The position numbers and the translations under genes are program-made. A DNA stretch of 64,000 bases from Candidatus Bathyarchaeia archaeon (lineage in GTDB: Archaea > Thermoproteota > Bathyarchaeia > 40CM-2-53-6), in assembly GCA_035656295.1 (NCBI GenBank), contig DASRSU010000008.1, positions 983,420-1,047,419 of the forward strand. Direction: 5' to 3'. Positions within the stretch are counted from its first letter, which is position 1, and the number at the start of each line of letters is the position of its first letter. The notes beneath the pieces are model-generated. The model searched no databases. It was not told where the DNA came from and saw only the letters and a list, made by a program, of their open reading frames with translations. Below, piece after piece: positions 1 through 64,000 of this stretch.

Positions 1-321
1 CTCGGTGAGTTTGAGAAGATCTTTCAGTCAGCGGTCACAGATGGGATTTGCAATACTCTCAGCAGGCCAGTGATGGAAACATTGTTGGGACTATTGAAAC
101 AGCCATTCCAAACGTACGCTGAGAAGCCGAAAGAGTTCCACCACGATCTCTCAAGAATCTTCGGAAGTGCATCCGCCACCTTGGAGAAGATGATCTCTAA
201 AGAACTCTTCCAAAAACTGAACCTCCACTATCCGGGAGGAAACGAGCTTGAGTTCGAAACATGCGTCCACCTTGCCAGACAGGACATGATGCTCAACCGG
301 AGAGGGATAATCGGAAAATGA
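1..321 (+). CDS. hypothetical protein, C-terminal part (frame open to window start)
   Basis: Frame 1 is open from base 1 to the stop at 321; no recognisable domain. Confidence 0.3.
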   Translation, partial: LGEFEKIFQSAVTDGICNTLSRPVMETLLGLLKQPFQTYAEKPKEFHHDLSRIFGSASATLEKMISKELFQKLNLHYPGGNELEFETCVHLARQDMMLNRRGIIGK

Positions 322-617
322 GCAACCCCGGCCAGTTGTTCCAGCTAATGTTTTCCTCGGAGATCAAGGGCGATCTGTTAGTATTGTTTCACAAGAATCC
401 AGGTTTGATGGATACATTCGAGGGTGAAGCCCGCAGAATCGGCCGAGCGGGCAAAGCGATAGACTCAGACGTCCGGGACCTGGTGACGCTTGGCATATTG
501 CGTACACGACAGGTAGGCGCTCAGCAGATCGTCTATTTTGACCCCAGGAAGGACAGAGAGACACAGCAGACTATCGTGGACTATTTGAAAAGTCTGAAGC
601 CGAATTCGGAGGCATAA
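318..617 (+). CDS. winged-helix transcription regulator
   Basis: HTH-like segment LFHKNPGLMDTFEGEARRIGRAGKAIDSDVRDLVTLGIL. The track ORF begins at 261, but the ATG at 318 (MSNPGQLF) avoids overlap with the upstream ORF. Confidence 0.45.
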   Translation: MSNPGQLFQLMFSSEIKGDLLVLFHKNPGLMDTFEGEARRIGRAGKAIDSDVRDLVTLGILRTRQVGAQQIVYFDPRKDRETQQTIVDYLKSLKPNSEA

Positions 618-620
618 GGA

Positions 621-794
621 ATGTCCACTCCGCGACAAAAGACCGGCACATCGGAACTCGATGAAATTCTGCGAGGGGGATTCCTCGAAGGAGACGCCGT
701 CATGGTTGCAGGCAGTGTCTGGGTCTCCGCGGAGAGTAGCTTCGGAAAAGTTCGTAGATATGTTTCACAAGGTTGTCGAGAAACGTAAAGGATC
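621..794 (+). pseudogene. KaiC/RecA-superfamily ATPase N-terminal fragment (57 aa)
   Basis: ELDEILRGGFLEGDAVMVAGS matches the KaiC/RadA N-terminal motif. A degenerate Walker A follows (SAESSFGKV) and a stop comes after 57 codons. Too short to appear in the ORF track. Confidence 0.3.
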
Positions 795-933
795 CGTCTC
801 ATAGAGTGCTGCAAGTCCGCGTCTCCGAACTTGTCTAGATAGTAGCTATTTTCCCCAGTCTTCCTTCACTCGACCACATGATCTTGTCTCCGCCTCGACG
901 GGGATTAATTATCCCTTCTCGGTTGACGGATCG

Positions 934-1941
934 TCATCCGCGATTGTCTAGTCTTCTCTTATACTCCTTGATGAGCCGGGTCGGGGTCGGATCAGTTCCC
1001 CTCAGTATAGCCAAATACGCGGACACATAATCGAGGAAGAAAACGGTCGAAACGAGCCTGGAAAGAGAATCTGTGGCGCGGATCTGGACGCTTTGTGGCC
1101 TTGTTTGACCAACACCTCTGATCGTATCCGTGAAAGCTCGTATGATCTTGGCTTCAAGACGAGTCTCTTCCCAGTCCCGGATGATCAGAGGGGTCAACTT
1201 GACACTCTGGTCCTTCCAACCTTCAATTTCGTTATGAGCTGCTTCCGGTAACAAGTCGCATTTTGCTGCCAGCTTGCTATTCTCTGCCAGCTGGTTCTTG
1301 AACCTCCGAGCTACTGAAGACATTCTCTGAAGTGCGTAGATCACGACAAGGCCTCTTCTCAGACTAGTTGCTAGACGTTTCGCAGGATTGTTTGCGATGG
1401 GGATAGATATGTTGAGCTTCTGTCGCAAGTGCACCAACTCCTTTCCAGTGCTAATCATATGGCGGGTCAGGTCGGGAGCAACGCCTACATTTTCGAGTAC
1501 CGAAGCCGTTGCAACCGCCAACTGCGGTAGTGCCGCGCGAGGAGCGATGGTTGGAGGAACAGTTACGAAAGATACGCGGTATTTTTCGCACAAGGACGCC
1601 AATGTACCGCCGGTGCCTATTCCAACTAATTTCGCATGTCTCTTGTTTGCACTCCGGAACGCTGTCAATGTCTCCAATGTTTTTCCAGAATAGCTAATGC
1701 CGACAAACAATGTACGGGGGCCGACGAAGTTCGGAAGGTCTGGTTCACGCAGAAGTAAGGCTGGAATCTTCAAGCTGTCACGAAGCCATTCGAGGATTAT
1801 GTCTCCGGCGCTGGCTGATCCACCCATGCCCGCCAAAACTATGTTGTCGATAGAGAGCCGACCTCCGAGACGTGGCACCATTTTCCCGTAGACTCCGTAC
1901 TCTAGGAAGTGTTCTGGGAAGCCGTCGATCGCTTCCAGCAT
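934..1941 (-). CDS. bifunctional phosphoglucose/phosphomannose isomerase (SIS domain)
   Basis: SIS motif GMGGSASAGDIIL and LPEAAHNEIEGW-like C-terminal region typical of crenarchaeal-type PGI/PMI. The track ORF extends to 2106; start at MLEAIDGF chosen by alignment to the family N-terminus. Confidence 0.65.
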   Translation of the reverse strand: MLEAIDGFPEHFLEYGVYGKMVPRLGGRLSIDNIVLAGMGGSASAGDIILEWLRDSLKIPALLLREPDLPNFVGPRTLFVGISYSGKTLETLTAFRSANKRHAKLVGIGTGGTLASLCEKYRVSFVTVPPTIAPRAALPQLAVATASVLENVGVAPDLTRHMISTGKELVHLRQKLNISIPIANNPAKRLATSLRRGLVVIYALQRMSSVARRFKNQLAENSKLAAKCDLLPEAAHNEIEGWKDQSVKLTPLIIRDWEETRLEAKIIRAFTDTIRGVGQTRPQSVQIRATDSLSRLVSTVFFLDYVSAYLAILRGTDPTPTRLIKEYKRRLDNRG

Positions 1942-2019
1942 TCCTGAGGGGTCTAGCCGGGACAAGCGATCGATATTCCCTAATTTTCTTGTCAGGACTA
2001 TCCCGCCATCCGCGTACCG

Positions 2020-2934
2020 TTGGCCCGTGAATGTTTTGCTAAGTATCTTATGGTACATGGCAAAGTGACAGGATTTATGCGCACAGCTCCCAAGAGAAGG
2101 CAGCATGGTCTATCCGTCGCGCTTCCAGCATCGTTAACATTGGATGTGCCACATCTACGCGAGAAGACGGCTAGGATAGGAATGATTGCTCGTACACTCG
2201 CAATCTTTCGAGTGGACGAGGTCATAATCTACACTGACGAGCAATCTGAAAAGGCTCAGAATGAAGGGAGACTACTGGAACAACTACTGTCTTACCAAGA
2301 GACTCCTCAATACTTGCGCAAGCTGCTCTTCAAACGTTCCCCAGAATACGAATTCGCTGGAACTTTGCCCCCTCTGCGCACACCCAACCATCCCAACCGT
2401 TCCCCAGCAGAGGCCGGAGAGGTTCGCGACGCTGTAGTCCTCCAATCGGGAGAGGAATCTCAAGTGGACGCGGGTTTTGGCGTTCCAGTTACGGTCGCAG
2501 CTAGACTCAGGAAGTTCGACAGAGTAACCATTCGGCTCACAAGAGTGTCACCGCGTTTGGCGGCCGAATTAGTAAAGCCCCGCAAGCTAGCTATATATTG
2601 GGGGTTTAGAGTATCGCGAAGGAACGTAAAACTTTCGGAATTGGTCAAGAGCAGAAGAGAAGAATTGACGATATCCACTTCACGAGAAGGCACGGACATA
2701 CGTCACGTACTCAAGGATCTGACCCTCCGATGGAACTCGGCATCTAGTTCGATCCTTCTCTTCGGTTCTCCCCGCGAAGGGATTCCGGAAATTCTCGCTC
2801 GAGACAAGACTGAGGTTTCCCAAATCGCAGACTTCAATCTCAACACCGTCCCCGAGCAAGGCGTCGAGACCGTCAGAACCGAGGAAGCTGTGCTCGCTAC
2901 GCTATCTGCCTTGAACGTTTTGGAGATAGCTTAG
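2020..2934 (+). CDS. conserved archaeal protein upstream of rpl3 (SPOUT-like, DUF171/COG2106-type)
   Basis: This is the conserved position immediately upstream of uL3 in archaea. SPOUT-like C-terminus (ATLSALNVL). Start uncertain. Confidence 0.4.
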   Translation: MARECFAKYLMVHGKVTGFMRTAPKRRQHGLSVALPASLTLDVPHLREKTARIGMIARTLAIFRVDEVIIYTDEQSEKAQNEGRLLEQLLSYQETPQYLRKLLFKRSPEYEFAGTLPPLRTPNHPNRSPAEAGEVRDAVVLQSGEESQVDAGFGVPVTVAARLRKFDRVTIRLTRVSPRLAAELVKPRKLAIYWGFRVSRRNVKLSELVKSRREELTISTSREGTDIRHVLKDLTLRWNSASSSILLFGSPREGIPEILARDKTEVSQIADFNLNTVPEQGVETVRTEEAVLATLSALNVLEIA

Positions 2935-3939
2935 ATGGGACATAGAAAATATAGTGCACCAAGACGCGGTTCGCTAGCGTATCTACCGCGCGGTAGAGCC
3001 AGCCACTGGACTCCACGAATACGGTATTGGCCAAATTACGAAGGCGCCCCCAGACTTCTTGCGTTTGCCGGGTTCAAGGCAGGTACCAGCCAGGTGACGA
3101 TCGTCGATAATCGTCAGGGCTCTCTGAACTATGGTAAGGAAGTGACCTTTCCAGTAACGATAGTTGAGACTCCACCATTAACAGTTGCGGGACTACGGTT
3201 TTACGAATCTTGGAACGGTGGGCTTCGGTCGGTCGCCGAGGTATGGTCCGGAGAGCAGTCCAAGGATCTAGGGAGAACAATCAAGTCTCCTGAGAAATTC
3301 GACGAGACCAAAGGGTGGGAAAAGGTAGAGCCTTTGAGGGAGAAGCTTGCTGAGGTCCGTGTCATAGTTGCCAACCAACCCCGCCTGACTCAGATAGGCA
3401 AGAAGAAACCGGATCTCTTCGAAGTCAAGATAGGCGGTGGCAGCGTGCAAGATCAATTGGATTTTGCAAGGAAGCTTCTTGGAAAGAGTGTCAAGGTTTC
3501 CGAGGTATTCAAGGAAGGGGGCCAGGTCGACGTAATCGCGATCACGAAAGGCAAAGGCATCCAAGGACCGGTCAAACGATGGGGAATAAAGAAGCTCAAG
3601 CACAAGTCGCGAAAGACCGTTCGGGGAGTTGGTTCCATAGGACCTTGGCATCCCCATTACGTCATGTACTCAGTGCCGAGAGCTGGACAGATGGGGTTCG
3701 CCCAGAGAACCGAGTACAACAAGCAGATTCTGAAAATCGGGGACAATGGGACGGACGTTACTCCTGCAGGTGGATTTCTGAGATATGGAATCGTGAAGAC
3801 TGAGTACGCGCTTATACGAGGCACAATACCTGGGCCGGCGAGACGACTGGTAGCATTGAGGTATCCTGCGCGCGGAATACCTGAAGGTGAGCCGCCGAAA
3901 ATTGAGCAACTGAGCCTAGCATCAAAGCAAGGAGCATAA
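2935..3939 (+). CDS. rpl3: 50S ribosomal protein uL3
   Basis: 334-aa uL3 homolog, first gene of the conserved L3-L4-L23-L2 block. Confidence 0.9.
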   Translation: MGHRKYSAPRRGSLAYLPRGRASHWTPRIRYWPNYEGAPRLLAFAGFKAGTSQVTIVDNRQGSLNYGKEVTFPVTIVETPPLTVAGLRFYESWNGGLRSVAEVWSGEQSKDLGRTIKSPEKFDETKGWEKVEPLREKLAEVRVIVANQPRLTQIGKKKPDLFEVKIGGGSVQDQLDFARKLLGKSVKVSEVFKEGGQVDVIAITKGKGIQGPVKRWGIKKLKHKSRKTVRGVGSIGPWHPHYVMYSVPRAGQMGFAQRTEYNKQILKIGDNGTDVTPAGGFLRYGIVKTEYALIRGTIPGPARRLVALRYPARGIPEGEPPKIEQLSLASKQGA

Positions 3940-3942
3940 GCC

Positions 3943-4722
3943 ATGTCGCCGGAGAATACCCGCACCGTCCAAGTCCTTGATTCTAAGGGAAGCTCGGTCA
4001 GAAATCTCCCACTACCAAGGATTTTCAAAACGGCAGTAAGAGAAGACATCATCCGCAAGGCAGTAATTGCGGAGCAGTCCCACAGATTCCAGCCTCAAGG
4101 ACGCGATCTCATGGCAGGCAAACGAACGACAGCAGAGTCTTTCGGAGTAGGCAGAGGAATATCGAGAGTCCCGAGAATAGGTGGTCACGGACCATTGTCG
4201 GGAACCGCCGCCTTCGCTCCCGGCACAGTCAGTGGGAGAATGGCGTTTCCGCCAGTCATTGGCAAGAAGACTTCCAAGTGGATAAACAAGAAGGAGAGGC
4301 ATGTTGCTCTCAATGCGGCCATAGCGGCAACAGCGTCTAGAGACATCGTCCGGAAGAGAGGTCACAAGTTTGGAGATTCATTGGAGCTGCCGCTTGTTGT
4401 AACCGATGAGATCGGAACTTTGTCTAAGGCGTCGGAAGCCCGAAGCTTCCTGACCTCCCTCGGACTCGGAGAGGATATCGCTAGGGTCGATAAGAGTGTA
4501 AGGCTCAAGAACAGTGGAAGAAGAGTGCATGCAGTAGGCCCATTAGTAGTAGTGGGCGAGGATCAACGTCCAGCTCGCAAAGCATTTGGCAACTTCAAGG
4601 GCGTGGATGTCGTGAGGGTCAAAGATCTAAGCGTTGAAATCTTGGCTCCAGGGACGCATCCGGGTAGACTCACGGTCTGGACGGAGTCCGCGGTAAAGAC
4701 AATTTCTGAGTGGAGTCGCTGA
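3943..4722 (+). CDS. rpl4: 50S ribosomal protein uL4
   Basis: Operon position and uL4-like sequence. Confidence 0.85.
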   Translation: MSPENTRTVQVLDSKGSSVRNLPLPRIFKTAVREDIIRKAVIAEQSHRFQPQGRDLMAGKRTTAESFGVGRGISRVPRIGGHGPLSGTAAFAPGTVSGRMAFPPVIGKKTSKWINKKERHVALNAAIAATASRDIVRKRGHKFGDSLELPLVVTDEIGTLSKASEARSFLTSLGLGEDIARVDKSVRLKNSGRRVHAVGPLVVVGEDQRPARKAFGNFKGVDVVRVKDLSVEILAPGTHPGRLTVWTESAVKTISEWSR

Positions 4723-4725
4723 GAA

Positions 4726-4995
4726 ATGGCGCGGTTGCAATCAGAGCTTGTCATTGTCTACCCGATGATGTCAGAGGATACCGTGAGACTGATCGAGGCG
4801 GAAAACAAGATCACTTTCATCGTTCACAACAAGGCTTCGAAACATGACGTGAGGAGAGCTGTCGAAGAAATGTACGAAGTAAAAGTTGACAGGGTATCAA
4901 CCCTCACGACTCCGGAGGGCAAGAAAAAGGCTTACGTGAAGCTTAGCCCACAGTCGAAAGCGTCGGACCTAGCAGTAAAGCTAGGAATTCTCTAG
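4726..4995 (+). CDS. rpl23: 50S ribosomal protein uL23
   Basis: 89 aa, uL23-like, operon position. Confidence 0.9.
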   Translation: MARLQSELVIVYPMMSEDTVRLIEAENKITFIVHNKASKHDVRRAVEEMYEVKVDRVSTLTTPEGKKKAYVKLSPQSKASDLAVKLGIL

Positions 4996-5008
4996 GAGTA
5001 CTACTCGA

Positions 5009-5734
5009 ATGGGAAAGAACATTCTTGTCCAGAGACGCGGAAGAGGATACTTCATTTTCAGAGCCCCAACCCACAAGCGTCTTCATCCCGCAGGCTACAA
5101 CAGTGTGAACGGACACTCAACGGGTTTCGTCCGAGATCTGCTACATGAGGCTGCAAGAGGAGCTCCGCTAGCCCGCCTCTCAGTGGGAAGCGCGGGCGAA
5201 GTTTACGTCCCCGCTCCAGAGGGGATGTTTGTCGGACAAAAAGTCCAGTTCGGTAGCGAGGTTCCAGCAGAAACGGGTAACATCAAGGGCCTCGGGAGAA
5301 TACCTGAAGGAACCATGATCTGCAACATCGAACTTCGACCCGGCGATGGTGGGACATTGGCACGTTCTTCAGGATCCTACGCCATAGTAGTATCGCATAC
5401 ACCGAAGGGTACCGAACTGCGCATGCCGTCAGGACGTAGCATTCACCTCAACGACAAGTGTCGTGCAATGATCGGAATCGTGGCAGGGTCGGGAAGAACC
5501 GAGAAGCCCTTTCTTAAGGCAGGTCCTAAATGGTTTCTGCAGAGGTCGAGGGGCAGAAAATGGCCTGTCGTGAAGGGCCAGGCGATGATAGCAGCCTCTC
5601 ATCCACACGGTGGGGGCCGACACAAGCACGCAGGGAAACCCACAACAGTAGGACGATGGACTTCCCCAGGGAGAAAGGTTGGAAACATAGCTGCCCGCCA
5701 GACAGGAAGAGCAAAACGACGCTCGGCACGATGA
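5009..5734 (+). CDS. rpl2: 50S ribosomal protein uL2
   Basis: Conserved uL2 C-terminus GRNxxGxxxxRHxGGGHKxxYR-like (ASHPHGGGRHKHAG). Confidence 0.9.
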   Translation: MGKNILVQRRGRGYFIFRAPTHKRLHPAGYNSVNGHSTGFVRDLLHEAARGAPLARLSVGSAGEVYVPAPEGMFVGQKVQFGSEVPAETGNIKGLGRIPEGTMICNIELRPGDGGTLARSSGSYAIVVSHTPKGTELRMPSGRSIHLNDKCRAMIGIVAGSGRTEKPFLKAGPKWFLQRSRGRKWPVVKGQAMIAASHPHGGGRHKHAGKPTTVGRWTSPGRKVGNIAARQTGRAKRRSAR

Positions 5735-5849
5735 CTATGATGCAGAAACAGTCTTATGCGCCTGTTCGGCCTATAACCACACTCGGTAGGTAGAGATCAC
5801 GCCAAGACAGTTCACGTACCGCGGCCACAGCGTTGACGAGCTTCGACAA

Positions 5850-6200
5850 ATGTCCATGGACGAGTTCATCAAACTACTACCATCACGACAACGCAGGTCA
5901 CTTGTGAAGGGTCTGACGAATGAACAGCGGATCCTCCTCGAACACATCCGACAGGCCCGCAAAGAGAATGGTGGCAAACCCGTGTCGGTCAAGACACATT
6001 GTAGAGACATGATCATTATTCCAGAAATGTTCGGGCTCACTCTGCAACTGCACGCTGGCAAAGAGTATGTACCGGTCGAGATAAAGCCGGAAATGATCGG
6101 GCACTTTGTTGGAGAGTTCGCGATTACAAACCAGAAAGTCGTACACGGGACCCCTGGAATAGGTGCGTCGCGTTCGAGCATGTACGTTCCGCTCAAATAA
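5850..6200 (+). CDS. rps19: 30S ribosomal protein uS19
   Basis: Strong uS19 C-terminus (IKPEMIGHFVGEFAITNQKVVHGTPGIGASRSSMYVPLK). Conserved N-terminal residues (FTYRGHSVDELRQ) lie in frame upstream back to the stop at 5787-5789 with no ATG/GTG/TTG, so the true start is probably near 5790-5800. Confidence 0.85.
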   Translation: MSMDEFIKLLPSRQRRSLVKGLTNEQRILLEHIRQARKENGGKPVSVKTHCRDMIIIPEMFGLTLQLHAGKEYVPVEIKPEMIGHFVGEFAITNQKVVHGTPGIGASRSSMYVPLK

Positions 6201-6256
6201 ACGGAACCTACCGGACAGTTTTTCTTCTGACATAACATTCCGAGTCTAGACTGCGC

Positions 6257-7657
6257 TTGTATGACCCAACAACTTCGAAGCTGAAAGTCTACAATACGCT
6301 CACCCGCAGTGTTGATGATTTCGTTCCGGAAAAACCGCCGAGGGTTACAATGTTCGTATGCGGACCTACCGTCTATGATGTGTCACACATCGGCCACGCG
6401 AAGACCTATGTCGCATACGATATTATGGCAAGATATCTCCGCCGCAAGAGATTCAGTGTTTTCTTTATCATCAACATTACCGATATCGACGACAGGATCA
6501 TCAATCGGGCCCGTGAAACTGGAAAGGATGCTCTCGAAATCTCGCGAAAATTTGCCGAGGATTTCTACAAGGACATGCGGGATCTGCGTGTTAACAGCGT
6601 GAATCTCTACCCTAAAGCCTCGGACCATATTCGAGAAATTATCGGACAAATAGAGGGGCTGCTAAAACTAGGAAAGGCGTACAGACTTGATGGTGACGTG
6701 TACTATGACATTTCGAAGTTTGCTGATTACGGAAAGCTCTCTAGACAAAAGCTCGAACAGTTGACAGTGCATCGAGTAGATCCGGACACTCGAAAGAAGC
6801 ATCCGGGCGACTTTGTACTGTGGAAAAGTCAGAAGCCCGGTGAGATTGCTTGGGATAGTCCTTGGGGTAAAGGAAGACCGGGGTGGCACATCGAAGATAC
6901 CGCAATCACACTGACATATTTCGGTCCAACATACGATCTTCATGGCGGTGGAACTGAACTTATCTTTCCTCATCATGAAGCAGAGATTGCCCAGGCAGAG
7001 GGTTTGACTGGTGTGAAGCCTCTCGCAAAGTATTGGGTGCATACGGGACTGTTGAGCGTTAAGGGCAAGGAGATGCACAAGTCGCTTGGGAACTTCATTC
7101 CGATACAGGACATGATCGCTGAGATGGGTGTCGACGCTCTCCGAGTCTTCTATGCGTCCACCCACTATCGAAGTCCATTGGACTTTACGCAGGAAGCTTT
7201 GACCCAAGCGGCCAGTCTTAGCAGAAGGTTTCAGAGAATCTACGATCAACTCTTGACAATAGTTGCAGCATCTACCTCCACGGGAGGGGAAACAATCCTG
7301 CCCAAAGTCGCTGCTGAAATAGGCGAAGCACGAGACGAGTTCTTCAATGCGATGGACGATGACTTCAATACGCCTAGAGCCCTAACTGCATTGATTAAGA
7401 TTGTAAGTACTGTAGAAGAGCAGAGCGGCAAACTGGACCTGGAAACTGCTAGCTTTGTTCTAGAAATCTTGAAAGATCAAGGCTCTGTCCTGGGCATATT
7501 CGGAGAAGAATCAGCCGTTCGCGATAGAATCAATGAGATAGTAAGACTCTTGCTAGACCTGAGGTCGGAGTTGCGTACGAAACGCGACTTCGCTACGGCG
7601 GATCGTATCCGAGAACTCCTCACGAAAACCGGCCTGCTAGTTGAGGACGTAGCTTAG
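6257..7657 (+). CDS. cysS: cysteinyl-tRNA synthetase
   Basis: HIGHAKTYV HIGH motif, KEMHKSLGN KMSKS motif, class I CysRS-like. TTG start. Confidence 0.9.
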   Translation: MYDPTTSKLKVYNTLTRSVDDFVPEKPPRVTMFVCGPTVYDVSHIGHAKTYVAYDIMARYLRRKRFSVFFIINITDIDDRIINRARETGKDALEISRKFAEDFYKDMRDLRVNSVNLYPKASDHIREIIGQIEGLLKLGKAYRLDGDVYYDISKFADYGKLSRQKLEQLTVHRVDPDTRKKHPGDFVLWKSQKPGEIAWDSPWGKGRPGWHIEDTAITLTYFGPTYDLHGGGTELIFPHHEAEIAQAEGLTGVKPLAKYWVHTGLLSVKGKEMHKSLGNFIPIQDMIAEMGVDALRVFYASTHYRSPLDFTQEALTQAASLSRRFQRIYDQLLTIVAASTSTGGETILPKVAAEIGEARDEFFNAMDDDFNTPRALTALIKIVSTVEEQSGKLDLETASFVLEILKDQGSVLGIFGEESAVRDRINEIVRLLLDLRSELRTKRDFATADRIRELLTKTGLLVEDVA

Positions 7658-7761
7658 TCCCGGATTCCGATGCGTCTCCGAGCTGATTATACTGGATTGA
7701 GTAGGAAAGGTACATCCGGCGACCGTGTTCACTCCGAGAGACGCGTAGACCCCTGCTAGGA

Positions 7762-9249
7762 TTAGCCCTTAGCCACTCCAATCGGGGTCATGCGTACGAC
7801 CTTCAAACCGATCCCCAGCTGGTGGCTCACCTCGACCACACGGTCTACGTCCTTGTAGGCATCTGGTGCCTCCTCGGCTACGACCTCCATGCTGGCTGCG
7901 CGTATGACGATCCCTCGGCTTTCTAGGGTCTTCTTCAGATCTGCGCCCCACCATTTGTGCCTAGCGGCCGACCGGCTCATGAAACGTCCCGCACCATGAG
8001 CCGTAGTTCCGAAGCTCAACTCCATCGCTTTAGGCGCACCGATCAACACCCAGCTGCTAGTACCCATACTACCAGGAATCAGCACAGGCTGTCCAATGTC
8101 GCGATACTGGGCTGGCACGTCAGGATGACCGGGGGGAAAGGACCGGGTGGCACCCTTACGATGAACAATCACTTTCTTGACGTCACCATCGATATTGTGA
8201 GATTCGACCTTGGCCACGTTGTGCGCGACGTCATAGACTATTTTCATGTCCATGGAATCAGCCGGTTTCTCGAATACCTTCTCGAACGCCTGTCGGGCCC
8301 AATGGGTGATCATTTGTCGGTTGACCCAGGCAAAGTTGCAGGCGGCAGACATTGCGGGAATATAGTCCTCCGCCTCCGGACTCTTACTCGGACACGCGGC
8401 AAGCTCTCTGTCAGGCAGGTGGATGTTGTATTTGTTAACGGCGCGTTCCATGACTTTGAGATAGTCGCTGCATGTCTGGTGTCCGTACCCCCTGCTGCCG
8501 GTGTGGATGAGTATGAGTATTTGCCCTACTTGGTGGATTCCGAGACGGTCGGCTACTCTCTTGTCGAAGACTCTGTCGGCTCGCTCGATCTCAACGAAAT
8601 GGTTTCCGCTTCCGAGACTTCCGAGTTGGGGAGCTCCTCGAGATTTTGCATTGCTCGATACCTTCGATGGGTCCGCCGCCTCTAAGCAGCCTTCTTCTTC
8701 GATCGTCTTCGGATCCTCGGGCCAGGCGTATCCCTTGTCTATTGCCCAGTCCAGCCCGTCAGTGACGGCCTTGTCAAGCTCTGACGTAGTTAGACGGACT
8801 TTGCCCTTGCTCCCGAGCCCTGAAGGGATAAAATTGAACAGCGTGTCGACGAGCTTCGGGAGTACTGGTTTCACTTGTTCCTCCGTGAGGTTTGTCCGAA
8901 TCAGTCTGACTCCGCAGTTGATGTCATACCCGACTCCGCCCGGACTGATGAGTCCTTCATCGTAGTCGGTTGCGGCGACGCCGCCGATGGGAAACCCGTA
9001 GCCTTCGTGACCATCGGGCATGGTAATGGAGTACTTGTAGATCCCGTCTAGGTGAGCAACGTTGACGCATTGTTGAAGTGTGCGATCTGTCCTCATCTTT
9101 GCCAAGAGATCTTCGTCTGCGTAGATTCTTGCAGGCACTTTCATGCCCTGACGATAGCTTGACGGCACTTCCCAGATGTTTGGGGCTACTTTTGTGATTG
9201 GAATGTCGGTGCTCGAACGACCTGGCGAGTTCAGGGCTTGGCTGCTCAT
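7762..9249 (-). CDS. rtcB: RNA-splicing ligase RtcB
   Basis: Metal-binding His motifs (NHFVEIE, GSRGYGHQ) typical of RtcB; 495 aa. Confidence 0.93.
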   Translation of the reverse strand: MSSQALNSPGRSSTDIPITKVAPNIWEVPSSYRQGMKVPARIYADEDLLAKMRTDRTLQQCVNVAHLDGIYKYSITMPDGHEGYGFPIGGVAATDYDEGLISPGGVGYDINCGVRLIRTNLTEEQVKPVLPKLVDTLFNFIPSGLGSKGKVRLTTSELDKAVTDGLDWAIDKGYAWPEDPKTIEEEGCLEAADPSKVSSNAKSRGAPQLGSLGSGNHFVEIERADRVFDKRVADRLGIHQVGQILILIHTGSRGYGHQTCSDYLKVMERAVNKYNIHLPDRELAACPSKSPEAEDYIPAMSAACNFAWVNRQMITHWARQAFEKVFEKPADSMDMKIVYDVAHNVAKVESHNIDGDVKKVIVHRKGATRSFPPGHPDVPAQYRDIGQPVLIPGSMGTSSWVLIGAPKAMELSFGTTAHGAGRFMSRSAARHKWWGADLKKTLESRGIVIRAASMEVVAEEAPDAYKDVDRVVEVSHQLGIGLKVVRMTPIGVAKG

Positions 9250-9344
9250 ATGTTATCAAAGAACGATCCGCCAGAAGCCACCTATAAGTCTCGTTATGGC
9301 CTAGAGAAGGGGCTCGATTTTTACACGCATCATGTCGATTGTTT

Positions 9345-9803
9345 CTATAGGTCGAGCAAGAATCGTAGACGGACTTGATCGCTCGATTTCGTTATTTCCA
9401 TCAGATGGTAGGTTACACCCTTAACCTCTGTTTTCGAGCCGTGCTTATCTCGATCATACCTTTCCCCTTGGATATCGGCCACAAGTTCGAACATTTCCGC
9501 GTTCTGAACAATAGACGTTACAATGAACACCGAGTATGCCATCGATCTCAGTTCGAACCTCAGCAGTAGTTCTTCGAGCCAATTGTAGAGAAGCTCTTTC
9601 TCGTCATAACCGGAAACACTGACATTGTGGCGAAGGCTTGGGGCTACGTTTTCAATGTGGAGCATTGTATCGAATAGTGCGCGTCCCGCCTGACCAAAGG
9701 CTCGCTCTAGTGTGGGGCTCCACGCTTCGATCAGTGCGTCGGTAGTATGTTCTAGAAATCCATACCCCTCTCTGCGAGAGACATCTGACAAGGTGGGACG
9801 CAC
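9345..9803 (-). CDS. archease (RtcB activator)
   Basis: GYGFLEHTTDALIEAWS archease N-terminal motif; ~150 aa; adjacent to rtcB. Confidence 0.8.
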   Translation of the reverse strand: MRPTLSDVSRREGYGFLEHTTDALIEAWSPTLERAFGQAGRALFDTMLHIENVAPSLRHNVSVSGYDEKELLYNWLEELLLRFELRSMAYSVFIVTSIVQNAEMFELVADIQGERYDRDKHGSKTEVKGVTYHLMEITKSSDQVRLRFLLDL

Positions 9804-9873
9804 CAGTTTTCTTGTATGGAACCGTTTATTAGGTCAGTTTCGCCTCAAAAATGATCGCACGACCTGAACGCGG

Positions 9874-10044
9874 GTTATCTTGCCGGGATAACGTAAAGCG
9901 TTACAGCTTCGTCCCGTCGGCCGAGTGGATTAACCCTGCACGTGTGGGTCCAAAGGCGCAGTTCTCTGCTCGATAGAGAGCGAAGGCCTTGAGAGCCTGT
10001 GGCCCTTACGGGCCGCGTGGGTTCGAATCCCACTCCCGGCGCCA
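9874..10044 (+). tRNA. tRNA gene, atypically long (~171 nt), probably intron-containing; 3' end ...GGGTTCGAATCCCAC-TCCCGGC-G-CCA
   Basis: Clear T-arm (GTGGG-TTCGAAT-CCCAC) and 3' acceptor TCCCGGC pairing with GCCGGGA at 9874; encoded CCA. Internal structure could not be folded by eye. Confidence 0.45.
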
Positions 10045-10264
10045 CATTGCCAACTGCAATCCCGATTCAGTACATAACATCCATAGCTTGAGCGTTCCCG
10101 TTCTTCCTAGCTTGCCCGATTCAACTAGTCCGGTGACTACAGTTTTTACTCTCAACCGCTGAACATTTGGAAGTCGAAGAATAGGCTCAATATCTCGTTC
10201 CGGCAAGAATCCCCATCCAGCCTTAAGACAAAAATGTCTATCTAGCCAATGGAATGGGGAAGGA

Positions 10265-11257
10265 GTGATCATGACTATCCCTTCAAAGCTGAAACGCGGT
10301 GATGAAGTAAGAATCGTTACGCCGGCTCGAAGCATCAAACTACCCTTCATTACTGACGAAGTGAAACAACTAGCTATCGAGCGATTACAGGAATTCGGGC
10401 TTATAGTCAGCTTTGGCAAACATGTTGAGGAAAAGAATCATTTCAACTCGTCGTCTGTGGAAAGTCGACTCAACGATCTCCATCAAGCCTTCACTGATCC
10501 ATCAGTCAAGATCCTTCTCACCGTTATCGGTGGTTTCAACTCAAACGAAGTCTTGCCCTACTTGGATTATGAATTGATCAAGAATAATCCAAAGATATTA
10601 TGCGGATACTCCGACATAACGGCGCTTGCTAACGCAATTTACACGAAAACTGCACTAGTAACATACAGTGGGCCCCACTTTTTCGATTTTGGCGACCGAA
10701 GAGGTTTCACGTATACCGGAGAGTACTTCAAGAAATGTCTCTTGAGCGACCAACCCTTCCGAGTATTGCCTTCAACTTCATGGAGTAACGATCGATGGGC
10801 CAACGATCAACAGAATAGAAGCTTCATCCAAAACGAAGGCCCTTTCGTCCTTAGCAAGGGAAGTGCGAAAGGCACAATCATAGGCGGGAACCTTATCACT
10901 TTCAAAGGCCTATCTGGCACCCCGTATTTTCCAGCGTTTCATGATGCAATTCTATTCATGGAGGAGGATAGTCGCTCAGACCTGTTCACTTTCAATTCTA
11001 ACCTGACGACGCTGACACTGAGGTCAGATTTCAATGAAGTTTGTGGAATTGTGTTTGGACGTTTTCAGCCCGAAAGCAGGATTTCCAAACTGGATTTGGA
11101 AGAGGTTGTTAAGAACAGCAAGATGTTGCAGAGGCTTCCGATAATCGCAGGAATGGATTTTGGCCATACGAGTCCCAAGATAACTTTCCCACTCGGGGGA
11201 ACCTGTGAAATCGATGCGGAGAAAAATCCTCCATCAGTGACAATGATCACTCATTGA
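10265..11257 (+). CDS. LD-carboxypeptidase / MccF-like S66 peptidase
   Basis: LdcA/MccF family architecture. Unusual for an archaeon without murein. Confidence 0.7.
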   Translation: MIMTIPSKLKRGDEVRIVTPARSIKLPFITDEVKQLAIERLQEFGLIVSFGKHVEEKNHFNSSSVESRLNDLHQAFTDPSVKILLTVIGGFNSNEVLPYLDYELIKNNPKILCGYSDITALANAIYTKTALVTYSGPHFFDFGDRRGFTYTGEYFKKCLLSDQPFRVLPSTSWSNDRWANDQQNRSFIQNEGPFVLSKGSAKGTIIGGNLITFKGLSGTPYFPAFHDAILFMEEDSRSDLFTFNSNLTTLTLRSDFNEVCGIVFGRFQPESRISKLDLEEVVKNSKMLQRLPIIAGMDFGHTSPKITFPLGGTCEIDAEKNPPSVTMITH

Positions 11258-11449
11258 TCAAAATGAGGCTGCTTATCATAAATTCAGAATTCGGATTTAG
11301 AAGATGCCTTTTCGTAGGTTGATGCCGTATCCGAGGTATGCCTTGAGAATGCACTGATCTGTTGGCTCAAGTTCACGGGCTCACAGTTGGGAATCGCGCA
11401 AGCAGGCCGGGGACGATATTCTCGTCGTTTTGGGGTTGGAGCTGAGAAC

Positions 11450-11468
11450 CAAATCCCACTCCCGGCGC
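11450..11468. repeat. 19-bp direct repeat of the tRNA 3' end (AATCCCACTCCCGGCGCCA), att-like
   Basis: Exact copy of 10026-10044. Preceded by a GCCGGGG acceptor-like half at 11405, but no D or T arm, so it is a tRNA fragment. Confidence 0.6.
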
Positions 11469-11511
11469 CAAAAACAAAAAGGAAAATTTTCCGTTTATTC
11501 TTGCGGACAGC

Positions 11512-11655
11512 TTAGTTGGTAGCGACCGTTGGAATTGGACACGCGGCGATATGAGCCGTGTACTTGTCCAGTCGAACATGGTCGTGACATCTGGGACATT
11601 CCAGAACCTTGACCTCAGACCGGACGTTTCGTCCCTTCCAGTTTCTTCCACGCAT
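11512..11655 (-). CDS. possible small zinc-finger protein (47 aa)
   Basis: Unlisted small ORF MRGRNWKGRNVRSEVKVLECPRCHDHVRLDKYTAHIAACPIPTVATN with a C-x2-C...H...C pattern. Overlaps a low-complexity track ORF that looks spurious. Confidence 0.2.
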   Translation of the reverse strand: MRGRNWKGRNVRSEVKVLECPRCHDHVRLDKYTAHIAACPIPTVATN

Positions 11656-11765
11656 CTTTATTCTATTCCGTGACTACCTTACTTGTATCTCATTGATAGT
11701 GTGCATGTAATATAAGGACTCGTTTACCTGCGACTTACCTCGCCAGTCCAGAGTCCATCATCGTC

Positions 11766-12527
11766 TCAGTAGTATCTTGCGATGGATTTTTCAAGGAAGG
11801 ATTTCGCGCCCTTCTTGAAATCTTCACTCGTCATTGCTCGCAACAATTCTTTGTACGAGGTTTCTAGACTCTGGTCTGTGATCATAGATCGTTCTATTCG
11901 TTTGAAGCTCGAATTTGAGATCGGAGAGACGTGGGCGATTTGGTCTAGAATCTTGCTTGTGAGTGCAGCTTGTTCGTTGGCCGACGTGACCTGATTTACT
12001 AGTCCATAGTAGAGCGCCTGTTGTGCGCTGATCGTCTCTCCGGTCAGGTTCATTTCCGAGACTTTTCGACCGTTCATTGTAAGAGGTCCGAGTAGTCCGG
12101 AGATGCAGCATAGTGCGCCGACTCGGCCGCCCGTGAAGCCAAAAACGGAGTTGGTCGAGGCGATTACAATATCAGATGCCAGTGCGATCTCGGCCCCTGC
12201 TCCGTAAGCAGCACCCTCTACGATCGATAGTATGGGCTTATCGCATCTCAGGAAGGCCTGCCAGAAAGGTTTGACGTACTTGTAGACAAAGTCTCGTGTC
12301 TCCTTTCTTGATCCAAAGCTGGCGGCCTCTCGAATGTCGAGTCCGGCAGAGAAGGCTTTACTCGACCCTTTGATTACCAGGCTGAACACTTCCCTATCTT
12401 GGGCCGCGATCTGGATCCCGTGTTCGAGCGCCCTGAACATTGACTTTGACAGTGCGTTAAGCACTTCCGGGCGGTTCATCGTCATCCAGGCCACGTGGTC
12501 TCGCTGTTCGTAGTTGATGGTGCTCAT
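11766..12527 (-). CDS. enoyl-CoA hydratase/isomerase (crotonase) family protein
   Basis: Crotonase fold motifs (FSAGLDIREAA). Candidate 3-hydroxypropionyl-CoA dehydratase or crotonyl-CoA hydratase of the thaumarchaeal HP/HB cycle. Confidence 0.85.
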   Translation of the reverse strand: MSTINYEQRDHVAWMTMNRPEVLNALSKSMFRALEHGIQIAAQDREVFSLVIKGSSKAFSAGLDIREAASFGSRKETRDFVYKYVKPFWQAFLRCDKPILSIVEGAAYGAGAEIALASDIVIASTNSVFGFTGGRVGALCCISGLLGPLTMNGRKVSEMNLTGETISAQQALYYGLVNQVTSANEQAALTSKILDQIAHVSPISNSSFKRIERSMITDQSLETSYKELLRAMTSEDFKKGAKSFLEKSIARYY

Positions 12528-12683
12528 CAGAATTGAGTCTACCCGGTCGGGAAGCGGCGTCTACGAGTATTTCTTGCTTGTTTCCGGTGGTTCGAGAACA
12601 TTTTTCAAGCACGCGGGGCCCAGATCATCTCATACCCCGGTGGATTTTTTCTGATCAACCTTCCCTACAACTCGAACCTGAAA

Positions 12684-13502
12684 TTGAAGACTGTCCTGGA
12701 ACGAGTGAACAGCAACGAGTATTTGCAGAGTCTATGGGACGCAATCAACGTCAATGCGGTCAGGAGGCTTGGCCTCTCGGATCATGGCCGTGTGCACTTT
12801 GCGATAGTTGCCAATATTGCCTTGAAGATTTTGAGGAATCTGATCGAGGCTGACGTGAAGCCGGACATTGTGACGGATCATAAGATGACTAACGATGATG
12901 CAGAGGTTGTCGTATTTCTCGGCGCAGTGTTACATGATCTCGGGATGGTTGCTCACAGGGAGAATCACCACATTTTCAGTGTGTCGTTAGCATCACAGAT
13001 CATGCCAGACCTTCTCAAGGGTGTGTATGGTGACAAGGAGAGGGCGATAATTACTGCTGAGACGCTGCACACGATATACGCTCACGAATCAGAGATTCCG
13101 CAGTTTACACTAGAGGCTGGTGTGGTACGGGTGGCGGATGCGTTAGACATGAAGGAGGGGCGGGCCAGGATCCCGTTCACTGTTGGCAAGAAGGACATTC
13201 ATGCGCTGTCCGCAATGTCGATTCGGGATATCAAGATCCGCAAGAGCAAGGAGAAGCCCGTCGTGGTCGAGATTAGCATGTACAATGAGTCCGGCATCTT
13301 CCAAGTTGATCAGTTGTTAAAGAAGAAGATTGCCGGGACGAAGATTGAGAAGTTCATAGAGGTGATTGCGCAGGTCGAGAAAGAACAGCGGAAAGTTATC
13401 CTTCAACGTTACACACTGGGAACGGGCGTAGAGGTTCCAGGTCCAGACGCGTTTGTTCACGACAAGCATTCGGGCGGAAAGGTCGCGCCATCAGAACCGT
13501 AA
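12684..13502 (+). CDS. HD-domain phosphohydrolase
   Basis: H...HD...H...D metal-binding pattern (HGRVHF, LHDLGM). Confidence 0.7.
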   Translation: MKTVLERVNSNEYLQSLWDAINVNAVRRLGLSDHGRVHFAIVANIALKILRNLIEADVKPDIVTDHKMTNDDAEVVVFLGAVLHDLGMVAHRENHHIFSVSLASQIMPDLLKGVYGDKERAIITAETLHTIYAHESEIPQFTLEAGVVRVADALDMKEGRARIPFTVGKKDIHALSAMSIRDIKIRKSKEKPVVVEISMYNESGIFQVDQLLKKKIAGTKIEKFIEVIAQVEKEQRKVILQRYTLGTGVEVPGPDAFVHDKHSGGKVAPSEP

Positions 13503-13556
13503 ACAAATCTGGTCACGCCTATTGCAGCATCAAGAACCTAATTCGAGACTCTGCCG

Positions 13557-13856
13557 TTAGGCCGCAACTTTGGCCAGTTTTCCGTAGCGTCCAACGTTGA
13601 GCTGGAGTTCGCCTCTGAACGATTCTACGTAGCCATTCTGGATCTCGACGTCGTCGTTCACCGCGATCTTGGAAATGTTCTCGTTCCACAATGTTACCTT
13701 GACAGTTCCAGACTCGTCTTGAAGCGTTGCATTAGCAACCTGACCGGGACCAAATTTTGTGTTGACCTCTCTCGGGCTCTCGATGTCAACAATCTTTCCC
13801 TTGACGTCGACTCGGCGCATTCCAGGCTTCAGCTCAGCGATCTTGATCTGTGTCAT
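13557..13856 (-). CDS. OB-fold nucleic-acid-binding protein (SSB/RPA-like single OB)
   Basis: Single OB-fold pattern. Start chosen at MTQIKIAEL; the track ORF extends to 13907 and overlaps the next gene. Confidence 0.5.
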   Translation of the reverse strand: MTQIKIAELKPGMRRVDVKGKIVDIESPREVNTKFGPGQVANATLQDESGTVKVTLWNENISKIAVNDDVEIQNGYVESFRGELQLNVGRYGKLAKVAA

Positions 13857-14283
13857 CTCCGAACGATTCTTCGCTAGCTTTCTCGGTGCTCCCTTCGCCG
13901 CCTTCACTTCGACCGACGACCTCTCCGGTAGCGAAGCTGTTCCTGACTGCAGTAATTCTCACCTTAACCTGTTCCCCTTCGTTCGTGTTCGGGACGAAGA
14001 TTACAAAGTTGTTTACTCGGGCTATACCGTCTCCGCGTCGTCCCACTGATTCTATCTTAACGTCAACTTCCTGACCCTCTTCGACCGGGGATGGGCCACG
14101 GTCTCGCTGGAAGTCTCTGCCGCCACCACGTCCATAGCTTTCTCCACCGCCACGACCGTAACCGCCACCGCCGCCTCTCCGTCCAAAGCTTCCGCGGCCT
14201 CTGGAATATCCTCCACTGCCTCCGCCTGCCCCTCGTCTACCGTAGCTTCTACGAGGCCTCTCTTCTCTCCTTTCTTCGCCCAT
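13834..14283 (-). CDS. TRAM-domain protein with N-terminal RGG/Gly-Arg-rich disordered region and acidic tail
   Basis: RGG repeats (RGGGESYGRGGGRDF), TRAM-like core (GDGIARVNNFVIFVPNTNEGEQVKVRI), acidic C-terminus. Confidence 0.6.
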   Translation of the reverse strand: MGEERREERPRRSYGRRGAGGGSGGYSRGRGSFGRRGGGGGYGRGGGESYGRGGGRDFQRDRGPSPVEEGQEVDVKIESVGRRGDGIARVNNFVIFVPNTNEGEQVKVRITAVRNSFATGEVVGRSEGGEGSTEKASEESFGDDTDQDR

Positions 14284-14374
14284 CTCTCTTTTCCCTGTTA
14301 ATTTCCTTTGAATCGAATACCTGCTTTCGGAGTATCTCGTTTGCGAACCGGCGACTGCGTATTAAAGATTTGAC

Positions 14375-16879
14375 TCACGGCAGAATTTCCATGGTGAAAT
14401 CGGATTCCCTGTCGTTTCCCTTCTGTCCCTGGTGAGGGAGTTCTTGGACCGCGAGTGATTCTGCTCTAATGGTCCGTAGAATGATTTGTTCGTTCTCGCG
14501 AATCAGTTGGCCCATACCAGGCTCTGCGGAGACGAGGATCTTCTGGATTTGGGTTTTCAGACTCAGGCCCTTCTCGGATTTCTTGCGCCGTGCCGAGGCG
14601 ATAATGTCGAGGAGTATCCTTCCCTCGCTCATTGGCTTTCCATCGAGGAATTTCTTCTCTGGAACTGGCCACGGTTCGAGGTGAATACTCGTCTTGCGAG
14701 GGCTAAGGTCGAGCTCATTGTAAATCGTCTCGGTTACGTGGGGACAGACAGGAGCTAATAATTTCAAGATCGTCAGGAGTGCTTGCCTGAGACAGTATAC
14801 TGTGTTCTCCAGCTCTCCCGGAGTCGCGTCCGGCTGCAGCCTGTGCTTCACTGCTTCCAGGTAATCATCGGCCAACGAGTGCCATGCAAACTCTCGTATT
14901 GTCTCAAGAGCAGTACTGAACTGGAAATTGTCGAATGCGCCCGTCACGTCAGCTACTAGTTTCTGCAGCGAGCCAAGTAGCCAGTAGTCTATTACGGAGA
15001 GATCCTTGGGTTCTAAGGAAATTCTCTTCACGATGGAGTTGGCGATGATGAATCGTGCGATGTTCCAGATCTTTGTCAGGAATTTCTTGCCATGTTCGAC
15101 TTCGTTCCATCGGAACGGAATGTCGTAACCGGTTGATCCTCCTGATGCTGCCCATTGTCTGAAGGCGTCGGCTCCAAGTTTTTTCAAGACTTCTTGTGAT
15201 TCCACGTAGTTTCCGTACGACTTGTGCATCATCCTACCATCGGTGCCCCGTACCATTCCATTGATCAACAGCGTCTTGTACGGTGGCTTGGAGAATATTG
15301 CTAGGCTACGCACCATGAGGTAGTAGTCCCAGGTGCGGATGATGTCGAGTCCGTTAGGCTGGAGGTCGGCGGGGAAGAGCCTGGCAAACAGCTCAGTGTT
15401 GCGTGGCCAGCCGGCGTGTACTGCCGGAGTGATTGACGAGTCCATCCACGTGTCGAAGACGTCTTTCTCTCCTTGGAACTTTGTGGACTGGCATTTTGGA
15501 CATTTTGATACTGGCGCTGGATCCTTCCTCGGGTCAACCGGAAGCTTGTTCTCGTCTGGCACTATCACTTGTCCACAATTTGTGCAGTACCATACTGGTA
15601 TGGGGGTGGCAAAGATTCTCTGCCGCGATACCACCCAGTCCCAGTCTAGAGATTCGGCCCAGTCTATGAGTCGTTGTCGTGCGAAAGACGGAATCCACGT
15701 CAGCTTGTTGGACCAATCTACGACTTGGCTGGTCATGTCTCGTGTTTTCATGAACCATTGTGGACGCGAGATGATCTCGACTGGCGTCTTGCATCGCCAG
15801 CAGGTGCCAATATTCCGCGTTATTGTCTCGGTTCGCAGTAAATTGCCTTCTCGCGCTAGCTCCTCCACTACTTTTTTCCGGGCTTCTTCTATTCGGAGGC
15901 CTTTGAATCGTGGGTCTTCGATGGCGATGCGGCCGTTCTCCGTGATCGCTCTGATCATTGGAAGCTTGTGTTTCTTCTGCCATTTCACGTCCATCTTGTC
16001 CCCGAAAGTGCAGACTATCACGGCGCCCGTGCCGAATTCGGAGTCGACCTCTTCATCAACTATTACCGGGACAGTCTGGCCGAATACGGGGACCTTGACC
16101 TTCTTGCCTGCGAATGACTTGTAGCGCGTGTCGTCAGGGTGTACTGCAATTGCCACGCATGCGGCCAACAACTCTGGTCTCGTCGAGGCGATCTCGATGG
16201 TTTCTGATTCGCCGAATTTCATGTAGTGGAGGTTGCCTTGGCGTTCAATGTAGACCACTTCGGCCTCTGCGATGGCCGTTTCGCATCTGGGACACCAGTT
16301 TACGGGATGTTCTCCACGGTACATGTAGCCTGACTTGTAGAGGCGTACGAATGATAATTGTGTAAGTCCGTAGTAGGATGGGTCCATCGTCTTGTACTCC
16401 AGCTGCCAGTCGATTGAGATTCCGAGCCGGTTGATGTCCTCCTTCATCTTCACGATGTACTCGTCCGTGATCTTGCGGCATACCTCGATGAACTGGGCCG
16501 GTGGAAGGTCGTTCTTTCTGATCTTCAGCATCTGCTCAGCCTTTACCTCGGTAGGAAGTCCGTGACAGTCCCAACCCTGTGGAAAATGGACGTTGTCGCC
16601 TCTCATTCTGCGATAACGCGCCACAAAGTCGATGTACGTCCAGTTCAACGCGTTTCCAACGTGAAATTCACCACTCGGATACGGTGGGGGAGTATCGATG
16701 CTGAACGTCTTCCGATTCTTATCGTCTGCATCGAATGCGTAGATGGCTTTTTCGCGCCAGAATGCTTGCCATTTCGGCTCTTCCGCAAGCGCATCGTAGG
16801 TTTTAGGAATAGAGTACTCTTTCTGAGACTGGGAGTCGCTGGAATCCAAGCGAAATTCTTTGCTCGTCTGACTGTTCAA
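14375..16879 (-). CDS. valS: class I aminoacyl-tRNA synthetase, most likely valyl-tRNA synthetase
   Basis: IDTPPPYPSGEFHVGNA (HIGH-type), GWDCHGLPTE, MHKSYGN (KMSKS), 834 aa. LeuRS or IleRS not fully excluded. Confidence 0.6.
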   Translation of the reverse strand: MNSQTSKEFRLDSSDSQSQKEYSIPKTYDALAEEPKWQAFWREKAIYAFDADDKNRKTFSIDTPPPYPSGEFHVGNALNWTYIDFVARYRRMRGDNVHFPQGWDCHGLPTEVKAEQMLKIRKNDLPPAQFIEVCRKITDEYIVKMKEDINRLGISIDWQLEYKTMDPSYYGLTQLSFVRLYKSGYMYRGEHPVNWCPRCETAIAEAEVVYIERQGNLHYMKFGESETIEIASTRPELLAACVAIAVHPDDTRYKSFAGKKVKVPVFGQTVPVIVDEEVDSEFGTGAVIVCTFGDKMDVKWQKKHKLPMIRAITENGRIAIEDPRFKGLRIEEARKKVVEELAREGNLLRTETITRNIGTCWRCKTPVEIISRPQWFMKTRDMTSQVVDWSNKLTWIPSFARQRLIDWAESLDWDWVVSRQRIFATPIPVWYCTNCGQVIVPDENKLPVDPRKDPAPVSKCPKCQSTKFQGEKDVFDTWMDSSITPAVHAGWPRNTELFARLFPADLQPNGLDIIRTWDYYLMVRSLAIFSKPPYKTLLINGMVRGTDGRMMHKSYGNYVESQEVLKKLGADAFRQWAASGGSTGYDIPFRWNEVEHGKKFLTKIWNIARFIIANSIVKRISLEPKDLSVIDYWLLGSLQKLVADVTGAFDNFQFSTALETIREFAWHSLADDYLEAVKHRLQPDATPGELENTVYCLRQALLTILKLLAPVCPHVTETIYNELDLSPRKTSIHLEPWPVPEKKFLDGKPMSEGRILLDIIASARRKKSEKGLSLKTQIQKILVSAEPGMGQLIRENEQIILRTIRAESLAVQELPHQGQKGNDRESDFTMEILP

Positions 16880-16897
16880 GTTCGGGTCTATTCGACT

Positions 16898-17986
16898 TTA
16901 GAGTGATGCAAGCTCCTGAGCCTCACTACTAGCGCCTGGTTGGTTTGCATCATATAAGGGGTTGGTGCGACGAGCGGCTAGCGCTCTCTTGAGTGTCACG
17001 GCTCCGACAATAATGCCTAGTACTCCAACTGCGAAGGCGAAGAGGGCGATCAAGTCTCCTAGGAGGAGGAAGAAATCGCCGAAGCCCGGAACCAGTGTGA
17101 AGACGAAGAAGTAGAAGTTGAAAAACCAGTGGAGCAAAATGTTGCCATAGGCTCCGTAAACAAGGTAGACTACTCCGAGAGCGAAACCGGAGAGTCCGGC
17201 GGTGATAGCTTTTCCCGCCTCCCACCCAGCACCTGATAAGATGTGGGCCAGACCGAACAGGATGGTGCTCACGACAAGGACGGTCCATTCGCTCCAATGA
17301 ATTCCGCGAACTCCATTGCTCCAGACACTGTTCATCTTGGCCATCTGTTTCGCCCTGTCAGGGGAGAAGATCGCGACGATGAAAGCGGTCAGAAAAGCGA
17401 GATGCTTCGTTGCGTAACGATCGGAATACCTGATGAGATTCCAGATTATCCGGATCCATAGTAATGGAGCGAAGATGCTGATTCTGAAAGCCATCTCCTC
17501 CAGGACTGGCGCATATGTTAGGCTGGCAAAAAGTTCCGCCTGACTAGTCGGCAAGAGTCCGCCGGACGGTAGGCCGGCAGCAGAGAGTCCAATTGTCAGG
17601 ATGATAACGATCACAAGCAGGCCAGAGCCCAGCAATGGCATGACGATCAACCAGTTTGCAACTTTCGGGGGCCACGAGCCCGCCGCGACTATCTTCAGGT
17701 GGGGTAGGACTCCTCCCTTTCCGATTGCGGCGGCGAAGAAGCAGAGGGCGAAGATCATGATGCAAGCATCTACAACAGCTAGGAGATTGATCCTCAACCC
17801 TATCCGAAAGACTTGGAAGAACAGGCCAATCGGCAGATTTGTCGAGAAGTCGAGTAAGTGGCGTCCGAGTTGGGTTGTGACTATTGCGAATGTTCCGACT
17901 CCTAGTGATAGGATGTAAGTTAGGATGCTGATGATGACGGCTCCGACGGTGATGCTGCCTAGGACGCTGCCGGGGCCGCGGTTCAT
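16898..17986 (-). CDS. CPBP-family intramembrane metalloprotease (CAAX protease/Abi-like)
   Basis: Motifs EEMAFR (EExxxR), FGLAHIL (FxxxH) and HWFFNF (HxxxN) within a polytopic membrane protein. Confidence 0.7.
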   Translation of the reverse strand: MNRGPGSVLGSITVGAVIISILTYILSLGVGTFAIVTTQLGRHLLDFSTNLPIGLFFQVFRIGLRINLLAVVDACIMIFALCFFAAAIGKGGVLPHLKIVAAGSWPPKVANWLIVMPLLGSGLLVIVIILTIGLSAAGLPSGGLLPTSQAELFASLTYAPVLEEMAFRISIFAPLLWIRIIWNLIRYSDRYATKHLAFLTAFIVAIFSPDRAKQMAKMNSVWSNGVRGIHWSEWTVLVVSTILFGLAHILSGAGWEAGKAITAGLSGFALGVVYLVYGAYGNILLHWFFNFYFFVFTLVPGFGDFFLLLGDLIALFAFAVGVLGIIVGAVTLKRALAARRTNPLYDANQPGASSEAQELASL

Positions 17987-17999
17987 ATTGTAGGCTTGC

Positions 18000-19205
18000 C
18001 TAACAGATCTGAACTTTTCCCTGGGTTAACCGCTTCGTGAAATCTTCTATATTGTTGAGGTCGGACTTTGCGACTTCTTCAGCCTGTTTCGAGGCATGTT
18101 TGAAGTCCACTCCCTTCTCCAGGATGAGCTCGATCCCTGCGACTTTTGGCTGGTTGATGGGTCTCCCAATCTGGCTGAGCAGCCATACGTAGACCTCTTT
18201 TATTCCCGGGACTTTCTTGTAGATGTGGTTGGCTATTTCATAGGTTAGCAGGTTGTAGATTTTTCCGACGTGGCTGACCGGGTTCTTTCCAGCGGCCGCT
18301 TCTGAGCATGTTGGCCGGTTCAACGGGATGAGCCCGTTGGGCCTGTTTCCTCGTCCCACTTGTCCACCGTCACCGTCGTCTGCTGACGTGCCGAGAACTG
18401 TCAAGTAGATTCCACCCATTCCCCTGCCGCGTTTGTCAAGGGTGTTTACGGAAATGTTTGTCTTGCCAAATTTTACTCGGGACTGGACAAAATCATTGAT
18501 GTTGTCGACGACCGCAGCCTTCTTCTTGAAGTATTCATTTTCTGTCTCGATATACTTGTCAACGAACGCTAGTGCTATCGTCAAGTCAAGGTTCTTCCGA
18601 ATTCTCGAAGCCATGATCTTGACATCCTCGCCTGTCTCGGGAAATTCCTTCTTGAAACTCGGCGAATTGATGTAGCGCTCCGTCTGGAACACTATCCGCT
18701 CTGTCGGGCTGAGTGGAGCATAACCTACTGCTGCAGAAGTATCGTTGGCTCCGAAGAACTTGCCTTTCCGCTTGAAAATATCTGTCAAGGCTTCCGATCC
18801 CCGGGCTAGTTCTACCTGGTATCTTACATGTCTCTCCGGGTCTACGAATCGTAGATTGTTCTGAATCCATCTCTTGGCGGTTGAAACAGCTATCTCATCA
18901 ACCGGGACGGGATCGCCGTCTACGTCGTATGTTGCCCTGTCGCCGAAGACCATGAGCATCGGCCGCTTCACCTCGCCGCCGCCGTAGCGTCTGCGGACTT
19001 CTCCCGCTGCGAGTAGTGCCTTGTCGATGTTGTGGTGGAGAACAGTTCCGTATCTCTTCAAGTATTCCTTGGACAAGGAGACGGAGACTTCATTCATGAC
19101 CGCGTCGCAGATATGGTCAGGGTGTCCCAGACCCTTCCTCTCAACGATTTCGAGGTCTTGTTCGCTAACTGGTACTGAATGTAGTTCACTAATTGTTATG
19201 CCCAT
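18000..19205 (-). CDS. mat: archaeal-type S-adenosylmethionine synthetase (MAT)
   Basis: ERKGLGHPDHICD, GTSADDGDGGQVGRGNRPNGLI and KNPVSHVGKIYN match the archaeal MAT family; ~400 aa. Confidence 0.9.
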   Translation of the reverse strand: MGITISELHSVPVSEQDLEIVERKGLGHPDHICDAVMNEVSVSLSKEYLKRYGTVLHHNIDKALLAAGEVRRRYGGGEVKRPMLMVFGDRATYDVDGDPVPVDEIAVSTAKRWIQNNLRFVDPERHVRYQVELARGSEALTDIFKRKGKFFGANDTSAAVGYAPLSPTERIVFQTERYINSPSFKKEFPETGEDVKIMASRIRKNLDLTIALAFVDKYIETENEYFKKKAAVVDNINDFVQSRVKFGKTNISVNTLDKRGRGMGGIYLTVLGTSADDGDGGQVGRGNRPNGLIPLNRPTCSEAAAGKNPVSHVGKIYNLLTYEIANHIYKKVPGIKEVYVWLLSQIGRPINQPKVAGIELILEKGVDFKHASKQAEEVAKSDLNNIEDFTKRLTQGKVQIC

Positions 19206-19392
19206 CTAGTCTCGATCTCAGAACGTATAGAATCGGAGGAGAAGATTTTTCGTTATTAAACTCTTGTCAGGCTATTCTCCAAGGAATAATCCGTTTACAA
19301 GCTTGCCCCAGCGGTGTCCGTGGCGATTGATTCTAAATCATGGCGGGGAATGGTTTATACTGCTAAAAATAGGAAACGTGGCAGCGAGACAG

Positions 19393-19587
19393 ATGCCAGC
19401 TGAGATCACGAAGCTTGACGAGTTCATACAATTGTCCGAGACAGCGCACGAGTGCAGGGTCAAACGAGCCCAGGATATTGTGAAGCTGAAGCTTCGGACT
19501 CCAAACAAGCTCTACACTTACAAGACCAAGGTTGACCGTGCCGACGAAGTCATCAAGAGACTAAAGTGTGAAATCGTAGAAGTCTAG
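19393..19587 (+). CDS. rpl38e: 50S ribosomal protein eL38
   Basis: MPAEITKLDEFIQ...LYTYKTKVDRADEVIKRLK resembles eL38 (LYT...EKAEKL pattern). ATG at 19393; the track ORF begins upstream at 19264. Confidence 0.65.
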   Translation: MPAEITKLDEFIQLSETAHECRVKRAQDIVKLKLRTPNKLYTYKTKVDRADEVIKRLKCEIVEV

Positions 19588-19901
19588 CCTCCGTGCGCGA
19601 CCGGGATAATGGTCACGATCGTTCCCGGTTCAAGCAATGTCTTTAGACCATGGAAAATGTTCATGTCCTGATCGTTAAGCAAGATTATCACGTTCGGTCT
19701 CGGATCCTGCGTCGCAGAGTCAACAAGAAAATCCCTGAACTGGTTGTTACCAACTCGTTGTAGAAGGGCCGCAATCATTTCTGACACTGTAGTACGTGAC
19801 GAGGATTGTAGTTCTAGTTCCCGCTTGCCAGCAGCGCTTGCCAATACTCCAATCAGCTTGACATAGTACGTGTTAACGGAAACGGTCTGGGTTTCACTCA
19901 A
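19584..19901 (-). CDS. MoaD/ThiS-like beta-grasp small protein with C-terminal GG (SAMP-like)
   Basis: 105 aa ending in ...IIPVAHGG, MoaD-like pattern. Confidence 0.6.
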   Translation of the reverse strand: MSETQTVSVNTYYVKLIGVLASAAGKRELELQSSSRTTVSEMIAALLQRVGNNQFRDFLVDSATQDPRPNVIILLNDQDMNIFHGLKTLLEPGTIVTIIPVAHGG

Positions 19902-20850
19902 AGACGAAAACCTCCTCCTGATATCTACGACTGCCGATCCAGGATCCCTCAGGAAGCCGCTTTATCGTTTTTGACCGGAGATGCCGGAGAAATAGTCGCT
20001 CAGCCTTACCGTGCTCTCGGCCTCGAAGCCATTCAAGCGGCACCCTCGTCGCAAGGGGCCTAGATGGAATTAGATGCCGAGTTGTTTTGGGGGGAAACAA
20101 GTGCCGGCGCGTCGCCGCGTCCACTACTTCTGGTTTAGTGACGAGAATTGTCGACATTACGAAGGCTGGCTCCTCGACGCTTTGCGATCGCGGATTGTCA
20201 ACGTATGATATGCCCAACTCGGAATGGCGCGCAAATTCCTCAAGTCGGAAGGCCTGCCTCGACAGCTCGAGGGGATCACTTGCTCCAGAACGAAAGACGA
20301 AGCACTCTTGCATGTCGTGGAGCGCCGCATAAGCCCGTCGTTCAGAGAGAAACGTGTCAGCATCTGCCAGAGAGGCTTTGCTCGGACCGAGATTACAGGT
20401 TTTGATGAAGGTATCAAGAGCCTCACCGCCGATTATCCTATGCCACCTGTCGACTTGAACCAGAGGGTTCTCGTAGTCAATGAGCGCGGCTGGTGCGTAT
20501 TCGTATCCTAGCTGGGAGAGCGCTGCTAATCGATGCGTCCCATCGAGCACTGTGCCTGATCTCACATCAGCAACTATAGGGTGTCTAAGGGTTCCATCTG
20601 TCTTCATGTCCTGTGCTATGGCAGCTAGATCAGCGGGCACCGTTTCTTCGTGGGGTCTAAGGTCATGTATCTTTTTCAGTTGAATTTGTAACGGAACCTT
20701 GGCGTTGACGAGTATGAAAGAGCGGGTGGACGAGGCTAGGCCCAACAGCGGTGTTGGACGGTTGGAAGAACTATCGTTCTTCTGCTTCGGCTGGGGCTTC
20801 CGTTGGTGCAGCAGCCCTTTTGATTTCGACGATTTTGAGCCGTGTGACAT
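19894..20850 (-). CDS. ParB/sulfiredoxin-like nuclease-domain protein
   Basis: ParB/Srx motif IVADVRSGTVLDGTHRLAALSQLGY (GHHR-type). The low-complexity N-terminus overlaps rps17e by 80 nt, so the true start may lie further downstream. Confidence 0.55.
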   Translation of the reverse strand: MSHGSKSSKSKGLLHQRKPQPKQKNDSSSNRPTPLLGLASSTRSFILVNAKVPLQIQLKKIHDLRPHEETVPADLAAIAQDMKTDGTLRHPIVADVRSGTVLDGTHRLAALSQLGYEYAPAALIDYENPLVQVDRWHRIIGGEALDTFIKTCNLGPSKASLADADTFLSERRAYAALHDMQECFVFRSGASDPLELSRQAFRLEEFARHSELGISYVDNPRSQSVEEPAFVMSTILVTKPEVVDAATRRHLFPPKTTRHLIPSRPLATRVPLEWLRGREHGKAERLFLRHLRSKTIKRLPEGSWIGSRRYQEEVFVFE

Positions 20851-21007
20851 AGCCTACGATCCTGTTCCTGAGACGCTTGGTCTTGGCGTCAACCAGGTCT
20901 GCCATTACTTTCTTGTTGGATTCATAATTGGTTGTGAATTTGTCCGGATAGCGTCCGACTAGTTCACGCGCCACTTTTTTCACAGCTGCTATCCGAACTT
21001 TTCCCAC
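20771..21007 (-). CDS. rps17e: 30S ribosomal protein eS17
   Basis: MGKVRIAAVKKVARELVGRYPDKFTTNYESNKKVMADL...KRLRNRIVGYVTRL is a typical eS17 sequence. Confidence 0.85.
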   Translation of the reverse strand: MGKVRIAAVKKVARELVGRYPDKFTTNYESNKKVMADLVDAKTKRLRNRIVGYVTRLKIVEIKRAAAPTEAPAEAEER

Positions 21008-21129
21008 TCAGAGCACTTCTACGGAGTCGCGGCTCGGCATTGACCTTTTAAATATTTGGAGTCAGAAATCATAGTTGAGCCGACTAAGCGTTAAATAGAC
21101 TATTTTGGGACCTGAAACCGGTCGCATAG

Positions 21130-21351
21130 TTGGCAGAGAGCGAAATTTCAACCGCTGCAGTCCATAGGCTCATAAAAAAGGGTGGTGCCGGGCGAATAGG
21201 GGACGATGCAGCGGAAGAACTGCGAAAAGTCGTCGAAGAATTCGCCGTCAAAATCGGCAAAGAAGCCCTGGAACTGGCGACGCATGCAGGCCGGAAGACC
21301 GTCCGCGCAGAGGATATCCGCCTATCCGTCCGAAGGTTGCAGAAGGATTAG
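21130..21351 (+). CDS. archaeal histone (HMf-like histone fold)
   Basis: 73 aa; IGDDAAEEL...ATHAGRKTVRAEDIRLSV matches archaeal histone fold motifs. Confidence 0.85.
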   Translation: MAESEISTAAVHRLIKKGGAGRIGDDAAEELRKVVEEFAVKIGKEALELATHAGRKTVRAEDIRLSVRRLQKD

Positions 21352-21565
21352 CCTAAACCCGTTATCGCCGCGACTCCTTTACAGGCTGCGCGGCCCTCAA
21401 AACGACGATTGCAGCGTAGCTTTGGTTGGTCGACTTAGGATTGGCCCCCGTGTGCACTTTGACTTTTGCAAGGGATATCATGACAAGTTTCGGGATATGT
21501 CGTTGCGTTTGGGAATTGTGTGTAGACTTGTCAAATTCCAGCTGACATCGAGTAAGGTTTTTAAC

Positions 21566-21578
21566 CGAAAATCGTCCG
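21566..21578 (+). promoter_or_regulatory. candidate TATA box (GGTTTTTAACCGA) about 25-35 nt upstream of the thermosome start
   Basis: AT-rich TTTTTAA element at the expected archaeal TATA distance from a probably leaderless gene. Confidence 0.3.
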
Positions 21579-21601
21579 GGCCCTCGTTTGAGCAATAAGA
21601 A

Positions 21602-23224
21602 ATGTCGTATTTGGCTAATCAACCCATCCTAATTCTGAAGGAAGGCTCGTCCAGAAACCGAGGAAAGGACGCGCAGAGAAGTAACATCAGCGCCGCCAGG
21701 ATAGTTTCCGAAGTTGTCAAGACAACTTTGGGGCCCAGGGGAATGGACAAGATGATGGTCGACAGTCTGGGCGACGTAACTATCACTAGCGACGGTGCAA
21801 CCGTCCTCGACGAATTAGATGTTCAACATCCAGCTGCAAAGATGCTGGTAGAAGTTGCGAAAACACAGGACGACGAGGTCGGCGACGGCACGACCACTGC
21901 GGTCGTTCTTGCGGGAGAGCTTTTGAAAAGAGCCGAACTGCTTCTCGACCAGGGGCTTCATCCAACGGTCATCAACGCCGGTTATCGGAAGGCCGGAGAA
22001 CGTGCGAAGGAAATCCTGAACGAAATTTCAGAACCTGTCGATCTGAAAGACAAGGCGACCCTCAAGAGAGTTGCACTTACCTCAATGTCAGGTAAGGGGC
22101 TTGGGAACGCCGCGGAAAAATTTGCAGAGATTGCAGTAGACGCTGTGAAGCAGATCACGGAAAAGAGGGGAGAAGGCTTCACCGCCGATATTGACAATAT
22201 TCAGCTAGTCAAGAAAGAGGGAAAGAGTCTGAACGACTCGGAACTCATCAAGGGAGTGATCATCGACAAGGAAGTAGTTCACGCTGGAATGCCGAAGCGC
22301 GTCGAGAAGGCGAGGATAGCATTACTGGACACTGCGCTTGAAATTGAGAAGACAGAGTTCAGCGCTGAAATCAAGATCAGCAACCCACAACAGATGCAAT
22401 CATTCCTCGATGAGGAGACGAAGCTGATGAATGACATGGTGGAGAAGATCAAGGCGTCCGGTGCAAACGTCGTCCTCTGCCAGAAAGGAATAGACGAAGT
22501 CGCACAGTCCTTCATGGCTAAAGAAGGAATTCTAGCGGCTAGACGAATCAAAAAGTCTGACATTGAAAAACTATCAAGAGCAACCGGCGCTCGAATAATC
22601 ACGAACCTGGAGGACATCCGGAAGGACGACCTAGGCGCGGCCGGTCTTGTGGAAGAGAGGAAGATAGGTGATGACAAGATGATCTTCGTTGAAGAGGCGA
22701 AGGATCCCAAGTCCGTCAGCATACTCATCCGAGCGGGACTCGAAAGAATGGTCGACGAGGCTGAGAGAGCCATCAAAGACGCGCTTTCAGTGGTCATAGA
22801 CGTCGTCAAGAAGAGCAAGATAGTCGCAGGAGGCGGAGCGACCGAGACCGAGCTAGCCAAGAGAATACGAGAGTATGCAACAAAGATAGGCGGAAGAGAA
22901 CAGCTTGCAGTCGAAGCATTCGCAGACTCGCTCGAGGTAATTCCTCGGACACTAGCAGACAATGCTGGCCTCGACCAGATCAACATTCTCGTGTCTTTGA
23001 GAGCAGCCCACGACGACAAGGGAATCTGGAGCGGAATCAACGTGTTCACCGGAGAAGTGTCCCACATGATGAAGGAAGGAGTCATCGAACCACTCAAAGT
23101 GAAGGAACACGCAATCGGCTCAGCCGTAGAAGTTGCATCAATGATACTCAGGATCGACGACGTAATCGCCGGGGCCAAGCCACCGCCAATGCCGAAAGGC
23201 CAGGGAGGTATGCCGCACGAGTAG
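21602..23224 (+). CDS. ths: thermosome subunit (group II chaperonin)
   Basis: 540 aa; [21 protein letters not shown] and GDGTTTAV group II chaperonin signatures. Confidence 0.95.
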
Positions 23225-23272
23225 TGGATCCGGAAAAAACACTTAACTGAACAAGGTATTTTGCCGGTCCGT

Positions 23273-23386
23273 GCTCCGGTAGTATAGACCGGTCTACAAT
23301 ACAGGCCGAGAGTATGCCGGACTCTCGATCCGGCGACCCGGGTTCAAAAGGCTCTAAACAGCCAGAAACTCCCGGCCGGAGCACCA
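23273..23386 (+). tRNA. tRNA gene with non-canonical intron(s); candidate anticodon stem-loop GCCGGA-CUCUCGA-UCCGGC (possible anticodon CUC, Glu)
   Basis: Acceptor GCTCCGG pairs with CCGGAGC followed by A-CCA. T-stem CCGGG/CCCGG appears interrupted by ~21 nt. Needs a covariance-model tool. Confidence 0.4.
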
Positions 23387-23962
23387 TTGGCCCAAAAAAT
23401 AATCATCGTTACTGGCACACCTGGAGTTGGCAAGACAAAGCTCGCTCAGGGAATCGGCAAGCGAACGGGACTCCCAGTGTTGGGCTTCAGCGAATTCGTC
23501 AAGAAAAACAGGCTTTACACAGACTTCGATCGAAAAAGGCTGTCATATGTGGTCGATGAGCAGAAAGTCCGCCAACGCCTCAAGTCTCTCACTAAGCAAG
23601 CAACAGATGGGCTAGTGATTGACACTCATATCGTGGATCAGCTAATCCCGAAAAACGTCAAGCCAACGGTGATAGTCCTCCGGCTGGATCCAATGATATT
23701 ATCGAGACGGCTTCGTCGCAGAGGATGGAAGAAAAGCAAAGTATGGGAAAACGTTGAGTCTGAGCTGATCGACCTCTCCCTCTTCGACGCTATTCAGGCG
23801 TTCGGAATCAGGAAGTTGCACGAGATTGATTCAACAGGGAAGTCGGCTTCGACACTATTGTCATTAGCACTGCGGATAATTTCACAATCAAAACCGACGC
23901 AACATGGAAGGGTTAACTGGCTGGCCAAATACGATCCGATCGAAGTCGCCAGGCGGCTCTAG
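23387..23962 (+). CDS. Fap7/AK6-like nucleoside kinase (putative adenylate kinase)
   Basis: P-loop IIIVTGTPGVGKTKLAQ; ~190 aa; archaeal Fap7-like architecture. TTG start abuts the tRNA end. Confidence 0.6.
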   Translation: MAQKIIIVTGTPGVGKTKLAQGIGKRTGLPVLGFSEFVKKNRLYTDFDRKRLSYVVDEQKVRQRLKSLTKQATDGLVIDTHIVDQLIPKNVKPTVIVLRLDPMILSRRLRRRGWKKSKVWENVESELIDLSLFDAIQAFGIRKLHEIDSTGKSASTLLSLALRIISQSKPTQHGRVNWLAKYDPIEVARRL

Positions 23963-24163
23963 ATGGAAAAGAAAGAATTCGTATTAGCAGAGTGTCCTCG
24001 TTGTAAGACCCTGCTGGTTGCAGATCGTCGCTACAAGACAAAGACATGTCCCAAGTGTAATTCGAGAATCGATGTCAGCGCACTCGTTGTTCTCTCGAAG
24101 GCCAAAGATTCGAGGGAGGCCCGTGTGCTATTGTCCAAGGCAAAGCTTGAACGAGCCGGATAA
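23963..24163 (+). CDS. small zinc-ribbon protein
   Basis: CPRC...CPKC four-Cys ribbon in 66 aa. Confidence 0.4.
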   Translation: MEKKEFVLAECPRCKTLLVADRRYKTKTCPKCNSRIDVSALVVLSKAKDSREARVLLSKAKLERAG

Positions 24164-24214
24164 GACCAAACATGATATATCGGGTCAGCTTTGCCCGGGT
24201 CAAAGGCGTAATCC

Positions 24215-24655
24215 ATGTCCTCCACCGCTGGCCGCAAATTCATGGAAGAACTATCCAACCTTCTCCAGAAACACGTTAGCGTTGTCACCAGCCAAGGCAA
24301 AACATTCGTTGGAACTCTTACGGGCGTGGACACAGAAAACCTGAGTGTTTGCCTTACCGGTGTAAAGAGCGACCAAGGCGACATTCACAAACTCTTCCTG
24401 AACGGTAATATCATCCTCCAGATCTCCAGCTTCGAGAAGCCCTTCGACCTTCACAGCCTCGGAGAAAGACTGGAACGCGTGTTTCCGAGAATGGTCCGCG
24501 TCATGGATGATGCCGGCGTCATTGTGGTCATGGACAGGATTCGGTTGAATGAACGAGGGATCATTGAAGGCGCTGGTCCTGCAGCCGAACGCGTCCAACG
24601 AGTCTTCGACGAATTCATCAGAGAGAAAGGCGTCAAAGTAAGCCCCGCGGCATGA
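24215..24655 (+). CDS. Sm-like (LSm) archaeal protein with C-terminal extension
   Basis: Sm fold motif region LSNLLQKHVSVVTSQGKTFVGTLTGVDTENLSVCLTGV. Confidence 0.65.
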   Translation: MSSTAGRKFMEELSNLLQKHVSVVTSQGKTFVGTLTGVDTENLSVCLTGVKSDQGDIHKLFLNGNIILQISSFEKPFDLHSLGERLERVFPRMVRVMDDAGVIVVMDRIRLNERGIIEGAGPAAERVQRVFDEFIREKGVKVSPAA

Positions 24656-26232
24656 CCTTCCAAGTTCATCACAAAGACCTCCTAGGCAGAGTCGGAACAC
24701 TCACAACGAAGAGCGGAGCCTTTACCACACCCCACATGTTCCCCGTCCTCGACCCGAACGGGCCCAGGATTGACAAGAAACTCCTCGAAGAATCCGATAT
24801 CCAAGCCGTAATGACGAACGCGTATCTCTTGGGGAGGAGCCGCGACTGGAAAGATCCAGTCGACGTACACACAACGTTAGGCTTCGACCGGACAATTGCT
24901 ACCGACTCTGGTGCGTATCAAATCCTACAATACGGAAAAGTCGGCGTTCAACCTCGAGAAATAGTAGAGTACCAAGAAAAGATCAATACTGACATCGGCG
25001 TGATTCTCGATGTTCCAACAGGTTTCAAATCTGGCCTAGGTCATGCGCATTGGACTGTCGATGAGACAATACGTCGCGCTGATGAGGCTCTCAAGAGTGT
25101 TACGAGAAAGGACATTCTCTGGGTAGGCCCTGTTCAGGGAGGAACCGATCTAGCTGAGGTTGAGAGATGCGCGTTGTCAATGTCGAAACGTGACTTTTCC
25201 ATCTACGCCCTCGGAAGCCCAACCGAGCTAATGGAGGGCCAACACTTCGAAGTTCTGGTCGACATGATAATCACTGCCAAACAGTCGCTCCCCATTGCCA
25301 AGCCGCTCCACCTGTTCGGGGCTGGCCACCCCGCCATCTTCCCGTTCCTTGTTGCTCTCGGCTGTGACCTGTTCGATTCAGCCGCCTACGCACTTTACGC
25401 TCGTGCAGGACGTTACCTCACGCCCGACGGTACCTTACTCTTGGAGGACATGGAGGAATACGCATGTCCATGTCCCGCATGCCGTGATAGTACTCCAACC
25501 GAAATCCTGAAGCTAGCTGCTGCGGATAGAGAAGCGCGTCTCATGCAACACAATTTGACGAGCTGCTTCGTCGAGCTGAGACGGATCAGGGAAGCGATCA
25601 GGAGAGGGAAGCTCTGGGACCTATTGGAGATGAGATCCGGGACTCATCCCGCGTTCAAGAAATGCTTCGGTCGGATACGCAAGTACGCGAATATTATCCA
25701 AGCTTACAATCCGTTTGTCAAGCCTCATGGAATATTCTACTTTGGCTCGACAAGCAACGACCGTCCGGAGATCACAACCTATGCCTCTCGCCTCGCACAC
25801 GTTCGGCCGGCGTCGAAACCGATGCTTCTTTTGTTGCCGGGACGATGGAGGCGACCTTTTCATGAGGATCCCAGATACCAGGCCGTAGCAAAAGCGTTCC
25901 AGAACAGCAATCGAATCAGGACGTGTTTCTACTCGGTTGCGTATGGTCCAGTCCCGTTAGAGCTTGACGAGTCATTTCCCATCGCTCAAACCGAAAGCTA
26001 TGACCCTCAAGATTCGAGATTGTACGCGATCCGAGCGCGTGATACAGCCCGTTTCGTATTGAGCCAGGATCCGCGCCACGTCGTGGTCGTGTCGGAATCT
26101 GCCTACGGCCGTGCCGTATACAGAGAAGTATCGCGCGTAGTTTCACGAAAAAATCTTTCACTCTTCCAGGGTACCACAAGTGCTGAAGACTTGATCCATG
26201 ATGTCAAAAGAAAGTTTAGAGTTCCCGCTTAA
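24652..26232 (+). CDS. tgtA: archaeosine tRNA-guanine transglycosylase (arcTGT)
   Basis: TGT catalytic region (LGFDRTIATDSGAYQ), zinc site CPCPACR, ~526 aa with C-terminal extension. Confidence 0.8.
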   Translation: MTFQVHHKDLLGRVGTLTTKSGAFTTPHMFPVLDPNGPRIDKKLLEESDIQAVMTNAYLLGRSRDWKDPVDVHTTLGFDRTIATDSGAYQILQYGKVGVQPREIVEYQEKINTDIGVILDVPTGFKSGLGHAHWTVDETIRRADEALKSVTRKDILWVGPVQGGTDLAEVERCALSMSKRDFSIYALGSPTELMEGQHFEVLVDMIITAKQSLPIAKPLHLFGAGHPAIFPFLVALGCDLFDSAAYALYARAGRYLTPDGTLLLEDMEEYACPCPACRDSTPTEILKLAAADREARLMQHNLTSCFVELRRIREAIRRGKLWDLLEMRSGTHPAFKKCFGRIRKYANIIQAYNPFVKPHGIFYFGSTSNDRPEITTYASRLAHVRPASKPMLLLLPGRWRRPFHEDPRYQAVAKAFQNSNRIRTCFYSVAYGPVPLELDESFPIAQTESYDPQDSRLYAIRARDTARFVLSQDPRHVVVVSESAYGRAVYREVSRVVSRKNLSLFQGTTSAEDLIHDVKRKFRVPA

Positions 26233-26987
26233 GCATACATTCGCTGTAGAGATCTTCGCGTCAACCTAGACTTCTGGTCGAACTCTCGCTCGATAAATTT
26301 GGCATCCTTCACCAACTCATCCACGTCCATCTTGAAATTGTACGCTTTCATGATCTTTCGAATAGCAAGCGCCGCCGCAGCTGGATCGGCCCTAGCAGGC
26401 TCAGCATAAGGAAGAACTGCGATCGCTGGAAAGTCGTGGATCTCAAACTCGCTCAACATGACCGCTAGAGGACCGTAAACTAGCAATCCCGGCTCGAGTA
26501 TTGGGGCCTTGAAGATTTTGGCCCGGTCAAGGTATGCACCAGTAGGCACAACGCAATAGTCTTCATGGTTCTGCTTGAAAGCTGAGTCAAGTCCGCCTAT
26601 CAAAATAGCGTCCTTGAATTTTTCTTCGATTGCCCACTTGGAAAGTGACTTGGCGAACTCTGCTTCCTCGGATCGGTGTGGAGAAAACTCCAGCTTCACG
26701 AAAACGGTTCTGTGGCTTCGGTAGACCTCGAATGGTGTAACCAATCCTCCTTCTGCTGTCCCAACCCACGGTGGAGGATTCGCCACTTCGATGAACCCTA
26801 TACGATCAGCCTTCATTGCATGGATCATGTACGATGTCGCAATGTAGCCTGTCTGCCCGACTCCGTGGAATCCCGTGACAAGCGTGGATCCCTTGAGATT
26901 TTTCGAATCGACGAGCAAGCGGACAGTCATTATTGAACAACAACGAATTGTAGATCCCCCTACAACATCCTGCCTAAAAAACTGCAC
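26229..26987 (-). CDS. PAC2-family protein (proteasome assembly chaperone-like)
   Basis: LVTGFHGVGQTGYIATSYM resembles the PAC2/PbaA-B GFPGVG motif. The real start is possibly at MTVRLLV (26930). Confidence 0.5.
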   Translation of the reverse strand: MQFFRQDVVGGSTIRCCSIMTVRLLVDSKNLKGSTLVTGFHGVGQTGYIATSYMIHAMKADRIGFIEVANPPPWVGTAEGGLVTPFEVYRSHRTVFVKLEFSPHRSEEAEFAKSLSKWAIEEKFKDAILIGGLDSAFKQNHEDYCVVPTGAYLDRAKIFKAPILEPGLLVYGPLAVMLSEFEIHDFPAIAVLPYAEPARADPAAAALAIRKIMKAYNFKMDVDELVKDAKFIEREFDQKSRLTRRSLQRMYA

Positions 26988-27173
26988 CCAACCAATATTC
27001 TGTGTTCACTTCCCACCAAGCATCAACCGACTTCGATAAGACTCAGAGTCTATGAAGAACAAAGCGCTCACTGCAACCATGGTCTTTTATTGTAGTCTAC
27101 AGACCTCCAGAGTCCTAAACTGCGAGCTTAGAACAGCCAAGATGTTTCACGGACAGTCCGTCATGGGGTTTCA

Positions 27174-28430
27174 ATGAAGATCAGGTTCATGGGTGCCTGC
27201 CAAGAAGTTGGCAGGTCTGCTTTCGCCGTCAGCGTTGGCGAGAAGTGGGTCGTGCTGGACTACGGCGTTATGGTTAATCATCACGTCGGCTTTCCAATGC
27301 ACATTCCGCCAAAAGATGTGGAAGCCATCGTTCTAACACACGCGCATCTCGACCATGTGGGCTCAGCACCGATCTTCTACATTCATGGAGGAGTCCCCTT
27401 GTACGGAGTCCAACCTACATTCACTCTGACTAATCTGATAATCAAAGACTTTCTGAAATTGAGCGGCTACTATGCTCCTTACGAGTTTCTCGATCTCCAA
27501 ACAATGCTCAAACATCAGCGTGAACTACACTACAAGCAAGCAACAGACATTGGCAATGGCTCAGTGACACTCATCAACGCAGGACACATCCCTGGCAGCG
27601 GACAAGCAATAGTGCACAGCGAAGGCAAGAGAATACTCTACACCGCGGATTTTAACAGACAACCAAGCAGGCTAGTTGACGGGGCTGACCCTGATTACAA
27701 GAACTTGGATGCCATAATCATCGAGGCCACATACGCCACCGAAGACCATCCCGTCAGAGACGACTTGGAGAAGGAATTTGTCGAAAAGGTCACGGAAGTA
27801 GTTGAGGGTGGCGGAACAGTTCTAGTGCCTGCGTTCGGCATAGGCAGATCCCAGGAACTTCTCAGCGTACTCTCAGCATACCACTTCGAACACCCAGTCT
27901 TCGTCGACGGAATGGCACTTGACGCAATGGAGCTATTGCTGAAGCATCCAGACGCGTTGCGCGATCCTAGAGTATTCGAGAGAGCAAGCAAGATGGCCCA
28001 CTGGGTGGATGGCTGGAACGATCGAAGGAGAGCCGCAAAGACACCAGGAGTAATCATCTCTCCCGCTGGAATGCTGAAAGGTGGAGCCTCCGTGTTCTAC
28101 ATGGAAAACGTTGCTCCAAAGAAACAGAACGCTGTCTTCATGGTGAGCTTCCAGGTCCCAGGAAGCCCAGGCAGGATTCTATTGGAAAGGCGGAAATTCG
28201 TCATCCATGGCAGAGCCAGACCAGTAGATGCTCGCATCGAACGGTTCGACTTTTCATCCCACGGCGGCAAAAGAGAGCTCGAACAAACACTTTCTGAACT
28301 AGACAAGAAGACAAAAGTCTACACAGTTCACGGAGCAGAGGGAAACTGCAAGAAACTTGCAGAGTACGCCTCAAAGGAGCTCGGCTTGGAGGCCATAGCT
28401 CCAAAGACAAGTGATGTTGTAGAGATCTAA
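27174..28430 (+). CDS. metallo-beta-lactamase/beta-CASP ribonuclease (aCPSF-like)
   Basis: HAHLDHVG (HxHxDH) motif plus beta-CASP-like C-terminal region; 418 aa. Confidence 0.75.
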   Translation: MKIRFMGACQEVGRSAFAVSVGEKWVVLDYGVMVNHHVGFPMHIPPKDVEAIVLTHAHLDHVGSAPIFYIHGGVPLYGVQPTFTLTNLIIKDFLKLSGYYAPYEFLDLQTMLKHQRELHYKQATDIGNGSVTLINAGHIPGSGQAIVHSEGKRILYTADFNRQPSRLVDGADPDYKNLDAIIIEATYATEDHPVRDDLEKEFVEKVTEVVEGGGTVLVPAFGIGRSQELLSVLSAYHFEHPVFVDGMALDAMELLLKHPDALRDPRVFERASKMAHWVDGWNDRRRAAKTPGVIISPAGMLKGGASVFYMENVAPKKQNAVFMVSFQVPGSPGRILLERRKFVIHGRARPVDARIERFDFSSHGGKRELEQTLSELDKKTKVYTVHGAEGNCKKLAEYASKELGLEAIAPKTSDVVEI

Positions 28431-28435
28431 AAACG

Positions 28436-29296
28436 ATGGCAGGCGCTCAAGAGCCTGCTTTCAAAGCACGGCCCATACAGCTTCTCCCCGTGGCCCTCGG
28501 TCTTATCGTTACTGGGGCCCTCGGCGCTCCACTTGCGACTCGTCAAGCGCCCACTGCCCAAGTAACTCCCTTCCTTGGTGACAACGTACCGATAGCCTCA
28601 CTGAACGCAATCATATTCGTCGTCGCTTTGGCTGCAAGCGCGACTGTAATGTTTCTCTTCATTCGACGAGGAAGAATGCACTTCATCAGGAAACTTGTCC
28701 AAGCTGCTTTGATAATCGTAAGTTTCGCCGTAGTGTTCTGGTACGCAAGTTCGATCTTTCAACTATTGGGAAGCCCGATCGCTGACCCTCTGGGAACAAT
28801 CGTTTTGGCGGTGATCTCGATCCTGACTGCAGGAGCTGTAGGAACACTGGTGGTCGGAAAGAGAAAGACTGGTCAGCTTGCCGGGCTGACACTTGTAGGT
28901 CCACTGACTGGAATATTTCTCGGATACTCAATTGGCCTAATCACCGCTGTCGTCCTAGTGGCGGCCTTGATCATCTACGACATATTCGCGGTTTTCCGTG
29001 GGCCCGTGGGAGCATTAGCAAAGAGATTGGAGCCAGACGACCTCCCAGGAGCCATGCTCACTTATGGCGAACTTAGCATTGGAATGGGCGATCTAGTTTT
29101 CTATTCTCTCGTTGCCACGGTTGCACTGGTGAATCTTGGCTGGCTTCCATTCCTAGCCGCAGCCATCGGAATTCTTCTCGGGAGCTACATTGGCTTTAGA
29201 GCATTAGCAAAACACGAGATGTTTCCTGGACTTCCGTTCTCGCTTGCCCTCGGCGTGGCCGGGATGTTCCTAGCTTATTGGCTGCAGCTGCTGTAG
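28436..29296 (+). CDS. presenilin/signal-peptide-peptidase-like intramembrane aspartyl protease (A22 family)
   Basis: Polytopic membrane protein with YD (IIYDIFAV), GxGD (IGMGDLVFY) and PAL-like (PFLAAA) motifs in the correct order. Confidence 0.5.
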   Translation: MAGAQEPAFKARPIQLLPVALGLIVTGALGAPLATRQAPTAQVTPFLGDNVPIASLNAIIFVVALAASATVMFLFIRRGRMHFIRKLVQAALIIVSFAVVFWYASSIFQLLGSPIADPLGTIVLAVISILTAGAVGTLVVGKRKTGQLAGLTLVGPLTGIFLGYSIGLITAVVLVAALIIYDIFAVFRGPVGALAKRLEPDDLPGAMLTYGELSIGMGDLVFYSLVATVALVNLGWLPFLAAAIGILLGSYIGFRALAKHEMFPGLPFSLALGVAGMFLAYWLQLL

Positions 29297-30061
29297 CGTG
29301 CTCAACGCGCTCTTAAGATCTCGAAAATGATAATCCGCGATTGTAGCTTCAGGTTTGTGTTTGCGCTTTATCAGCACAGTGCGGAGACCTGCAGCATAGC
29401 CTCCTTCAATATCATGATGTTCCGAGTCGCCTATCAAGACAGCTTCTTGAGGACGGATATTGAACTGGGACAGGGCATATCGGAAGATACCCACGTCTGG
29501 TTTCCTGATGCCGGTCAACGCAGACGTCACGACGGTATCGAAGTATTTTTTCAGTCCAGCCTTTTGCAGTATTGACAGTGCAACCTCGTGGGACGAAACA
29601 TTGGAGATTATGCCCAACTTTGCTCGGCCCTTAGCGAGTGTGCGGACAGCTTCTCTTGAATCGGGAAATGTAACCGTGTTTGCGGCGCGGGCGTTCACGA
29701 CCATTGTGATGGCTTTTCGGGCTAGTTGCTTTGATGGTTCGGTCCCGAGGGCCGTGCGTAGGAGACGGAACATCCAGGTTTCGATGGGTATTTCGACATG
29801 ATGCCTGGAACGGATAGCTTGGTTCGTCCTATATCCTTGCGAGTATATGCCGGAGAGCCTTCTGATTGGGACTCCTTTGGGAAGTATCTTGGCGATCTGC
29901 TTAAGCGCCTTCGAGGTTACCATGTTGCTTTCGATATTTTGGGTGACTAGGGTTTCGCCTAGATCAAAGAAGAGCACTTTTGCCTTGGTCGCCAAGTCTC
30001 TGGTCCAGACTAGTTTGTTCATTATTTGAAATCGTTGAGTGCCTAGAAAGGGGCTAAGCAA
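29270..30061 (-). CDS. HAD-superfamily hydrolase
   Basis: Motif I FFDLGETLV and motif IV IGDSEHHDIEGG. Confidence 0.75.
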   Translation of the reverse strand: MLSPFLGTQRFQIMNKLVWTRDLATKAKVLFFDLGETLVTQNIESNMVTSKALKQIAKILPKGVPIRRLSGIYSQGYRTNQAIRSRHHVEIPIETWMFRLLRTALGTEPSKQLARKAITMVVNARAANTVTFPDSREAVRTLAKGRAKLGIISNVSSHEVALSILQKAGLKKYFDTVVTSALTGIRKPDVGIFRYALSQFNIRPQEAVLIGDSEHHDIEGGYAAGLRTVLIKRKHKPEATIADYHFRDLKSALSTLQQLQPIS

Positions 30062-30339
30062 TCAACGATTGATAACGTTACTCGTGAAGAAGCCTACGAA
30101 ATAGTCAGGCTAGCTTTGTAGAGTTGAAAAGCGGCGGGGAAACCCCTGAATGCTGAGAGTTTTGTGGGATGTCGACCATCTCGCAGTTTGGCTGCTTGAG
30201 CCAAGAGGCTTGTAACGTGAAAAATTGAGGGATCGTTCGATTGACTATACGAGGAAATGAGAAGAAAGTGGAACGAGAAGCGCGCCAGAAACACAACTGC
30301 CGCAAGAAATCATACCAAGGTTTTCACTAGAGTAACAGT

Positions 30340-30843
30340 GTGTATCCAAGGGAAGCCTTGCGAATAGCTGGCGCATATCTACTTATTGCGGTGGTGGTTG
30401 CGTTAGGTGTCTACGTGCCGGCCCCGCCAGCGTTGCAGTTCCCAAGAACTCTCTGTACGTCCGTGGGAGTCCCAGGGCTGACGTTTGAGCTACATCTCTG
30501 CACTGAGAAGTTATCTTACAATGTAGGCGAGATTGCAAATATTACCGTGGGTTTCGGAAATTCTGGTTCTAGCATGCTTTGGGGGCGAGAGGGGGACAAA
30601 TTGCAAATCATTCATGAAGGAACCGTTGTGTTTACTGACGCCCAGGGTTGCGCCATACCCGAAGGGTGTCTTTATCGTCCTGGAGAGATTCATCCGTGGA
30701 TCTTCCATTTGCCTCCGTTGGAAGCTGGTGATTACACAGCACTAATGACCCTGATGGGTATTGTTGATTGTTCGGGTGTGTGCAAGCCCGTGTTCAGCGG
30801 CGGCACCACAATTGGTCTGACGTTCACTGTTCTTTCAAAATAG
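30340..30843 (+). CDS. hypothetical membrane-anchored or secreted Cys-containing protein
   Basis: N-terminal hydrophobic segment and no recognisable domain. Confidence 0.35.
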   Translation: MYPREALRIAGAYLLIAVVVALGVYVPAPPALQFPRTLCTSVGVPGLTFELHLCTEKLSYNVGEIANITVGFGNSGSSMLWGREGDKLQIIHEGTVVFTDAQGCAIPEGCLYRPGEIHPWIFHLPPLEAGDYTALMTLMGIVDCSGVCKPVFSGGTTIGLTFTVLSK

Positions 30844-30935
30844 GCCGACATTGATGATGCAAGTAGGGTTCGAAACGGCCGCGGCCAAACGTTCGAGAAT
30901 GACTCAGGGTGTCGGATTAATCGTTGAGTGTTTTC

Positions 30936-32096
30936 TCAATTCGCCGGGTATCGCAGGACTGCTGCTACTTTGCCGAAAGAATCTCGTAGCATTCGCCCCT
31001 CCTCCGTCTCTTCCGAGATAACCTCGACCCGCGTGCCGGCCTTTTCGGCGTAGTCGAGAAAGCTGTCGATAATATCTGCGTGATCGGCTACCTCAAGAAG
31101 CGGCTTTCCACAGTTCTTGCATGGTCTCGTGGCCAGTTCGGTCATGATCGCGTGCGCCTCGAACCGGGTTCCTCGAAATTCCTCCTCATATGAACAGTTC
31201 TTGCATTTTAGCAGCAATCGCTCGCCCTCTAGTTTTTCGGAGATGAATAATGTTTCTACGATCCCCTTCTCGAGATACTCCTGGACTTTCTTCTCTCCGA
31301 AGGCGGCTTTGCCCGTTTCGTGGCCTAGCTCGTAAAGGAATTTCTGGACGAGCTGTTTCTCCTCGTTGTACCGGACTCCCTTCAGTATGTCGTTGCTTTT
31401 CTCAACTACTTCCTCGACGCCTGCCTCGCTGGTATAACTCGTGTCAACTATCGACAACACCTTCTTTTGCAACATGTATTGCATGTATTCGCCTTCCGCC
31501 CAGACGTACTTGGTGGGTCCTGGACCGCCGATAATGATTCCTTTCAGGTCAGGAATCTCTGACATGATTTCATTGAAATGCTGTCCTACTCGCTTGTAGT
31601 AGTCGTTCGCGACTTGTTCTCTGATGCGCTCAAATCGTCTTGCGGATTGTCCGCCCGCACGGCTCTTGCCTGGCATCCCTGAAGTGAACGTCTTGACGAT
31701 CTCCACGCGGCGGCCTTTGAGAGTCGCAACGACAGCCTCGGTCCCGTCGATTACTAGGATTCCATAGGTGTCTTTCTCGGCGACGAGCGCCAGCAATGGT
31801 TCGACGTGAAATCGAGCGTCACAACGGTAGAACCCGACAGTTATCGGCTCTGGAGGGATCAGAGTATACACTTCCATCTTCTCACTGCCTGGACCGTTCT
31901 GTGGGATCGCGCCGGCGAATACGACGAGGCCCGTCGGCGGGGGTTCCTTGAAGAGTCTCAGCCGTTGGCTAGCTTTCTCGATTGCCTCCTGCACGTTTTG
32001 ACGAGTGGTGCGCGACTTGATGTTGCTGGCAGTACCTAGTTCTTCTCGCAGTTGGCCGAGGACTTCATGGATCTTCCTATCAGGGGGGACGTACAC
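30936..32096 (-). CDS. prf1: peptide chain release factor aRF1
   Basis: NIKS and GGQ motifs (SRAGGQSARRF); C-terminal zinc-ribbon insertion. The conserved N-terminal region (...EGRGTELVTVYVPPD) continues 33 codons upstream of the GTG at 32096 to an in-frame TGA at ~32196 with no canonical start. Confidence 0.85.
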   Translation of the reverse strand: MYVPPDRKIHEVLGQLREELGTASNIKSRTTRQNVQEAIEKASQRLRLFKEPPPTGLVVFAGAIPQNGPGSEKMEVYTLIPPEPITVGFYRCDARFHVEPLLALVAEKDTYGILVIDGTEAVVATLKGRRVEIVKTFTSGMPGKSRAGGQSARRFERIREQVANDYYKRVGQHFNEIMSEIPDLKGIIIGGPGPTKYVWAEGEYMQYMLQKKVLSIVDTSYTSEAGVEEVVEKSNDILKGVRYNEEKQLVQKFLYELGHETGKAAFGEKKVQEYLEKGIVETLFISEKLEGERLLLKCKNCSYEEEFRGTRFEAHAIMTELATRPCKNCGKPLLEVADHADIIDSFLDYAEKAGTRVEVISEETEEGRMLRDSFGKVAAVLRYPAN

Positions 32097-32440
32097 AGTA
32101 ACGAGTTCAGTGCCTCTTCCTTCTTTGCGGGCTAGCTGTTCCAGAGTTCTTTTGAACTTGAAATGTGCGACGGACTTAGTGCTGGACGCTTTGCTTCACC
32201 GTCCCTCAATAATTGATTTGCCGATTCTGGAGTCCCGACTATTAGTTCAGAGGAGAAACGTTTCCTTTCCTAAACTGACTTCCATCTGTCGATTCTGTCT
32301 CTATCATATTAGGCGCTAAAATTGTATAAAACGCTTTTTCCAATGTCAGTTCCCTCTATTTTGGTCGACATCGAATTAGCAGGGTTCCGTTGGTTCACAA
32401 CATTGTGCCGGGGATGTTGCGCGCTTGAACCCGCCTTTGA

Positions 32441-33169
32441 GTGTCCCATTCTAATATAGTAATTACTAACGATGAGTTCTCGACACTGATGCGTGCAGTA
32501 GTGAAGCTTGGCGGGGCTCTCTTCAGAAAGGAGCCGGATGCAGGTAAGATCAAGACAATGGCGGACGCCCTCGGCAGTTTCGCCGGAGAAGGTAACCAGC
32601 TTGTAATCGTCGCAGGTGGGGGCGAGAATGCGAGAAGTTACATTGCAGCGGCTAGGAAGCTAGGCGCCGAAGAGTCAACGTGCGACCTCATCGGGATAGA
32701 CATTACGCGCGTCAATGCCGAACTTTTCCGGGTGGCGCTTGGGTCAATTGCTTATCAAAAGATCCCAACCAATCTATCAGAGCTTCGTCATCACACAAAC
32801 CCGGGCAAGGTCGTCGTCATGGGAGGCCTACAGCCTGGCCAATCAACGAATGCAGTGGCCGCTCTCGCCGCTGAAATTACGCGCTCAGAATTTTTGGTTA
32901 ATGGAACCGACGTTGACGGCGTGTACACTGCAGATCCGAAGAAAGATCCAAAGGCAAAACTGATCAAATCAGTAAATGTCAGTAAGCTGTTGACATGGGC
33001 AATGGCCGGAGACGTATACGCAGGAAGTTACGAACTCTTGGACCCATTGGCCTTGAAGATAATGGAGAGAAGCCGAACGACAACACGCTTCGTGTCTCTG
33101 AACAATCCTAAACAGATCATTGGCGCTCTTCGAGGCGAGGATATCGGGACGCTCGTGGTCTACTCCTAG
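32441..33169 (+). CDS. pyrH: uridylate kinase (archaeal-type UMP kinase)
   Basis: Amino-acid kinase fold (VVKLGGALF, VIVAGGGENAR) and archaeal PyrH-like length. Confidence 0.8.
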   Translation: MSHSNIVITNDEFSTLMRAVVKLGGALFRKEPDAGKIKTMADALGSFAGEGNQLVIVAGGGENARSYIAAARKLGAEESTCDLIGIDITRVNAELFRVALGSIAYQKIPTNLSELRHHTNPGKVVVMGGLQPGQSTNAVAALAAEITRSEFLVNGTDVDGVYTADPKKDPKAKLIKSVNVSKLLTWAMAGDVYAGSYELLDPLALKIMERSRTTTRFVSLNNPKQIIGALRGEDIGTLVVYS

Positions 33170-33181
33170 ATTGGTGATCGA

Positions 33182-33457
33182 ATGAGACTCGTGGATATTT
33201 TTCAGTCGAAGGCCCAAGTAAAACTCGTGGAACATCTTCTTCAGAATCGCCAGAAAATCTTCAGTCAAGCAGGTCTCGCGCGCGTCTTGGACGTATCACC
33301 GTCGACAATTGCACGAATAGCCGAGCCTTTGATCAGGTCGAAAATCCTGCTCTTCGAGCGATACGAAAAAGGTATGAAAATTTTCGGGTTGAACGTGGAA
33401 GAACCTGCCGCGCAAAACCTCATCGAATTCTACGAAAAGCTGCGCAGTTTAGGATAG
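33182..33457 (+). CDS. winged-helix DNA-binding protein
   Basis: HTH-like AGLARVLDVSPSTIARIAEPLIRSKIL. Confidence 0.4.
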   Translation: MRLVDIFQSKAQVKLVEHLLQNRQKIFSQAGLARVLDVSPSTIARIAEPLIRSKILLFERYEKGMKIFGLNVEEPAAQNLIEFYEKLRSLG

Positions 33458-33545
33458 ATACGGTGAAGGGAGCCGCGATATGATGCGTCACGAAAATGCT
33501 TAGGTCAGTTGTCACTTACACCGTACTGTTAGTTATCTTGCAGAG

Positions 33546-33908
33546 GTGAATTCTATGAGGGTCATGGGCAGGACTATCCCTTCTTGGAGAATGGTGATGA
33601 ACAGCGAGCTCACTCATTTGGAGAGATTCAGTACGCATCTCCGGAAGGAAGACCGAGAAATCTTCCGGGACATGATTCGGCAGTGTCAGCTGTACGCTTC
33701 CCATGCCAGTGACATGGCGTCGACAGTGAAGGAGATCCCACTGCTTATGTCGATAATCTTCGGCCAGCACAAGATGATCCTTAAGTTGAGAAGACGGTTG
33801 GACGAAGCAAATGGCTCACAACACACTTCCAAATCAGAGGTTGCCCTAGGAGGAGACTCGACTGCTACAGTAGCTTTTTCTGAACGGCCGGGCTCTCAAG
33901 CTCCCTGA
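33546..33908 (+). CDS. hypothetical protein, paralog of the element gene 43408..43698
   Basis: About 70% identity over ~75 aa including VKEIPLLM(S/A)IIFGQHKMIL. Confidence 0.4.
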   Translation: MNSMRVMGRTIPSWRMVMNSELTHLERFSTHLRKEDREIFRDMIRQCQLYASHASDMASTVKEIPLLMSIIFGQHKMILKLRRRLDEANGSQHTSKSEVALGGDSTATVAFSERPGSQAP

Positions 33909-34557
33909 TGGCATCAGACGCGATCCATTTGGCTGGTCTAATGTTGGACTTTGCAATCACTCTCGCTGTCCGAATTGCCGCGTTGTTAAGATTCTTGTTT
34001 CGTTTTCCTATCTGTCTGAGAGCCCAGTTTACGGCTTTCTTTACAAAGTTGCGTTCGTCGCTTGATCCCTCTATAATAAACAGGAGGAATTCTAGGAATG
34101 TCTTGTCCGGCATTCTCTTGTCGTGCACCGCAAGCCCGGCCATCAACACGAATCCGGCGCGCTTAACGTACTCTTCCGGCCGTTTACGCCATTCCTTGGC
34201 TTTCTTAACCGCAAAAGGCGTCTTGTCGAATAGGTTGCCGCAGCATCCGTCTACTATATCCCAAGAATCAAATTCCTTTGCCCACCGCTCCATCTGCTCC
34301 ATAGTGACTTGTTCTGGAATGTCGATCATGCTAGCTAGAATCCGAGCTTCGTGAAACCCAGTCTTCCAGAGTTCCTGCGCGAGATCGTGGTCCTGTCCTA
34401 GTTTCCGACCAATTTGTCGAAGTTGCGGAAGAGAAACGCCAAGCGCCTTGCTCGTCTGAATTCCGAACCTAGACATTCCTTCAACGTGTCTCGTACTGCC
34501 TTGAGCCTTCAACTGTCGAATGACATCGTCAGCGCTAGCTTTACTCTGCTGAGTCAT
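33865..34557 (-). CDS. DNA alkylation repair enzyme-like HEAT-repeat protein
   Basis: AlkD/AlkC-like repeat architecture (WKTGFHEARILASMID...). Confidence 0.55.
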   Translation of the reverse strand: MTQQSKASADDVIRQLKAQGSTRHVEGMSRFGIQTSKALGVSLPQLRQIGRKLGQDHDLAQELWKTGFHEARILASMIDIPEQVTMEQMERWAKEFDSWDIVDGCCGNLFDKTPFAVKKAKEWRKRPEEYVKRAGFVLMAGLAVHDKRMPDKTFLEFLLFIIEGSSDERNFVKKAVNWALRQIGKRNKNLNNAAIRTARVIAKSNIRPAKWIASDAIRELESPAVQKKLL

Positions 34558-34571
34558 CGCGATCTCAACAC

Positions 34572-35357
34572 TTACGAGATGGGTTTTCCATTTTTCGAGT
34601 ACGTGAAAACCAGCCAGAAACCTGATGTTACTCGTTTCTTGTTGGTGAATCCAGATCTCTGAAGCATGTTGTCAATTGTGCGTAGTGAATGCAGGTACAG
34701 CCATCCTACCTTTTTCCCACGAATCTTTTCCACGAGATTCTTGAAGTAGACACCGACCCTGAGCGGGATCAGAAATAACCCCTGGTCGCGAGGCACGACA
34801 AAGGCAACAGTCTCGTTGCATGCCCCAATCGCATTTTTCAAGATAACTTCCGCGTCAGGGAAGCAGCACAACATCTTATCCATCACGACAATGTCAGATC
34901 TGGGAATCTGTACGGCCGCAGCATTTCCGACAAAAAACGTGGCACGGTCACTCATTCCGAGGCTGTTTGCAAGTTGGTTGGCCGCCTTGATCATCTCGGG
35001 AGAGAGGTCTATTCCCACGCAAGAGGCTGCGCCCTGTTTCAACGATTCAACTGTGAACCCGCCGGGACCACAGCCTAGCTCTGCTAGGGACTTTCCAGTA
35101 AGTCCCCCTGTGATGATAGAGTCTAGGAGCAGTCTGCTACTGGAAGACAACCCCGCCGTCTTGTAGTCTTCGCAGTACTCACAGGCAACGGCGTCAAAAT
35201 CATCTACTAATTGTTCGACTATCTCGGCGTTAGGTTCCATGGCTGGTCGTGCAACCTTCCCTAGTCTTCTCTCATCTAATGGTGATGGCTCCATATATCC
35301 TCTCGATTCCTTGCGCGAACTATGCTTCTCCATTCTCTTCTTTTGTGGCCAAAGCAA
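34572..35357 (-). CDS. class I SAM-dependent methyltransferase
   Basis: Motif I ELGCGPGGFT and acidic motif II GIDLSPEM. Confidence 0.75.
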   Translation of the reverse strand: MLWPQKKRMEKHSSRKESRGYMEPSPLDERRLGKVARPAMEPNAEIVEQLVDDFDAVACEYCEDYKTAGLSSSSRLLLDSIITGGLTGKSLAELGCGPGGFTVESLKQGAASCVGIDLSPEMIKAANQLANSLGMSDRATFFVGNAAAVQIPRSDIVVMDKMLCCFPDAEVILKNAIGACNETVAFVVPRDQGLFLIPLRVGVYFKNLVEKIRGKKVGWLYLHSLRTIDNMLQRSGFTNKKRVTSGFWLVFTYSKNGKPIS

Positions 35358-35499
35358 ACAATCCCTGACAGTATAGGATCAAGACCCACGGGTCACGCAC
35401 GTCCAGGCCAGTGCAAGCTGGTTTTGGGAAATCAGTCAGCCCTATCTTATAATTCTATCAACTCGTCTCCGATGGCTTTCAAGTACAGGCCGATTGATT

Positions 35500-36561
35500 C
35501 TACCTTAGGAGGGGCCGAATGTAATTCCAGGCCAAGTATAGTATCGTTAAGGAGCCCGTGGTCATAATGGCTCCCCAAACCCATTTACTCCGATGTGATT
35601 TGGTCTGAATAGTTAGTTTTTCTTCGACTGCTGATTTCTTGCTAGGCTCATTTAGCTCGATAGCGATTTCTTCGGAAGTTTCACTAGCTCCCACGTTTCG
35701 CAACAGCCATTTTCTAGAGACTGCGGGACGTGGAACACGGAAAACTCCCGAGCCTGTCTTTGCGACATATGCAGTCCATGCAAGTTCTTTCCTGTCTCGT
35801 AAAGCGTCAACTTCATGCTGACGCATAGCGTAATAGACGACTGGGCCAAGCATTCGCTCGACCTTACTAGCATCAAAGGTGCCGGGCGTTCCTGTGCTTC
35901 TGACAAGCAGCAGATCTGCATCAGCCCGTAAATCTATGTCGCCTCCATAGAAACGGTGGAGACCGGCGACCATGATCACAAGCCCTTGGCGCATTCCATG
36001 CTTGAAAAGTTCGCCTCTGATATCGTACCACTTGTCCAGCCAGTAGTCGATCTTCCTCATCTTTTCCAATTGTCCACTGGAATCTTTTACCCCGACCGTA
36101 CCGGAAAGTTTCTTCAGTGCCTTTGTCATGTCATCTGCAAATAGCAGTACTGCCTTTGGAGGTTTTCGGAATCGCTTGAACAGTTTGTCGATGTTCTGAA
36201 ACAATGCTGGAAGGTCTCGCGTAGAGCGCAATGCCTTCACATTCGCTTGACCGTATCTACGGGCTAGTGCTTGAGCAAGCGATTCAGCTAGTGTGGTTTT
36301 TCCGGTATTAGGTTTCCCGAAGATTATGATGTTCAAGTGGTGAATCGCATTATCCTTACCGACCGACTCCGGAAGCGGATCCGGAATAAGTCCATCCAGG
36401 ATAGTGTCCAAGTCAAGCTTCCAGTAGGTAACCTTCGCCAGTAACTCCTCGCTCGGGATACCTGACTTGGCCAGGGCAGAATTCACTGTAGTGAGATCAG
36501 TAGGTGCGCGCACAATACTGGTTGGCGATGGTTTGATCTCAGTGTCTTTCGATTCTGCCAT
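35500..36561 (-). CDS. P-loop NTPase with C-terminal transmembrane anchor
   Basis: Walker A FGKPNTGKTT, Walker B VLLFADD, C-terminal hydrophobic helix (WVWGAIMTTGSLTILYLAW). Lies just outside attL of the integrated element. Confidence 0.55.
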   Translation of the reverse strand: MAESKDTEIKPSPTSIVRAPTDLTTVNSALAKSGIPSEELLAKVTYWKLDLDTILDGLIPDPLPESVGKDNAIHHLNIIIFGKPNTGKTTLAESLAQALARRYGQANVKALRSTRDLPALFQNIDKLFKRFRKPPKAVLLFADDMTKALKKLSGTVGVKDSSGQLEKMRKIDYWLDKWYDIRGELFKHGMRQGLVIMVAGLHRFYGGDIDLRADADLLLVRSTGTPGTFDASKVERMLGPVVYYAMRQHEVDALRDRKELAWTAYVAKTGSGVFRVPRPAVSRKWLLRNVGASETSEEIAIELNEPSKKSAVEEKLTIQTKSHRSKWVWGAIMTTGSLTILYLAWNYIRPLLR

Positions 36562-36970
36562 CTCTTTGCTACCTAAGCCCTCAGGACCTCATTCCAGGTA
36601 GTCAAAGGCTTCGCTCTCCAATCATAACATGGGCCCTCGATGAGCAGATTGTTGAAGCATTATCCGAGCTCCAAATAGGAGATGGTGAGTTTTCACACTT
36701 CTTGCAGCCAATATTTTCGACGTTTCAAGACGATTCCCTCCGAAAAACGTTTCAGAGAACCTGACAACGTCCGAAGAATCTGTCTTCCAACGTTTCAAAG
36801 ACGTTTAACGTACGAGAGAAAAATTCTAGACCCCCCTATCACAGAAAAATCGCGCGCCCGAGCCCGAACGGAAAAAGACGAGAAAAATGCGCATGCCCGC
36901 GTGTATTCACACTCAATTCAAAATAGAACCACCAGCCTAAACTTGCACCCTTAGTTCGTCAGTGGTATCA

Positions 36971-36990
36971 TGGTGGGCCCGCCCGGATTC
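36971..36990. repeat. attL: 20-bp partial copy of the tRNA 3' end
   Basis: Exact match to 49770-49789. Confidence 0.75.
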
Positions 36991-37036
36991 ACCGTATACG
37001 TATTGCGAATCTTTTTGGACCATGAAAACAGGGTTG

Positions 37037-37213
37037 TCAGGGTTTCTTTTTGCGTCCGTTCAATGGTAAGAGTAGGATCCCGCCGTCGGTAGTTTCCATG
37101 TGCAGCTTCTGACCTTCGGCTATCTTCAACGCTCTTGTGATTGCTGTTGGAATGACTACGCGCAGGCTGTTGCCTATCCTTGTAACGGTTACTTCGTCTT
37201 CTATGGTGACCAT
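37037..37213 (-). CDS. AbrB/MazE (SpoVT-AbrB swapped-hairpin) family small DNA-binding protein, 58 aa
   Basis: Unlisted ORF MVTIEDEVTVTRIGNSLRVVIPTAITRALKIAEGQKLHMETTDGGILLLP... is a classic AbrB/MazE-fold sequence. First gene inside attL. Confidence 0.5.
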   Translation of the reverse strand: MVTIEDEVTVTRIGNSLRVVIPTAITRALKIAEGQKLHMETTDGGILLLPLNGRKKKP

Positions 37214-37279
37214 GTTCCTTTTTGGATAGCCCTTCGGATATACTTATAACTGTGAGGCTATCCGATTGGCTATCTGATT

Positions 37280-37885
37280 GTGGATGACACCGAGCTCAGA
37301 AGAATGCTGGGGTTGCAACATGAATGTGCCGCGCGGCAAATCAGACTATTGCGAGTCCTGCCAGGTCTCGATCAAGCTGATCCAGCTGATGCAGGAACAT
37401 GGCGTCACAGTACTCTGGACGTTGCCGGAGATGTTCGACCGATGATTCCGGCCAGTTGTCTTTACTGCCACCAGACCAACGTCATAGAAGGCCTCCCATA
37501 CTCCTGCAGCAAGTGTGGCCGCGAAAGCTTCATCCTCGACTCTAATCAGCTTCCGTCGATACGGATAGATCGGCACGCCCTCCAGAGCAAGAGTAGGAAG
37601 AGCAGCTTCGGTAACTTTCCACCAAACCATCAGCCAGTCGAGAAAACCATCCTGGACGAGGGACTGGTTATGATCAAGTGCAGCTGTGGAGGCATTTGGA
37701 CTTCAACGCTCAAGAAATTGGCGAACGTGGTCGGGTTCTCAGAGGTTCAGCCTGATCCAAAATCGGGGCTTCTCAAGTGTAGACTGGACGATTTGGAACA
37801 GCAGATGGCCACAATTCAGCTGGTCATCAGGAGTGACGGGAGAATCCGTGATGGTGTCTCCTCGAGCGGTAGGACTGGACACTAA
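37280..37885 (+). CDS. hypothetical Cys-rich (zinc-finger-like) protein
   Basis: CLYCHQ...CSKCG and CSCGG motifs. Overlapping antisense ORF 37346..37630 judged less likely. Confidence 0.3.
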   Translation: MDDTELRRMLGLQHECAARQIRLLRVLPGLDQADPADAGTWRHSTLDVAGDVRPMIPASCLYCHQTNVIEGLPYSCSKCGRESFILDSNQLPSIRIDRHALQSKSRKSSFGNFPPNHQPVEKTILDEGLVMIKCSCGGIWTSTLKKLANVVGFSEVQPDPKSGLLKCRLDDLEQQMATIQLVIRSDGRIRDGVSSSGRTGH

Positions 37886-38732
37886 ACCCGAGCAGGAAGC
37901 CAACGATCGGCAACACGAAATCTTTCAATTCGACAGGCAGTGGCAGGGACGGGCCGAGTGAATGAGTCTGAAGAGACAATCTTACCGAGTGGCCCGCTCC
38001 TCCTGACGCCTGATCGATAGTCCATGACTGCCAGTTGATGCCGAAGTAATTGGTCGGAGCATAAGCGTTGTTCGGAGCTGGGAAAGTGTCGGAATCCATT
38101 GATTGTCCATTAGGGTAGCCAACAGCGATGATCAGGGTCTTGGCTTGGATCATGATGCTCTGAGAAACTCCTGGCAAAAACTGCGCCTCGGGAATTGCGA
38201 AAACATTGTATGTTGTAATTGTGATGGTTGACTTCCAGAAGTTGCGCGACATTATGTCCGAGAAGGAGAAGAAAACAGTCAGGTCGCCCTGACTATAGTC
38301 TGTCACCGTGAGATACCAGAAACCGGGCGTGGAAGACTTCCCGCTTCGGGTAAGGTTGCCTGGATGGTTGAAGCCGAACAGTGTAGCGTCGAATGGGAAC
38401 GTGATGTCGAACGTGACAGGCTGCCAAGCAGCTGAGTAGGACACTCTCAAGGATCCTATGTTCCAGACCGTGTTCAACTCGAGGATGATCTTGGACGTGT
38501 TGAAATTAAGGCCGGTGAAACCTGATGCCGGCGGCCGGATCCCAACATCTATTGGTTTTCCAGAGTTTGTTCCGAACCAAGGCACTGGAGGCCAGACTGA
38601 AGCTAGGATCAGAAGCATCGCGAGTATTGCGGGAGACCACTTGAGAGCTCTTCTGACTTGTCTGTGTCTTCCGAACCAGCTGTGTAGCGCGACTCGTTGT
38701 GCTCGGATCCACTTTCTCCAGTTGCCTGGCAT
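37827..38732 (-). CDS. hypothetical signal-anchored protein with a beta-rich extracellular domain
   Basis: N-terminal TM (AILAMLLILASVWPP) followed by a Ser/Thr/Asn-rich region. Confidence 0.35.
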   Translation of the reverse strand: MPGNWRKWIRAQRVALHSWFGRHRQVRRALKWSPAILAMLLILASVWPPVPWFGTNSGKPIDVGIRPPASGFTGLNFNTSKIILELNTVWNIGSLRVSYSAAWQPVTFDITFPFDATLFGFNHPGNLTRSGKSSTPGFWYLTVTDYSQGDLTVFFSFSDIMSRNFWKSTITITTYNVFAIPEAQFLPGVSQSIMIQAKTLIIAVGYPNGQSMDSDTFPAPNNAYAPTNYFGINWQSWTIDQASGGAGHSVRLSLQTHSLGPSLPLPVELKDFVLPIVGFLLGFSVQSYRSRRHHHGFSRHS

Positions 38733-38815
38733 ACTTTTTCGACTCGGCCTCTAGGGATTTCTTAGTGTAAAACTGTAGGGGGGCCCGGAGTAGGGGGGTA
38801 GGGTGGTCAAAAACA

Positions 38816-39157
38816 TCAGCCATACGGATTTTCAAGATGGCCGTGTTCCTGAACCCATTTCTTCGCCATTTCCTTCTTCACGGTAAGAAATGGCAGGAGT
38901 TTTTGGAGGATCTCCCGAGTTCTGTAGCCGCTGTCGATTTCGAACCGATAATACCGACCACGAGGATGCTTCTCTCCGTTGATCATGCCTTGTCCCAGGA
39001 ATTTGCGGACTCGTTCAAGCAGTACTCTGTCGTAGCTGCAGATTCTGAACCGGTGTTTCCATCCTCGCCGGCGTCTATGAACATCTCGGACATTCCCTGA
39101 CTTGTCGAATTGCGTTGCTAACTGGGGCCATGTGAGAGGACTGACTGGTTTCGTCAT
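38816..39157 (-). CDS. possible degenerate single-motif LAGLIDADG-like protein
   Basis: LATQFDKSGNV resembles LAGxxDxDG, and downstream pattern (RYYRFEI...LQKLLPFLTVKK) is typical of the LAGLIDADG fold. Weak. Confidence 0.3.
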   Translation of the reverse strand: MTKPVSPLTWPQLATQFDKSGNVRDVHRRRRGWKHRFRICSYDRVLLERVRKFLGQGMINGEKHPRGRYYRFEIDSGYRTREILQKLLPFLTVKKEMAKKWVQEHGHLENPYG

Positions 39158-39720
39158 CGCATCACAGCCTCGATGTGACGTCTGACTTCTCGTCCGACCT
39201 CGTCAGGAGTCATTCCTCGAGCGTCAACTTCAACGTTGACAGTCTGCGTCGAGGATCCTATCGGACTCATGTTCCATACTCGAACGTCCATCCCACCCTG
39301 TCCAGGAGTAGTGGACGGGCCCACGGGACCCGGATCATTTTCATGCTGTCTTATTGCATCGGAGAGGCCCCAGGCCGCCAGTGCTGTTGCGGCGCCTGCG
39401 AGCAGAATCCAGCCGGGAGGGCCTGCCGCGAGATCAGCAAGGTTCGTAGCAATGTTGATCATTGACCGGATGACCGCTGATGATCTCAGCATGGGAGCGA
39501 GCCGGGCCAGCCCGTTGATCAGGGTTCCGACAGCTGCAACGAATCCGAACGCTTTGTCGAGACCTTCCGCCTGGGTTTTCGATAATAGTCCGAAGTGTTC
39601 TGCAATGTTCGTGATGAATAGAGCGGATCCTCCCATGGCAGCGATTCCACCACCAATCGCCCGAACCTTGCTCTGGATACTGTCGCCAATACTTGAGATG
39701 TGATCGATTCCACGGAACAC
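39154..39720 (-). CDS. Ala/Gly-rich multi-TM protein, paralog A (candidate virion or membrane protein)
   Basis: Three hydrophobic A/G-rich helices plus a ~60-aa C-terminal domain. Paralog of 39769..40350. Confidence 0.4.
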   Translation of the reverse strand: MFRGIDHISSIGDSIQSKVRAIGGGIAAMGGSALFITNIAEHFGLLSKTQAEGLDKAFGFVAAVGTLINGLARLAPMLRSSAVIRSMINIATNLADLAAGPPGWILLAGAATALAAWGLSDAIRQHENDPGPVGPSTTPGQGGMDVRVWNMSPIGSSTQTVNVEVDARGMTPDEVGREVRRHIEAVMR

Positions 39721-39768
39721 TAACCGGAGATCATGAACCGCTCCAATAGCACCAAGCGACGTAGCAGC

Positions 39769-40350
39769 TCAGCCCCTCCGGAGACGTTCACGGTCGATCA
39801 GGATCTCGAGATGCCGTTTCACCGCAGCAGCCGTCTGCTCTGGACTACTGGATCCTGTAATCGTGATATTTGCGGAGACATTGTTTCCGCCACCGCTGCT
39901 GATCGGCATCAAACTAGTCGTGATGGGCCCAGTGGCCGCAGTAGTTCCAGGAGCATATCCGCCCGCAGCATTGCTTGGATTCTGTACAGTCTTGTTGGCT
40001 CCAATGTTCTGTGAAAGGGCGTATGCTGTCAATGCTGTGACTGCCCCCGCCAGAATTGCCCAGCCGAGGGGCCCTGCCAGGGCGTTTGCTACTGCCGTAG
40101 CAGCATTCATGATGCTCTGAGCACTAGCAGCAGCCATGATCATTGGTGCTAGTCTTGCAAGCACGTTGATCATCATGCCCGCAGCTGCGATAAACGCGAA
40201 GGTGCGGTCGAGAGATTGTGCTGTTTTCTTGTCCAGGTAACCGAACTGTTCTGCCAAGTTCGTGACGAAGAGGCCTGTTCCACCGAGAACTGCCATCGCT
40301 CCTCCCAGGGCCCGTACTTTCGACTGGATAGTGTCAGTTACGTGGCTCAC
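39769..40350 (-). CDS. Ala/Gly-rich multi-TM protein, paralog B
   Basis: Same architecture and conserved N-terminal block (IQSKVRA(I/L)GG...LF(I/V)TN(I/L)AE(H/Q)FG). Confidence 0.4.
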   Translation of the reverse strand: MSHVTDTIQSKVRALGGAMAVLGGTGLFVTNLAEQFGYLDKKTAQSLDRTFAFIAAAGMMINVLARLAPMIMAAASAQSIMNAATAVANALAGPLGWAILAGAVTALTAYALSQNIGANKTVQNPSNAAGGYAPGTTAATGPITTSLMPISSGGGNNVSANITITGSSSPEQTAAAVKRHLEILIDRERLRRG

Positions 40351-40416
40351 ATGGTCAATGCCACGGAAGATGATCCTGAGGTCGTGAACTGCTCCAATAG
40401 CACCAAGCGACAGTTT

Positions 40417-40710
40417 CTAGGCCCTCCTCGCTGCTTCAAGACTTGCAGGAGTAAAATCGTTCAGCTGCATGCTCAACATGAGCAGTCGCAGATACAGCTG
40501 CCTCGGTAGATCTCCGAGGACGTCCTTCGTCAACTGTCTTCCATTGGGCGTCGTTACGCCCAGGGCAAGTAGGTCTTCGACATACTGGATCCCCGGCGCT
40601 GCATTCAGCATGCGATGGAGGAGATCCTTTCTTTCTCTATCACCGAGACGGTGGACACTGTAGACGCCAGCAAATTCTGGTCCATATTCGTCTTCTCGAA
40701 TAGTCAGCAT
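40417..40710 (-). CDS. hypothetical protein
   Basis: ORF only. Confidence 0.3.
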   Translation of the reverse strand: MLTIREDEYGPEFAGVYSVHRLGDRERKDLLHRMLNAAPGIQYVEDLLALGVTTPNGRQLTKDVLGDLPRQLYLRLLMLSMQLNDFTPASLEAARRA

Positions 40711-40762
40711 GGCGACGCCCTTGTTCGCGTCACCAGGCTGCTCTGGAAGTGTTGACGTCTCG

Positions 40763-41386
40763 CTACTTTCCTTGTCTGCTGACTCGCATGATGCCAGGTC
40801 GTGGCGGACTGGGCGCGGTGGTCGCTGCTGGTGTTGTTGCCGGAATCATCGTTGCTGGGCCGACTCCTCCGTCTGCAGTAGGAGTAGGCGCGGGTTTCAT
40901 GCTCATCTGGTTCGACATTTGTTTGCTGAGCGAATAGCTGTCGACGCTGAGATCGTAGTCGCCCGGGGATCCCGGTGTCGGAATCGTCGCGTAGAACTGC
41001 GAGATCTTGTTGAGAGCCGCAGGCACGTCGGGCGAAGGATCGCATGTCGACGGATTGCCCGGGGATCCTGTGGCCAGCATCGAACTGTCTGCTCGGACTA
41101 ACCGGTCTTGACCGTTCTGCGACCAGGTCTCTGGACTGTCCGGGGTCGACTGTTTAGGATTGACTGGTGCGGCGGTTGCTTGCGGCTGGACCCATGTAAC
41201 GTTCTTGCGAGCTGTGGGTCCCGGTAGCCCGGGTCTTGTGTCGCCTTGGCCCCAAACCATCGGCTGACCAGTTTGAGGATCAATCGCTGTTCGTAAAATA
41301 TCGGTTCTCGTGCTGTCTGCTGCGCTGGTCCCGTCAGGAATCGGGCCCTCGTTCGTCTTTCCCAATATTTTGTTTAGGATTTTCAT
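40763..41386 (-). CDS. hypothetical Pro/Thr-rich low-complexity protein
   Basis: ORF; P/T/S-rich linker-like composition. Confidence 0.35.
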   Translation of the reverse strand: MKILNKILGKTNEGPIPDGTSAADSTRTDILRTAIDPQTGQPMVWGQGDTRPGLPGPTARKNVTWVQPQATAAPVNPKQSTPDSPETWSQNGQDRLVRADSSMLATGSPGNPSTCDPSPDVPAALNKISQFYATIPTPGSPGDYDLSVDSYSLSKQMSNQMSMKPAPTPTADGGVGPATMIPATTPAATTAPSPPRPGIMRVSRQGK

Positions 41387-41409
41387 TTTCTATTTTCACC
41401 TCGCCTGTC

Positions 41410-41802
41410 CTAGTAACGGATCATCAAGGACACTGACAACGTCCAAAGGACACTGACAACGTCCAACAGAGCAGGCAGCTCAAGGATCTCAACCACCTCC
41501 TTCACTTCGACAGGTTCCAGCCTCTCCTCCTCCGGCTCCTTCCGGTTGAGTCTCGGCAGAAGCAAAGCTGCTGTCTCAACCAGATCCGACCCGTCGACGT
41601 CGCGCAAGAGATCCGTGAATTCCAGTGCTTCAATAGTCTCTGCGACTCCAGAGTCAAGAATGAAGGGGCCCTGGTCCGGCAGCTGGACCCTGAACAAGTC
41701 GTCTCCGTCTCTGAGATTGAGAATGTTCTCGCTTCCACGTTTGAACTGGAGCAGTTGAGAATAGCTTCTCAGGGTCAGGGCTCGGCGTTTGAATCGTGGC
41801 AC
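41410..41802 (-). CDS. hypothetical protein (3' end contains a 20-bp tandem duplication)
   Basis: ORF; the C-terminal LWTLSVS repetition reflects the tandem repeat. Confidence 0.3.
   Translation of the reverse strand: MPRFKRRALTLRSYSQLLQFKRGSENILNLRDGDDLFRVQLPDQGPFILDSGVAETIEALEFTDLLRDVDGSDLVETAALLLPRLNRKEPEEERLEPVEVKEVVEILELPALLDVVSVLWTLSVSLMIRY
41428..41467. repeat. perfect 20-bp tandem duplication AGGACACTGACAACGTCCAA x2
   Basis: Direct reading. Core CTGACAACGTCC also occurs at 36766-36777. Confidence 0.85.
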
Positions 41803-42248
41803 TACTCTTCCTCCTCTTGTTCCTCATCCTCACTGTTACTTGCCACAGGATGACCGTCTTCCCCATCTTCCGGCGTGTCAGCCTGTTCCTTCCTGCGCTT
41901 TCGTTCTTTCTTCTTGCGAGGCTTTTCTTCGAGCGTATTGTGCAGGATCTCGCCGAAGATCCTTTTCGGTTCGCTCAGCGAGAGACTAGGGATCAAGCTG
42001 CCTTGTGGCATGTAGGCAAAGTCGTAATTGACAAACCGGGGCCCGACACTTGTCGTCTGGCCAGTTACACTGTCCTTGACCGAATTAGCTTCATAGATCT
42101 GTTCTCCTCGAGTGACGATCCCACGTGCAGCATCCACAAGAGCATGACCACTCATCCTCTTCATGTCCTGGCGGATCTGGTCCTGATATTCCTGGTGGCG
42201 CCTTGCAGCTCGCTGCTGGGTCTCGAACGGGTTTTCTGTCGTTGTCAT
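41802..42248 (-). CDS. hypothetical protein with poly-acidic C-terminal tail
   Basis: ORF; basic KKKERKRRK stretch followed by DEEQEEEE. Confidence 0.35.
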   Translation of the reverse strand: MTTTENPFETQQRAARRHQEYQDQIRQDMKRMSGHALVDAARGIVTRGEQIYEANSVKDSVTGQTTSVGPRFVNYDFAYMPQGSLIPSLSLSEPKRIFGEILHNTLEEKPRKKKERKRRKEQADTPEDGEDGHPVASNSEDEEQEEEE

Positions 42249-42252
42249 TGTT

Positions 42253-42495
42253 TCACCTCGCGAGTCCTGGAATCATCTTGTTCTGTATGAGTGATCGGAG
42301 CTCGAGCTGACGGGTCTGCAGGCCCTTCTTCAACAGCAGCGACGTCACGTCTGTGAAAGTAGGAGGCTTCAACAGATCTCTAGCGTTTGGAAGACTCGAG
42401 AGAATGCTTCTCTCGACATCAACCTGTCTTCGCAGCTCGTTCATCAATGCCGGCTCGACACCGACTGTGAATTTTACTTTGGACATTTTTCTCAC
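42253..42495 (-). CDS. ribbon-helix-helix-like small DNA-binding protein (paralog 1)
   Basis: N-terminal beta-strand then helix pattern (KFTVGVEPALMNELRR...LLLKKGL), RHH-like. Confidence 0.4.
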   Translation of the reverse strand: MRKMSKVKFTVGVEPALMNELRRQVDVERSILSSLPNARDLLKPPTFTDVTSLLLKKGLQTRQLELRSLIQNKMIPGLAR

Positions 42496-42698
42496 TTGAT
42501 CGGGTTCGCCTGTAGCTCCCTGAGTTCTTGCCGACGGACTGTTAGTCCACGTTGCAATAGGCCCCGGACAACCTCTGACGTCGTCGGCTCACCAAGGAGT
42601 CCATGAGTGGCCGCGAGATTCTTCTCAATCTCCAGCTGTTCACGGATCCGGTCTACCAGTGCCACGGGGGCCCGTATCCCCAGATGTATCGTGCTCAA
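42492..42698 (-). CDS. ribbon-helix-helix-like small DNA-binding protein (paralog 2)
   Basis: LGIRAPVALVDRIREQLE...VVRGLLQRGL is similar to paralog 1. Confidence 0.4.
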   Translation of the reverse strand: MSTIHLGIRAPVALVDRIREQLEIEKNLAATHGLLGEPTTSEVVRGLLQRGLTVRRQELRELQANPIK

Positions 42699-43126
42699 TT
42701 CCTAGTTCTCCATGAAAATTCTGTTTGCGGCAGCCTCCAGGTGGATGGTTGTTCGAAAAAAGCGGAAACAATTTTCGAGGTGAAAAATCCTGGAAGCTGC
42801 TCTCGCAAGAATGATCGTCAACTGTCATAGGCCTCCCGGGCCCTTGAGGAGTCTAGTGTAGCTGCGCGGGTGGCGGAGGACCTCCCCGGAATCAACGTCG
42901 AGAAGCACAGATTCGACTCGTGAGACAATTTCGCCCAGCTGCTGATCACGGAACGCGCTTTCATAGACCATCTTCTTCTCGTCCTGGACTGCCTGCCATA
43001 ATCTGTGACGGCGTGTCCAGGCGGATTCTTTCGCGTGCTTATGCGCCAACAGTAGGACAATGGAATCTAGAGGAATACCGAGTAATAATCAGAGCCATAC
43101 AAAATCTACAATATCTATTTCGACGG

Positions 43127-43375
43127 CTACGGGCCCGGCTTCTCCTTCTTCTCCTCGAGATAGGCACGGACTCCTTTTCGAAGAATCATCTCGACCACGT
43201 TGCTGATCGGCACTTCTGGCCAGTCACGTGTCTGAGCTAGGTCGCGTTCTTGGCTGATGATGGTTTGAATCTGCTTGTAGAGGTCAGATTCGATCGTTGC
43301 TTCGATCCGTATTTTTGTGCCGAACCATGTCTTGACGTCTTCCTTGTCAAGGTCGACACTCGGTAGTTCCCCCAT
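43127..43375 (-). CDS. RHH-like small protein (paralog 3)
   Basis: KIRIEATIESDLYKQIQTI...VVEMILRKGV has similar periodicity. Confidence 0.35.
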   Translation of the reverse strand: MGELPSVDLDKEDVKTWFGTKIRIEATIESDLYKQIQTIISQERDLAQTRDWPEVPISNVVEMILRKGVRAYLEEKKEKPGP

Positions 43376-43407
43376 GGTCGACTTGGATTGTTCCTACGCT
43401 TCCCGTC

Positions 43408-43698
43408 CTAAAAGGAATGAGTGTTGAGGCTGGAGTTCACAGTTGTTCCTATGAGACTCTCACACTTCCGCTGCAGTTCCAAGATCATCTTGTGCTGGCC
43501 GAAAATGATCGCCATTAGTAATGGGATCTCTTTCACCGTGGAACCCATCTCGCTAGCAGAGAAAGAGTACAGTTCACACTGTCGCATCATATCCTGGAAG
43601 ACTTCGAGATCCTGCTTGCGCAGGCGCCAGCTGAAGCGATCGAGAAGCGCGAGCGCGGGATCGTCGATTTTTCGCCAGTAAGGAACTCTGAGTCCCAT
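43408..43698 (-). CDS. hypothetical protein, paralog of 33546..33908
   Basis: Shared conserved core VKEIPLLMAIIFGQHKMILEL. Confidence 0.4.
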   Translation of the reverse strand: MGLRVPYWRKIDDPALALLDRFSWRLRKQDLEVFQDMMRQCELYSFSASEMGSTVKEIPLLMAIIFGQHKMILELQRKCESLIGTTVNSSLNTHSF

Positions 43699-43839
43699 GA
43701 CGCAAGCTCCATCGGCCTACCTGATATTCAGGAGCTGAGAGCGAAAGTATGCCCAAGGACTACTCACCTGATCCAGTTATGCTCAAAAACAGCTTGATAG
43801 CACGCGTCCAATAGTGTTGTAGACTATGAAGATGGTAGT

Positions 43840-44211
43840 TTGACGGGCTTGACGAGTCAGCGGCCAAGGTCGCGGGCTCGCCTCTTTGTCTTACTGGTGC
43901 TTGGAATTATTCTTCTCCTCGCCGGCATCTCGTACCCGGTGCTTCTTTTCATCGGGGCAACCTCTTGCATAGACCCCCTTACTTGCGTGCCACTAGAGGG
44001 ACTTAGTCTGTTAGGTGGAGGTTTCCTTCTGTACGCATTCAACGCGATCAGAAAGAGGGATCAAGCGAAGATACGGGCGATGAAAATCGGTTTCGCGGTC
44101 ATTGCCCCTGTAGGCTTTATTCTGGGCGTGTTCACCATAGACCTCTTCACTCCCCCTATCCCGTCTCAAGACCGCATCATCGATGCAGGACTGGGCGACC
44201 ATCATGATTAA
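43840..44211 (+). CDS. membrane protein, apparent 5' part of a gene interrupted by a 70-bp insertion
   Basis: Two TM helices. Ends within the first copy of the 35-bp repeat. Confidence 0.4.
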   Translation: MTGLTSQRPRSRARLFVLLVLGIILLLAGISYPVLLFIGATSCIDPLTCVPLEGLSLLGGGFLLYAFNAIRKRDQAKIRAMKIGFAVIAPVGFILGVFTIDLFTPPIPSQDRIIDAGLGDHHD

Positions 44212-44256
44212 GGCTTGATAACCCCCTATCCCGTCTCAAGACCGCATCATCGATGC
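44152..44256. repeat. two perfect 35-bp direct repeats (CCCCCTATCCCGTCTCAAGACCGCATCATCGATGC) separated by a 35-bp spacer
   Basis: Copies at 44152-44186 and 44222-44256. Confidence 0.85.
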
Positions 44257-44287
44257 CAGTAAGGGAGTTCTAGAATTCGACAGCTTC

Positions 44288-44671
44288 TTGACGGTAGGAT
44301 GGACGATAGCGTTCAGCCTGGTCGGTCGTTGGTTGAGAGAGGTTCGAACTATGAGACGAAAACTCCTTGAGATTAGCAGCAACTACGAGGTTCAAGGGCT
44401 CCTGAATGACATCAGACATCTCAGATCGGATGCATTCGTTGAAGTCTCCGTCAGCATCTTTCTCGTGCTCATCTCCGCATTCTTTGCTGTCGCAGGTATA
44501 CTGGTAGGGGGCCGAGTTTCTCTGATGCTTGCGCTGATCTTTCTCTCTCTCTCTCTTGGAACTGTCGCAATGGTGTTCGGCTGGTACGACGTCTATTCTA
44601 GGACTGAAAACGTGATGCACTTTGTGGACACGGCGCCGAAACCTCCGGCTGCATCTCCAAAGGTTTCTTGA
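44288..44671 (+). CDS. membrane protein, apparent 3' part of the interrupted gene
   Basis: The frame is open from 44222 (the second repeat) and joins in frame with 43840..44186 if 44187-44256 is removed. Confidence 0.4.
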   Translation: MTVGWTIAFSLVGRWLREVRTMRRKLLEISSNYEVQGLLNDIRHLRSDAFVEVSVSIFLVLISAFFAVAGILVGGRVSLMLALIFLSLSLGTVAMVFGWYDVYSRTENVMHFVDTAPKPPAASPKVS

Positions 44672-44814
44672 TCGTAGCCTGGAAAAGCAGCTCTTGTTCC
44701 TTACAAAACGCGGTGACTGGATATTTTGTCTAGGCCGAGATGCGTGAAAGTGCTGAATCGAGCAAGGATCCTGTACTAGACCAAGATCCCTGAACAGTTG
44801 TTTCAGCAGAAGAG

Positions 44815-45453
44815 TCAGTGATGGGTGACGACTTTGTCCGGAACGATGTAAATGTAACCCTTCTGAGGCGAACCTTGCCTGAGGATTTCGCGATCTCCAG
44901 ATAGCGATTTCAAGTGCTTCTGAACAGTTGCAAGCTCCATATCGAGGGCTTGGGCGACATCATTGCTAGAGCCCGAAATTTTGAGGTTGCGTAGATATCC
45001 CAGAATCTTCAATCGATTTTCCTTCCACATTCTAGTTTTCGCTGATACTTTTCCGGGTTTACCCTTCAGGGTTCTTTGCATTGTTGCATAGGAAACACCG
45101 TACTTTTGAGCGAGAGCTTCCATCCGGATCTCCGAAGATACGCGAATTTTCAAGATCTCATTGATCTGCTCTTGGGACAGAAGCTTTCGAGCTCCAACTC
45201 GTCCAGGTTTTGCGGCAACTGCTGCATCAATCAGCTTCGGGTCGACGAGTGGCGGGTGAGATCCCTTCTCCCAAGAAACTTGACCGTTCTCATTCGTTGT
45301 CTTATTAGATCCCTTGTAGAAGGGGAGGTTGAATATCCGAAACATCAAACCCTCGGTAAGACCTTCTGCTTTAGCTGCGCCTCGAACGGTTTGGTGTGTC
45401 TCAGCGATTAGCTTGAGAGACCCTTCGACTTTACGAGCTTTCTCACTGTTCAC
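44815..45453 (-). CDS. DNA-binding protein with two HTH/winged-helix domains
   Basis: HTH-like segments (GVSYATMQRTLKG; SSNDVAQALDMELATVQKHLKSL). Confidence 0.45.
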   Translation of the reverse strand: MNSEKARKVEGSLKLIAETHQTVRGAAKAEGLTEGLMFRIFNLPFYKGSNKTTNENGQVSWEKGSHPPLVDPKLIDAAVAAKPGRVGARKLLSQEQINEILKIRVSSEIRMEALAQKYGVSYATMQRTLKGKPGKVSAKTRMWKENRLKILGYLRNLKISGSSNDVAQALDMELATVQKHLKSLSGDREILRQGSPQKGYIYIVPDKVVTHH

Positions 45454-45486
45454 TCTTATGAGATGATCAGGCCCAAGCTCGTATCC

Positions 45487-45978
45487 TCATGGCAAGAGTC
45501 TTGAGCTGTAATCCCAGTAACCTTTTCTGAGCCTCTCTATCTGTACCTTGTGCCCAGCCGCCGCCATTTCCTTCGGAGGATGCTTTTGCTGGAATTTGAC
45601 GTGGTAATATCCGGAACGCTCTAGTTGGTGTTGCGCCCAGTGAATTGCCTTTGAGACTTCATCGAATCCGCTCAACGATCTTGCCACAGACTCCCTAGCT
45701 TTGCCGATTTTTTGCGCTACTTGGGAAGGGGTCACTCTGGTTGCTTTCTCTCCCAAAGTCCGGGAACGCAGAATCGTTTCAGCAGCCCACACGCCAGCAG
45801 ATCTCACGTCTTGGGCGCTGAACGTCCAGGTGTTACTGTCGGATTTCACTACCTTCCAGAATTCGAGGCAGGCTACGCAGGTCTCTTGCTCTGAGCGCTT
45901 CGGACCTAATTTCTGCAGCAAGATGGCTCGGCGGGTAACAGCCCCTGTTACGATCCGTTGCTTCTTGTTGCGTAACAA
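45487..45978 (-). CDS. HTH-domain protein
   Basis: VAQKIGKARESVARSLSG HTH-like segment. Confidence 0.35.
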   Translation of the reverse strand: MLRNKKQRIVTGAVTRRAILLQKLGPKRSEQETCVACLEFWKVVKSDSNTWTFSAQDVRSAGVWAAETILRSRTLGEKATRVTPSQVAQKIGKARESVARSLSGFDEVSKAIHWAQHQLERSGYYHVKFQQKHPPKEMAAAGHKVQIERLRKGYWDYSSRLLP

Positions 45979-46020
45979 CTCTTGTTACGTAACATGGCCT
46001 GTTACAATGATTTTTAACAT

Positions 46021-47787
46021 TTGTTCGGTGGTTTGAGATCAGCTTCGAAAAAGGCCCTCCCGAACCCTCCTCTGGTCAATCAGAGGAGTTTGACCCGGTC
46101 TTTCTGGCTGGTTCAGGTCGTTCGGGAGCTCCTCCGAAACAGCAGAAAGGAGAAGAAAAAAGTCGTCATCAAAGACGAACGACCTGAACGTCGAACAACA
46201 TGTGGAGCCGCGATGAGCGAGACACAGGAGAAACCGAAAGAGTTCCCGTCAGTTGGCGGGTCGCACTACCAGGAAGGAATAATCTATGAGCAAATACTGG
46301 ACTCTTCCGGCTACGCCAAATTTGCAAGAAACGATAGTGGCGAACTCTCCGAAACGATCAAACCCTTTGATGCCACGTCTGACAGTGCTGCGAAGAAAAC
46401 TTTCCGAGTACTAGATCCCAACCATCTTCCCTGGCTCGCTGCTTCGGATCCCGAGTGCTTCAAGTCCGTAGAAGACGAATACCTGTTTTCCGCTATTGCG
46501 GGCTTTCTCGAGCTGTACATTGACTTCACCGACAAAAGACTGTACAAGGTCATAGCCGCCTGGATAATGGCCACGTGGCTCCTGGAGACATGGCGCGTCG
46601 CTGCGCCTCTCTACGTACTAGGACCCGTGAATTCAGGCAAGACAACCGTTCTAGAATGTCTTGAGCAGGTAAGCTATCGTGGGATCCGCGGCGGATCCAT
46701 GTCGACGTCGACGATGTTTCGCCTGGATGATCAGTACCATCCCACTCTGCTGCTTGACGAGAGCCAGATCTACAATCAGGATACAATGGGAGAGGCGCAG
46801 GCTCTGATCAACGAAAGATATCGCAAGGGTGGAAAGGTATGGCGGATTATCGGCGAGGGGAAGGACATGATCCCTAACGCCTTCAAAGTCTTCGGATTTT
46901 CAGCGTTCGCATCCAATCATCCACCCTGGGAAGCGCTCAGCTCTCGAGCCGTACTAGTAAGGATGGAGAAGAACCGGGAAAAAGTTCGTCAGACCCTCAC
47001 ACCGGTTTTCGAACTGCAAGGCAAGGAGCTCAGAACTTGGCTCCTCCAGTATCGTTTCAAACACCTCCAGCTGTGGACGCCTCAATATGAAGAGGAGGAT
47101 CCCGTCGACAGGCTACTGGAAAAACTAGGTGACTATCGAACTCGCGAGATCGGATACGCCCTCCTCAAAGTGGCACCAGAGAATGAGCGGCAGACAGTCT
47201 TGGGCTATCTCGAATCCCTTGAGAAAACTCACCAGGCACTGGAAAACACAGCCTATCTTGCAGACTACGTTGTCGCACTGAACAGATGTGAACCGGAAAA
47301 CAGCAAGGTTTCAGCCCAGGCAGTACGATACCAACTAGCGATTCTCAGAGGTGCTTTTGATGACAAAGGCAAGATCATCTCGAAGGAAATTCCAAAGCCT
47401 CAGTCGGTGATGAAAGCCCTTCGGACTCTCGGCTTTCAAGATACCCGAATGAGTAGCAACGGTGCCACAGGTGTCACTTGGGACAAGGAACTGCTCGATC
47501 GGCTTACACTGAGATACAATGTCAAAGATGCTTCAAAAGCTTCAGGAACTTCAGGAACAAACGTGAACGGTCCTGAAGCACCTGAAGAGCCTGACGCAGA
47601 TCGGGGCCAGCGACCCCTCGAGACAGCCGCCATTTCCAGTGATACCACTCTAGGCGGAACATACCCCTTGTCGAAAGAGAGAGGAAAATGTGCTAGTTGT
47701 CAGCGGGAAGGGCCTCTCCAGGTAAATGGTGATGGAGCATTCCTAGTCTGCAGTGACTGCTACACCCTGTCGGAGATCAAACCTTGA
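46021..47787 (+). CDS. P-loop NTPase, probable replication protein (SF3-helicase/D5-like) with C-terminal zinc ribbon
   Basis: Walker A GPVNSGKTT, Walker B LLLDESQ, C-terminal CASC...CSDC. Likely start at MSETQEK (46214). Confidence 0.5.
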   Translation: MFGGLRSASKKALPNPPLVNQRSLTRSFWLVQVVRELLRNSRKEKKKVVIKDERPERRTTCGAAMSETQEKPKEFPSVGGSHYQEGIIYEQILDSSGYAKFARNDSGELSETIKPFDATSDSAAKKTFRVLDPNHLPWLAASDPECFKSVEDEYLFSAIAGFLELYIDFTDKRLYKVIAAWIMATWLLETWRVAAPLYVLGPVNSGKTTVLECLEQVSYRGIRGGSMSTSTMFRLDDQYHPTLLLDESQIYNQDTMGEAQALINERYRKGGKVWRIIGEGKDMIPNAFKVFGFSAFASNHPPWEALSSRAVLVRMEKNREKVRQTLTPVFELQGKELRTWLLQYRFKHLQLWTPQYEEEDPVDRLLEKLGDYRTREIGYALLKVAPENERQTVLGYLESLEKTHQALENTAYLADYVVALNRCEPENSKVSAQAVRYQLAILRGAFDDKGKIISKEIPKPQSVMKALRTLGFQDTRMSSNGATGVTWDKELLDRLTLRYNVKDASKASGTSGTNVNGPEAPEEPDADRGQRPLETAAISSDTTLGGTYPLSKERGKCASCQREGPLQVNGDGAFLVCSDCYTLSEIKP

Positions 47788-48221
47788 CAGAAGAGAGCAT
47801 AGTGACCGAGACATCGGTGATTGCAGCGTCAGAGGATCCAGCAGATGACAGAGGCTTCTGTCCTTCGTGCGGCGAAAAGCTCACTGAGTCATTCTACGAA
47901 CACACGACAGTTTTTCATTCACAGAACGGAGAAATCATCATTCTGAATAATCCTCTCTACGAGCTGGACTCGATACCTCTTGGCGCTGGCGTCTTCGTCC
48001 GATACTTGGACCATGTATTCTTCAAAAATGTAGAATCCGAGGCAGAGCAGCTTCCTCGAGAAATGAACGCAGCCGGCCTCCTGGACTACCAGGACGAAAG
48101 AGCTGTTCGTCTCAAATGGGAGCATTACGATCAGCCCAACGAATCCGGGACCTCCAGAACGAGGTCTACGGGTATCACCATCTTGAAGAGTACAATTCTT
48201 GAGGTCAGGAAGCTCTCGTGA
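47784..48221 (+). CDS. hypothetical protein with CPSCG zinc-ribbon motif
   Basis: ORF overlapping the integrase start by ~20 nt (operon-like). Confidence 0.3.
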   Translation: MTEESIVTETSVIAASEDPADDRGFCPSCGEKLTESFYEHTTVFHSQNGEIIILNNPLYELDSIPLGAGVFVRYLDHVFFKNVESEAEQLPREMNAAGLLDYQDERAVRLKWEHYDQPNESGTSRTRSTGITILKSTILEVRKLS

Positions 48222-49743
48222 AAATACCGGCTATCCGACCGGCTATCTTATTAGTCAGCATGATTCGACTGACGTCTTGAGGAAAAAACGAGTGCAGTCA
48301 AAAACTACACGTCAAACCACTGAACTAGTATTCCAGCAAAGACAGCTCCACGTTGAAGACATAGAATTCGTCAAGGCTCTCGGAAGAATAGATGGCACAA
48401 ACCTAGTGATCGAACGCAGCACGAAACAATATCGACTGAAGCAACCGATCACCGTCCCGCTCGACCAGGTGCTTGCACTTGGCCACAAGGGACTTGTCCG
48501 CTACATACTCGAAGGACTCACGTCAAGCAGGCCTTCACTGATTCCACTGATTGTTCAGAACAAGAGCCTGATAGAACTTGCGCGACATTTTCTGAGACGA
48601 TACAGCGGCAGCATCATGAGCCTCTACGCGTACACCAACACTGTCGCAGCCTACGCCAAGAGTTGGGATGCTACTCCGGACCAACTCATCACCGACGCGC
48701 GCAAGAACAAGAAGAGAATCAGTCACCATGAGAAAGCAATAGAAGAATACATTGCCCAACTCCAGGACGCGGGCAGGACACCTGGGCGAATACACGGTGT
48801 CGCGAAACAACTGCGCACCTGGTACCGATGCAACGGTGTCGAACTGAAACTGTCAACAGTACCAAGGCCCAAAGTCACCTACAAAGATCGGTCCCCAACG
48901 CAGCAAGAGCTAGCATTACTTCTTGACGCCGCGGACCTACGTGGAAAATGTGTGGTCAGTCTGCCGGCACTTGGAGGATTTCGAGAGACAACACTCAGCC
49001 TCCTAAAGTACCGACATGTCAGAGAAGACCTGGAGAAGGGACTTGACACGATCCACGTCCATGTTGAACGCGACATTGTGAAGGGGGAGTACGACTCCTA
49101 TGACACGTTCATTCGCGGCGAGGCCATACAATATTTGAAACAATATCTTGACGCTCGTCGAACAGGACGATTGGATCCCAGGATCAAACCCGAAACCATC
49201 ACTGACAATTCGCCGCTAATCAGGGACGCATTGTGGGACAAGACCCGCGGCTCGGATCAACCGAAACCGGTCGGACCCAAGGCAATCTACAAACTCGTCC
49301 ACGAACTCTTCGTCAAAACCGGACTTGTGAAGCCAGGCGACAAACACTACACGCTTCGATTTCACACATTCCGGAAATTCTTCAAGACCAACCTTGTAGC
49401 TGCAGGAGTTCCAGAAAGCCACGCGGACTATTTCCTGGGACATGTCAGTGATACATACAACCAAGTTCGAGATCTAGGAGTCGATAAGCTCAGAGCTAGC
49501 TATTCGAAAGGACAACTGGGCATTCGCCCACAATCACAACAGAACCTGACTAAGACACTGATCAGCTTGATCCAGGCAGCCGGCAAGGATCCGTCACAAT
49601 ACCTCAACAACAAAGCACTTTCAGAGCCTAACCGGGTAGCGTCAGAAAACCCAGACCAGCGTGACGCTAGAATACTGTTGTCAGAGCTCACGGACTACTT
49701 GATGCAACGCGTGCAACAACAGCGGCAACCCGTTAGTACCTGA
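48199..49743 (+). CDS. int: tyrosine recombinase/integrase
   Basis: C-terminal catalytic motifs HTLRFHTFRKFF (HxxR), ...YFLGHVSDTYN (H...Y). Ends 26 nt from the tRNA 3' end. Gene is intact, so not an SSV-type split integrase. Confidence 0.8.
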   Translation: MRSGSSRENTGYPTGYLISQHDSTDVLRKKRVQSKTTRQTTELVFQQRQLHVEDIEFVKALGRIDGTNLVIERSTKQYRLKQPITVPLDQVLALGHKGLVRYILEGLTSSRPSLIPLIVQNKSLIELARHFLRRYSGSIMSLYAYTNTVAAYAKSWDATPDQLITDARKNKKRISHHEKAIEEYIAQLQDAGRTPGRIHGVAKQLRTWYRCNGVELKLSTVPRPKVTYKDRSPTQQELALLLDAADLRGKCVVSLPALGGFRETTLSLLKYRHVREDLEKGLDTIHVHVERDIVKGEYDSYDTFIRGEAIQYLKQYLDARRTGRLDPRIKPETITDNSPLIRDALWDKTRGSDQPKPVGPKAIYKLVHELFVKTGLVKPGDKHYTLRFHTFRKFFKTNLVAAGVPESHADYFLGHVSDTYNQVRDLGVDKLRASYSKGQLGIRPQSQQNLTKTLISLIQAAGKDPSQYLNNKALSEPNRVASENPDQRDARILLSELTDYLMQRVQQQRQPVST

Positions 49744-49769
49744 ATACCCCAAGTGTCGCCATACGTATG

Positions 49770-49884
49770 TGGTGGGCCCGCCCGGATTCGAACCGGGGAC
49801 CGTCAGGTCTCTCAGTGTTTGACGTATGAGCCTGCCGCTCTCTCAGTCTCTTGACCGGGAGAAACCTGGCTGAGCTACGGGCCC
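49770..49884 (-). tRNA. tRNA gene (attachment target), 115 nt, intron-containing
   Basis: Acceptor GGGCCCG/CGGGCCC + A + CCA, D-arm GCTC-AGCCAGG..., T-arm CCCGG-TTCGAAT-CCGGG. Extra sequence in the D-loop and anticodon region implies an intron. Confidence 0.7.
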
Positions 49885-50036
49885 GCAAGTCCCAATAAAA
49901 CCAACTCAATTCTTAATGCTTTATCTCGGCCCGGGCCTCCTGTAACCAGTTTCTGCTCGGGAAGGTAACGATACAAGCATGAACGGAAGCTAGCTCTAAC
50001 CGTTGACAGCATTACTGACGAGTCTGGGTCTAGAAA

Positions 50037-50513
50037 ATGTTACGAGGCTTCTCAAAGAACAAGCGTGGCATAGATACCATTATCGCATCACTGCTCATGG
50101 TAGTCATAGTCGTCATTTCGTCAGTCATGGTCTACGCCTACGCGACCGGTCTCTTGGGCGCTTTAATGCAAGCACCCCAAGGCGTGAAAGAGTCCATGAG
50201 TCTCGAATACCCATTATTCTCTCCGAACAACAACAACGTAACACTGTATCTTCGCAATACCGGCTTCAGTCCCATTACAATTACCGGCTACTATGTGAGA
50301 GATGCGTACGGTAGCGGCTACGCAAAGTCCAGTTGGACCCAGGGCCCAACGTTCAACCCGACAACGATCGGGATAGGAAGCTTACTGATTTCCAATCTTT
50401 GCAGCGGATGCGCTAACACCGGGACTGCGTTTACGTTTCAGCCTGGGAACGCTTACACCGTGACACTCACAACTTCCAAGAACGCACAATTCTCCTTCAG
50501 CGTCGTTCGCTAG
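50037..50513 (+). CDS. archaeal type IV pilin-like protein (class III signal peptide)
   Basis: KNKRG followed by hydrophobic IDTIIASLLMVVIVVISSVMVYAY, matching a prepilin-peptidase class III signal. Confidence 0.5.
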   Translation: MLRGFSKNKRGIDTIIASLLMVVIVVISSVMVYAYATGLLGALMQAPQGVKESMSLEYPLFSPNNNNVTLYLRNTGFSPITITGYYVRDAYGSGYAKSSWTQGPTFNPTTIGIGSLLISNLCSGCANTGTAFTFQPGNAYTVTLTTSKNAQFSFSVVR

Positions 50514-50534
50514 ACACATTGGGCCTTACTAGAA

Positions 50535-51152
50535 TCACCCAGTAGTCTTGCATATGCCCGTGGGCGCCGGATAGGGATTACTAGCGATCCTAATATCCGG
50601 TGTCATCTCACCGTTACTAGTAGAGTGATAGATAGCAACGTAGTCGGCACATCCCTCGGCCAGTTTGAATACCGAACTCTGGATTGAAGTGGTAGCGTCA
50701 ATCCTGTCATATGATCCCGACACGCATGATATTCTCCCGTTGCAGTAGGCGAATTGCATATACTGCGGAAGTGTCAGGAAGTACACGCCAACCGGGACCG
50801 TACTCGTGAAAGTAACGAAATAATCGAAAGTATCTGGGACACCTCCTTCCCTCCAGCCTGTAGAATTAATCGTACAAACGCGACTGCTGGTACCACAACT
50901 ATTCCATAGGGGTTGGTATGGCGGTGGTGGGATCGAACTCGGAGGCGGGTCAAGGCTGGAGGGTGGGGGTGGAACGATTCTAGGAGCATTCACTCCGCGG
51001 AAAAAGGTGAATCCAGCAGAAGACACGGCTAATCCGAGGAAGAGAGCCAACAATATGACTACAACAAACAGAATCCCTATCACAACAACGTATGGCGTCC
51101 TGCTGGGTGTGGGTTCCATTATCGGTTGAAGGGCGACCTTCATGAGACACAC
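50535..51152 (-). CDS. membrane-anchored Pro-rich/Cys-rich extracellular protein
   Basis: TM anchor, PPPPSSLDPPPSSIPPPP linker and an 8-Cys domain. Confidence 0.35.
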   Translation of the reverse strand: MCLMKVALQPIMEPTPSRTPYVVVIGILFVVVILLALFLGLAVSSAGFTFFRGVNAPRIVPPPPSSLDPPPSSIPPPPYQPLWNSCGTSSRVCTINSTGWREGGVPDTFDYFVTFTSTVPVGVYFLTLPQYMQFAYCNGRISCVSGSYDRIDATTSIQSSVFKLAEGCADYVAIYHSTSNGEMTPDIRIASNPYPAPTGICKTTG

Positions 51153-51287
51153 ATGGAAGTCAAGCTAGATATAAACAGGAACGGTCGCCGCATTGAGACT
51201 TGATCAAATCCGAAGGCATCGATTCGATTTCCAATCTTTAATAGACTGATTTTATCCTCGTTCGAATCGCCGCCGGCTAAGATAAAG

Positions 51288-51432
51288 CGGGCCGCCGTTC
51301 TCCTCGTTGGAGGGCGCGAGCTCAGTGGTAGAGCAGCGGACTCAGCAAACCCTGAGGCTGTAGCTGTTAAGGAATCCACTGCAGCAACCCGTTGGTCAGA
51401 GCGTGTTGGCATACGCGGCCAAAGGTTCGAAC
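51288..51432 (+). tRNA. tRNA gene with atypical extra sequence (intron(s)); canonical D-arm AGCTCAGTGGTAGAGC and T-loop GGTTCGAACC
   Basis: 3' acceptor CGGCGGC-G-CCA pairs with GCCGCCG at 51288; internal structure unresolved by eye. Confidence 0.4.
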
Positions 51433-51664
51433 CCTCTCGGCGGCGCCAATCATCCCACTTTCAAATTAGAAACTCCACATCAGAGGGCCATCGTTCTTCG
51501 AACGAAGCAGTTGTAATCAACAATGGTCCTGATCGCTTTCGGTGATGGACTGTGCTTGGAGCTACTAGCTACGAATAGCGAGTAACAGTACGACTAATAA
51601 CCCGGCCAGCCAAAACTCTAGAGAGTAGACGTTCCGCAATTAGAGCTAGTGTCCGGCTAAGCAT

Positions 51665-51976
51665 ATGAAACTGAACCAGGCACCGTCGGGCGAGATACAA
51701 GTACTAGACTCAGGGTTCACCGACCAGGTAGTCCTCGACACCGTGAACGAAGACGTCCTACGAATCAAAGCCGTCATCTGCAATTCGTTAAATGACCTGA
51801 ATAGGTTGTACTTCGTGGACAGGGCATTGTACGCGAATACTCCGCAAATGCCAATGTACTATGAGTTTACTCCGGGAAAGATACGTTTGATGAGGACACC
51901 AGTAGTGATCTCTGATGTCAAGCTCTACTGTGTAGAGAAAGTCTGGGGCGTTCACACACTGAGAATAACACGCTAG
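51665..51976 (+). CDS. hypothetical protein
   Basis: ORF only. Confidence 0.3.
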   Translation: MKLNQAPSGEIQVLDSGFTDQVVLDTVNEDVLRIKAVICNSLNDLNRLYFVDRALYANTPQMPMYYEFTPGKIRLMRTPVVISDVKLYCVEKVWGVHTLRITR

Positions 51977-52000
51977 CTGGATCCATACCCACCGAGCGGG

Positions 52001-52342
52001 CTAGCCGGTTTTTTCTAGTATGATCTCAATTGTCGACACGTTGCGTGTCTCGCCTTCTTCCCCCAAAACCTCTGAACCGATCTTGACTTCCTTGATGTTC
52101 ACTTTTCCTTGGAAGAATCTTCGGCGGACGACTTCTACAACGTCGACGGCGTGACTGATCGATTTTCCGCGTGCTTTGACCGTTAACTGCTTCTGGCCCA
52201 TGTTGAAGTGCATCATTACCGCAGTTGCATAAGCCATCAAAGGCTTCTTCCCGATGAACACAGTGTCTGCTGGAATTGTGCTACGAGGTTTCACGCTTGC
52301 TGTCTTTCCTTCCTCGCTGATCCGTTCGTGTTGTTGGCCCAT
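52001..52342 (-). CDS. albA: Alba DNA/RNA-binding protein
   Basis: [20 protein letters not shown]...[21 protein letters not shown] is a typical Alba sequence. Confidence 0.85.
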
Positions 52343-52495
52343 GTACGACGTTCACTTCTTAGTAGCTTGCTATAGCTCTAAGGTCCGAGAGCTGTCTAGT
52401 AATGTCTTAAGGCTTGCTAATGGGAATAGAAAAAGTTGAGATAAGAAAGAAAAGAGGGAGAGAGGAAAAACGCCCGAGCAGGGATTTTTTGTTTA

Positions 52496-53596
52496 CTAGA
52501 GGATTTCGCGCGTGAGTGCCTCTCTAAACTTGACACGACAGTCTTGGCACTGGAAGAGTCCAATTAGTACGTTCTTCTTCGACTTTCCGCCCTTCAGTTC
52601 CCAGACCTTGGCCGGCTTCGGTACGTCAGCACCACACTTTGGACAGACTACTTTGTAGAACTGGCTTGGCAGAGTTAGCTCCGTCTTTGAAAGGTCAGGG
52701 CTCGCAGGTACGCTGGGCACAGTCTCGGTTGTAGGTATTGCTGTTTGCACTTGTGAAACGTCTGGGCTCACCATCGTTGAAGACGTTTCGATTGCAGGTA
52801 CGTCGTCCACTACTTTTACGACTAGCGCGTCCGCGACATCTTCCGCAGCGTCAGCGTTCGCAGTTGACTCGTCGAATACTGGTCCAATGTCAGCGCTCAC
52901 GGTTGGCACTGTAAACGAAGATGGAGTCCAGGCTTGAACGGGGGCCTCTGGCGTGACCGTGGCTGGGGCGTTATTGGTTTCCGGGTTGGGGAAGGATGTG
53001 CCGTTAGTCTGTGGCTGGATCTGCGGTGATGGGCTTGCCTGACCACCGATGTCCGCTACGATGCGTTGAGGAAGAGTCGGCGCCGTGGGGATCATTGGGG
53101 TAGATATTGGTGGCGATTGCAGGGACGAGTTTGTTGCGGGAACAAAGACGGATGGCTTGTCTGGTATCGTTTTTGTCCAAACATCAGCTGTCAAGGGTTT
53201 CGGTGCTATCGCGGGATAGTTTTGCTTGAACTCTGCGGGTGCGAGGGGTTTGGTCTCGATGTGGGATAGTACGTCTATCATCTGTCTGATGTCTTCGATG
53301 CTCTTGAGGTTTCTTTGTAAGAGTCCCTTGAATTCTTCGCGTTGCGCGCGGTATTCTGACTCGTTCACTTCTCCGGTGACGTATTTTGTTTCGAGGTTCA
53401 GCAATCGTTGTGGAGTGTTGGCAATCTGGTCCTTTGTCTCTTTGAGATGGTCGTTCAGTGTATAGCCCAGGACGTTGATCCTGTCTTGCAGGTCTTGGGA
53501 TGCTCTTCCATAATCCTCGTGGATTGTTCGCATTTTTTCCTTGTAGCCGTTGATTTCACTGATCAGTTTCTCTAAGGTTAGGTCGTTTAGTCCCAT
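52496..53596 (-). CDS. coiled-coil protein with Pro/Thr/Ser-rich linker and C-terminal zinc ribbon
   Basis: Heptad-like N-terminus, low-complexity middle, CPKCGA...CQDCRV. Confidence 0.4.
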   Translation of the reverse strand: MGLNDLTLEKLISEINGYKEKMRTIHEDYGRASQDLQDRINVLGYTLNDHLKETKDQIANTPQRLLNLETKYVTGEVNESEYRAQREEFKGLLQRNLKSIEDIRQMIDVLSHIETKPLAPAEFKQNYPAIAPKPLTADVWTKTIPDKPSVFVPATNSSLQSPPISTPMIPTAPTLPQRIVADIGGQASPSPQIQPQTNGTSFPNPETNNAPATVTPEAPVQAWTPSSFTVPTVSADIGPVFDESTANADAAEDVADALVVKVVDDVPAIETSSTMVSPDVSQVQTAIPTTETVPSVPASPDLSKTELTLPSQFYKVVCPKCGADVPKPAKVWELKGGKSKKNVLIGLFQCQDCRVKFREALTREIL

Positions 53597-53992
53597 TTTT
53601 TTCTCCTAGGGAATTCCTGTCTACTGGGTGAAATGGTAAAAGGATTCGAAGCCGCAAAACGCCAAAAATCAACTGTCTAAAGCAAGGATAACGACTGCAG
53701 ATAACAACGGCGTTGTCAAGTAGTCCAATAGAAACATTGAGGTTTTAACTTGCTGTGCTAGAGCAAAATTGGGTAAAACACAACAAATCAACCATTTTTC
53801 GTTTCGCATATAAACCAAAACCGTGTTGTGGCCCCCACAAGAGACTGGTCTCTTTACTGTTACAATCCCACAACCTATTGCGTGCACTAGAATCCTGATC
53901 ATCTGCTTGTAGCGAAACCACACCTCAACGTGTCAAGAACTCACTTTGCGAATTGCCCTGTCAAACGAGCGTTTAGAGGAAGAAGATAGACA

Positions 53993-54649
53993 ATGTCCTA
54001 CAAGTCCTTGAAGAACTGGGAGAGGGGCCAATCGTCGCCTCTACTCTCAAGAATAGGTGAACGCGTCCACCACCAAGAACCGCTCAAAGAGAGAATATCG
54101 CAGTGCATGTACAGGCTCAAAGTACAACAGAACCGGCTCGAAGGAGCCAACCTGAAAACTCAACAACACGACAAGATGCTCTTCGATAAGTGCGTCCAGG
54201 CCCAGATGTCTAAGGACACAGCGCGAAGCACAATGTACGCCAACGAGATCGCAGAGATCCGCAAAATGGCCAAGGTTACCATGCGAAGCGAACTCGCAAT
54301 CGAACAAGTAGTCCTCCGCCTCGAAACCATCCAAGAATTCGGAGATGTAGCTGCAACGATGGGGCCAATCGCAGGAGTCGTCAGCGCTATCAAGAACCAG
54401 GTCCAGGGAGTAATTCCACAAGTCGGCTACGAGCTCGGAGAAATATCGGAAGCGCTCAACGGTGTAGTCATCGAGGTCGGCGAAGCCACTGGCACGAGCT
54501 ACGATCTTGAGACTTCTGGCATGGAGGCACAGAAGATCCTGACCGAAGCGAACACCATAGCAGAAACTCGGATGCGTGAAAAATTCCCGGAGTTACCCTC
54601 GCCAGCAGGCGTCTACGAACGCCCTGCTGAGCCAGTATTACCGAGGTAG
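53993..54649 (+). CDS. cdvB: CdvB (ESCRT-III/Snf7-like) paralog 1
   Basis: Snf7-like helical core conserved with the other two paralogs (YANEIAEIRKMAKVTMRSELAIEQVVLRLETIQEFGD). Confidence 0.8.
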   Translation: MSYKSLKNWERGQSSPLLSRIGERVHHQEPLKERISQCMYRLKVQQNRLEGANLKTQQHDKMLFDKCVQAQMSKDTARSTMYANEIAEIRKMAKVTMRSELAIEQVVLRLETIQEFGDVAATMGPIAGVVSAIKNQVQGVIPQVGYELGEISEALNGVVIEVGEATGTSYDLETSGMEAQKILTEANTIAETRMREKFPELPSPAGVYERPAEPVLPR

Positions 54650-54682
54650 GAGGATAACTCCACCCAATTTTTTCATGAGGAC

Positions 54683-55399
54683 ATGAAAATGATTGCCTTA
54701 GACCAAGTTAGAAGATTTCTCGGACGATCGCTCCAAGATCCATACGGGAGGACGTTCGGCAAGGTTGTCGGTATCTCCGCGAGTCTCAAAGACGAGGTTA
54801 CAGCAGTAGGAATCGAAGTAGGCAACGGTGAATTTGCCCAGTGTCCCGGAGACCGGATAACGATCAACGGAGACAACCTGGTCCTTGCGCCGGCTTGGAA
54901 GATTGAAGCTGAAGAGTTCCGAAAGGAATTCGACATCGTAACTAGGCGTCTCAAAGCTCTCGACGAGCTGTTCAGTCTCGGAGACATCCAGAAGGACGTC
55001 TATGAGGATCTTAGGAAACAGCACGAGGATGCAATCAACGAGCTGAAGTCGAAAAGGGAACAGTTACTTCAAATTCTGTCAGAACGCACCGGCACTCTAA
55101 CCACGCAGCTCCGACAGCTCCAGACTCACCTTGCAGGAAACAAGATGCTCCATTCCTCTGGAGAGTTTGATGATGACAATTACAAGGCGGCCAGCGACGC
55201 GATAGAAATCGGCCTCATACGCGCCACTGCGGAAAGGAAGGATGTCGACTCGATCTTCAGCTACCTGTCCAAGCTCGACTCGACCCCGTCAAGGTTCGTG
55301 CCTTCGCCTCAGCAAATACCAGTCCAGACTCAGTCTCAACCCGCGTCCCAGACCCAATCCCAGGGACAGGTTATGGTACTCCACGTGAGAGAGACCTAG
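54683..55399 (+). CDS. cdvA: CdvA (PRC-barrel N-domain plus coiled coil) paralog 1
   Basis: PRC-barrel-like N-terminus (FLGRSLQDPYGRTFGKVVGI) followed by a long coiled coil, the thaumarchaeal CdvA architecture. Confidence 0.75.
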   Translation: MKMIALDQVRRFLGRSLQDPYGRTFGKVVGISASLKDEVTAVGIEVGNGEFAQCPGDRITINGDNLVLAPAWKIEAEEFRKEFDIVTRRLKALDELFSLGDIQKDVYEDLRKQHEDAINELKSKREQLLQILSERTGTLTTQLRQLQTHLAGNKMLHSSGEFDDDNYKAASDAIEIGLIRATAERKDVDSIFSYLSKLDSTPSRFVPSPQQIPVQTQSQPASQTQSQGQVMVLHVRET

Positions 55400-55513
55400 G
55401 AGCTGAAGAGCCTGTTTCGGAAGCTAGAGGAGAGAGTTCACCCGATACCGCTCAAGGAGCGGATAAACCAGGCACTTTTCCGACTCTCCAGCCAGAAAGA
55501 CAAACTGGAGCAC

Positions 55514-56212
55514 ATGTCCGCACGGCTCCAGCAGCGGGACAAGGAAATGTTCCAAAGATGCATTGGAGCGCAATTGTCCAAGGACAACGCTCACGCCGCC
55601 CTCTACGCAAACGAGTGTGCCGAGATACGCAAGATGGCGCACATTACCCTCAGCAGCGAGCTTGCACTGGAAAGAGTAGTTCTCCGTCTACAAACCATCG
55701 AGGAATTTGGAGACATCATGGCCCAGATCGCACCTGTAATAGGCGTTGTACGCGAGACTCGCGGAAGGATAGCGGGAGTAATTCCCGAAGTTGCCACCGA
55801 ACTCGGCGAAGTGAACAACATGCTCAGCGACATGAGCCTCGAAACCGGCGAAGTCCAAGACCAGGAACTCGACATGGGAGCCTCAAGCGCCGAAGCGAAG
55901 AAAGTATTGGAAGAGTCTAGTACGATCGCATCACAACAGATGAGAGAGAGATTCCCGGAGCTGCCGATGCCTGAGTCTCGTCAGCCTACTCCCGCGAAGA
56001 GTGACGCACCAGAAGCGAAGATCCCCGTTGCCATAACCTCCGGCGGATACGAAGAGGCTCTTCCCATCGAAGATAGGCTCCTCGACTATATCAAAAGCCA
56101 CGACGGCGAACTAAGTGTCAACTCCTGCTCCGCGGAACTTTCGATTTCTACAAACGACATTAGACGGTCACTCCAGAAGCTCAAGGATGATGGAAGAATA
56201 GTAATGGACTAG
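55514..56212 (+). CDS. cdvB: CdvB paralog 2 with C-terminal winged-helix domain
   Basis: Snf7 core plus C-terminal wH (LLDYIKSHDGELSVNSCSAELSISTNDIRRSLQKLKDDGRIVMD). Conserved N-terminal helix continues in frame upstream to the cdvA stop at 55397-55399, with no canonical start. Confidence 0.8.
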   Translation: MSARLQQRDKEMFQRCIGAQLSKDNAHAALYANECAEIRKMAHITLSSELALERVVLRLQTIEEFGDIMAQIAPVIGVVRETRGRIAGVIPEVATELGEVNNMLSDMSLETGEVQDQELDMGASSAEAKKVLEESSTIASQQMRERFPELPMPESRQPTPAKSDAPEAKIPVAITSGGYEEALPIEDRLLDYIKSHDGELSVNSCSAELSISTNDIRRSLQKLKDDGRIVMD

Positions 56213-56428
56213 AACCAGCCACGCCAAAAGCGAACAGTTCCAGTCTCATCGGGGGAGTCACACATCTCGGCTTCTGAAGAGCTTGAATCTCTAGCCGTAA
56301 GATACGCGAAAGAAGCGATTGAGCTAGAAAAGAAAGGATCCAAAAGGCTTGCGGCCACAAAGTACCAGCGAGCAGTAGAGGTACTGCTGAAACTCTGCTC
56401 ACTCTATCCCTCAGCTCCCCAGAACAAG

Positions 56429-57412
56429 GTGTACATGGAACACGCAGAGGTTTATCGGAAGAGGATCCAAGAACTATCCGCAGACCAGGAACCCATTCAA
56501 CACCCTTCGGACTCGACTGAGACCAAGGACTCGAAGAACATCAAGTTCGACCAGTGGGTCTTAACCGAAAAGCCGGACATCACATGGGACGACATTGCAG
56601 ATCTCGAAAAGCCGAAGCGAGCCATCGAAGAGTCAATAATATTCCCGGTGCGTCGGCCCGATCTGTTCCCGCTCGGCTGGCCTCGTGGAATACTATTCTT
56701 TGGACCACCTGGATGCGGTAAGACGCTGCTGGCAGCTGCGATTGCGAGCGAGATCAAGGGCGTATTCTTCTGCGCTGACGCAGCATCCTTGATGTCGAAA
56801 TGGCTGGGAGAGTCCGAACGAAACGTCTCACAACTGTTCACGAAAGCACGGGAAAACGCGGAGAATGGTCAACCTGCAATTGTGTTCATCGACGAGATAG
56901 ACTCTCTGATGGGAGTGCGCGGCGAGGAAGTTGGGGGAGAAGTCAGGGTAAGAAACCAGTTCCTGAAAGAAATGGACGGAATACTTGACAAGAACAAGAA
57001 CCAGCACGTGTACTTGATAGGCGCTACGAACAAGCCTTGGGTTCTCGACGAGCCCTTCATCCGACGGTTCCAGAAACGAATCTACGTGCCACTACCAGAC
57101 GTCAAAGCAAGAATGGACATGTTCCAGATCTATGCCGAGGATTTGAAGTTCGACAACAATGTGGACATGGCCCAGCTTGCAAGGCTGACAGAAGGATATT
57201 CTGGCGGCGACATTCGAGACCTCTTCCAGGCCACTCAGCTCAAGGTAGTTCGAGATTTCTTCCAACATGGAAAGGCAACTGATCCAATTGCCATACCAGA
57301 CCCAATAACGATGGAGGACTTCCAGGCGATTCTGACGACTCGTCGTCCAAGCGTCTCAACTGGGATTCTGAAGCGGTACTACGACTGGGACGAATCGTTC
57401 AAGGCGTTATGA
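56429..57412 (+). CDS. cdvC: CdvC/Vps4 AAA+ ATPase
   Basis: Walker A GPPGCGKT and AAA core. The MIT three-helix bundle continues in frame upstream of the GTG at 56429 back to ~56260, with no ATG/GTG/TTG. Confidence 0.85.
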   Translation: MYMEHAEVYRKRIQELSADQEPIQHPSDSTETKDSKNIKFDQWVLTEKPDITWDDIADLEKPKRAIEESIIFPVRRPDLFPLGWPRGILFFGPPGCGKTLLAAAIASEIKGVFFCADAASLMSKWLGESERNVSQLFTKARENAENGQPAIVFIDEIDSLMGVRGEEVGGEVRVRNQFLKEMDGILDKNKNQHVYLIGATNKPWVLDEPFIRRFQKRIYVPLPDVKARMDMFQIYAEDLKFDNNVDMAQLARLTEGYSGGDIRDLFQATQLKVVRDFFQHGKATDPIAIPDPITMEDFQAILTTRRPSVSTGILKRYYDWDESFKAL

Positions 57413-57532
57413 GGAGGACTGCACACGCTGAACCTTGACGGTACTGATCTTCGCATCCTCGCAGAGCTTGTAGAGAATTCGAAGCAGTCGTATGTAGAAA
57501 TCGGACGAAAACTCGCGCTACACCCTAACGTC

Positions 57533-57907
57533 GTGGCCTACCGAGTAAACCGGCTCGAGGAAGCAGGCATCATACGAGAATACACAACGCTGGTGGACTT
57601 TTCCAAACTCGGCCTCTCAGAACAGGTCATAGTGGCCGCGAACTTTCCACCGAACACGTCACGAGACGATATTCTGAAACAAATCTGCGACATTCCAGAG
57701 ACGGTTAACGTGATCAGTTCTTTGGGAACACCGGAGGGTCTTGTCTTCATTGTAGCACGCAACAAGGAGGACGTTAACGCTGTACTGTCGAAACTGCGAT
57801 CGATGAACTTGGCAATCGACTTCGCATCCTCAGTAATCCGGACCTATGACGAAGGTCGTCTAGGCACGTTCCTGAGGGCCATGGCGGGTACGGACCCGAG
57901 GTTCTAG
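57533..57907 (+). CDS. lrp: Lrp/AsnC-family transcription regulator
   Basis: RAM domain after the ATG at 57533. The HTH (LDGTDLRILAELVENSKQSYVEIGRKLALHPNVVAYRVNRLEEAGII) lies in frame upstream from 57413 with no canonical start. Confidence 0.8.
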   Translation: MAYRVNRLEEAGIIREYTTLVDFSKLGLSEQVIVAANFPPNTSRDDILKQICDIPETVNVISSLGTPEGLVFIVARNKEDVNAVLSKLRSMNLAIDFASSVIRTYDEGRLGTFLRAMAGTDPRF

Positions 57908-57914
57908 TTGAACA

Positions 57915-58379
57915 TTGGAAAGGCCCGCATGGATGATTATCATATTGTCCGCTTTGGCCCCGACAGATATCGCCGATTGGGTCGCGATTGCCGTGCTAGC
58001 CCTTGCATCCATGGAATCCATAGTCGCTGGTTTCGCGCTTGACCTGTTGAAACCGGGGAATTGGATCCTATTTATGATAATTCCTCTAGTTAGTTTGCTT
58101 GCGTCTTTGTCGAACGGTTCGCAGAGAGAAAGGGAAGAGCTGGCGTTCGTTGCCTACGGTAGTCGTCGAGGACATATTCACTTTCGATACTTTCTCAAAG
58201 GAGTCATTATTTCCGTGATAGGTATTTTTCCAGTTCTAGCCGCACAGGTTCTTCTTTCGAACGCGTCGAGCGGGTTGGTGGTAGCGGCGGTAGCCTCTGT
58301 CGGTGCCGGCTTCTTCTATTCAATTCCGAGCTTTCGTCGTCTGGGATCAGGTCACTTCGTAGGACGGTACAAGAGATAG
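57915..58379 (+). CDS. hypothetical integral membrane protein
   Basis: Four hydrophobic helices. Confidence 0.4.
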   Translation: MERPAWMIIILSALAPTDIADWVAIAVLALASMESIVAGFALDLLKPGNWILFMIIPLVSLLASLSNGSQREREELAFVAYGSRRGHIHFRYFLKGVIISVIGIFPVLAAQVLLSNASSGLVVAAVASVGAGFFYSIPSFRRLGSGHFVGRYKR

Positions 58380-59069
58380 TTGACACATCTGCTCAGCGCC
58401 CACTCTTTGCAAGTAGAATATCTCACCAACCAAGGCTGCCTGAGACTATACGATAACGGAATCTCGTTTGAGATGCAAACAGGCGATTTCCTGGCTGTTC
58501 TAGGTGGTTCAGGTTGGGGAAAATCGACACTGGTCAACGTAGTTCTAGGGCTTGAGAGGCCAACTAGCGGCACGTTACACTTGAAGGCGAGAGACGTCAC
58601 GGCCAGTTCGTTCGTGAAAAGGTGTGCGCTGACAAAGATTGCTGCTGTGTTCCAGAGACCTACGAGCCTGTCTGGAATGACTGTTTTGCAGAATTTGCGG
58701 TTAGCACTGTCTCTGGCAGGAATTCCTAGAAAGGAACGAGAAGGTCGAATCCGTGAGTCTCTTGGATTCTTCGGGCTGGAAGGGATCTGGAATAATTATC
58801 CGGAGCATCTTAGTGCTGGACAGAGGCGTAGGATAGATCTTGCTAGGGCGGTCGCTATCCGACCCGAATTATTGGTTCTCGACGAGCCGACTTGCGATCT
58901 TGACTCATCAGCTACGAACCTTGTGATGCCTCTGCTGAGAGGATTGAACAAGGAACATGGAACCTCTATCTTCATGACCACGGCAATTCCTCGACAAGCA
59001 ACTTCTGCTACGCGATCATTTCATTTGACACCCCCGACATTGCTGACTTCTGCGAATAGGACGGCTTGA
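58380..59069 (+). CDS. ABC transporter ATP-binding protein
   Basis: Walker A GGSGWGKST, signature LSAGQRRR, Walker B LLVLDEPT. TTG start abuts the preceding membrane protein. Confidence 0.7.
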   Translation: MTHLLSAHSLQVEYLTNQGCLRLYDNGISFEMQTGDFLAVLGGSGWGKSTLVNVVLGLERPTSGTLHLKARDVTASSFVKRCALTKIAAVFQRPTSLSGMTVLQNLRLALSLAGIPRKEREGRIRESLGFFGLEGIWNNYPEHLSAGQRRRIDLARAVAIRPELLVLDEPTCDLDSSATNLVMPLLRGLNKEHGTSIFMTTAIPRQATSATRSFHLTPPTLLTSANRTA

Positions 59070-59076
59070 GCGGGGG

Positions 59077-59691
59077 TTGTGCTTGTTCGAGCAGAACTCG
59101 TCAGTTCTCGAAAAGATCCGGGAAGCGGTGAAGCCTACTCCGATCAAGCAGCGCATAGACCATGCAACCTTCCGGTTACGAACCCAATCTAACAAGCTGC
59201 AAAGGTCAATTGACCAGATGGAGTCTCGAGAATCTACAATCCACGAGAAATGCGTCAAAGCATTAGAGGCTAGAGATACTCAGACTGCCACAGTTTTCGC
59301 GAACGAGTGTGTAGAAGTCAGGAAGCTGTTGAAGACCTCTGTCAAAAGCCAGATTTGCCTAGAACAGGCGGTTTTGAGGCTTGAAACGATAGAACAGTTC
59401 GGCGACATGGCACACGGCATGAGCATGGTGAAAGGGATTCTCGGAAGCATCAGAGGAGAACTTGCTGGCAAGCTTCCAGAAATCTCAACGGGGATAGGGG
59501 ACGTCGAGGATTCTCTTGAGAGGCTCACCGGTGAGATTGGCCAGACTATCGATGCCGAGGGTGTCTCCATTCCGTCAAACGATGAGTCGGCACGAATCCT
59601 GAGAGAAGCGGATCTAGTCGCGGAACAGAAGATGAAAGAAAAATTCCCGGAAATTCCAAACACTACTGCTGGTGCAAACAAACTCAGGTAG
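59077..59691 (+). CDS. cdvB: CdvB paralog 3
   Basis: FANECVEVRKLLKTSVKSQICLEQAVLRLETIEQFGD is conserved with paralogs 1 and 2. Confidence 0.8.
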   Translation: MCLFEQNSSVLEKIREAVKPTPIKQRIDHATFRLRTQSNKLQRSIDQMESRESTIHEKCVKALEARDTQTATVFANECVEVRKLLKTSVKSQICLEQAVLRLETIEQFGDMAHGMSMVKGILGSIRGELAGKLPEISTGIGDVEDSLERLTGEIGQTIDAEGVSIPSNDESARILREADLVAEQKMKEKFPEIPNTTAGANKLR

Positions 59692-59701
59692 ATGAAGACT
59701 A

Positions 59702-60325
59702 ATGATCTCAACAGAACTGGAGGTAAAGGCACTTCTCGGAAGAAGAGTCACTGACAATTACGGCAGAAGTATCGGACGGATCATCGCGATTGATCGAAAT
59801 GCATTCGGTGAGATGGAAGGGGTCCAGGTTGAAGCGGCGGCAGGACAGATAGTCGAGGCCAAAGCAACCCAGCTCGCCGTAACACCTAGTACCGTCAAAC
59901 TTACCGCTGACTGGAAGGTCCAGGTTGACCTGTTGGTCTCGGAATTGTCGCTGATGCGGAAACGAGTGCTAGCACTCGGGTCCTTGAAGGATTCAAAGGA
60001 TATCGACTTGGAAATCTACGAGGAACTCCTAACAGCTCAGAGGGCGGGCTATGCGGACAAGCTCGCCATAGGAAGACAGCTGGTGGAACTGATGAAACAG
60101 AGACTACGCGACGTTACTGGACAAGTTGGATCCTTGACGAGGCATCTTGCAACTGCAAAACTCGACCACAAAAGCGGCGTCCTAGACGAGCAGTCGTTGA
60201 GAATCACTGAGGACTCGATCCAACCCACACTAGCGCCATTGATCGCGGAAAAGACGGATCTTACAAAGTCACTACGAGAACTTGAACCCGTCCTGGCGGA
60301 CCAACACGTGTCCCTCTCGCGTTAG
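59702..60325 (+). CDS. cdvA: CdvA-like paralog 2 (PRC barrel plus coiled coil)
   Basis: LLGRRVTDNYGRSIGRIIAI PRC-barrel-like N-terminus and coiled coil; same architecture as 54683..55399. Confidence 0.7.
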   Translation: MISTELEVKALLGRRVTDNYGRSIGRIIAIDRNAFGEMEGVQVEAAAGQIVEAKATQLAVTPSTVKLTADWKVQVDLLVSELSLMRKRVLALGSLKDSKDIDLEIYEELLTAQRAGYADKLAIGRQLVELMKQRLRDVTGQVGSLTRHLATAKLDHKSGVLDEQSLRITEDSIQPTLAPLIAEKTDLTKSLRELEPVLADQHVSLSR

Positions 60326-61199
60326 ACATTGCTCAATTTCTTACACGAGATCGTGTCGTAGTCAAATCTCGTTTTTCACGAGAGCTCCTTCCAAGATCTC
60401 TTCGGCCCTCCCGGAACAGGAAAAATCGTGTCCGAACACCCACGAAAACACCGTTGCACGCACAAGGAATTAGGCCCCATGCGCATTCATGCTCGAATAA
60501 AGCCAGCTTGAGGCAGAGAAATCACATTTTCAAATTTTCACAAAAAATAAGGTTTCTTTTTTCTAGGGCCCGGGGGTAGCCCAGTCGCGCGCGCGAGCCC
60601 GAACGAAAAACACGTGAAAAAACCATGATTTCCCTTGAGCCCGCACGGGTTCATACTCGACCAGAATAAGCACCTAGAAGAACCAGCAGTGCACACTCCT
60701 CATATCCTCTAGCAGTTCCAGCACAATCCCGGATTCAAAATGCTTCCCGTAGAATCGCCCAGAACAAGCCCTGACCAAGGAATAAAGCACGCGATTCCCT
60801 ACCTGCACGCCCTCACGCTTGAATCTGCATTAAGTCGGGTAGTCAACACTACTGACTAACAGCGACTTTACGGCTAGAATCCCGCAAATCGCGTATGATC
60901 AGCCCGTCCAGCGAGGGAGCTCAAAAGAGAAAATTCTAGCAAGAGGAGGACTCTTCGCAAGCCAATTATCAGACCATGCTATAGCTTGGGCAAGGGCGAG
61001 CGCGACACGCCCGCCTCGAGAGAGCCGGGCTGAGGGAAGACACTTTGATCTTCACAGTGAGGCTTGGGTGTTAGTGCCGCGGGCGACAGGGACCATAAAG
61101 GTTCCAAACGCGAACCTCGCCCCCTCAAAAACCATCCAGGCCCAAACGTACAATCTTATTATTCCAACACTAGGAAACGTCCGACCATAGGAGGAGCCA

Positions 61200-62313
61200 A
61201 TGGACCCGGCCGAACGCATCGAACTCATAACACGTGGAACAATCGAGATCATCCAGAGACAAGAACTAGAACAACTGCTCGCCAAGACCAGGAAGCCCCG
61301 CGCGTACTGGGGCTTCGAACCCTCCGGAAAGCAGACAAGAACAATGCCTGCACGGAATGATGCACATCGGACAAGGACTAGTATGCGGCAACAAGATCAA
61401 GGACCTCATCCAAGCCGGCTTCCACTTCACAATCTTGCTAGCCGACTGGCACGCCATGATCAACAACAAATACAATGGCGACATGGACAAGATACACACA
61501 ACCGGCGAATACTTCATCCACTGCTTCACAGCCCTCGGAATCCCGCGAAATAACGTCGAATACATCTGGGCATCCGAACTAGCGGCAGAAAGCGAATACT
61601 GGAACCGAGTCCTCAAAATAGCCAAAGTCACAACAACCAACCGAGTCATGAGAGCATTACCCATACTCGGACGAGAACTAAAGACCCAGGACACAGACGC
61701 CGCCAGCATCTTCTACCCATGCATGCAAGCAGCCGACATCTTCCAGATGCAACTGGACCTCGCATGCGCCGGAATCGACCAACGAAAAGCACACATCCTA
61801 GCCCGTGAAGCAGGCGAACGACTCGGATGGGGCAAACCAGTAAGCCTCCACATCCCACTCCTGATGGGACTCGGCGGAGCGCAGGGCTTTGAGAAGGCGA
61901 GCTTCGACGAAGACCCCAAATTGAGCCAAGTAATCGCCGCCAAAATGTCGAAAAGTAAGCCCGAAGACAATATCCTCATTCACGACACCCCCGAACAAAT
62001 AGCGGACAAGATGCGCAAAGCCTACTGCCCTCCACGAATTGTCGAAGGAAACCCAGTCCTTGACTATTGCCGCCTCCTAATCTTCCCAAGAGAAGAGCCA
62101 CTCATACTGGAACGCGACAAGAAATACGGAGGAAACCTAGAATTCAACAAGTACGAGGAGCTAAAACAAGCCTATGTCGCAGGCAGCGTCCATCCAGAGG
62201 ATCTGAAAAGGAACGTGTCCCGAATTTTATCGGAGAGACTCAGCTCCGTCAGGGAATACTTCAAGAAAAATCCAACACCCCTCCAAGAGATGCGCAAAAT
62301 CAACGCCTCGTGA
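61200..62313 (+). CDS. tyrS: tyrosyl-tRNA synthetase, apparent frameshift near 61330-61360
   Basis: The N-terminal part (AYWGFEPSGK) is in one frame and the rest (MHIGQGLV...KMSKS...) in another. The two parts are separated by a 25-nt segment that does not align, leaving them out of frame by one nucleotide. Confidence 0.75.
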
Positions 62314-62320
62314 AAAGCAA

Positions 62321-62809
62321 TTGCAGGTGCCAAAGAGACTTCGGGATCGGGCTCGGCTCCGAAACCCGAGGATTGACTACTACGCTTGGAAGATGGAGCA
62401 AACCCAAGAAGTGCTGCAACAGCTCCTCAGCGAATCAGAGGCAGGAGTGCCCATAGTTGTTGAGGGACGTCGTGACGAAGCTGCACTGCGAAAACTAGGA
62501 ATCAACGGCATAATCCATTGTCTCAAAGCTCGGGGAGAATCCAGGTTTGAGTTTCTCGAGAGGTTAGACGGTTCAGACGAGGCAATACTATTGACCGACT
62601 TTGACAGGGAGGGTAGGGAGTTGACAGAGTGGTTGCACAACGAACTGTCTCGCCGAGGTGTGAGAAGTGATTTTACACTATGGCGAAGGATTAGATCACT
62701 CGCAAGGACAGAAGTTCATGCAGTCGAAGAGCTTCCCAGTTTCATCCGGGCACTAGAAGCAAGGTCCCAGGGCCTTAGACAAGTCGACCCACAGCATCCC
62801 AGAAGGTAG
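62321..62809 (+). CDS. small Toprim-domain protein
   Basis: Toprim-like acidic motifs (VVEGRRDEAAL...LLTDFDREGRE). Confidence 0.5.
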   Translation: MQVPKRLRDRARLRNPRIDYYAWKMEQTQEVLQQLLSESEAGVPIVVEGRRDEAALRKLGINGIIHCLKARGESRFEFLERLDGSDEAILLTDFDREGRELTEWLHNELSRRGVRSDFTLWRRIRSLARTEVHAVEELPSFIRALEARSQGLRQVDPQHPRR

Positions 62810-63748
62810 GTCCACACACCGTTCAATTTCGTCTCGCCCATCCTATACAAATCTTCTCAAGCGGCAAACCATGTCGTGGCAATGGCCCTATGCTCGTTAA
62901 TCCAATTACACTTCCAGCGTCACACCGTCCGGACATATATCGTTCCGTACATGAGACCCGTGGGAATCCCTGTTAAGCCGGACATATCTCAAGAATTATT
63001 CAAAACCGGGCCTGCGTCTAAGATATCAGTGATACCGCTCTGGCACTAGACGGACGCCGCAGCCATGACGGCGTCAAGTTTCGACTAGCTTCTAGTTCCT
63101 GCCGTTTTTCGACCGAGAACTCTTCAAAGGTCTACCGTTGTGGTGGAAGTAATCACGGAGGACCTGTTCGAAGAAAATTGATAATCCGCCGACGCGACCG
63201 TGGTAGACTTTCTCAACCTCGTTTCGCACCATGTTCTCCGCTTGGTCACTAAGAGATATCATCAGTTTGCCCATAATTTCCTCGCCCTTGCTTTGAGAGA
63301 ACTGACACGTTCATGCTTATTGACGAAAACGCTTCAATCCAATATTTCCATCTCATAGGATATCTACAGCTGCGTGCGAGTTATCCGGGGATATCGCGGG
63401 TATACTATACTCGTTTCCAAGCTAGAACATGTGTATCCTGTATAAATGTAGGAATAACAGCGCAAAAGCCTTGGAAAGTAAAGTAGACTTTACTCTTTAC
63501 TCGGAAAAGAATGAACGGCCCGCTGCACCCCCGACCTAAGAAGCTACAATTTCAAGAAAACGAAAGCTACGCAACCTCTTCCACGAGCGGAAGAAAGCGG
63601 CAGGATTCTAAGATGATAAATAGGATCGGACCAGAACGCGCCCGCACATAGCTGGTCATACGCACTGGATCTCGCTAACTGGTCGGTACTCGCAGTCACA
63701 ATAGTTTTCCTCGCATACTTCTCGTATGCTACGCCGATTGTTCTCGTC

Positions 63749-64000
63749 GGAGCCTTGAGATATCGCAAGAACGGGTTCGGAGATCGACCCGGCCCCGACT
63801 GGGACCCGCCCAATGTCTCGATCATAGTCCCGGTCAAAAACGAGGAAAAAGTAATCGGCCGACTCCTAGACGCCATTGCGAAGCTAGATTACCCTACAGA
63901 AAACCTGGAGTTGATCGTTGTGGAAGATCAGTCCAAAGATCGGACTCTGGAAATCTGCCAATCTTACGCCCACAAATTTCCTTGGATGAAAGTGTTTCAC
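63749..64000 (+). CDS. family 2 glycosyltransferase (5' partial, runs off the window)
   Basis: VSIIVPVKNEE...LELIVVEDQSKDRT is a classic GT2 N-terminal motif. The preceding TM helix is in frame, so the true start may be upstream. Confidence 0.55.

Follow-up and report, generated by a model that had tools for sequence, protein, structure and literature searches.

A 12.8-kb integrative plasmid-like element in a tRNA gene of soil Bathyarchaeia, with a cassette best explained as captured from a viral tail module

We analyzed a 64,000-nt stretch of DNA (here, the window) and found a 12.8-kb integrative plasmid-like element of a soil Bathyarchaeia archaeon with a backbone of a replication protein (Rep) and an integrase (Int). 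We give a probability of roughly 65% to the reading that it is a "cryptic integrated element" with a captured tail cassette. Its family is small and undescribed; the kind of element is otherwise ordinary. In the life cycle that we propose, the integrase would excise the element as a circle, and Rep, a helicase of the small-plasmid kind, would replicate the circle. AbrB, RHH, and HTH proteins would govern the switch between states, and the circle would reenter attB in the tRNA gene.

At each end of the element lies one copy of a 20-bp direct repeat, TGGTGGGCCCGCCCGGATTC; these two are the only exact copies in the window (36971 to 36990 and 49770 to 49789, plus strand). We found no extra copies in the window at up to 5 mismatches, and the expectation from 100 shuffles was 0. 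The left copy is the attL core. The right copy, the attR core, doubles as the tRNA gene's 3' end and comprises the end of the T loop, the 3' strands of the T stem and acceptor stem, and ACCA. Two putative integrase-binding sites flank the core on the element side: the left-arm inverted repeat tATACGTATtGCGA (36995 to 37008, plus strand) and the right-arm inverted repeat TCGCCATACGTATG (49756 to 49769, plus strand). The arms pair in inverted orientation with a 12/14 match in this element and 14/14 in a sibling element, L006. The left arm is conserved in L006, the right arm has the same letters in the window, L006, and a second sibling, L049, and a related arm is found in L025. The predicted attP has a conserved 14-bp inverted repeat on both sides of the core. 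The GC content hardly differs between the element (0.522) and the window (0.513). We found neither an excised circle nor a clean empty site, and there was no synteny to the left of the tRNA in 17 related genomes and the siblings.

The target is a tRNA-Met(CAU) gene of 115 nt with an encoded CCA (49770 to 49884, minus strand). ARAGORN and Rfam made no tRNA call on the unspliced window because the gene has two introns. Intron 1 (49809 to 49824) lies at the canonical 37/38 position and has a perfect hBHBh' motif in a BHB scan, and intron 2 (49842 to 49863), placed by hand, lies in the D loop with a relaxed BHB. With both introns spliced out, ARAGORN found a 77-nt tRNA-Met(CAU) with a clean cloverleaf. 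The L006 ortholog has identical exons, with differences confined to the two predicted introns. Since the att core copies the tRNA 3' end, the tRNA is intact after insertion. The exon pattern is present in 17 genomes, and the invariant exon is nearly confined to soil Bathyarchaeota/Bathyarchaeia MAGs. Together with an identical protein that NCBI names Candidatus Bathyarchaeia, this places the host as a soil Bathyarchaeia MAG and not, as the sequence-only reading had proposed, in the thaumarchaeal lineage.

An intact tyrosine integrase gene (48199 to 49743, plus strand) ends 26 nt from the repeat. It matched phrog_1 (1.8e-10) and PF00589 at 27.2 bits, barely above the cutoff of 27.1 bits. The catalytic residues R...HxxR...H...Y are all present and are kept in five relatives; its identity is 76% to L049, 75% to L006, 41% to L015, and 36% to L030. 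The integrase is lambda type (type II) and adjoins attR. The exact repeat, the tRNA, and the adjoining integrase confirm what had been proposed from the letters alone, a site-specific mobile element integrated in a tRNA gene with an intact tyrosine integrase beside it.

Rep (46213 to 47787, plus strand) is a primase-associated replicative NTPase of AAA+/SF3-like type whose C terminus carries a CxxC...CxxC zinc ribbon. The NTPase and zinc ribbon had been recognized before; the most likely start is 46213 (524 aa) and not 46021 (588 aa). Rep has about 25 homologs, some of them fused to zf-CHC2 and Prim-Pol, and distant relatives carry DUF3631. The Walker A and Walker B motifs are invariant. The core of its AF2 model is confident, and Foldseek matched it to MCM, ORC, the NrS-1 helicase region, PriRep1, and AAV Rep40. 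Rep is 44 to 46% identical to its counterparts in L006, L030, and L003, and its distant homologs are found only on small plasmids. No member of the family was found among the 185,579 GTDB representative genomes scanned. Two further genes belong to the backbone. Between rep and int lies a gene for a 145-aa zinc-ribbon protein (47784 to 48221, plus strand), a candidate recombination or replication accessory factor kept in L006 (49%), L028, L040, and L049. At the left end (37037 to 37213, minus strand) is a small DNA-binding protein of the AbrB/MazE fold; its PF04014 match (6.6e-9) upholds the earlier AbrB-like call. In L006 a homolog (46%) likewise occupies the left end, and in L049 one (47%) adjoins the att junction.

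Three or four siblings (L006, L030/L029, and L049) have in common the att core, arm inverted repeats, integrase, and Rep, and their cargo is unrelated. This combination of a shared backbone and unrelated cargo indicates a real integrative element family. The distance between cores is 13,959 bp in L006 and 12,195 bp in L030, and the core is identical to that of the window. In both, rep followed by int lies beside the orthologous tRNA; the host gene of the right flank is likewise present in L006. In L049, int, arm, and core run straight into the AbrB end and no tRNA lies between, which is an attP-type junction; a tandem array instead of an episome could also produce it. None of the 49 sibling cargo ORFs is a structural gene.

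The siblings also bear on whether there is a mobile element at all, since the repeat might have arisen by chance or as an assembly artefact at the tRNA. The window comes from a MAG, and public short-read contigs of SRR12347814 break within the T arm of the tRNA. However, the repeat is exact and unique, an independent Logan contig crosses attR exactly as the window does, and three metagenome assemblies, independent of one another, contain homologous elements delimited by the same core. The siblings effectively refute this explanation, and we give it almost no credence.

Within the cargo, we found a cassette of about 1.6 kb with homologs in the tail modules of tailed viruses. It consists of a 97-aa ORF in the tail-assembly-chaperone position (40417 to 40710) and two mini tape-measure-like paralogs, all on the minus strand in one reading frame and parted by stop codons only. 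Paralog 1 (39769 to 40413; annotated 39769 to 40350) extends to a CTG at 40413 preceded by GGAGG, and paralog 2 (39154 to 39762; annotated 39154 to 39720) has a conserved N-terminal extension to an ACG at 39762. Paralog 1 is 50% identical to the proteins in the tape-measure protein (TMP) position of three tail modules, L046, L047, and L048. Paralog 2 is 38 to 50% identical to TMP-position proteins of tailed-virus tail modules and has a weak TMP PHROG match, and the family profile extends to bona fide long TMPs. The 97-aa ORF is 33 to 40% identical to the gene directly upstream of the viral TMP-position gene (E = 8e-13 and 3e-10). The L046 and L048 modules show the same gene order; they further contain genes for a tube protein, an HK97-gp10-like protein, an adaptor, and a tail protein. 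Judged by homology and gene order, capture from the tail-morphogenesis module of a tailed archaeal virus seems the best explanation of the cassette. The suggestion that these Ala/Gly-rich paralogs could be virion components is thus half right, as they are shortened homologs of tailed-virus tape-measure proteins that form an isolated cassette in this element.

Neither tape-measure-like gene has a canonical start codon at its conserved N terminus, and the conserved C-terminal LAGEAGxERVT block is missing from both, so the cassette may be nonfunctional, or it may function in some other way. The paralogs are under purifying selection (dN/dS = 0.24), as is the N-terminal extension (8 synonymous versus 3 conservative changes). 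A deletion-variant subfamily is found elsewhere too (P0034). A 113-aa ORF of LAGLIDADG-like homing-endonuclease fold (38816 to 39157, minus strand; phrog_5046, 3.4e-7) shares 4 nt with the end of paralog 2. All seven of its weak PDB matches are LAGLIDADG enzymes, and by eye it has a degenerate LATQFDKSG motif.

The selection on the paralogs and the deletion variants elsewhere would also fit a satellite of a tailed archaeal virus, in which a partial tail module exploits, or resizes, tail assembly by a helper virus of the Caudoviricetes and the element spreads in helper particles. Its size and int-rep-regulator layout are akin to those of bacterial P4/PICI-type satellites. Both cassette families are 33 to 50% identical to tailed-virus module genes of related soil Bathyarchaeia MAGs, and one MAG (GCA_040961615.1) contains both a Rep-family locus (L005) and a viral module (L048). 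Plasmid-type replication with an incomplete virion module is the working criterion for archaeal satellites (10.1101/2025.02.15.638363), and this element is built in the same way. Against this, we found no packaging-related gene (small terminase, capsid-size, or portal-interacting factor) and no pac- or cos-like DNA common to the element and the viral contigs, and the window holds no helper virus. Three siblings lack structural genes, which suggests that the cassette is accessory and not a family trait. Both copies lack canonical start codons and the C-terminal block, and we know of no satellite that uses a tape-measure protein as its lever of hijacking. We consider a satellite unlikely, although it deserves consideration.

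The same shortened proteins could instead be antiviral cargo, with tape-measure decoys and a chaperone-like protein that would poison tail assembly to the benefit of element and host. They keep the conserved N-terminal region and the hydrophobic core and lose the C-terminal block, which gives them a dominant-negative look, and two diverged copies are under purifying selection. Variable cargo regions of mobile elements often carry defense genes, and the cassette sits in such a region. PADLOC, however, found no known defense families. This purely inferential idea strikes us as improbable.

Lost start codons, a deleted motif, and a homing-endonuclease-like ORF inserted among tail-module genes might also mark the decay of a tailed provirus from which the genes for head and packaging, and most of those for the tail, have disappeared. 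Yet both att copies are perfect, the integrase is intact, and Rep is plasmid type. Siblings of the same size (12.2 to 14.0 kb) have the Int and Rep backbone with zero viral genes, and the viral modules with homologs show no such Rep or Int within the 20 kb examined. We regard such decay as very improbable. Nor does the element appear to be an autonomous provirus, as had been entertained, because it has no capsid, portal, or terminase gene and no product besides Rep and Int exceeds 301 aa; moreover, three siblings have nonviral cargo. Pfam and PHROG profile searches detected no capsid, portal, head, packaging/terminase, or conjugation gene in the element, in agreement with the earlier observation. 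About half of its ORFs are orphans, so unrecognized virion proteins may be among them.

In the rest of the cargo, a 301-aa protein (37827 to 38732, minus strand) has, judged by hydropathy, a membrane anchor at either terminus and an ectodomain rich in beta structure. It has a single homolog, 515 aa long (55%), in L049, and its AF2 model (pLDDT 45) is unusable. A convergent Cys-rich orphan ORF of 201 aa (37280 to 37885, plus strand), whose coding status is uncertain, overlaps the 3' end of this gene and had zero matches in Pfam and PHROG. The same searches gave zero matches for three orphan ORFs on the minus strand (40763 to 42248): a 207-aa Pro/Thr-rich ORF, a 130-aa ORF, and a 148-aa ORF. We rejected the 207-aa ORF as a homolog of a viral protein, as the likeness was low complexity only. 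By hydropathy, two small proteins of 123 and 127 aa (43840 to 44671, plus strand) are multi-TM; they had only subthreshold matches to DUF7521 and DUF2417.

Small regulators cluster at 42253 to 43698 on the minus strand, with weak TraM N-domain matches. The cluster includes two paralogous RHH-like proteins (42253 to 42495 and 42492 to 42698), a 74-aa ORF (42825 to 43049; 45% to its L049 counterpart), an 82-aa RHH/TraM-N-like protein (43127 to 43375; 63% to its L049 counterpart), and a 96-aa ORF. Of three RHH-like paralogs proposed earlier, two are indeed paralogous (E = 9e-11), and the third has a weak TraM N-domain match only. Divergent from rep (44815 to 45978, minus strand) are a 212-aa multi-HTH regulator, with HTH_26, HTH_11, and other HTH matches, and a 163-aa orphan with no credible profile match. 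Two multi-HTH proteins had been expected; one has HTH matches and the other has none.

Bacterial P4-like and PICI-type satellites are also about 10 to 15 kb, with an integrase by a tRNA-type att, a primase/helicase-type Rep, and small repressors. In contrast, this element has an archaeal host, shares only the tape-measure-like and chaperone-position genes with viruses, and has no sid/psu/delta-like, cpm, or terS-like genes detectable with Pfam and PHROG. The archaeal pSSVx/pSSVi and haloarchaeal SRCEs (10.1101/2025.02.15.638363) similarly combine plasmid-type replication with a partial virion module homologous to co-occurring viruses. However, they parasitize spindle-shaped viruses and have an MCP and/or AAA+ ATPase, whereas this element is integrated via a tRNA att and has genes from a head-tailed tail module. 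With Caudoviricetes proviruses of Bathyarchaeia and other archaea (PMC10848311, PMC11705971), it has in common the mini tape-measure-like protein and its upstream gene, as in the Bathyarchaeia MAG contigs L046 and L048; it is about 3 to 5 times smaller and lacks MCP, portal, terminase, tube, adaptor, and baseplate genes. As in type II archaeal integrases of the lambda/pNOB8 paradigm (PMC8371274), integration leaves the integrase gene whole, with att outside it, but the signature is the classical R...HxxR...Y rather than R...YxxR...Y (pNOB8 type) or R...KxxR...Y (SSV1 type).

The cryptic integrated elements (CIEs) of Thaumarchaeota have a median size of 17 kb and a median att of 17 bp (Krupovic et al. 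2019, PMC6563490). Our element differs in its Bathyarchaeia host, in a Rep family absent from all GTDB representatives scanned, and in its tailed-virus tail-module genes, which CIEs by definition lack. It resembles CIEs (PMC6563490) in its small size (12.8 kb, with a 20-bp att), the absence of a viral or conjugative hallmark set, its tyrosine integrase, insertion at tRNA 3' ends, including those of intron-containing tRNAs, plasmid-like primase/S3H-type replication, RHH and HTH regulators, and many orphans.

The window contains exactly two copies of the 20-mer TGGTGGGCCCGCCCGGATTC, at 36971-36990 and 49770-49789. We found no third copy in the window even when 5 mismatches were allowed, and the 20-mer had 0 matches across 100 dinucleotide-preserving shuffles of the window. 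The right copy is the 3′ end of a tRNA gene, and the 12.8-kb element (36971-49789) is bounded by the two copies as attL and attR direct repeats. ARAGORN and Rfam reported zero tRNAs on the raw window. We found that the minus strand at 49884..49770 begins with GGGCCCG, closes with CGGGCCC-A-CCA, and has a T-arm. A systematic BHB scan detected a perfect hBHBh′ motif, in which two 3-nt bulges flank a central helix of 4 bp and the outer helices measure 4 and 2 bp; it places a canonical intron of 16 nt at position 37/38 beside the CAU anticodon (49809-49824). A second intron of 22 nt in the D-loop (49842-49863) has only a relaxed BHB and was placed by hand. When both introns were removed, ARAGORN called a 77-nt tRNA-Met(CAU) with a regular cloverleaf; when the canonical intron alone was removed, it called nothing. 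In the ortholog from a related element, L006, the exons are 100% identical and all differences lie inside the two predicted introns. This comparison supports the D-loop intron, because the corresponding L006 intron diverges while the exons match. We concluded that 49884..49770 is an archaeal intron-containing tRNA-Met(CAU) gene. With two exact copies of the repeat and a spliced cloverleaf, the proposal of the sequence-only reading that the repeat duplicates the 3′ end of a minus-strand tRNA was confirmed. As judged from the anticodon, the gene could alternatively encode tRNA-Ile2 after modification. With a single intron allowed, ARAGORN guessed tRNA-Leu(CAA); this guess and a scan that tried two deletions by brute force were dropped as too permissive, and BHB-guided splicing was preferred.

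A probable second multi-intron tRNA lies at ~51268-51449 on the plus strand, with acceptor halves GCCGCCG...CGGCGGC-G-CCA, and was also missed by ARAGORN and Rfam. It has 77 to 86% nucleotide identity in at least 14 Bathyarchaeia loci, and the window and four loci have an extra ~21-nt insert. Multi-intron archaeal tRNAs escape standard tRNA and Rfam scans, and the integration sites linked to them are thereby hidden.

The invariant 39-nt 3′ exon of the tRNA-Met gene is shared by 17 GTDB representative genomes, of which almost all are soil Bathyarchaeota/Bathyarchaeia MAGs, and many of these carry the genes of the window right flank at 43 to 58% identity. Two proteins of the element are 100% identical to NCBI entries from Candidatus Bathyarchaeia, which refutes the thaumarchaeal host first suggested.

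Next to the tRNA, the tyrosine integrase Int (48199-49743, plus strand) is an intact protein of 514 amino acids whose stop codon is 26 nt ahead of the repeat. It matched Pfam PF00589 with 27.2 bits, barely over the cut-off of 27.1, and PHROG 1 (integrase) with an E value of 1.8e-10. The catalytic R, HxxR, H, and Y were kept in an alignment of Int with four relatives. The integrase is therefore as the sequence-only reading had described it, in length, intactness, and distance from the tRNA. With a tyrosine recombinase and att repeats at both ends, the element is a site-specific integrative element. Type I archaeal integrases have the att site within the integrase gene, which is split upon integration, and the pNOB8-type subfamily has the signature R...YxxR...Y (PMC8371274). 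We ruled out a type I (SSV-type, "suicidal") integrase, since the core is 26 nt past the stop of an unsplit 514-aa gene, and a pNOB8-type enzyme, since the Int motif is HTFR (HxxR). The Int HxxR thus matches neither the KxxR of SSV1-type nor the YxxR of pNOB8-type integrases. With its gene intact and att outside the gene, Int behaves as a type II enzyme. In the Int homolog of L006, we noticed an in-frame stop at ~14057-14059, two codons past the catalytic tyrosine (DTYN*VQSL), after which the homology resumes. Possible explanations are a pseudogene, a sequencing error, and an enzyme shortened at its C terminus.

In attL, the core at 36971-36990 has the left flank GTGGTATCA and the right flank ACCGTATACG; in attR, the core at 49770-49789 has the left flank CATACGTATG and the right flank GAACCGGGGA. 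The predicted attP is GTCGCCATACGTATG, the core, and ACCGTATACGTATTGCGA, and the predicted attB is CAGTGGTATCA, the core, and GAACCGGGGACC. When the element ends are joined into the predicted attP, the core sits inside the inverted repeat TCGCCATACGTATG, the arms of which match perfectly (14/14) in L006 and at 12/14 positions in the window. This arrangement is the layout expected of recombinase-binding sites, which we regard as putative.

We traced sibling loci through homologs of Rep, the P-loop NTPase encoded at 46213-47787 (plus strand; start taken from an independent gene call). In L006 (JGI Ga0480449_0000903), the core is at 399-419 and 14358-14378, separated by 13,959 bp. Its Int is 75% identical and lies beside the orthologous tRNA, which is followed by a homolog of the pilin-like gene of the window right flank; Rep (46%), a small Zn-ribbon ORF (49%), and AbrB (46%) at the same left end are also present. 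In L030 (WNGQ01003632.1), of which L029 is a partial copy, cores at 1899 and 14094 have 12,195 bp between them, and Rep (45%) and the integrase (36%) are in matching order. An all-against-all comparison showed that the window element, L006, and L030 have only the Int and Rep backbone in common and that their cargo, ~8 kb, is unrelated. By content, L049 (GCA_030157165.1, JASDBC010000753.1) is closest to the window element, with identities of 76% for the integrase, 56% for the 301-aa protein, 63% for the 82-aa RHH-like protein, 45% for the 74-aa ORF, and 47% for AbrB. In L049, Int, the right arm, and a 19/20 core run straight into the AbrB end and no tRNA separates them, an attP-type junction as would be expected of an episome or tandem array. 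At this junction (8398-8446 of L049), we also observed a partial second core copy, TGGTGGGCCCTGGCGGA (14/17), 32 nt after the 19/20 core, a possible sign of att sites in tandem or of an att remnant. We concluded that the Int and Rep elements constitute a real integrative element family.

Other loci point to repeated use of the same target. An unlike integrase (41% identity) abuts the orthologous tRNA in L015, and second copies or near-copies of the core are 1 to 3.5 kb away in four loci (L018, L024, L025, and L026), one of which (L025) keeps the family arm sequence with no detectable integrase. Across soil Bathyarchaeia, this tRNA-Met gene is a hotspot for integration. We searched for attB among the 17 genomes with the tRNA and found a T-rich, native-looking trailer in L012, L014, L017, L020 to L022, and L027, whose left flanks are not syntenic with those of the window and siblings. 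An empty-site comparison based on the left flanks of the window, L006, and L030 found no synteny left of the tRNA among these genomes. The right flank of L030 is 88 to 91% identical to those of L019 and L021, yet its left flank is nonsyntenic. Contig breaks near att in Logan run SRR12347814 were discarded as evidence, as they fit neither attP nor attB branching. Directly left of the element, outside attL, the minus strand at 35500-36561 encodes a 353-aa AAA ATPase with a C-terminal TM helix. It has no synteny in any related genome and no exact public copy, and it may be part of a hypervariable region or the remnant of an older element beside the tRNA. Exact-protein look-ups of this ATPase, the AbrB gene, and the protein P0033 found no public copy.

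The Walker A and B motifs of Rep are invariant in 15 relatives. Fusions to zf-CHC2 and Prim-Pol primase domains occur in some relatives, and distant ones carry DUF3631. The AlphaFold model of Rep has a mean pLDDT of 72, with a confident core at residues 70 to 440. Its structural matches were MCM, ORC/Cdc6, the helicase region of the phage NrS-1 primase-polymerase, the plasmid protein PriRep1, and AAV Rep40, all at TM-scores of ≤0.47. In these low-TM matches, the model resembles an AAA+/SF3-type replicative helicase/initiator fold. The more specific D5-like SF3 label given earlier did not hold, because Pfam returned only a faint AAA_18 match and the resemblance is to the AAA+/SF3 fold in general. 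In curated replicon collections, the only Rep relatives were on two small plasmids, a 17.6-kb Haladaptatus plasmid, where the domain is within a single large ORF, and a 14.3-kb Streptomyces plasmid. An alignment search found the Rep family absent from 185,579 GTDB representative genomes, and the Rep alignment had only two ~30% matches in IMG/VR. Single-sequence scans of IMG/VR with Rep and with paralog 1, the first of two Ala/Gly-rich cargo proteins, found nothing. Against deposited phage genomes, the paralog homolog, Rep, and the integrase gave no match or one marginal Pseudomonas phage match. PDB sequence searches with Rep, the integrase, and the tape-measure protein (TMP) profile were uninformative.

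Further backbone or regulatory genes encode a 145-aa Zn-ribbon ORF between rep and int, an AbrB/MazE-fold protein, and a multi-HTH protein. Three RHH-like paralogs had been proposed; two are paralogous to each other (E = 9e-11), but the third, of 82 aa, has only weak similarity to the TraM RHH N-domain. Two repeats were observed in the same part of the element. The intergenic region between the divergent HTH and rep genes holds, just ahead of the Rep start, a perfect 14-bp inverted repeat, GTTCAGGTCGTTCG/CGAACGACCTGAAC (46111-46124/46176-46189, arms separated by 51 nt), which is a candidate for an operator or origin element. A direct repeat of 35 bp, also perfect (44152-44186 and 44222-44256, copies 70 bp apart), spans the 3′ end of, and the sequence just downstream of, the TM-protein gene at 43840-44211, where Logan contig L001 breaks. 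A recent duplication of a short stretch, or an iteron-like site, could account for it.

To what class does the element belong? As the sequence-only reading had stated, no capsid, terminase, or conjugation gene is recognizable, and we also found no portal gene in Pfam and PHROG searches of the element. The only ORFs of >301 aa are Rep and Int, which leaves no room for a large terminase or portal. A Caudoviricetes provirus was rejected, as no HK97-fold MCP, portal, or large terminase was found in these searches. So was an integrative conjugative element, as there are no VirB4/VirD4-type ATPases or mating-pore genes and the element is too small. PADLOC found no defense system, only P-loop and HTH noise, and an AF2 model of the 301-aa protein had a pLDDT of 45 and was unusable for a fold search. 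We concluded that the element is most likely a tRNA-integrating cryptic integrated element (CIE) or integrative plasmid. CIEs are defined by an integrase and the lack of a viral hallmark or conjugation gene set; in the element, Int is present and no MCP, portal, terminase, VirB4, or VirD4 was found, but there are two tail-module gene families.

These families form a cassette of a 97-aa ORF (40417-40710) and two Ala/Gly-rich paralogs (39769-40350 and 39154-39720), all on the minus strand. The paralogs have ~24 homologs. In three loci (L046, L047, and L048, the first two with the same protein), a homolog of 235 to 239 aa sits in a head-tailed virus module with the order tail tube (Phage_tube_2), HK97-gp10-like protein, ~95-aa ORF, homolog, ~265-aa ORF, and ~730-aa ORF. 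L046 additionally has PHROG matches to a head-tail adaptor, a minor tail or tube protein (4.8e-17), and a tail protein. The slot after the tube and the ~95-aa ORF is the canonical tape-measure position. Individually, family members matched only tape-measure PHROGs, weakly (E of ~0.002 to 0.008). An exhaustive profile search found 318 relatives, including many long proteins matched at their extreme C terminus, and 6 of 10 sampled relatives were bona fide tape-measure proteins by PHROG (E down to 1e-78). Tail-module position and transitive homology place the paralogs in a tape-measure-like family. A spindle-virus or pleolipovirus-like reading of these hydrophobic proteins was abandoned once the tail-module context emerged.

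The 97-aa ORF is similar to the ~95-aa ORF directly upstream of the TMP-position gene (33 to 40%, E = 8e-13 and 3e-10) and is in the same order. No other gene of the L046 or L048 viral modules is present in the window. A complete tail module was accordingly rejected, since homologs of the tube, gp10-like, and tail proteins are missing. Among the 49 cargo ORFs of three siblings, none matched a structural PHROG (0/49). Because no other module gene is in the window and no sibling cargo ORF is structural, we concluded that the cassette is accessory cargo of one member only, captured from a tailed virus. The paralogs had been proposed as virion or membrane components; their homologs do occupy the TMP slot of tailed-virus modules, but here they form a lone cassette without the other module genes. 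The cassette has ~70% nucleotide identity to L048. A similarity between the 207-aa Pro/Thr-rich ORF and a 610-aa viral ORF was rejected as low complexity only.

A single continuous frame of 519 codons (minus strand, 39154-40710) holds the 97-aa ORF and both paralogs, and its only interruptions are the stops TAG (40419-40417) and TGA (39771-39769). In both paralogs, a conserved N-terminal extension, SLGAIGAVHDLR, is encoded upstream of the annotated GTG start. The initiator position is ATG in L046 and TTG in L048; in the window, it is CTG (40413) and ACG (39762), each 9 to 12 nt downstream of GGAGG. Between paralogs 1 and 2, the 22-codon extension has 8 synonymous and 3 conservative changes, and it has therefore been translated while under purifying selection. 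Overall, dN/dS between the two copies is 0.24, and dS is saturated. The cassette may be expressed by near-cognate initiation or by read-through to a fusion protein, or it may recently have lost its function. The window paralogs themselves are outside any tail module and do not have the LAGEAGxERVT block; this conserved block, SGPTLFLAGEAGRERVT, is present in the viral homologs and missing from both paralogs and from P0034, an environmental relative. We also observed a degenerate LAGLIDADG-like ORF of 113 aa (38816-39157, minus strand) that comes after paralog 2 and shares 4 nt with its end. The motif of this ORF, LATQFDKSG, is missing the second acidic residue; the tail cassette may thus carry a homing endonuclease that has been domesticated or has decayed.

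The cassette raises the alternative that the element is a satellite of a tailed virus. The criterion now applied to archaeal satellites is a plasmid replication module together with an incomplete virion module; the element has the Rep and Int backbone for its own replication and integration, and two tail-module gene families as an incomplete morphogenetic part. One MAG, GCA_040961615.1, contains both a Rep-family locus (L005) and a tailed-virus module (L048) with the full-length mini TMP homolog; therefore, the element family and candidate helper-type viruses co-occur in one genome bin. But Pfam and PHROG detected no packaging or capsid-redirection genes, the siblings are without the cassette, and the tape-measure-like genes are altered. 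There is also no sign of a pac or cos site common to a helper, as the window and the viral contigs have no DNA in common outside the TMP gene. We consider a satellite unlikely. According to a 2025 preprint (10.1101/2025.02.15.638363), pSSVi and pSSVx, both tied to spindle-shaped viruses, were the only archaeal satellites described until then, and a 2026 preprint proposed a plasmid-like satellite of an Asgard head-tailed virus. In its full form, the satellite idea would make the element, in soil Bathyarchaeia, the first case of a head-tailed archaeal virus exploited by a satellite or by a parasite of tail assembly. Its shortened TMP variants and a chaperone-like protein, expressed through near-cognate CTG/ACG starts or read-through of the 519-codon frame, would hijack, re-size, or block helper tails. 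This version is a rather long shot. A functional cassette would carry the archaeal satellite concept beyond spindle-shaped viruses to head-tailed ones.

For the CIE or integrative plasmid that we favor, we observed the arrangement of the att sites, an intact recombinase, a backbone that is conserved while the cargo varies, and a common target site, and a cycle can be proposed. Int would recombine the attP core of 20 bp with the 3′ end of the tRNA-Met gene, which has the same sequence; the tRNA would be regenerated because the core provides its last 20 nt, including CCA. Excision would restore a circle, which Rep, as a primase-associated helicase-type initiator, would replicate as a plasmid, and the AbrB, RHH, and HTH proteins would govern the switch. 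Cell-to-cell transfer could be by vesicles or passive transfer or by helper-virus packaging.

The family supplies an exact att site, a predicted attP and attB, and arm repeats that are directly usable to seek excision in metagenomic reads, and genetic tools could perhaps be built from these sequences. The captured cassette is a record of genes passing between tailed archaeal viruses and plasmid-like elements. Bathyarchaeia are among the most abundant uncultured archaeal lineages. In the published work that we searched, their viruses are covered, but we found no description of their integrative plasmids. New here are the Int and Rep family with its att site, the isolated tail-module cassette, and Bathyarchaeia as a host lineage. 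CIEs and integrative plasmids are well described as a class in Thaumarchaeota and other archaea; the host of the present element is instead a member of the Bathyarchaeia.

Follow-up and report, generated by a model that had tools for sequence, protein, structure and literature searches.

A conserved cdv operon of a soil Bathyarchaeia archaeon, extended by another, ancient CdvB-CdvA pair, by lrp and by a probable reduced ABC module of FtsEX/MacB type

The window, i.e. the whole stretch of 64,000 nucleotides analysed here from a Candidatus Bathyarchaeia archaeon, contains nine genes at positions 53993-60325, all on the plus strand, which form one co-directional array where the original prediction had placed it. 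The order is cdvB1, cdvA1, cdvB-wH, cdvC, lrp, a gene for a protein with four transmembrane segments (4-TM), an ABC ATPase gene, cdvB3 and cdvA2. Intergenic gaps within the array are 0-51 nt, and from cdvC onward 0-15 nt, with no spacing signal between its two halves. When every ORF of the 64 kb was scanned locally with HMMs, CdvB and CdvA-related ORFs numbered exactly three each, and all six lie in this cluster. No FtsZ was found within the window. The features are as follows:

52001..52342, minus strand: alba (chromatin protein), an ORF; Pfam Alba on the orthologs
52496..53596, minus strand: third CdvA-related protein; Pfam CdvA PF18822, 31.6 bits (cut-off 30)
53597..53992, no strand: divergent intergenic region with conserved non-coding blocks
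53993..54649, plus strand: cdvB1; NCBIfam CdvB1/B2, 218 bits
54689..55399, plus strand: cdvA1; Pfam CdvA PF18822, 67 bits; mechanical ORF from 54683
55412..56212, plus strand: cdvB-wH; NCBIfam CdvB, 175 bits, and a C-terminal winged helix-turn-helix; mechanical ORF 55514-56212
56264..57412, plus strand: cdvC; NCBIfam CdvC, 456 bits; mechanical ORF 56429-57412
57428..57907, plus strand: lrp, Lrp/AsnC family; mechanical ORF 57533-57907
57915..58379, plus strand: 4-TM membrane protein; no family match
58380..59069, plus strand: ABC ATPase; ABC_tran, 99 bits
59083..59691, plus strand: cdvB3; Pfam Snf7, 39 bits, and NCBIfam CdvB1/B2, 151 bits; mechanical ORF from 59077
59702..60325, plus strand: cdvA2; NCBIfam CdvA, E 1e-13; Pfam CdvA, 22.8 bits, below the cut-off of 30

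In its first half, the operon parses most naturally as cdvB1 followed by a canonical cdvA-cdvB(wH)-cdvC core rather than as two B-A modules: cdvA1, cdvB-wH and cdvC correspond to the crenarchaeal cdvABC core. The thaumarchaeal frame in which the locus had originally been viewed is wrong, as the contig belongs to a Candidatus Bathyarchaeia archaeon MAG and is related to MAGs of soil Bathyarchaeota. The winged-helix (wH) domain is absent from thaumarchaeal CdvB proteins (Makarova 2024, PMC10936438), whereas the CdvB-wH protein of the array has it: an ESCRT-III core is followed by a C-terminal wH domain, the protein aligns with NCBIfam CdvB up to profile position 259 of 260, and it matches CdvB2 in the PDB with an E-value of 1e-45. 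The predicted position of a wH-bearing CdvB directly upstream of a Vps4-like ATPase is thus correct; CdvC is such an AAA+ ATPase and carries an MIT domain. CdvB1 is an ESCRT-III paralog without the wH domain that ends in a MIM2-like FPELP motif (dN/dS 0.048). CdvB3, a divergent paralog that also lacks the wH domain, carries FPEIP instead, shares 36-37% identity with CdvB1 and CdvB-wH, and has a dN/dS of 0.028; its start is probably at 59083, not 59077. CdvA1 consists of a PRC barrel, a three-helix coiled coil, a P/Q/S/T-rich linker and a C-terminal strand, VMVLHVRET, a motif conserved among canonical CdvAs, and it matches the CdvA of PDB entry 9S9G with an E-value of 3e-22. Its start probably lies at 54689 rather than 54683; the NCBI annotation gives the 236-aa form.

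The second CdvA is a genuine CdvA paralog under selective constraint (dN/dS 0.041). The AF2 model of CdvA2 (pLDDT 87.4, pTM 0.77) was matched by Foldseek to 9S9G, the crystal structure of S. islandicus CdvA, with TM-scores of 0.82-0.88 and an E-value of 1e-11, so that structure prediction, which had been named as a possible refutation, identifies 59702..60325 as a CdvA homolog. Moreover, the CdvA2 profile finds CdvA in the PDB (E 3e-31), and in phmmer searches CdvA2 matched about 130 canonical CdvAs over the full length. The family searches and the model hence agree with the prediction of two PRC-barrel/coiled-coil CdvAs, each preceded by a CdvB paralog. Six residues form the longitudinal filament interface of S. 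islandicus CdvA (Drobnic 2026, PMC12818579). CdvA2 keeps four of them (A91, L95, I101 and L154); the exceptions are Ala at position 150 and Lys at position 157, and CdvA1 likewise departs from the S. islandicus protein at both, with Ala and a polar Ser. CdvA2 has neither the long flexible linker nor a clear E3B peptide, and its C-terminus retains only a short conserved tail, LPxxVS[IL], which reads HVSLSR in the window.

The array is no chance pattern, since the same order is present in every related locus that is long enough to show it. The nine genes, together with alba and the divergent gene for a CdvA-coiled-coil/Cren7/Zn-ribbon protein, are kept in about 20 related species; the order recurs in the relatives L002-L028 and in two far more divergent metagenomic lineages, L033-L040 (CdvC 65% identical) and L042-L055 (57%), both of which carry the nine-gene operon together with alba. 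The extra genes are orthologous across the divergent lineages, and the extension must therefore be old. All eleven genes have dN/dS values of 0.007-0.126, and those of the second pair, 0.03-0.04, indicate purifying selection. The original prediction spoke of duplicated modules, a wording that suggests a recent or special event, and the repeated B-A order as well as the few CdvA2-specific matches in a 50%-clustered library would fit a tandem duplication of cdvB1-cdvA1 that happened recently and only in this organism or genus. Such an origin is extremely improbable: CdvB1, CdvB-wH and CdvB3 each form their own orthologous clade across three divergent lineages, CdvA1 and CdvA2 never group exclusively with each other (0 of 100 bootstraps), and these two results refute the duplication. 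Beyond CdvA2 not being sister to CdvA1, its position in the CdvA tree received 8 of 100 bootstraps. In addition, identity is only 26% between CdvA1 and CdvA2 and only 36% between CdvB1 and CdvB3, and soil metagenomes contain more than 200 clusters of CdvA2. Thus, the presence of the array in about 20 species and two divergent lineages makes the second pair ancient rather than a local duplication. It had also been asked whether the arrangement is universal and already characterised: it is universal in the relatives examined, but in the searchable literature its genes are only catalogued in a supplementary table, and the arrangement is not characterised.

Three of the genes, cdvB-wH, cdvC and lrp, seem to be N-terminally truncated only because their starts would be CTG, ATC and CTG, respectively. 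The CTG of cdvB-wH at 55412 has AGGAG 9 nt upstream, the ATC of cdvC at 56264 has GGGGGAG 6 nt upstream, and the CTG of lrp at 57428 is preceded by GAGGAGGA. Across the relatives, the aligned start codon of cdvB-wH is CTG in 19 cases, GTG in 3, and TTG and TTA in one each; that of cdvC is ATC in 15, GTG in 3, GTT in 2, and ATT and ATA in one each. Most soil species thus share a CTG start of cdvB-wH and an ATC, ATT or ATA start of cdvC. At the aligned position of lrp, most relatives have TTG, GTG or ATG, and L028 has CTG. Between the CTG or ATH codon and the in-frame stop that precedes it, there is no canonical start. The proteins of the mechanical ORFs lack the first CdvB helix, the MIT domain and the HTH. 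Moreover, cdvB1, cdvA1, cdvB-wH, cdvC and lrp share one frame in the window, and the missing N-termini follow immediately on the stops before them. One could hence regard the three genes as truncated pseudogenes or assembly errors, or the five as a polyprotein read through stops. This is very improbable and largely refuted by the selection on the N-termini, the start codons of the relatives and an independent assembly. The sequences 5' of the first canonical codon keep an intact reading frame, change as protein-coding DNA does (pN/pS 0.06-0.12) and bring back all three missing elements: read from ATC, the MIT domain of CdvC scores 26.7 bits, and read from CTG, Lrp has an AsnC-type HTH of 43 bits from residue 3. 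The proposed start is GTG, ATG or TTG in some relatives, L026 and L027 have an in-frame stop two codons upstream of it, a Shine-Dalgarno site lies at the right distance, and the junction sequences are identical in an independent Logan assembly (L001). Finally, cdvA1 and cdvB-wH are in different frames in relatives, so that readthrough is not conserved. In the soil lineage, the CUG of cdvB-wH and the AUC of cdvC thus appear to serve as start codons, each behind a GGAGG-type Shine-Dalgarno site, although the archaeal start codons named in reviews are AUG, GUG and UUG only (PMC7531240).

The cluster reaches upstream of position 53993, where the third CdvA-related gene reads divergently from the operon and alba lies beyond it. 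Beside CdvA PF18822, the product of the divergent gene shows weak Cren7 and Zn-ribbon matches, an architecture described earlier (Kaur et al. 2018, PMC5906684). The gene keeps its position beside the cluster in relatives, and so does alba, which adjoins it in the soil lineage as well as in the divergent lineages G1-G3. In an alignment of the intergenic region from 10 species (mean column identity 74%), four elements are invariant: AAATGGTAAAAG at 53631-53642, the TATA-like ATATAAACCAAAA at 53808-53820, the inverted repeat TTGTGG/CCACAA at 53826-53840, and TGTCAAGAA at 53931-53939. These blocks are candidate promoter or operator elements.

Lrp, an Lrp/AsnC family regulator with HTH and RAM domains, is the most conserved gene product of the array (median identity 89%, dN/dS 0.007). 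The 4-TM protein had no significant Pfam match (FtsX only E 1.8); hhalign against E. coli FtsX, LolC, LolE and MacB gave P 0.029 in the expected register, and a single-sequence AF2 model was unusable (pLDDT 57). Its positional equivalents in G1 and G2 match Pfam FtsX with 38.8 and 40 bits, and positional orthologs of the 4-TM/ATPase pair have NCBIfam LolCE/FtsX/MacB and LolD/FtsE matches. The ATPase gene abuts the stop codon of the 4-TM gene, its partner; its product matches NCBIfam families including DarD (128 bits), FtsE (124) and LolD (117), and the G1 ortholog scores best with LolD (180) and FtsE (164), while PDB searches do not single out type VII ATPases as the nearest match to the window's ATPase. 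The pair of the divergent lineages clearly combines a minimal permease of the FtsX family with an ATPase like LolD/FtsE, which places a type VII ABC module inside the operon. Since its own FtsX scores are not significant, the 4-TM protein of the window is assigned by synteny: it is probably a minimal permease of FtsX/MacB type that has diverged strongly and has no extracytoplasmic domain.

By analogy with Sulfolobus, the array is likely to be the main Cdv (ESCRT-III-type) operon for membrane remodelling and cell division in this archaeon. The predicted tight linkage with lrp and the ABC ATPase holds across the relatives, which argues for a functional connection. It is rather unlikely that lrp and the ABC pair are unrelated passengers, e.g. 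a small exporter and its regulator placed there by historical accident. Such genes are common, promiscuous neighbours, the ATPase is a generic ABC protein by PDB ranking, and the permease is poorly conserved (median identity 37%, dN/dS 0.126); however, the same five-gene extension occurs in the same order in lineages with CdvC at 57-65% identity, lrp is the most conserved gene, the genes abut or lie less than 16 nt apart, and a permease that lacks an extracytoplasmic or substrate domain is a poor fit to a plain exporter. A possible, though not favoured, view is that the permease, the ATPase, CdvB3 and CdvA2 are a separate membrane-remodelling device, for instance for extracellular-vesicle budding or membrane repair, which has only CdvC and regulation in common with the division core. 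Sulfolobales ESCRT proteins drive vesicle formation besides division (as cited in PMC10936438), and the second half evolves faster: its median identities are 57-65%, with the permease at 37%, and those of the cdv genes in the other half 74-86%. Moreover, lineage L063 has only cdvB-cdvA-cdvB(wH)-cdvC-lrp and the loci L068-L109 only B-A-B-C, and thus the core works without the extension. Yet the continuous spacing speaks against a separate device, no cargo-binding or ubiquitin-type domains are present, and sequence does not tell vesicle budding from cytokinesis.

If the array is the main division operon, its parts may act as their Sulfolobus counterparts do. CdvA1 would be the membrane-proximal filament scaffold, and its C-terminal strand would recruit CdvB-wH like the E3B peptide in Sulfolobus. 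CdvB1 and CdvB3, with their putative N-terminal amphipathic helices and MIM2-like FPE[LI]P tails, would be the constricting polymers, turned over by CdvC via its MIT domain. CdvA2, without the long linker, might build a further scaffold reserved for CdvB3, either by itself or in co-polymers with CdvA1, and the type VII ABC module might couple ATP hydrolysis to a membrane conformational change acting on the CdvA2/CdvB3 sub-assembly. Lrp would control transcription of the operon, and the weak start codons would make CdvB-wH and CdvC less abundant than CdvA1 and CdvB1. In this operon, the cdv division genes would thus be joined by another, ancient CdvB-CdvA pair, by lrp and by a reduced ABC module of FtsEX/MacB type.

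The two-CdvA cdv cluster put forward in the original prediction is real: nine plus-strand open reading frames lie between 53993 and 60325, and their family assignments agree with those first proposed. A local HMM scan of every ORF of the 64-kb window placed all CdvB and all CdvA-related ORFs, exactly three of each kind, within the cluster. The third CdvA-related ORF, encoding a CdvA coiled-coil/Zn-ribbon protein (CdvAcc-ZnR), lies on the opposite strand beyond the span that had been delimited originally.

Genes of the cluster and its upstream flank
52001-52342, minus strand: alba, adjoining the CdvAcc-ZnR gene
52496-53596, minus strand: CdvAcc-ZnR, third CdvA-related gene, with a CdvA coiled coil (31.6 bits) and a C-terminal CxxC...CxxC Zn ribbon
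53993-54649, plus strand: cdvB1, ESCRT-III/CdvB
54683-55399 (ORF), plus strand: cdvA1, Pfam CdvA 67 bits
55514-56212 (ORF; CTG start at 55412), plus strand: cdvB-wH, ESCRT-III/CdvB with winged helix
56429-57412 (ORF; ATC start at 56264), plus strand: cdvC, NCBIfam CdvC 456 bits
57533-57907 (ORF; CTG start at 57428), plus strand: lrp, Lrp/AsnC
57915-58379, plus strand: four-TM membrane protein, no family match
directly after the four-TM gene, plus strand: ABC ATPase, ABC family
59077-59691 (ORF), plus strand: cdvB3, ESCRT-III/CdvB
59702-60325, plus strand: cdvA2, NCBIfam CdvA E 1e-13; Pfam 22.8 bits (cut-off 30)

The NCBIfam CdvB1/B2 scores of cdvB1 (218 bits), cdvB-wH (175 bits) and cdvB3 (151 bits) indicate an ESCRT-III core in all three proteins, and each of them carries an FPE[LI]P motif. 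A C-terminal winged helix-turn-helix is predicted in CdvB-wH only (HTH_DeoR, E 5e-4, residues 222-263; CdvB profile aligned to 259/260). CdvC has a Vps4 architecture as judged from its AAA (128 bits), AAA_lid and Vps4_C (23 bits) domains. Among the paralogs of the window, CdvB1 and CdvB-wH are 48% identical, CdvB3 shares 36-37% with either of them, and CdvA1 and CdvA2 share 26%. At NCBI, CdvA1 is named 'CdvA-like protein' and CdvA2 'hypothetical protein' (VFE98_08785).

By its sequence and its predicted structure, CdvA2 is a CdvA, and this part of the original interpretation stands. In an exhaustive phmmer search, nearly the whole of CdvA2 aligned, with identities of 20-30%, to about 130 representatives of canonical CdvA, including a member of the CdvA1 family (E 4.5e-17). 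The profile of the CdvA2 family matches the CdvA of the PDB with E 3e-31, and a precomputed PF18822 match exists for CdvA2 (P0001, 100% identical) as well as for every listed family member. The AlphaFold2 model, calculated from a 40-sequence alignment (pLDDT 87.4, pTM 0.77), shows an N-terminal PRC barrel of six strands (residues 15-67, pLDDT 84-90) followed by a three-helix coiled coil (residues 70-98, 103-157 and 163-199). When this model was used as a Foldseek query, the top nine PDB matches were all chains of Sulfolobus islandicus CdvA, from the filament (9S9G) and a non-polymerising mutant (9S9I), with TM scores of 0.75-0.83 by query length and 0.82-0.88 by target length and E values down to 1e-11; the superposition with 9S9G covers about 194 residues. 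They were followed by PRC H subunits and by PRC proteins of archaea, aligned across 59-71 columns (E 3e-3 to 1e-2). The genomic association fits as well: cdvA2 is located directly downstream of cdvB3 and 2.3 kb from cdvC in the same operon, and this position is conserved. The polymerisation of S. islandicus CdvA requires a hydrophobic longitudinal interface made up of A90, L94, I100, I149, M153 and I156 (Drobnic et al. 2026, PMC12818579). The equivalent residues are A91, L95, I101, A150, L154 and K157 in CdvA2 and A, L, I, A, M and S in CdvA1. Thus, four of the six interface residues are kept in CdvA2, the exceptions being Ala-150 and Lys-157, where CdvA1 has Ala and Ser, respectively. The two proteins differ at their ends: CdvA1 has a low-complexity linker and a VMVLHVRET-type terminus, whereas CdvA2 has neither of them and ends eight residues past helix 3; its tail is conserved and follows the pattern LPxxVS[IL] (HVSLSR in the window). 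The positional orthologs of CdvA2 in two divergent metagenomic lineages, G1 and G2, end with SSLTLRIRD and EPIVLQLEG, respectively, and these ends are reminiscent of the canonical CdvA1 strand VxVxHVxE.

In Bathyarchaeia, the cluster forms an extended Cdv operon that is ancient and found throughout the lineage. An NCBI MAG of Candidatus Bathyarchaeia archaeon encodes, on a 1.05-Mb contig, proteins that are 100% identical to CdvA1 and CdvA2, and the relatives from GTDB species genomes are soil 'Bathyarchaeota' or '13_1_40CM' MAGs, except for two MAGs labelled bacterial (L008 and L013). Since host and relatives are named Candidatus Bathyarchaeia or Bathyarchaeota, the comparison with thaumarchaea in the original prediction was misplaced; moreover, a CdvB with a winged helix is present and the genes are clustered. 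In every sufficiently long locus of the soil lineage, the genes follow the same order: alba and CdvAcc-ZnR on the minus strand, then cdvB1, cdvA1, cdvB-wH, cdvC, lrp, the four-TM gene, abc, cdvB3 and cdvA2. The median identities to the window are 75% for alba, 59% for CdvAcc-ZnR, 79% for cdvB1, 74% for cdvA1, 81% for cdvB-wH, 86% for cdvC (81-87% among the soil relatives), 89% for lrp, 37% for the four-TM gene, 65% for abc, 63% for cdvB3 and 57% for cdvA2. The dN/dS values range from 0.007 to 0.126 across the eleven genes (CdvA2, 0.041; CdvB3, 0.028). Further loci were obtained by scanning metagenomes with CdvA-like seed proteins whose scores to CdvA1 and to CdvA2 are about equal, and the same array was found in two far more divergent lineages, G1 (L033-L040; CdvC 65% identical) and G2 (L042-L055; CdvC 57% identical). 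One lineage (L063) has cdvB-cdvA-cdvB(wH)-cdvC-lrp only. Many other metagenome contigs (L068-L109) carry just cdvB-cdvA-cdvB-cdvC, the second cdvB encoding a protein of about 300 amino acids, with identities to the window of 27-31% for CdvA and about 55% for CdvC; these contigs point to B-A-B-C as the widely shared core order.

The cdvB-cdvA modules had been regarded as duplicated, and a recent tandem duplication of the B-A pair was considered as the origin of CdvB3 and CdvA2. It was rejected on the basis of the trees: CdvB1, CdvB-wH and CdvB3 each form a clade with members from the soil lineage, G1 and G2, and in bootstrapped CdvA trees CdvA1 is monophyletic in 100 and CdvA2 in 99 of 100 replicates, while an exclusive pairing of CdvA1 with CdvA2 occurs in none of 100. 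These trees and the low identity of the paralogs indicate that the second pair is old and orthologously inherited rather than a local duplication. CdvA2 and the P0130 group were exclusive in the first NJ tree, with a bootstrap of 8/100; given this low support, the orthology of the two was taken from synteny.

The gene pair between lrp and cdvB3 encodes a four-TM membrane protein and an ABC ATPase, and its nature is clearest in the divergent lineages. The positional equivalents in G1 and G2 have 166-170 amino acids and contain the textbook coupling-helix motif of FtsX/MacB permeases (KRQEIGILRALGA and KRREVAILRALGA). They match Pfam FtsX at 38.8 and 40 bits (cut-off 25.5) and also the NCBIfam models LolCE, LolE, FtsX_Gpos and MacB, and the adjacent ATPase in G1 has its highest scores with LolD (180 bits) and FtsE (164 bits). 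Examples of these FtsX-family permeases with four TM helices and no extracytoplasmic domain are L033:6187-6696 and L042:6125-6622. With 154-170 amino acids and short loops between the predicted helices, the permeases, G1 and G2 included, have no large extracytoplasmic domain between TM1 and TM2, whereas E. coli FtsX, LolC and LolE comprise 352-414 amino acids and have a large periplasmic domain. Such short FtsX-family permeases seem to be an unusually minimal form. For the window protein, the picture is less clear-cut. Its sole Pfam match is FtsX (PF02687; 9.1 bits, E 1.8) in the expected region, and a Pfam scan of 16 family members, a PDB profile search and hhalign gave no significant FtsX match, the scores being marginal. 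The conserved loop RxxREELALFAYGGSxxQIxxRYFxRG resembles the coupling-helix motif of FtsX and MacB; the coupling-type motif of the window is degenerate (REELAFVAYGS) as compared to the clear R-x-x-E-I-G-I-L-R-A-L-G-A after TM2 in G1 and G2. In hhalign comparisons, the four-TM family aligned weakly, with the motif in register, to E. coli FtsX, LolC, LolE and MacB (P 0.029, with 2/60 column shuffles scoring no worse), and an equally in-register, weak alignment was obtained between the soil family and the G1/G2 family (P 0.035). A single-sequence AlphaFold2 model of the protein reached a pLDDT of 57. By PDB ranking, the window ATPase is a generic ABC protein with MacB, FtsE, LolD, BceA and YtrE among, but not exclusively making up, its matches. 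A motif pattern search of the window and the loci L001-L028 found no other FtsX permeases. We conclude from these sequence comparisons that a minimal type VII ABC module, its permease devoid of the extracytoplasmic domain, is an ancestral part of the operon, as seen in G1 and G2. The window protein is probably a strongly diverged descendant, as suggested by synteny, size, topology and the marginal alignment; it would act in the manner of an FtsX-type permease, and we do not class it as an FtsX member on its sequence alone.

The bacterial FtsEX, LolCDE and MacB systems (type VII, 'mechanotransmission') likewise pair an ATPase of the LolD/FtsE kind with a four-TM permease. FtsEX is a division-site protein, and FtsX, LolC/E and MacB act on periplasmic partners via their extracytoplasmic domain. 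This domain is absent from the permease of 154-170 amino acids described here; moreover, the module is encoded among ESCRT-III rather than fts genes, and the window copy scores below the Pfam threshold.

The start codons of three genes are unusual. The mechanically called ORFs of cdvB-wH, cdvC and lrp match their family profiles only from positions 37-57 on, so that the ORF of cdvB-wH lacks the first CdvB helix, that of cdvC the MIT domain and that of lrp the HTH. The missing N-termini are encoded in frame directly after the stop codon of the upstream gene, without any ATG, GTG or TTG. Starting translation at CTG 55412, ATC 56264 and CTG 57428 restores the full N-terminus of CdvB-wH, the MIT domain of CdvC (26.7 bits, E 6e-6, just below the cut-off of 30), which is seen only with this start, and the AsnC-type HTH of Lrp (43 bits, residues 3-44), along with an AsnC_trans_reg match (21.6 bits, E 2e-4, below the cut-off of 25). 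In about 20 species compared, the codon before FRK[LF]EE of cdvB-wH is CTG in 19 loci, GTG in three, and TTG and TTA in one each, with a Shine-Dalgarno-like AGGAG(G) 9 nt upstream. In cdvC, SASEELE is preceded by ATC in 15 loci, by GTG in three, by GTT in two, and by ATT and ATA in one each, with GGAGG 6-8 nt upstream; L026 and L027 have an in-frame TGA two codons before GTG. The lrp codon before NLDGTD is mostly GTG, TTG or ATG, and CTG in the window and L028. For cdvA2, TTG (7), ATG (4), CTG (3; L016, L023, L028) and GTG (2) were counted. No canonical start was found between the upstream in-frame stop and the CTG in any of eight distinct sequences, nor before ATC, ATT or ATA in 13 sequences. 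The G1 counterparts start at ATG, and the CUG and AUC starts are thus derived in the soil lineage. The NCBI annotation already uses the ATC start for cdvC in L003 and L005, and the Logan gene call for cdvB-wH on L001 has 212 amino acids as compared to 266 from the CTG start. Truncated calls and ORFs of this kind miss the N-terminal domains of all three proteins.

Two other explanations of these three short genes have to be considered. They might be pseudogenes or result from an assembly error; both were rejected in view of the conservation of the genes, of the stretches before the first canonical codon, which evolve as coding sequence (pN/pS 0.12, 0.09 and 0.06), and of junction sequences that are identical in an independent Logan assembly of the array (L001). 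Stop-codon readthrough yielding a polyprotein was considered for the window, where cdvB1, cdvA1, cdvB-wH, cdvC and lrp (53993-57907) share one reading frame. The frames of cdvA1 and cdvB-wH differ in the relatives, however, and the shared frame of the five genes is therefore a coincidence, which excludes readthrough. Initiation at CUG and AUC remains our preferred reading. A review of archaeal initiation gives AUG, GUG and UUG as the only start codons (PMC7531240), and the literature searched held no earlier report of conserved initiation at other codons in an archaeal operon; the conserved CUG and AUC starts appear to be undescribed. Because of these starts, gene callers shorten all three proteins in this genome, and a domain survey built on such calls would mistakenly treat CdvC as lacking its MIT domain, CdvB-wH its first helix and Lrp its HTH.

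The divergent intergenic region in front of cdvB1 (53597-53992) contains blocks that are invariant across ten species:

Elements of the divergent intergenic region
53631-53642: conserved block AAATGGTAAAAG
53808-53820: TATA-like ATATAAACCAAAA, about 185 nt upstream of cdvB1
53826-31 and 53835-40: inverted repeat TTGTGG/CCACAA with an N3 spacer
53931-39: conserved block TGTCAAGAA

TGTCAA also occurs at about 53714 and 53960. A scan for bacterial sigma-70 promoters and terminators used a bacterial model and is uninformative for an archaeal host. Downstream of cdvA2, about 870 nt (60326-61199) contain no convincing ORF; the relatives carry other genes at this position (NTP transferase, CysRS). 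Scans for tRNAs and Rfam families over the window and the 0.9-kb gap found nothing, the gap being without an Rfam match even at E = 1. The tyrosyl-tRNA synthetase gene that follows (61200-62313) is split into two frames with the junction at about 61333-61360: the N-terminus ends with ...YWGFEPSGK and the remainder begins with MHIGQGL, with about 28 nt (CAGACAAGAACAATGCCTGCACGGAATG) in between. Homologs such as the TyrRS of Methanocaldococcus jannaschii are contiguous across the site of this split. The RNA fold at the junction is unremarkable (z = -0.6) and has no bulge-helix-bulge motif. A frameshift, a small insertion or an error in the assembly might account for the split, or the gene may be a pseudogene.

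The closest described system is the cdvA-cdvB-cdvC operon of Sulfolobus and Crenarchaeota, which was reportedly described by Lindas in 2008 and by Samson in 2008 and 2011; structures are given by Drobnic et al. 2026 (PMC12818579). The two operons share their core order, in which cdvA is followed by a cdvB whose product has a winged helix at its C-terminus and by a cdvC encoding MIT and AAA+ domains. They also have in common the fold of CdvA, a PRC barrel with three helices (TM 0.82-0.88 of CdvA2 to 9S9G), and CdvB paralogs with short N-terminal helices and proline-rich C-terminal motifs. They differ in several respects: the CdvB paralogs are dispersed in Sulfolobus and all inside the operon here, where two full CdvAs and a CdvA-coiled-coil/Zn-ribbon protein are encoded, genes for an Lrp regulator and a type VII ABC module lie in between, and cdvB-wH and cdvC start at CUG and AUC. 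Moreover, the core of the winged-helix CdvB is closer to Sulfolobus CdvB2 than to Sulfolobus CdvB (E 1e-45 to the solved CdvB2, 1e-27 to the solved CdvB). Thaumarchaea (Nitrososphaeria) also have CdvA, several CdvB paralogs and CdvC. Their genes are dispersed with CdvA not near CdvB or CdvC (Frohn 2022, PMC8970359), all their CdvBs lack the winged helix, and a coiled-coil protein, arCOG08707, precedes cdvC (Makarova 2024, PMC10936438); none of these features holds in the window operon. Multiple CdvA-family proteins per genome have been reported for Bathyarchaea and Thermoproteales, and in the supplementary table of the same study, a MAG of the soil lineage, 13_1_40CM_3_53_5, has four arCOG04054 proteins along with three CdvB and one Vps4 (Makarova et al. 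2024, PMC10936438). Its text speaks just of Glu-rich CdvA-like proteins that are encoded outside the cdv locus. FtsX, FtsE and Lrp are absent from that study, its sole ABC mention being an unrelated ProX/ABC transporter in methanogen loci, and so are the in-operon CdvB3-CdvA2 pair, its orthology across lineages, the ABC/Lrp linkage and the start codons. The architecture of CdvA coiled coil and Cren7 Zn-ribbon was described by Kaur et al. 2018 (PMC5906684), and the divergent gene at 52496-53596 has the same architecture. Searches for Bathyarchaeia with CdvB and for FtsX with CdvA found nothing relevant in the literature covered, which lay outside subscription journals. Thus, the embedded minimal FtsX-type ABC module and the second CdvA-CdvB pair appear to be undescribed.

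How might the parts work together? By analogy to Sulfolobus, cdvA1-cdvB(wH)-cdvC would be the canonical core, in which a CdvA1 filament scaffold would recruit CdvB-wH via its C-terminal strand, and CdvC would act through MIT-MIM2 contacts with the FPE[LI]P motifs of the CdvBs. CdvB1 and CdvB3, which have no winged helix, would form the polymers that constrict, CdvA2 would serve CdvB3 as a second, dedicated scaffold, and the ABC module might provide an ATP-driven input at the membrane, with Lrp controlling the operon. The weak start codons may hold CdvB-wH and CdvC below CdvA1 and CdvB1. It is tempting to speculate that the ESCRT-III division machine of Bathyarchaeia is a composite with a minimal 'mechanotransducer' of the FtsEX/MacB type and a dedicated second CdvA-CdvB pair as integral, co-regulated parts, its stoichiometry being set by the conserved near-cognate starts (CUG for cdvB-wH, AUC for cdvC), but we regard this proposal, taken as a whole, as tentative and rather doubtful. 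The main rival is that the downstream half of the operon serves vesicle budding or another remodelling task, and the sequence does not discriminate between this and the division reading.

If the composite division machine is real, it would join an ABC module of the kind used in bacterial division with an ESCRT system of the archaeal/eukaryotic type. The minimal FtsX-type ABC module itself suggests an unexpected energy-coupling or regulatory input to the ESCRT system. Bathyarchaeia are among the most abundant archaea of soils and sediments, and our search found no paper on how they divide. The operon offers a complete and compact candidate parts list, i. e. three ESCRT-III paralogs, two or three CdvA-type scaffolds and Vps4, and in gene order it forms a bridge between the cdvABC operon of Sulfolobus and the dispersed genes of thaumarchaea. 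Finally, two CdvA scaffolds in one operon are a natural experiment on which ESCRT-III paralog each CdvA recruits, a question that is now testable against the 2026 structure of the CdvA filament.

Follow-up and report, generated by a model that had tools for sequence, protein, structure and literature searches.

Putative non-canonical start codons behind strong Shine-Dalgarno sites in a cell-division gene cluster of soil Bathyarchaeia

In bacteria, translation table 11 admits CTG, ATT, ATC, and ATA as alternative starts, with the AUU codon of infC as the classic case; starts of this kind are exceedingly uncommon and are linked to autoregulation. In plant organelles, C-to-U RNA editing turns an ACG start into AUG. 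Termination-reinitiation coupling, which Huber et al. reportedly described in 2019, is said to be known from overlapping stop/start pairs with canonical starts. For archaea, reviews of initiation give AUG, GUG, and UUG alone as starts (PMC7531240), which counts against the proposal made here. In ribosome profiling of Haloferax volcanii, about 30% of the putative alternative initiation sites were near-cognate, and these were set aside by the authors (PMC7261190). Measured in E. coli, initiation at CUG and AUH reaches only 1-3% of the AUG level, and at other codons 0.1-1% or less (bioRxiv 10.1101/063800).

The stretch of DNA analyzed here (the window, 64,000 nt) includes a run of five genes, cdvB1, cdvA, cdvB2, cdvC, and lrp. 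To judge from sequence comparison, three of these most likely begin outside ATG, GTG, and TTG, behind strong ribosome-binding sites: cdvB2 at CTG 55412, cdvC at ATC 56264, and lrp at CTG 57428. The best explanation, and a probable one, is Shine-Dalgarno (SD)-driven initiation with relaxed start-codon identity in a soil Bathyarchaeia clade (an uncultured lineage), the three being intact and complete members of a cell-division gene cluster conserved in Bathyarchaeia, each translated separately. A strong SD 6-10 nt upstream would set each codon in the ribosomal P site. We infer that the ordinary methionyl initiator tRNA would then read it with one mismatch, so that the proteins would start with Met; the identity of the tRNA, the N-terminal residue, and how efficiently initiation proceeds all stand at this level. 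The molecular basis may be an initiator tRNA that tolerates mismatches, editing of the mRNA, or a variant initiator tRNA.

As in the bacterial cases, the putative starts are SD-led and differ from AUG by one mismatch, the codon is kept across species where relatives have canonical ones, and the initiator tRNA presumably initiates with an N-terminal Met. Here, however, they would account for some 7 of 70 genes in one window, a ribosomal protein and a release factor among them; the set adds ACG, GCG, and TCG; and the host is an archaeon, with eukaryote-type initiation factors. Eukaryotic non-AUG initiation and the H. volcanii near-cognate sites are similar in that CUG, ACG, and AUH are used by a machinery of Met-tRNAi, e/aIF2, and e/aIF1, but most of those belong to upstream ORFs or are alternative starts, whereas the codons proposed here would be the sole available starts of conserved essential genes, fixed across many species. 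The tightly packed operon, with an upstream stop inside or adjoining the next SD (cdvA/cdvB2, cdvC/lrp), recalls archaeal and bacterial termination-reinitiation coupling, except that cdvC and the genes for uS19 and aRF1 are not near an upstream stop. Genomic ACG at the start of conserved genes where relatives have ATG is reminiscent of plant-organelle editing; unlike the organelle starts, those with ATH and GTT are not repairable by C-to-U changes.

The cdv cluster and its common reading frame

The proteins themselves are not unusual. As in the Cdv (CdvA / ESCRT-III / Vps4) cluster of TACK archaea, there is a CdvA, putatively ESCRT-III-like CdvB paralogues, a Vps4-like AAA ATPase, and an Lrp/AsnC regulator at the flank; the novelty is in how translation starts. 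The order cdvB1-cdvA-cdvB2-cdvC-lrp is kept in about 39 Bathyarchaeia loci. CdvA carries the CdvA coiled-coil domain, matching Pfam PF18822 at 67.3 bits against a cut-off of 30 (E = 1.7e-18). CdvC is of the Vps4 type (MIT + AAA + Vps4_C), with Pfam scores of 127.6 bits for AAA, 23.1 for Vps4_C (cut-off 21.3), and 26.6 for MIT, just under the cut-off of 30, and Bathyarchaeia orthologues, which begin M-SASEELE, align with it at the N-terminus. Pfam gave no Snf7 match in the CdvB1 and CdvB2 of the window; a related locus (L168) has a precomputed PF03357 match in its CdvB3 orthologue and a faint CdvB_HTH match in CdvB2.

The five genes are all on the forward strand and share one frame, with single stops between them, as the first-pass annotation had claimed: translated in one frame, 53963-57950 has stops only at TAG 54647-54649, TAG 55397-55399, TAG 56210-56212, TGA 57410-57412, and TAG 57905-57907. 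The annotation began the run at 54650, which leaves out one of the five, cdvB1 (ESCRT-III paralogue 1; 53993-54649 in the ORF list). This first gene starts at ATG 53993, its orthologues having ATG or GTG at the matching position, and cdvA (54683-55399) starts at ATG 54683 or 54689, where its orthologues also have ATG; both starts are ordinary.

The common frame is a coincidence of this lineage, not a conserved feature. It arises from short spacers whose lengths (33, 12, 51, and 15 nt) all happen to be divisible by three; the chance of a common frame for five co-directional genes is (1/3)^4, or 1.2%. Among related loci carrying all five genes, 2 of 39 have the arrangement. The closest relative, 91% identical (L167), likewise has one frame with single stops between genes over the part covered, from a cdvA fragment to lrp. 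In most close relatives the cdvA/cdvB2 and cdvB2/cdvC frames differ, the cdvA-cdvB2 spacer being 12-13 nt, so that a 1-nt difference shifts the frame relation. The conserved trait is the absence of canonical starts rather than the frame pattern.

Putative starts of cdvB2, cdvC, and lrp

That the conserved N-termini of these three proteins precede any ATG, GTG, or TTG, as first noticed from the sequence, is borne out by the ORF list, the one-frame translation, and the Pfam domains. The first such codon after the preceding stop is ATG 55514 (codon 38) in cdvB2, GTG 56429 (codon 72) in cdvC, and GTG 57533 (codon 40) in lrp. Upstream of this, the CdvB2 stretch FRKLEERVHPIPLKERI aligns with the N-termini of CdvB1 and CdvB3; in the post-stop translations, the MIT domain of CdvC (residues 28-89) and the HTH_AsnC domain of Lrp (residues 8-49) precede or span the first canonical start. 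Initiation at near-cognate codons, one of the explanations originally offered, gains support from the alignment of these codons to orthologue starts, from strong, suitably spaced SD sites, and from the point at which purifying selection sets in. SD sites are present at all three, 6-10 nt upstream of the proposed starts, at -9 to -10 kcal/mol. The N-terminal segments are coding sequence subject to strong purifying selection (pN 0.03-0.12, with pS ~0.8), and this constraint stops exactly at the proposed starts, the in-frame stretch just upstream being unconstrained (pN ~0.7). The three codons are homologous to canonical starts and recur in independent assemblies.

As proposed, cdvB2 (55412-56212) would run from CTG 55412-55414, 12 nt beyond the cdvA stop, to TAG 56210-56212. 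Its SD, AGGAG at 55398-55402, overlaps the cdvA stop (TAG 55397-55399) and lies 9 nt upstream of the CTG; AGGAG(G) is kept in relatives. Duplex formation with the anti-SD GAUCACCUCCU is predicted at -9.1 kcal/mol, compared to -5.2 at the first ATG. CTG is also found at this position in L004-L008, L010-L014, L016, L024, L167, and L168, and GTG in L001-L003; about 16 of 70 Bathyarchaeia loci have no canonical cdvB2 start. Over the N-terminal 33 codons pN is 0.124 and pS 0.754, against a pN of 0.71 for the in-frame stretch upstream.

For cdvC (56264-57412, ending in TGA 57410-57412), the putative start is ATC 56264-56266, 51 nt past the cdvB2 stop and 6 nt downstream of GGGGGAG at 56251-56257 (-10.0 kcal/mol; the first GTG has -0.1); relatives have GAGGGA or GGAGGA at the same position. 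The codon preceding S-A-S-E-E-L is ATC, ATT, or ATA in 14 clade genomes and GTT or GTG in four, and the aligned codon in about 45 more distant Bathyarchaeia is ATG, TTG, or GTG. The N-terminal 54 codons have a pN of 0.090 and a pS of 0.764, with a pN of 0.72 upstream. The exact start is ambiguous. In some close relatives, ATG or TTG stands six codons further upstream (MEGTLISASEEL); L168, for example, has ATG there, where the window has TCG (56249-56251), which is a less probable candidate for the start. An internal Ile codon could likewise drift among ATC, ATT, and ATA.

The third gene, lrp (Lrp/AsnC regulator; 57428-57907, ending in TAG 57905-57907), would start at CTG 57428-57430, 15 nt past the cdvC stop, or possibly at ACG 57425. 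Its SD, GAGGAGGA at 57411-57418, overlaps the cdvC TGA and lies 9 nt upstream of the CTG (-10.1 kcal/mol, compared to +1.1 at the first GTG). The codon preceding N-L-D-G-T-D is ATG in L001-3, GTG in L004-11, L024, and L168, TTG in L013-15 and L167, and CTG in the window and L012. Over the N-terminal 34 codons, pN is 0.027 and pS 0.826.

Other candidate non-canonical starts

About 7 of 70 genes in the window, or one in ten, look non-canonically started from their sequences. Among window gene starts with an SD of -8.5 kcal/mol or below, five are canonical and six non-canonical by the analyst's assignment. The gene for ribosomal protein uS19 (5799-6200, + strand) has a putative start at ACG 5799-5801, about 60 nt past the upstream stop, with ATC 5796 adjacent and the first ATG 17 codons further in; the post-stop translation can be aligned, over residues 6-136, with residues 4-132 of Pyrococcus abyssi uS19, for which a structure has been solved. 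Across 80 soil-metagenome contigs, the uS19 start position is ATG, ACG, GCG, TCG, GTG, or TTG, usually 6 nt after GGGTGA, and in nearly all relatives scored it is 51-64 nt after the uL2 stop. In the class without ATG, GTG, or TTG, the second and third positions stay C-G, the first being A, G, or T. In some relatives uL4 has CTG and uL23 has ACG at the start.

The release factor aRF1 (30936-32189, - strand) probably starts at GCG 32187-32189, with GGTGA 6 nt upstream (-12.1 kcal/mol) and some 240 nt without a co-directional ORF before it (ORF list). No canonical start occurs until 31 codons further in; in the post-stop translation the first GTG is codon 33, and the Pfam domain eRF1_1 begins at residue 15. 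An independent assembly (L081) is identical in sequence, and three relatives (L082-84) have ACG exactly where others have ATG. Two tandem paralogues on the same strand have the N-terminus SLGAIGAVHDLR in common, upstream of the first GTG: one (39154-39762) with a putative ACG start at 39760-39762, an SD of -10.0 kcal/mol, and its first GTG at codon 16, the other (39769-40413) with a putative CTG start at 40411-40413, the SD GAGGAGG (-10.6 kcal/mol), and its first GTG at codon 22. Their first 20 codons have eight synonymous and two amino-acid differences. The TyrRS gene in this lineage has a probable mRNA intron.

That start recognition is relaxed or reprogrammed throughout the clade, a strong SD with N-U-G, N-C-G, or A-U-H (N-T-G, N-C-G, and A-T-H in the DNA) being tolerated for roughly one gene in ten, ribosomal proteins and aRF1 included, is a tentative proposal, a little easier to doubt than to credit. 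Near-cognate efficiencies in E. coli are low, and GCG or TCG is therefore hard to reconcile with a ribosomal protein unless the lineage differs mechanistically. If the proposal is true, the clade would be expected to have a changed initiation machinery (in aIF1, aIF2, or the anticodon stem-loop of the initiator tRNA), an additional initiator tRNA, or editing of start codons in the mRNA; to our knowledge, there is no description of any of these in archaea.

Alternative explanations and database annotation

Several other mechanisms could conceivably produce this pattern. In termination-reinitiation coupling, which had also been suggested initially, a ribosome ending the upstream gene stays on the message and restarts a few nucleotides on, so that the identity of the restart codon matters little. 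The stop-to-start distances of cdvB2 and lrp, with the SD overlapping the stop in both, are as expected for this, and the cdvA2-like gene of L001 has a CTG start-aligned codon directly after the upstream stop; coupling may raise efficiency at these two junctions out of the three. The stops upstream of cdvC (51 nt), uS19, and aRF1 are distant, however, and these genes are still non-canonical behind an SD, so coupling can hardly be a general mechanism and is unlikely to be the explanation. C-to-U editing of the mRNA would make starts canonical (ACG to AUG, GCG to GUG, UCG to UUG, CUG to UUG). It could account for four of the five non-canonical classes (CTG, ACG, GCG, and TCG), each one such change from a canonical start, and for the fixed C-G of uS19, and the lineage does have other RNA-level processing in the probable TyrRS intron; but ATC, ATT, and ATA at cdvC in 14 genomes and GTT in L001 and L002 are left unexplained, which makes editing quite unlikely. 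The literature searched holds no mention of C-to-U mRNA editing in archaea, and we know of neither such editing nor an editing machinery there. Extra initiator-type tRNAs with altered anticodons (for example CGU, reading N-C-G) are suggested by the way the ACG, GCG, and TCG series mirrors the reading of N-U-G by anticodon CAU, with the same first-position freedom. CTG and ATH would require still more tRNAs, however, and the idea, less parsimonious than relaxed stringency, is very unlikely; the 64,000 nt of the window contain no tRNA genes.

Two further explanations came with the initial observation and have fared worse. Stop-codon readthrough or recoding would yield CdvA-CdvB2, CdvB2-CdvC, or CdvC-Lrp fusions, as the single stops in a common frame in the window and L167 might suggest. 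With that frame in only 2 of 39 loci, fusions are ruled out as a conserved mechanism; the stop codons also differ (TAG, TGA), the spacer sequences are unconstrained, and the probability of readthrough is practically negligible. Sequencing or assembly errors could have destroyed the start codons, and at lrp the TTG of L167 differs from the CTG of the window by a single base, so that an error in this one codon is conceivable. The proposed comparison of orthologous loci, since carried out, argues against error in general: the non-canonical codons of the window recur in independent MAGs. Because more than 14 independently assembled MAGs from different projects, plus Logan and NCBI contigs, carry the same codons (CTG at cdvB2, ATC at cdvC), error is excluded there, less firmly for lrp, where L012 also has CTG; for aRF1 and uS19, the pattern is seen again in contigs from Logan, NCBI, and JGI. 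As a general explanation, error is extremely improbable. Finally, the proteins might start at the first downstream ATG or GTG, without the N-terminal helix, MIT, or HTH, the upstream similarity being a decaying remnant. Some 50 of 115 close CdvC database entries examined are indeed 301-345 aa long, as callers limited to ATG, GTG, and TTG yield. The upstream segments, however, are constrained like gene bodies at saturated synonymous divergence, and no SD precedes the first canonical codons; loss of MIT from a Vps4, of the HTH from an Lrp, or of 17 structure-aligned residues from uS19 would very probably abolish function. Downstream starts are thus highly improbable.

Database annotation of these genes is mixed. 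In the NCBI protein records for L005, L010, L011, and L024, CdvC begins with M on the ATC codon. Many other database CdvC entries are truncated, without the MIT domain; gene callers restricted to the three canonical codons give exactly such shortened proteins.

Layout and reading frame of the cdv cluster

Translation of positions 53963-57950 of the window in a single forward frame gives five genes in series, with no further stops in that frame. From the translation, CdvB1 runs from ATG 53993 to TAG 54647-54649 and CdvB2 ends at TAG 56210-56212; between them is CdvA (ATG 54683 to TAG 55397-55399; Pfam PF18822, E = 1.7e-18), and downstream are CdvC (stop TGA 57410-57412; Pfam AAA, AAA_lid_3, and Vps4_C, with MIT sub-threshold) and an Lrp/AsnC regulator (stop TAG 57905-57907; HTH_24, HTH_AsnC, and AsnC_trans_reg). 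The earliest ATG, GTG, or TTG past the preceding stop is at codon 38 for cdvB2 (ATG 55514), codon 72 for cdvC (GTG 56429), and codon 40 for lrp (GTG 57533). When translation is begun directly after that stop, Pfam places the MIT domain at residues 28-89 of CdvC and the HTH at residues 8-49 of Lrp. These domains thus lie upstream of or across the first canonical codons, and the first-pass annotation was correct in describing conserved N-termini without a preceding canonical start.

The same annotation drew attention to the shared frame, which is present in the window but is not a conserved feature. A CdvC query against species-representative genomes gave 80 loci, almost all from records titled as Bathyarchaeota or Bathyarchaeia MAGs; those nearest to the window (82-88% amino-acid identity) are from grassland and other soils. 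The gene order cdvB1-cdvA-cdvB2-cdvC-lrp is kept among relatives, but all five genes are in one frame at 2 of the 39 loci with a collinear set, the window and the distant locus L020, where about 0.5 (39/81) would be expected by chance; the other 37 have 23 different frame patterns. The cdvA-cdvB2 spacer is 12 nt in the window vs. 13 nt in most close relatives, so that cdvA and cdvB2 do not share a frame there. The shared frame is a trivial coincidence. With 37 of 39 loci not all in one frame, these varied arrangements also rule out a conserved readthrough fusion across the stop codons, one of the explanations originally offered.

Further division genes are found nearby, at 52496-53596 (reverse strand), 59047-59691, and 59696-60325 (both forward). 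These are, in order, a divergently transcribed gene for a CdvA-like protein with a C-terminal zinc ribbon, a third CdvB paralogue with a TTG start vs. ATG in relatives, and a second CdvA-like gene. The window's CdvA protein had no exact match in the assembly index. A strong Shine-Dalgarno (SD) site (TAGGAGGA, -9.9 kcal/mol) overlaps the cdvB1 stop at 54647-54654 (forward strand), with no plausible start codon at the usual spacing; the cdvA ATG is ~30 nt past it, and its own SD is weak.

Proposed start codons of cdvB2, cdvC, and lrp

Alignment with related loci (designated L001-L168) identifies a candidate start codon for each gene. For cdvB2, the window (55412) has CTG directly before F-R-K-L-E-E-R, as do L004-L008, L010-L014, L016, L024, and another two NCBI assemblies, L167 and L168; L001-L003 have GTG, and in L015 an ATG occurs two codons before the aligned position. 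Some 16 of 70 Bathyarchaeia loci, distant ones included, lack any canonical cdvB2 start. For cdvC, the codon preceding S-A-S-E-E-L is ATC, ATT, or ATA in 14 clade genomes; in 13 of these, the stretch from the upstream stop to the conserved sequence contains no canonical start. L001 and L002 have GTT here, L003 and L015 GTG, and L057 ACG; ~45 Bathyarchaeia at greater distance have ATG, TTG, or GTG, preceded by a stop a few codons upstream. The lrp codon preceding N-L-D-G-T-D is ATG in L001-L003; GTG in L004-L011, L024, and L168; TTG in L013-L015 and L167; and CTG in the window (57428) and L012.

Each of these positions is preceded by an SD. With the generic archaeal anti-SD sequence, GAUCACCUCCU, assumed for all energies and not read from this genome, the cdvB2 site (AGGAG, overlapping the cdvA TAG, 9-nt spacer) scores -9.1 kcal/mol vs. 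-5.2 at the first canonical codon; the cdvC site (GGGGGAG, 6-nt spacer), -10.0 vs. -0.1; and the lrp site (GAGGAGGA, overlapping the cdvC TGA, 9-nt spacer), -10.1 vs. +1.1. A per-gene scan of duplex energy was used here in place of a crude motif count: counting all codons 4-10 nt past any GGAG or GAGG was uninformative, because these motifs are frequent inside genes. The proposal that near-cognate codons occupy the expected positions is therefore supported, with CTG, ATC, and CTG aligning with canonical starts elsewhere and an SD upstream of each.

The position of the cdvC start requires some comment. Some close CdvC homologues in the database begin MEGTLISASEEL or LEGRLVSASEEL, corresponding to an ATG or TTG six codons upstream; this position is TCG (56249) in the window and AAG, AAA, or AGG in other relatives. 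We favor ATC 56264 as the putative start, because M-SASEELE marks the ancestral start throughout the class, the SD is positioned for this codon, and AAA and AGG are poor start candidates. The ATG or TTG six codons upstream seems to have replaced the original start secondarily in some sublineages. Whichever of the two positions is used, the window's cdvC has no canonical start. The predicted N-termini would be M-SASEELESLAVR for CdvC (from ATC), M-FRKLEER for CdvB2 (from CTG), and M-NLDGTDLR for Lrp.

Substitution patterns indicate that the N-terminal segments of all three proteins are translated. By the Nei-Gojobori method, comparing the window with 17 close relatives and with synonymous sites saturated, pN and pS are 0.124 and 0.754 for the cdvB2 extension, 0.090 and 0.764 for cdvC, and 0.027 and 0.826 for lrp; pN in the in-frame stretch just upstream is 0.71, 0.72, and 0.69, respectively. 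The upstream flanks are thus unconstrained, and constraint sets in at the proposed start codon. Ungapped values for the cdvC gene body were left out, being invalid at several loci owing to linker indels, and L004 cdvC was mis-anchored in this comparison and in one start-codon alignment, although its codon was scored correctly elsewhere.

Clustered sequencing errors, another of the original suggestions, are excluded as the cause of the missing cdvB2 and cdvC starts, since several projects with no connection to one another produced assemblies with identical non-canonical codons. Over 2.9 kb, L167 is 91% identical to the window at the nucleotide level, closer than any other relative, and it matches the window in having TAG-N12-CTG at cdvB2 and TCG...ATC at cdvC. 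It differs at lrp, where it has TTG, so that an error in the window's lrp codon is formally possible at this one place; CTG does however occur naturally there, in L012.

The end of cdvA, read in the cdvB2 frame, is ACG-TGA in most relatives, ATG-TGA, a start codon with a stop immediately behind it, in L002 and L013, and ATG-TAC in L004, where cdvB2 thereby gains a canonical start further upstream; the cdvB2 start region is evolving quickly.

Other putative non-canonical starts and their possible basis

Judging from comparisons with relatives, the missing start codons are genuine, and belong to a broader pattern of non-standard starts in soil Bathyarchaeia. Screening of the window genes by Pfam, SD energies, and comparison with relatives yielded four cases besides the cdv operon. 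The aRF1 gene (30936-32195, reverse strand) has GCG at 32187-32189 and no canonical start before the eRF1_1 domain: counting from the upstream stop, the domain begins at residue 15, and a canonical codon is first reached at codon 33. Most relatives have the N-terminus M-S-x-x-D-S-V-A-R-F-K-F-K-R. The start region GGTGA-AGCAAA-GCG, with GCG 6 nt past GGTGA, is common to the window and L081, an independent Logan assembly at 94% identity, and three NCBI assemblies (L082-L084) have ACG exactly at the others' ATG. The uS19 gene (5790-6200, forward strand) likewise has no canonical start: residues 6-136 of its post-stop translation align with residues 4-132 of Pyrococcus abyssi uS19, its first ATG is residue 21, and its start-aligned codon is ACG 5799, for a predicted N-terminus of M-PRQFTYR. 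In 80 soil-metagenome contigs (L087-L166; 84-90% identity), the codon preceding P-R-Q-F-T-Y-R-G is ATG in ~22, ACG in ~30, GCG in ~17, TCG in ~8, and GTG and TTG in one each, usually 6 nt past GGGTGA; at almost every locus scored, 51-64 nt separate the uL2 stop from this codon. The remaining two cases are tandem paralogues without a Pfam hit (39154-40416, reverse strand), with putative starts at homologous positions, ACG 39760 and CTG 40411, and SDs of -10.0 and -10.6 kcal/mol, respectively. Both carry the N-terminus SLGAIGAVHDLR upstream of the first GTG, and their first 20 codons have eight synonymous and two amino-acid differences.

In all, ~7 of roughly 70 window genes seem to have non-canonical starts. 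By our assignment of the scanned sites, 6 of the 11 gene starts with a strong SD (≤ -8.5 kcal/mol) are non-canonical. Other examples in relatives are CTG for uL4 and ACG for uL23 in some, and CTG as the start-aligned codon of a second, cdvA2-like gene in L001. Three additional candidates in the window (12537, 19231, and 42253; ATT or GTT behind an SD) were not accepted, as the extensions gave no evidence of coding. A model in which aRF1 and uS19 start at the GTG within GGTGA, with the ribosome then shifting by +1 where the resulting mini-ORF stops, was rejected: for aRF1 the window and L081 would require a shift of +1 and L082-L084 one of -1, and both the GTG and the stop are missing from uS19 of the window.

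On the simplest reading, the SD would position the ribosome and codon identity would be relaxed: any base could serve in position 1, U or C in position 2, and G in position 3, or any base there where position 2 is U. The methionyl initiator tRNA would then tolerate one mismatch beyond its usual first-position freedom. In Escherichia coli, CUG and AUH give 1-3% of AUG activity and other codons less (bioRxiv 10.1101/063800), and a review notes that Sulfolobus aIF1 disfavors non-canonical codons (PMC8211752); together with the use of such codons by a ribosomal protein gene, this suggests that the initiation machinery of the lineage differs. Alternatively, start codons might be repaired by C-to-U editing of the mRNA, which fits CTG and NCG (ACG, GCG, and TCG) but not ATH (ATC, ATT, and ATA) or GTT. 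A third option would be an initiator tRNA of variant type; scanning the 64-kb window for tRNA genes and Rfam families gave no matches. Termination-reinitiation coupling, also raised in the first-pass annotation, may contribute at cdvB2 and lrp; it cannot account for cdvC, uS19, or aRF1.

AUG, GUG, and UUG are the only start codons given in reviews of initiation in archaea (PMC7531240), and in 2021 non-canonical translation events in archaea were described as demonstrated only in elongation and termination (PMC8211752). Ribosome profiling in Haloferax found near-cognate codons at ~30% of putative alternative sites, which were set aside (PMC7261190). A literature search on Bathyarchaeia start codons found nothing, and no description of a clade-wide pattern, NCG starts in particular. 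The NCBI annotation of four of these MAGs does begin CdvC with M on an ATC codon, so a single-gene call is implicit in one annotation set, but the clade-wide pattern is apparently undescribed. These records make the public databases inconsistent: ~50 of the 115 close CdvC entries examined are 301-345 aa long, without the MIT domain. Gene callers limited to ATG, GTG, and TTG shorten these proteins (Lrp would lose its DNA-binding HTH) and so distort domain-based inferences on cell division and regulation in Bathyarchaeia MAGs. If essential genes such as those for Vps4, ESCRT-III, uS19, and aRF1 are indeed initiated on CTG, ATH, or NCG, the lineage would offer a natural system for studying start-codon stringency in the eukaryote-like aIF1/aIF2/tRNAi machinery.

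An interrupted TyrRS gene

The TyrRS gene (~61180-62313, forward strand) is split across two frames by 28 nt (61329-61356) between the GFEPSG and MMHIGQG codons. The same site holds 22, 23, or 24 nt in 65 related contigs from the L087-L166 set, and in silico deletion of the segment restores canonical GFExSG-xx-HIGxG spacing. Both a sequencing frameshift and programmed frameshifting were rejected, since lengths of 22, 23, 24, and 28 nt include every frame offset. CGGAA repeats are found on both sides of the segment, and the region folds into a bulge-helix-bulge-like structure whose inner helix has compensatory changes (GCAGG:CCUGC, GAAGG:CCUUC, GUAGG:CCUAC). We regard the segment as a probable archaeal mRNA intron, excised by the tRNA-splicing endonuclease; in the literature searched, the one such intron described is that of cbf5 (PMC2738675). 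From a comparison of window positions 1-6200 with L087-L166, the gene after uS19 is CysRS in the window, whereas in nearly all of these contigs uS19 is followed by TyrRS-Toprim, which is at 61270-62809 in the window; gene order has therefore been rearranged between the window's lineage and these relatives.
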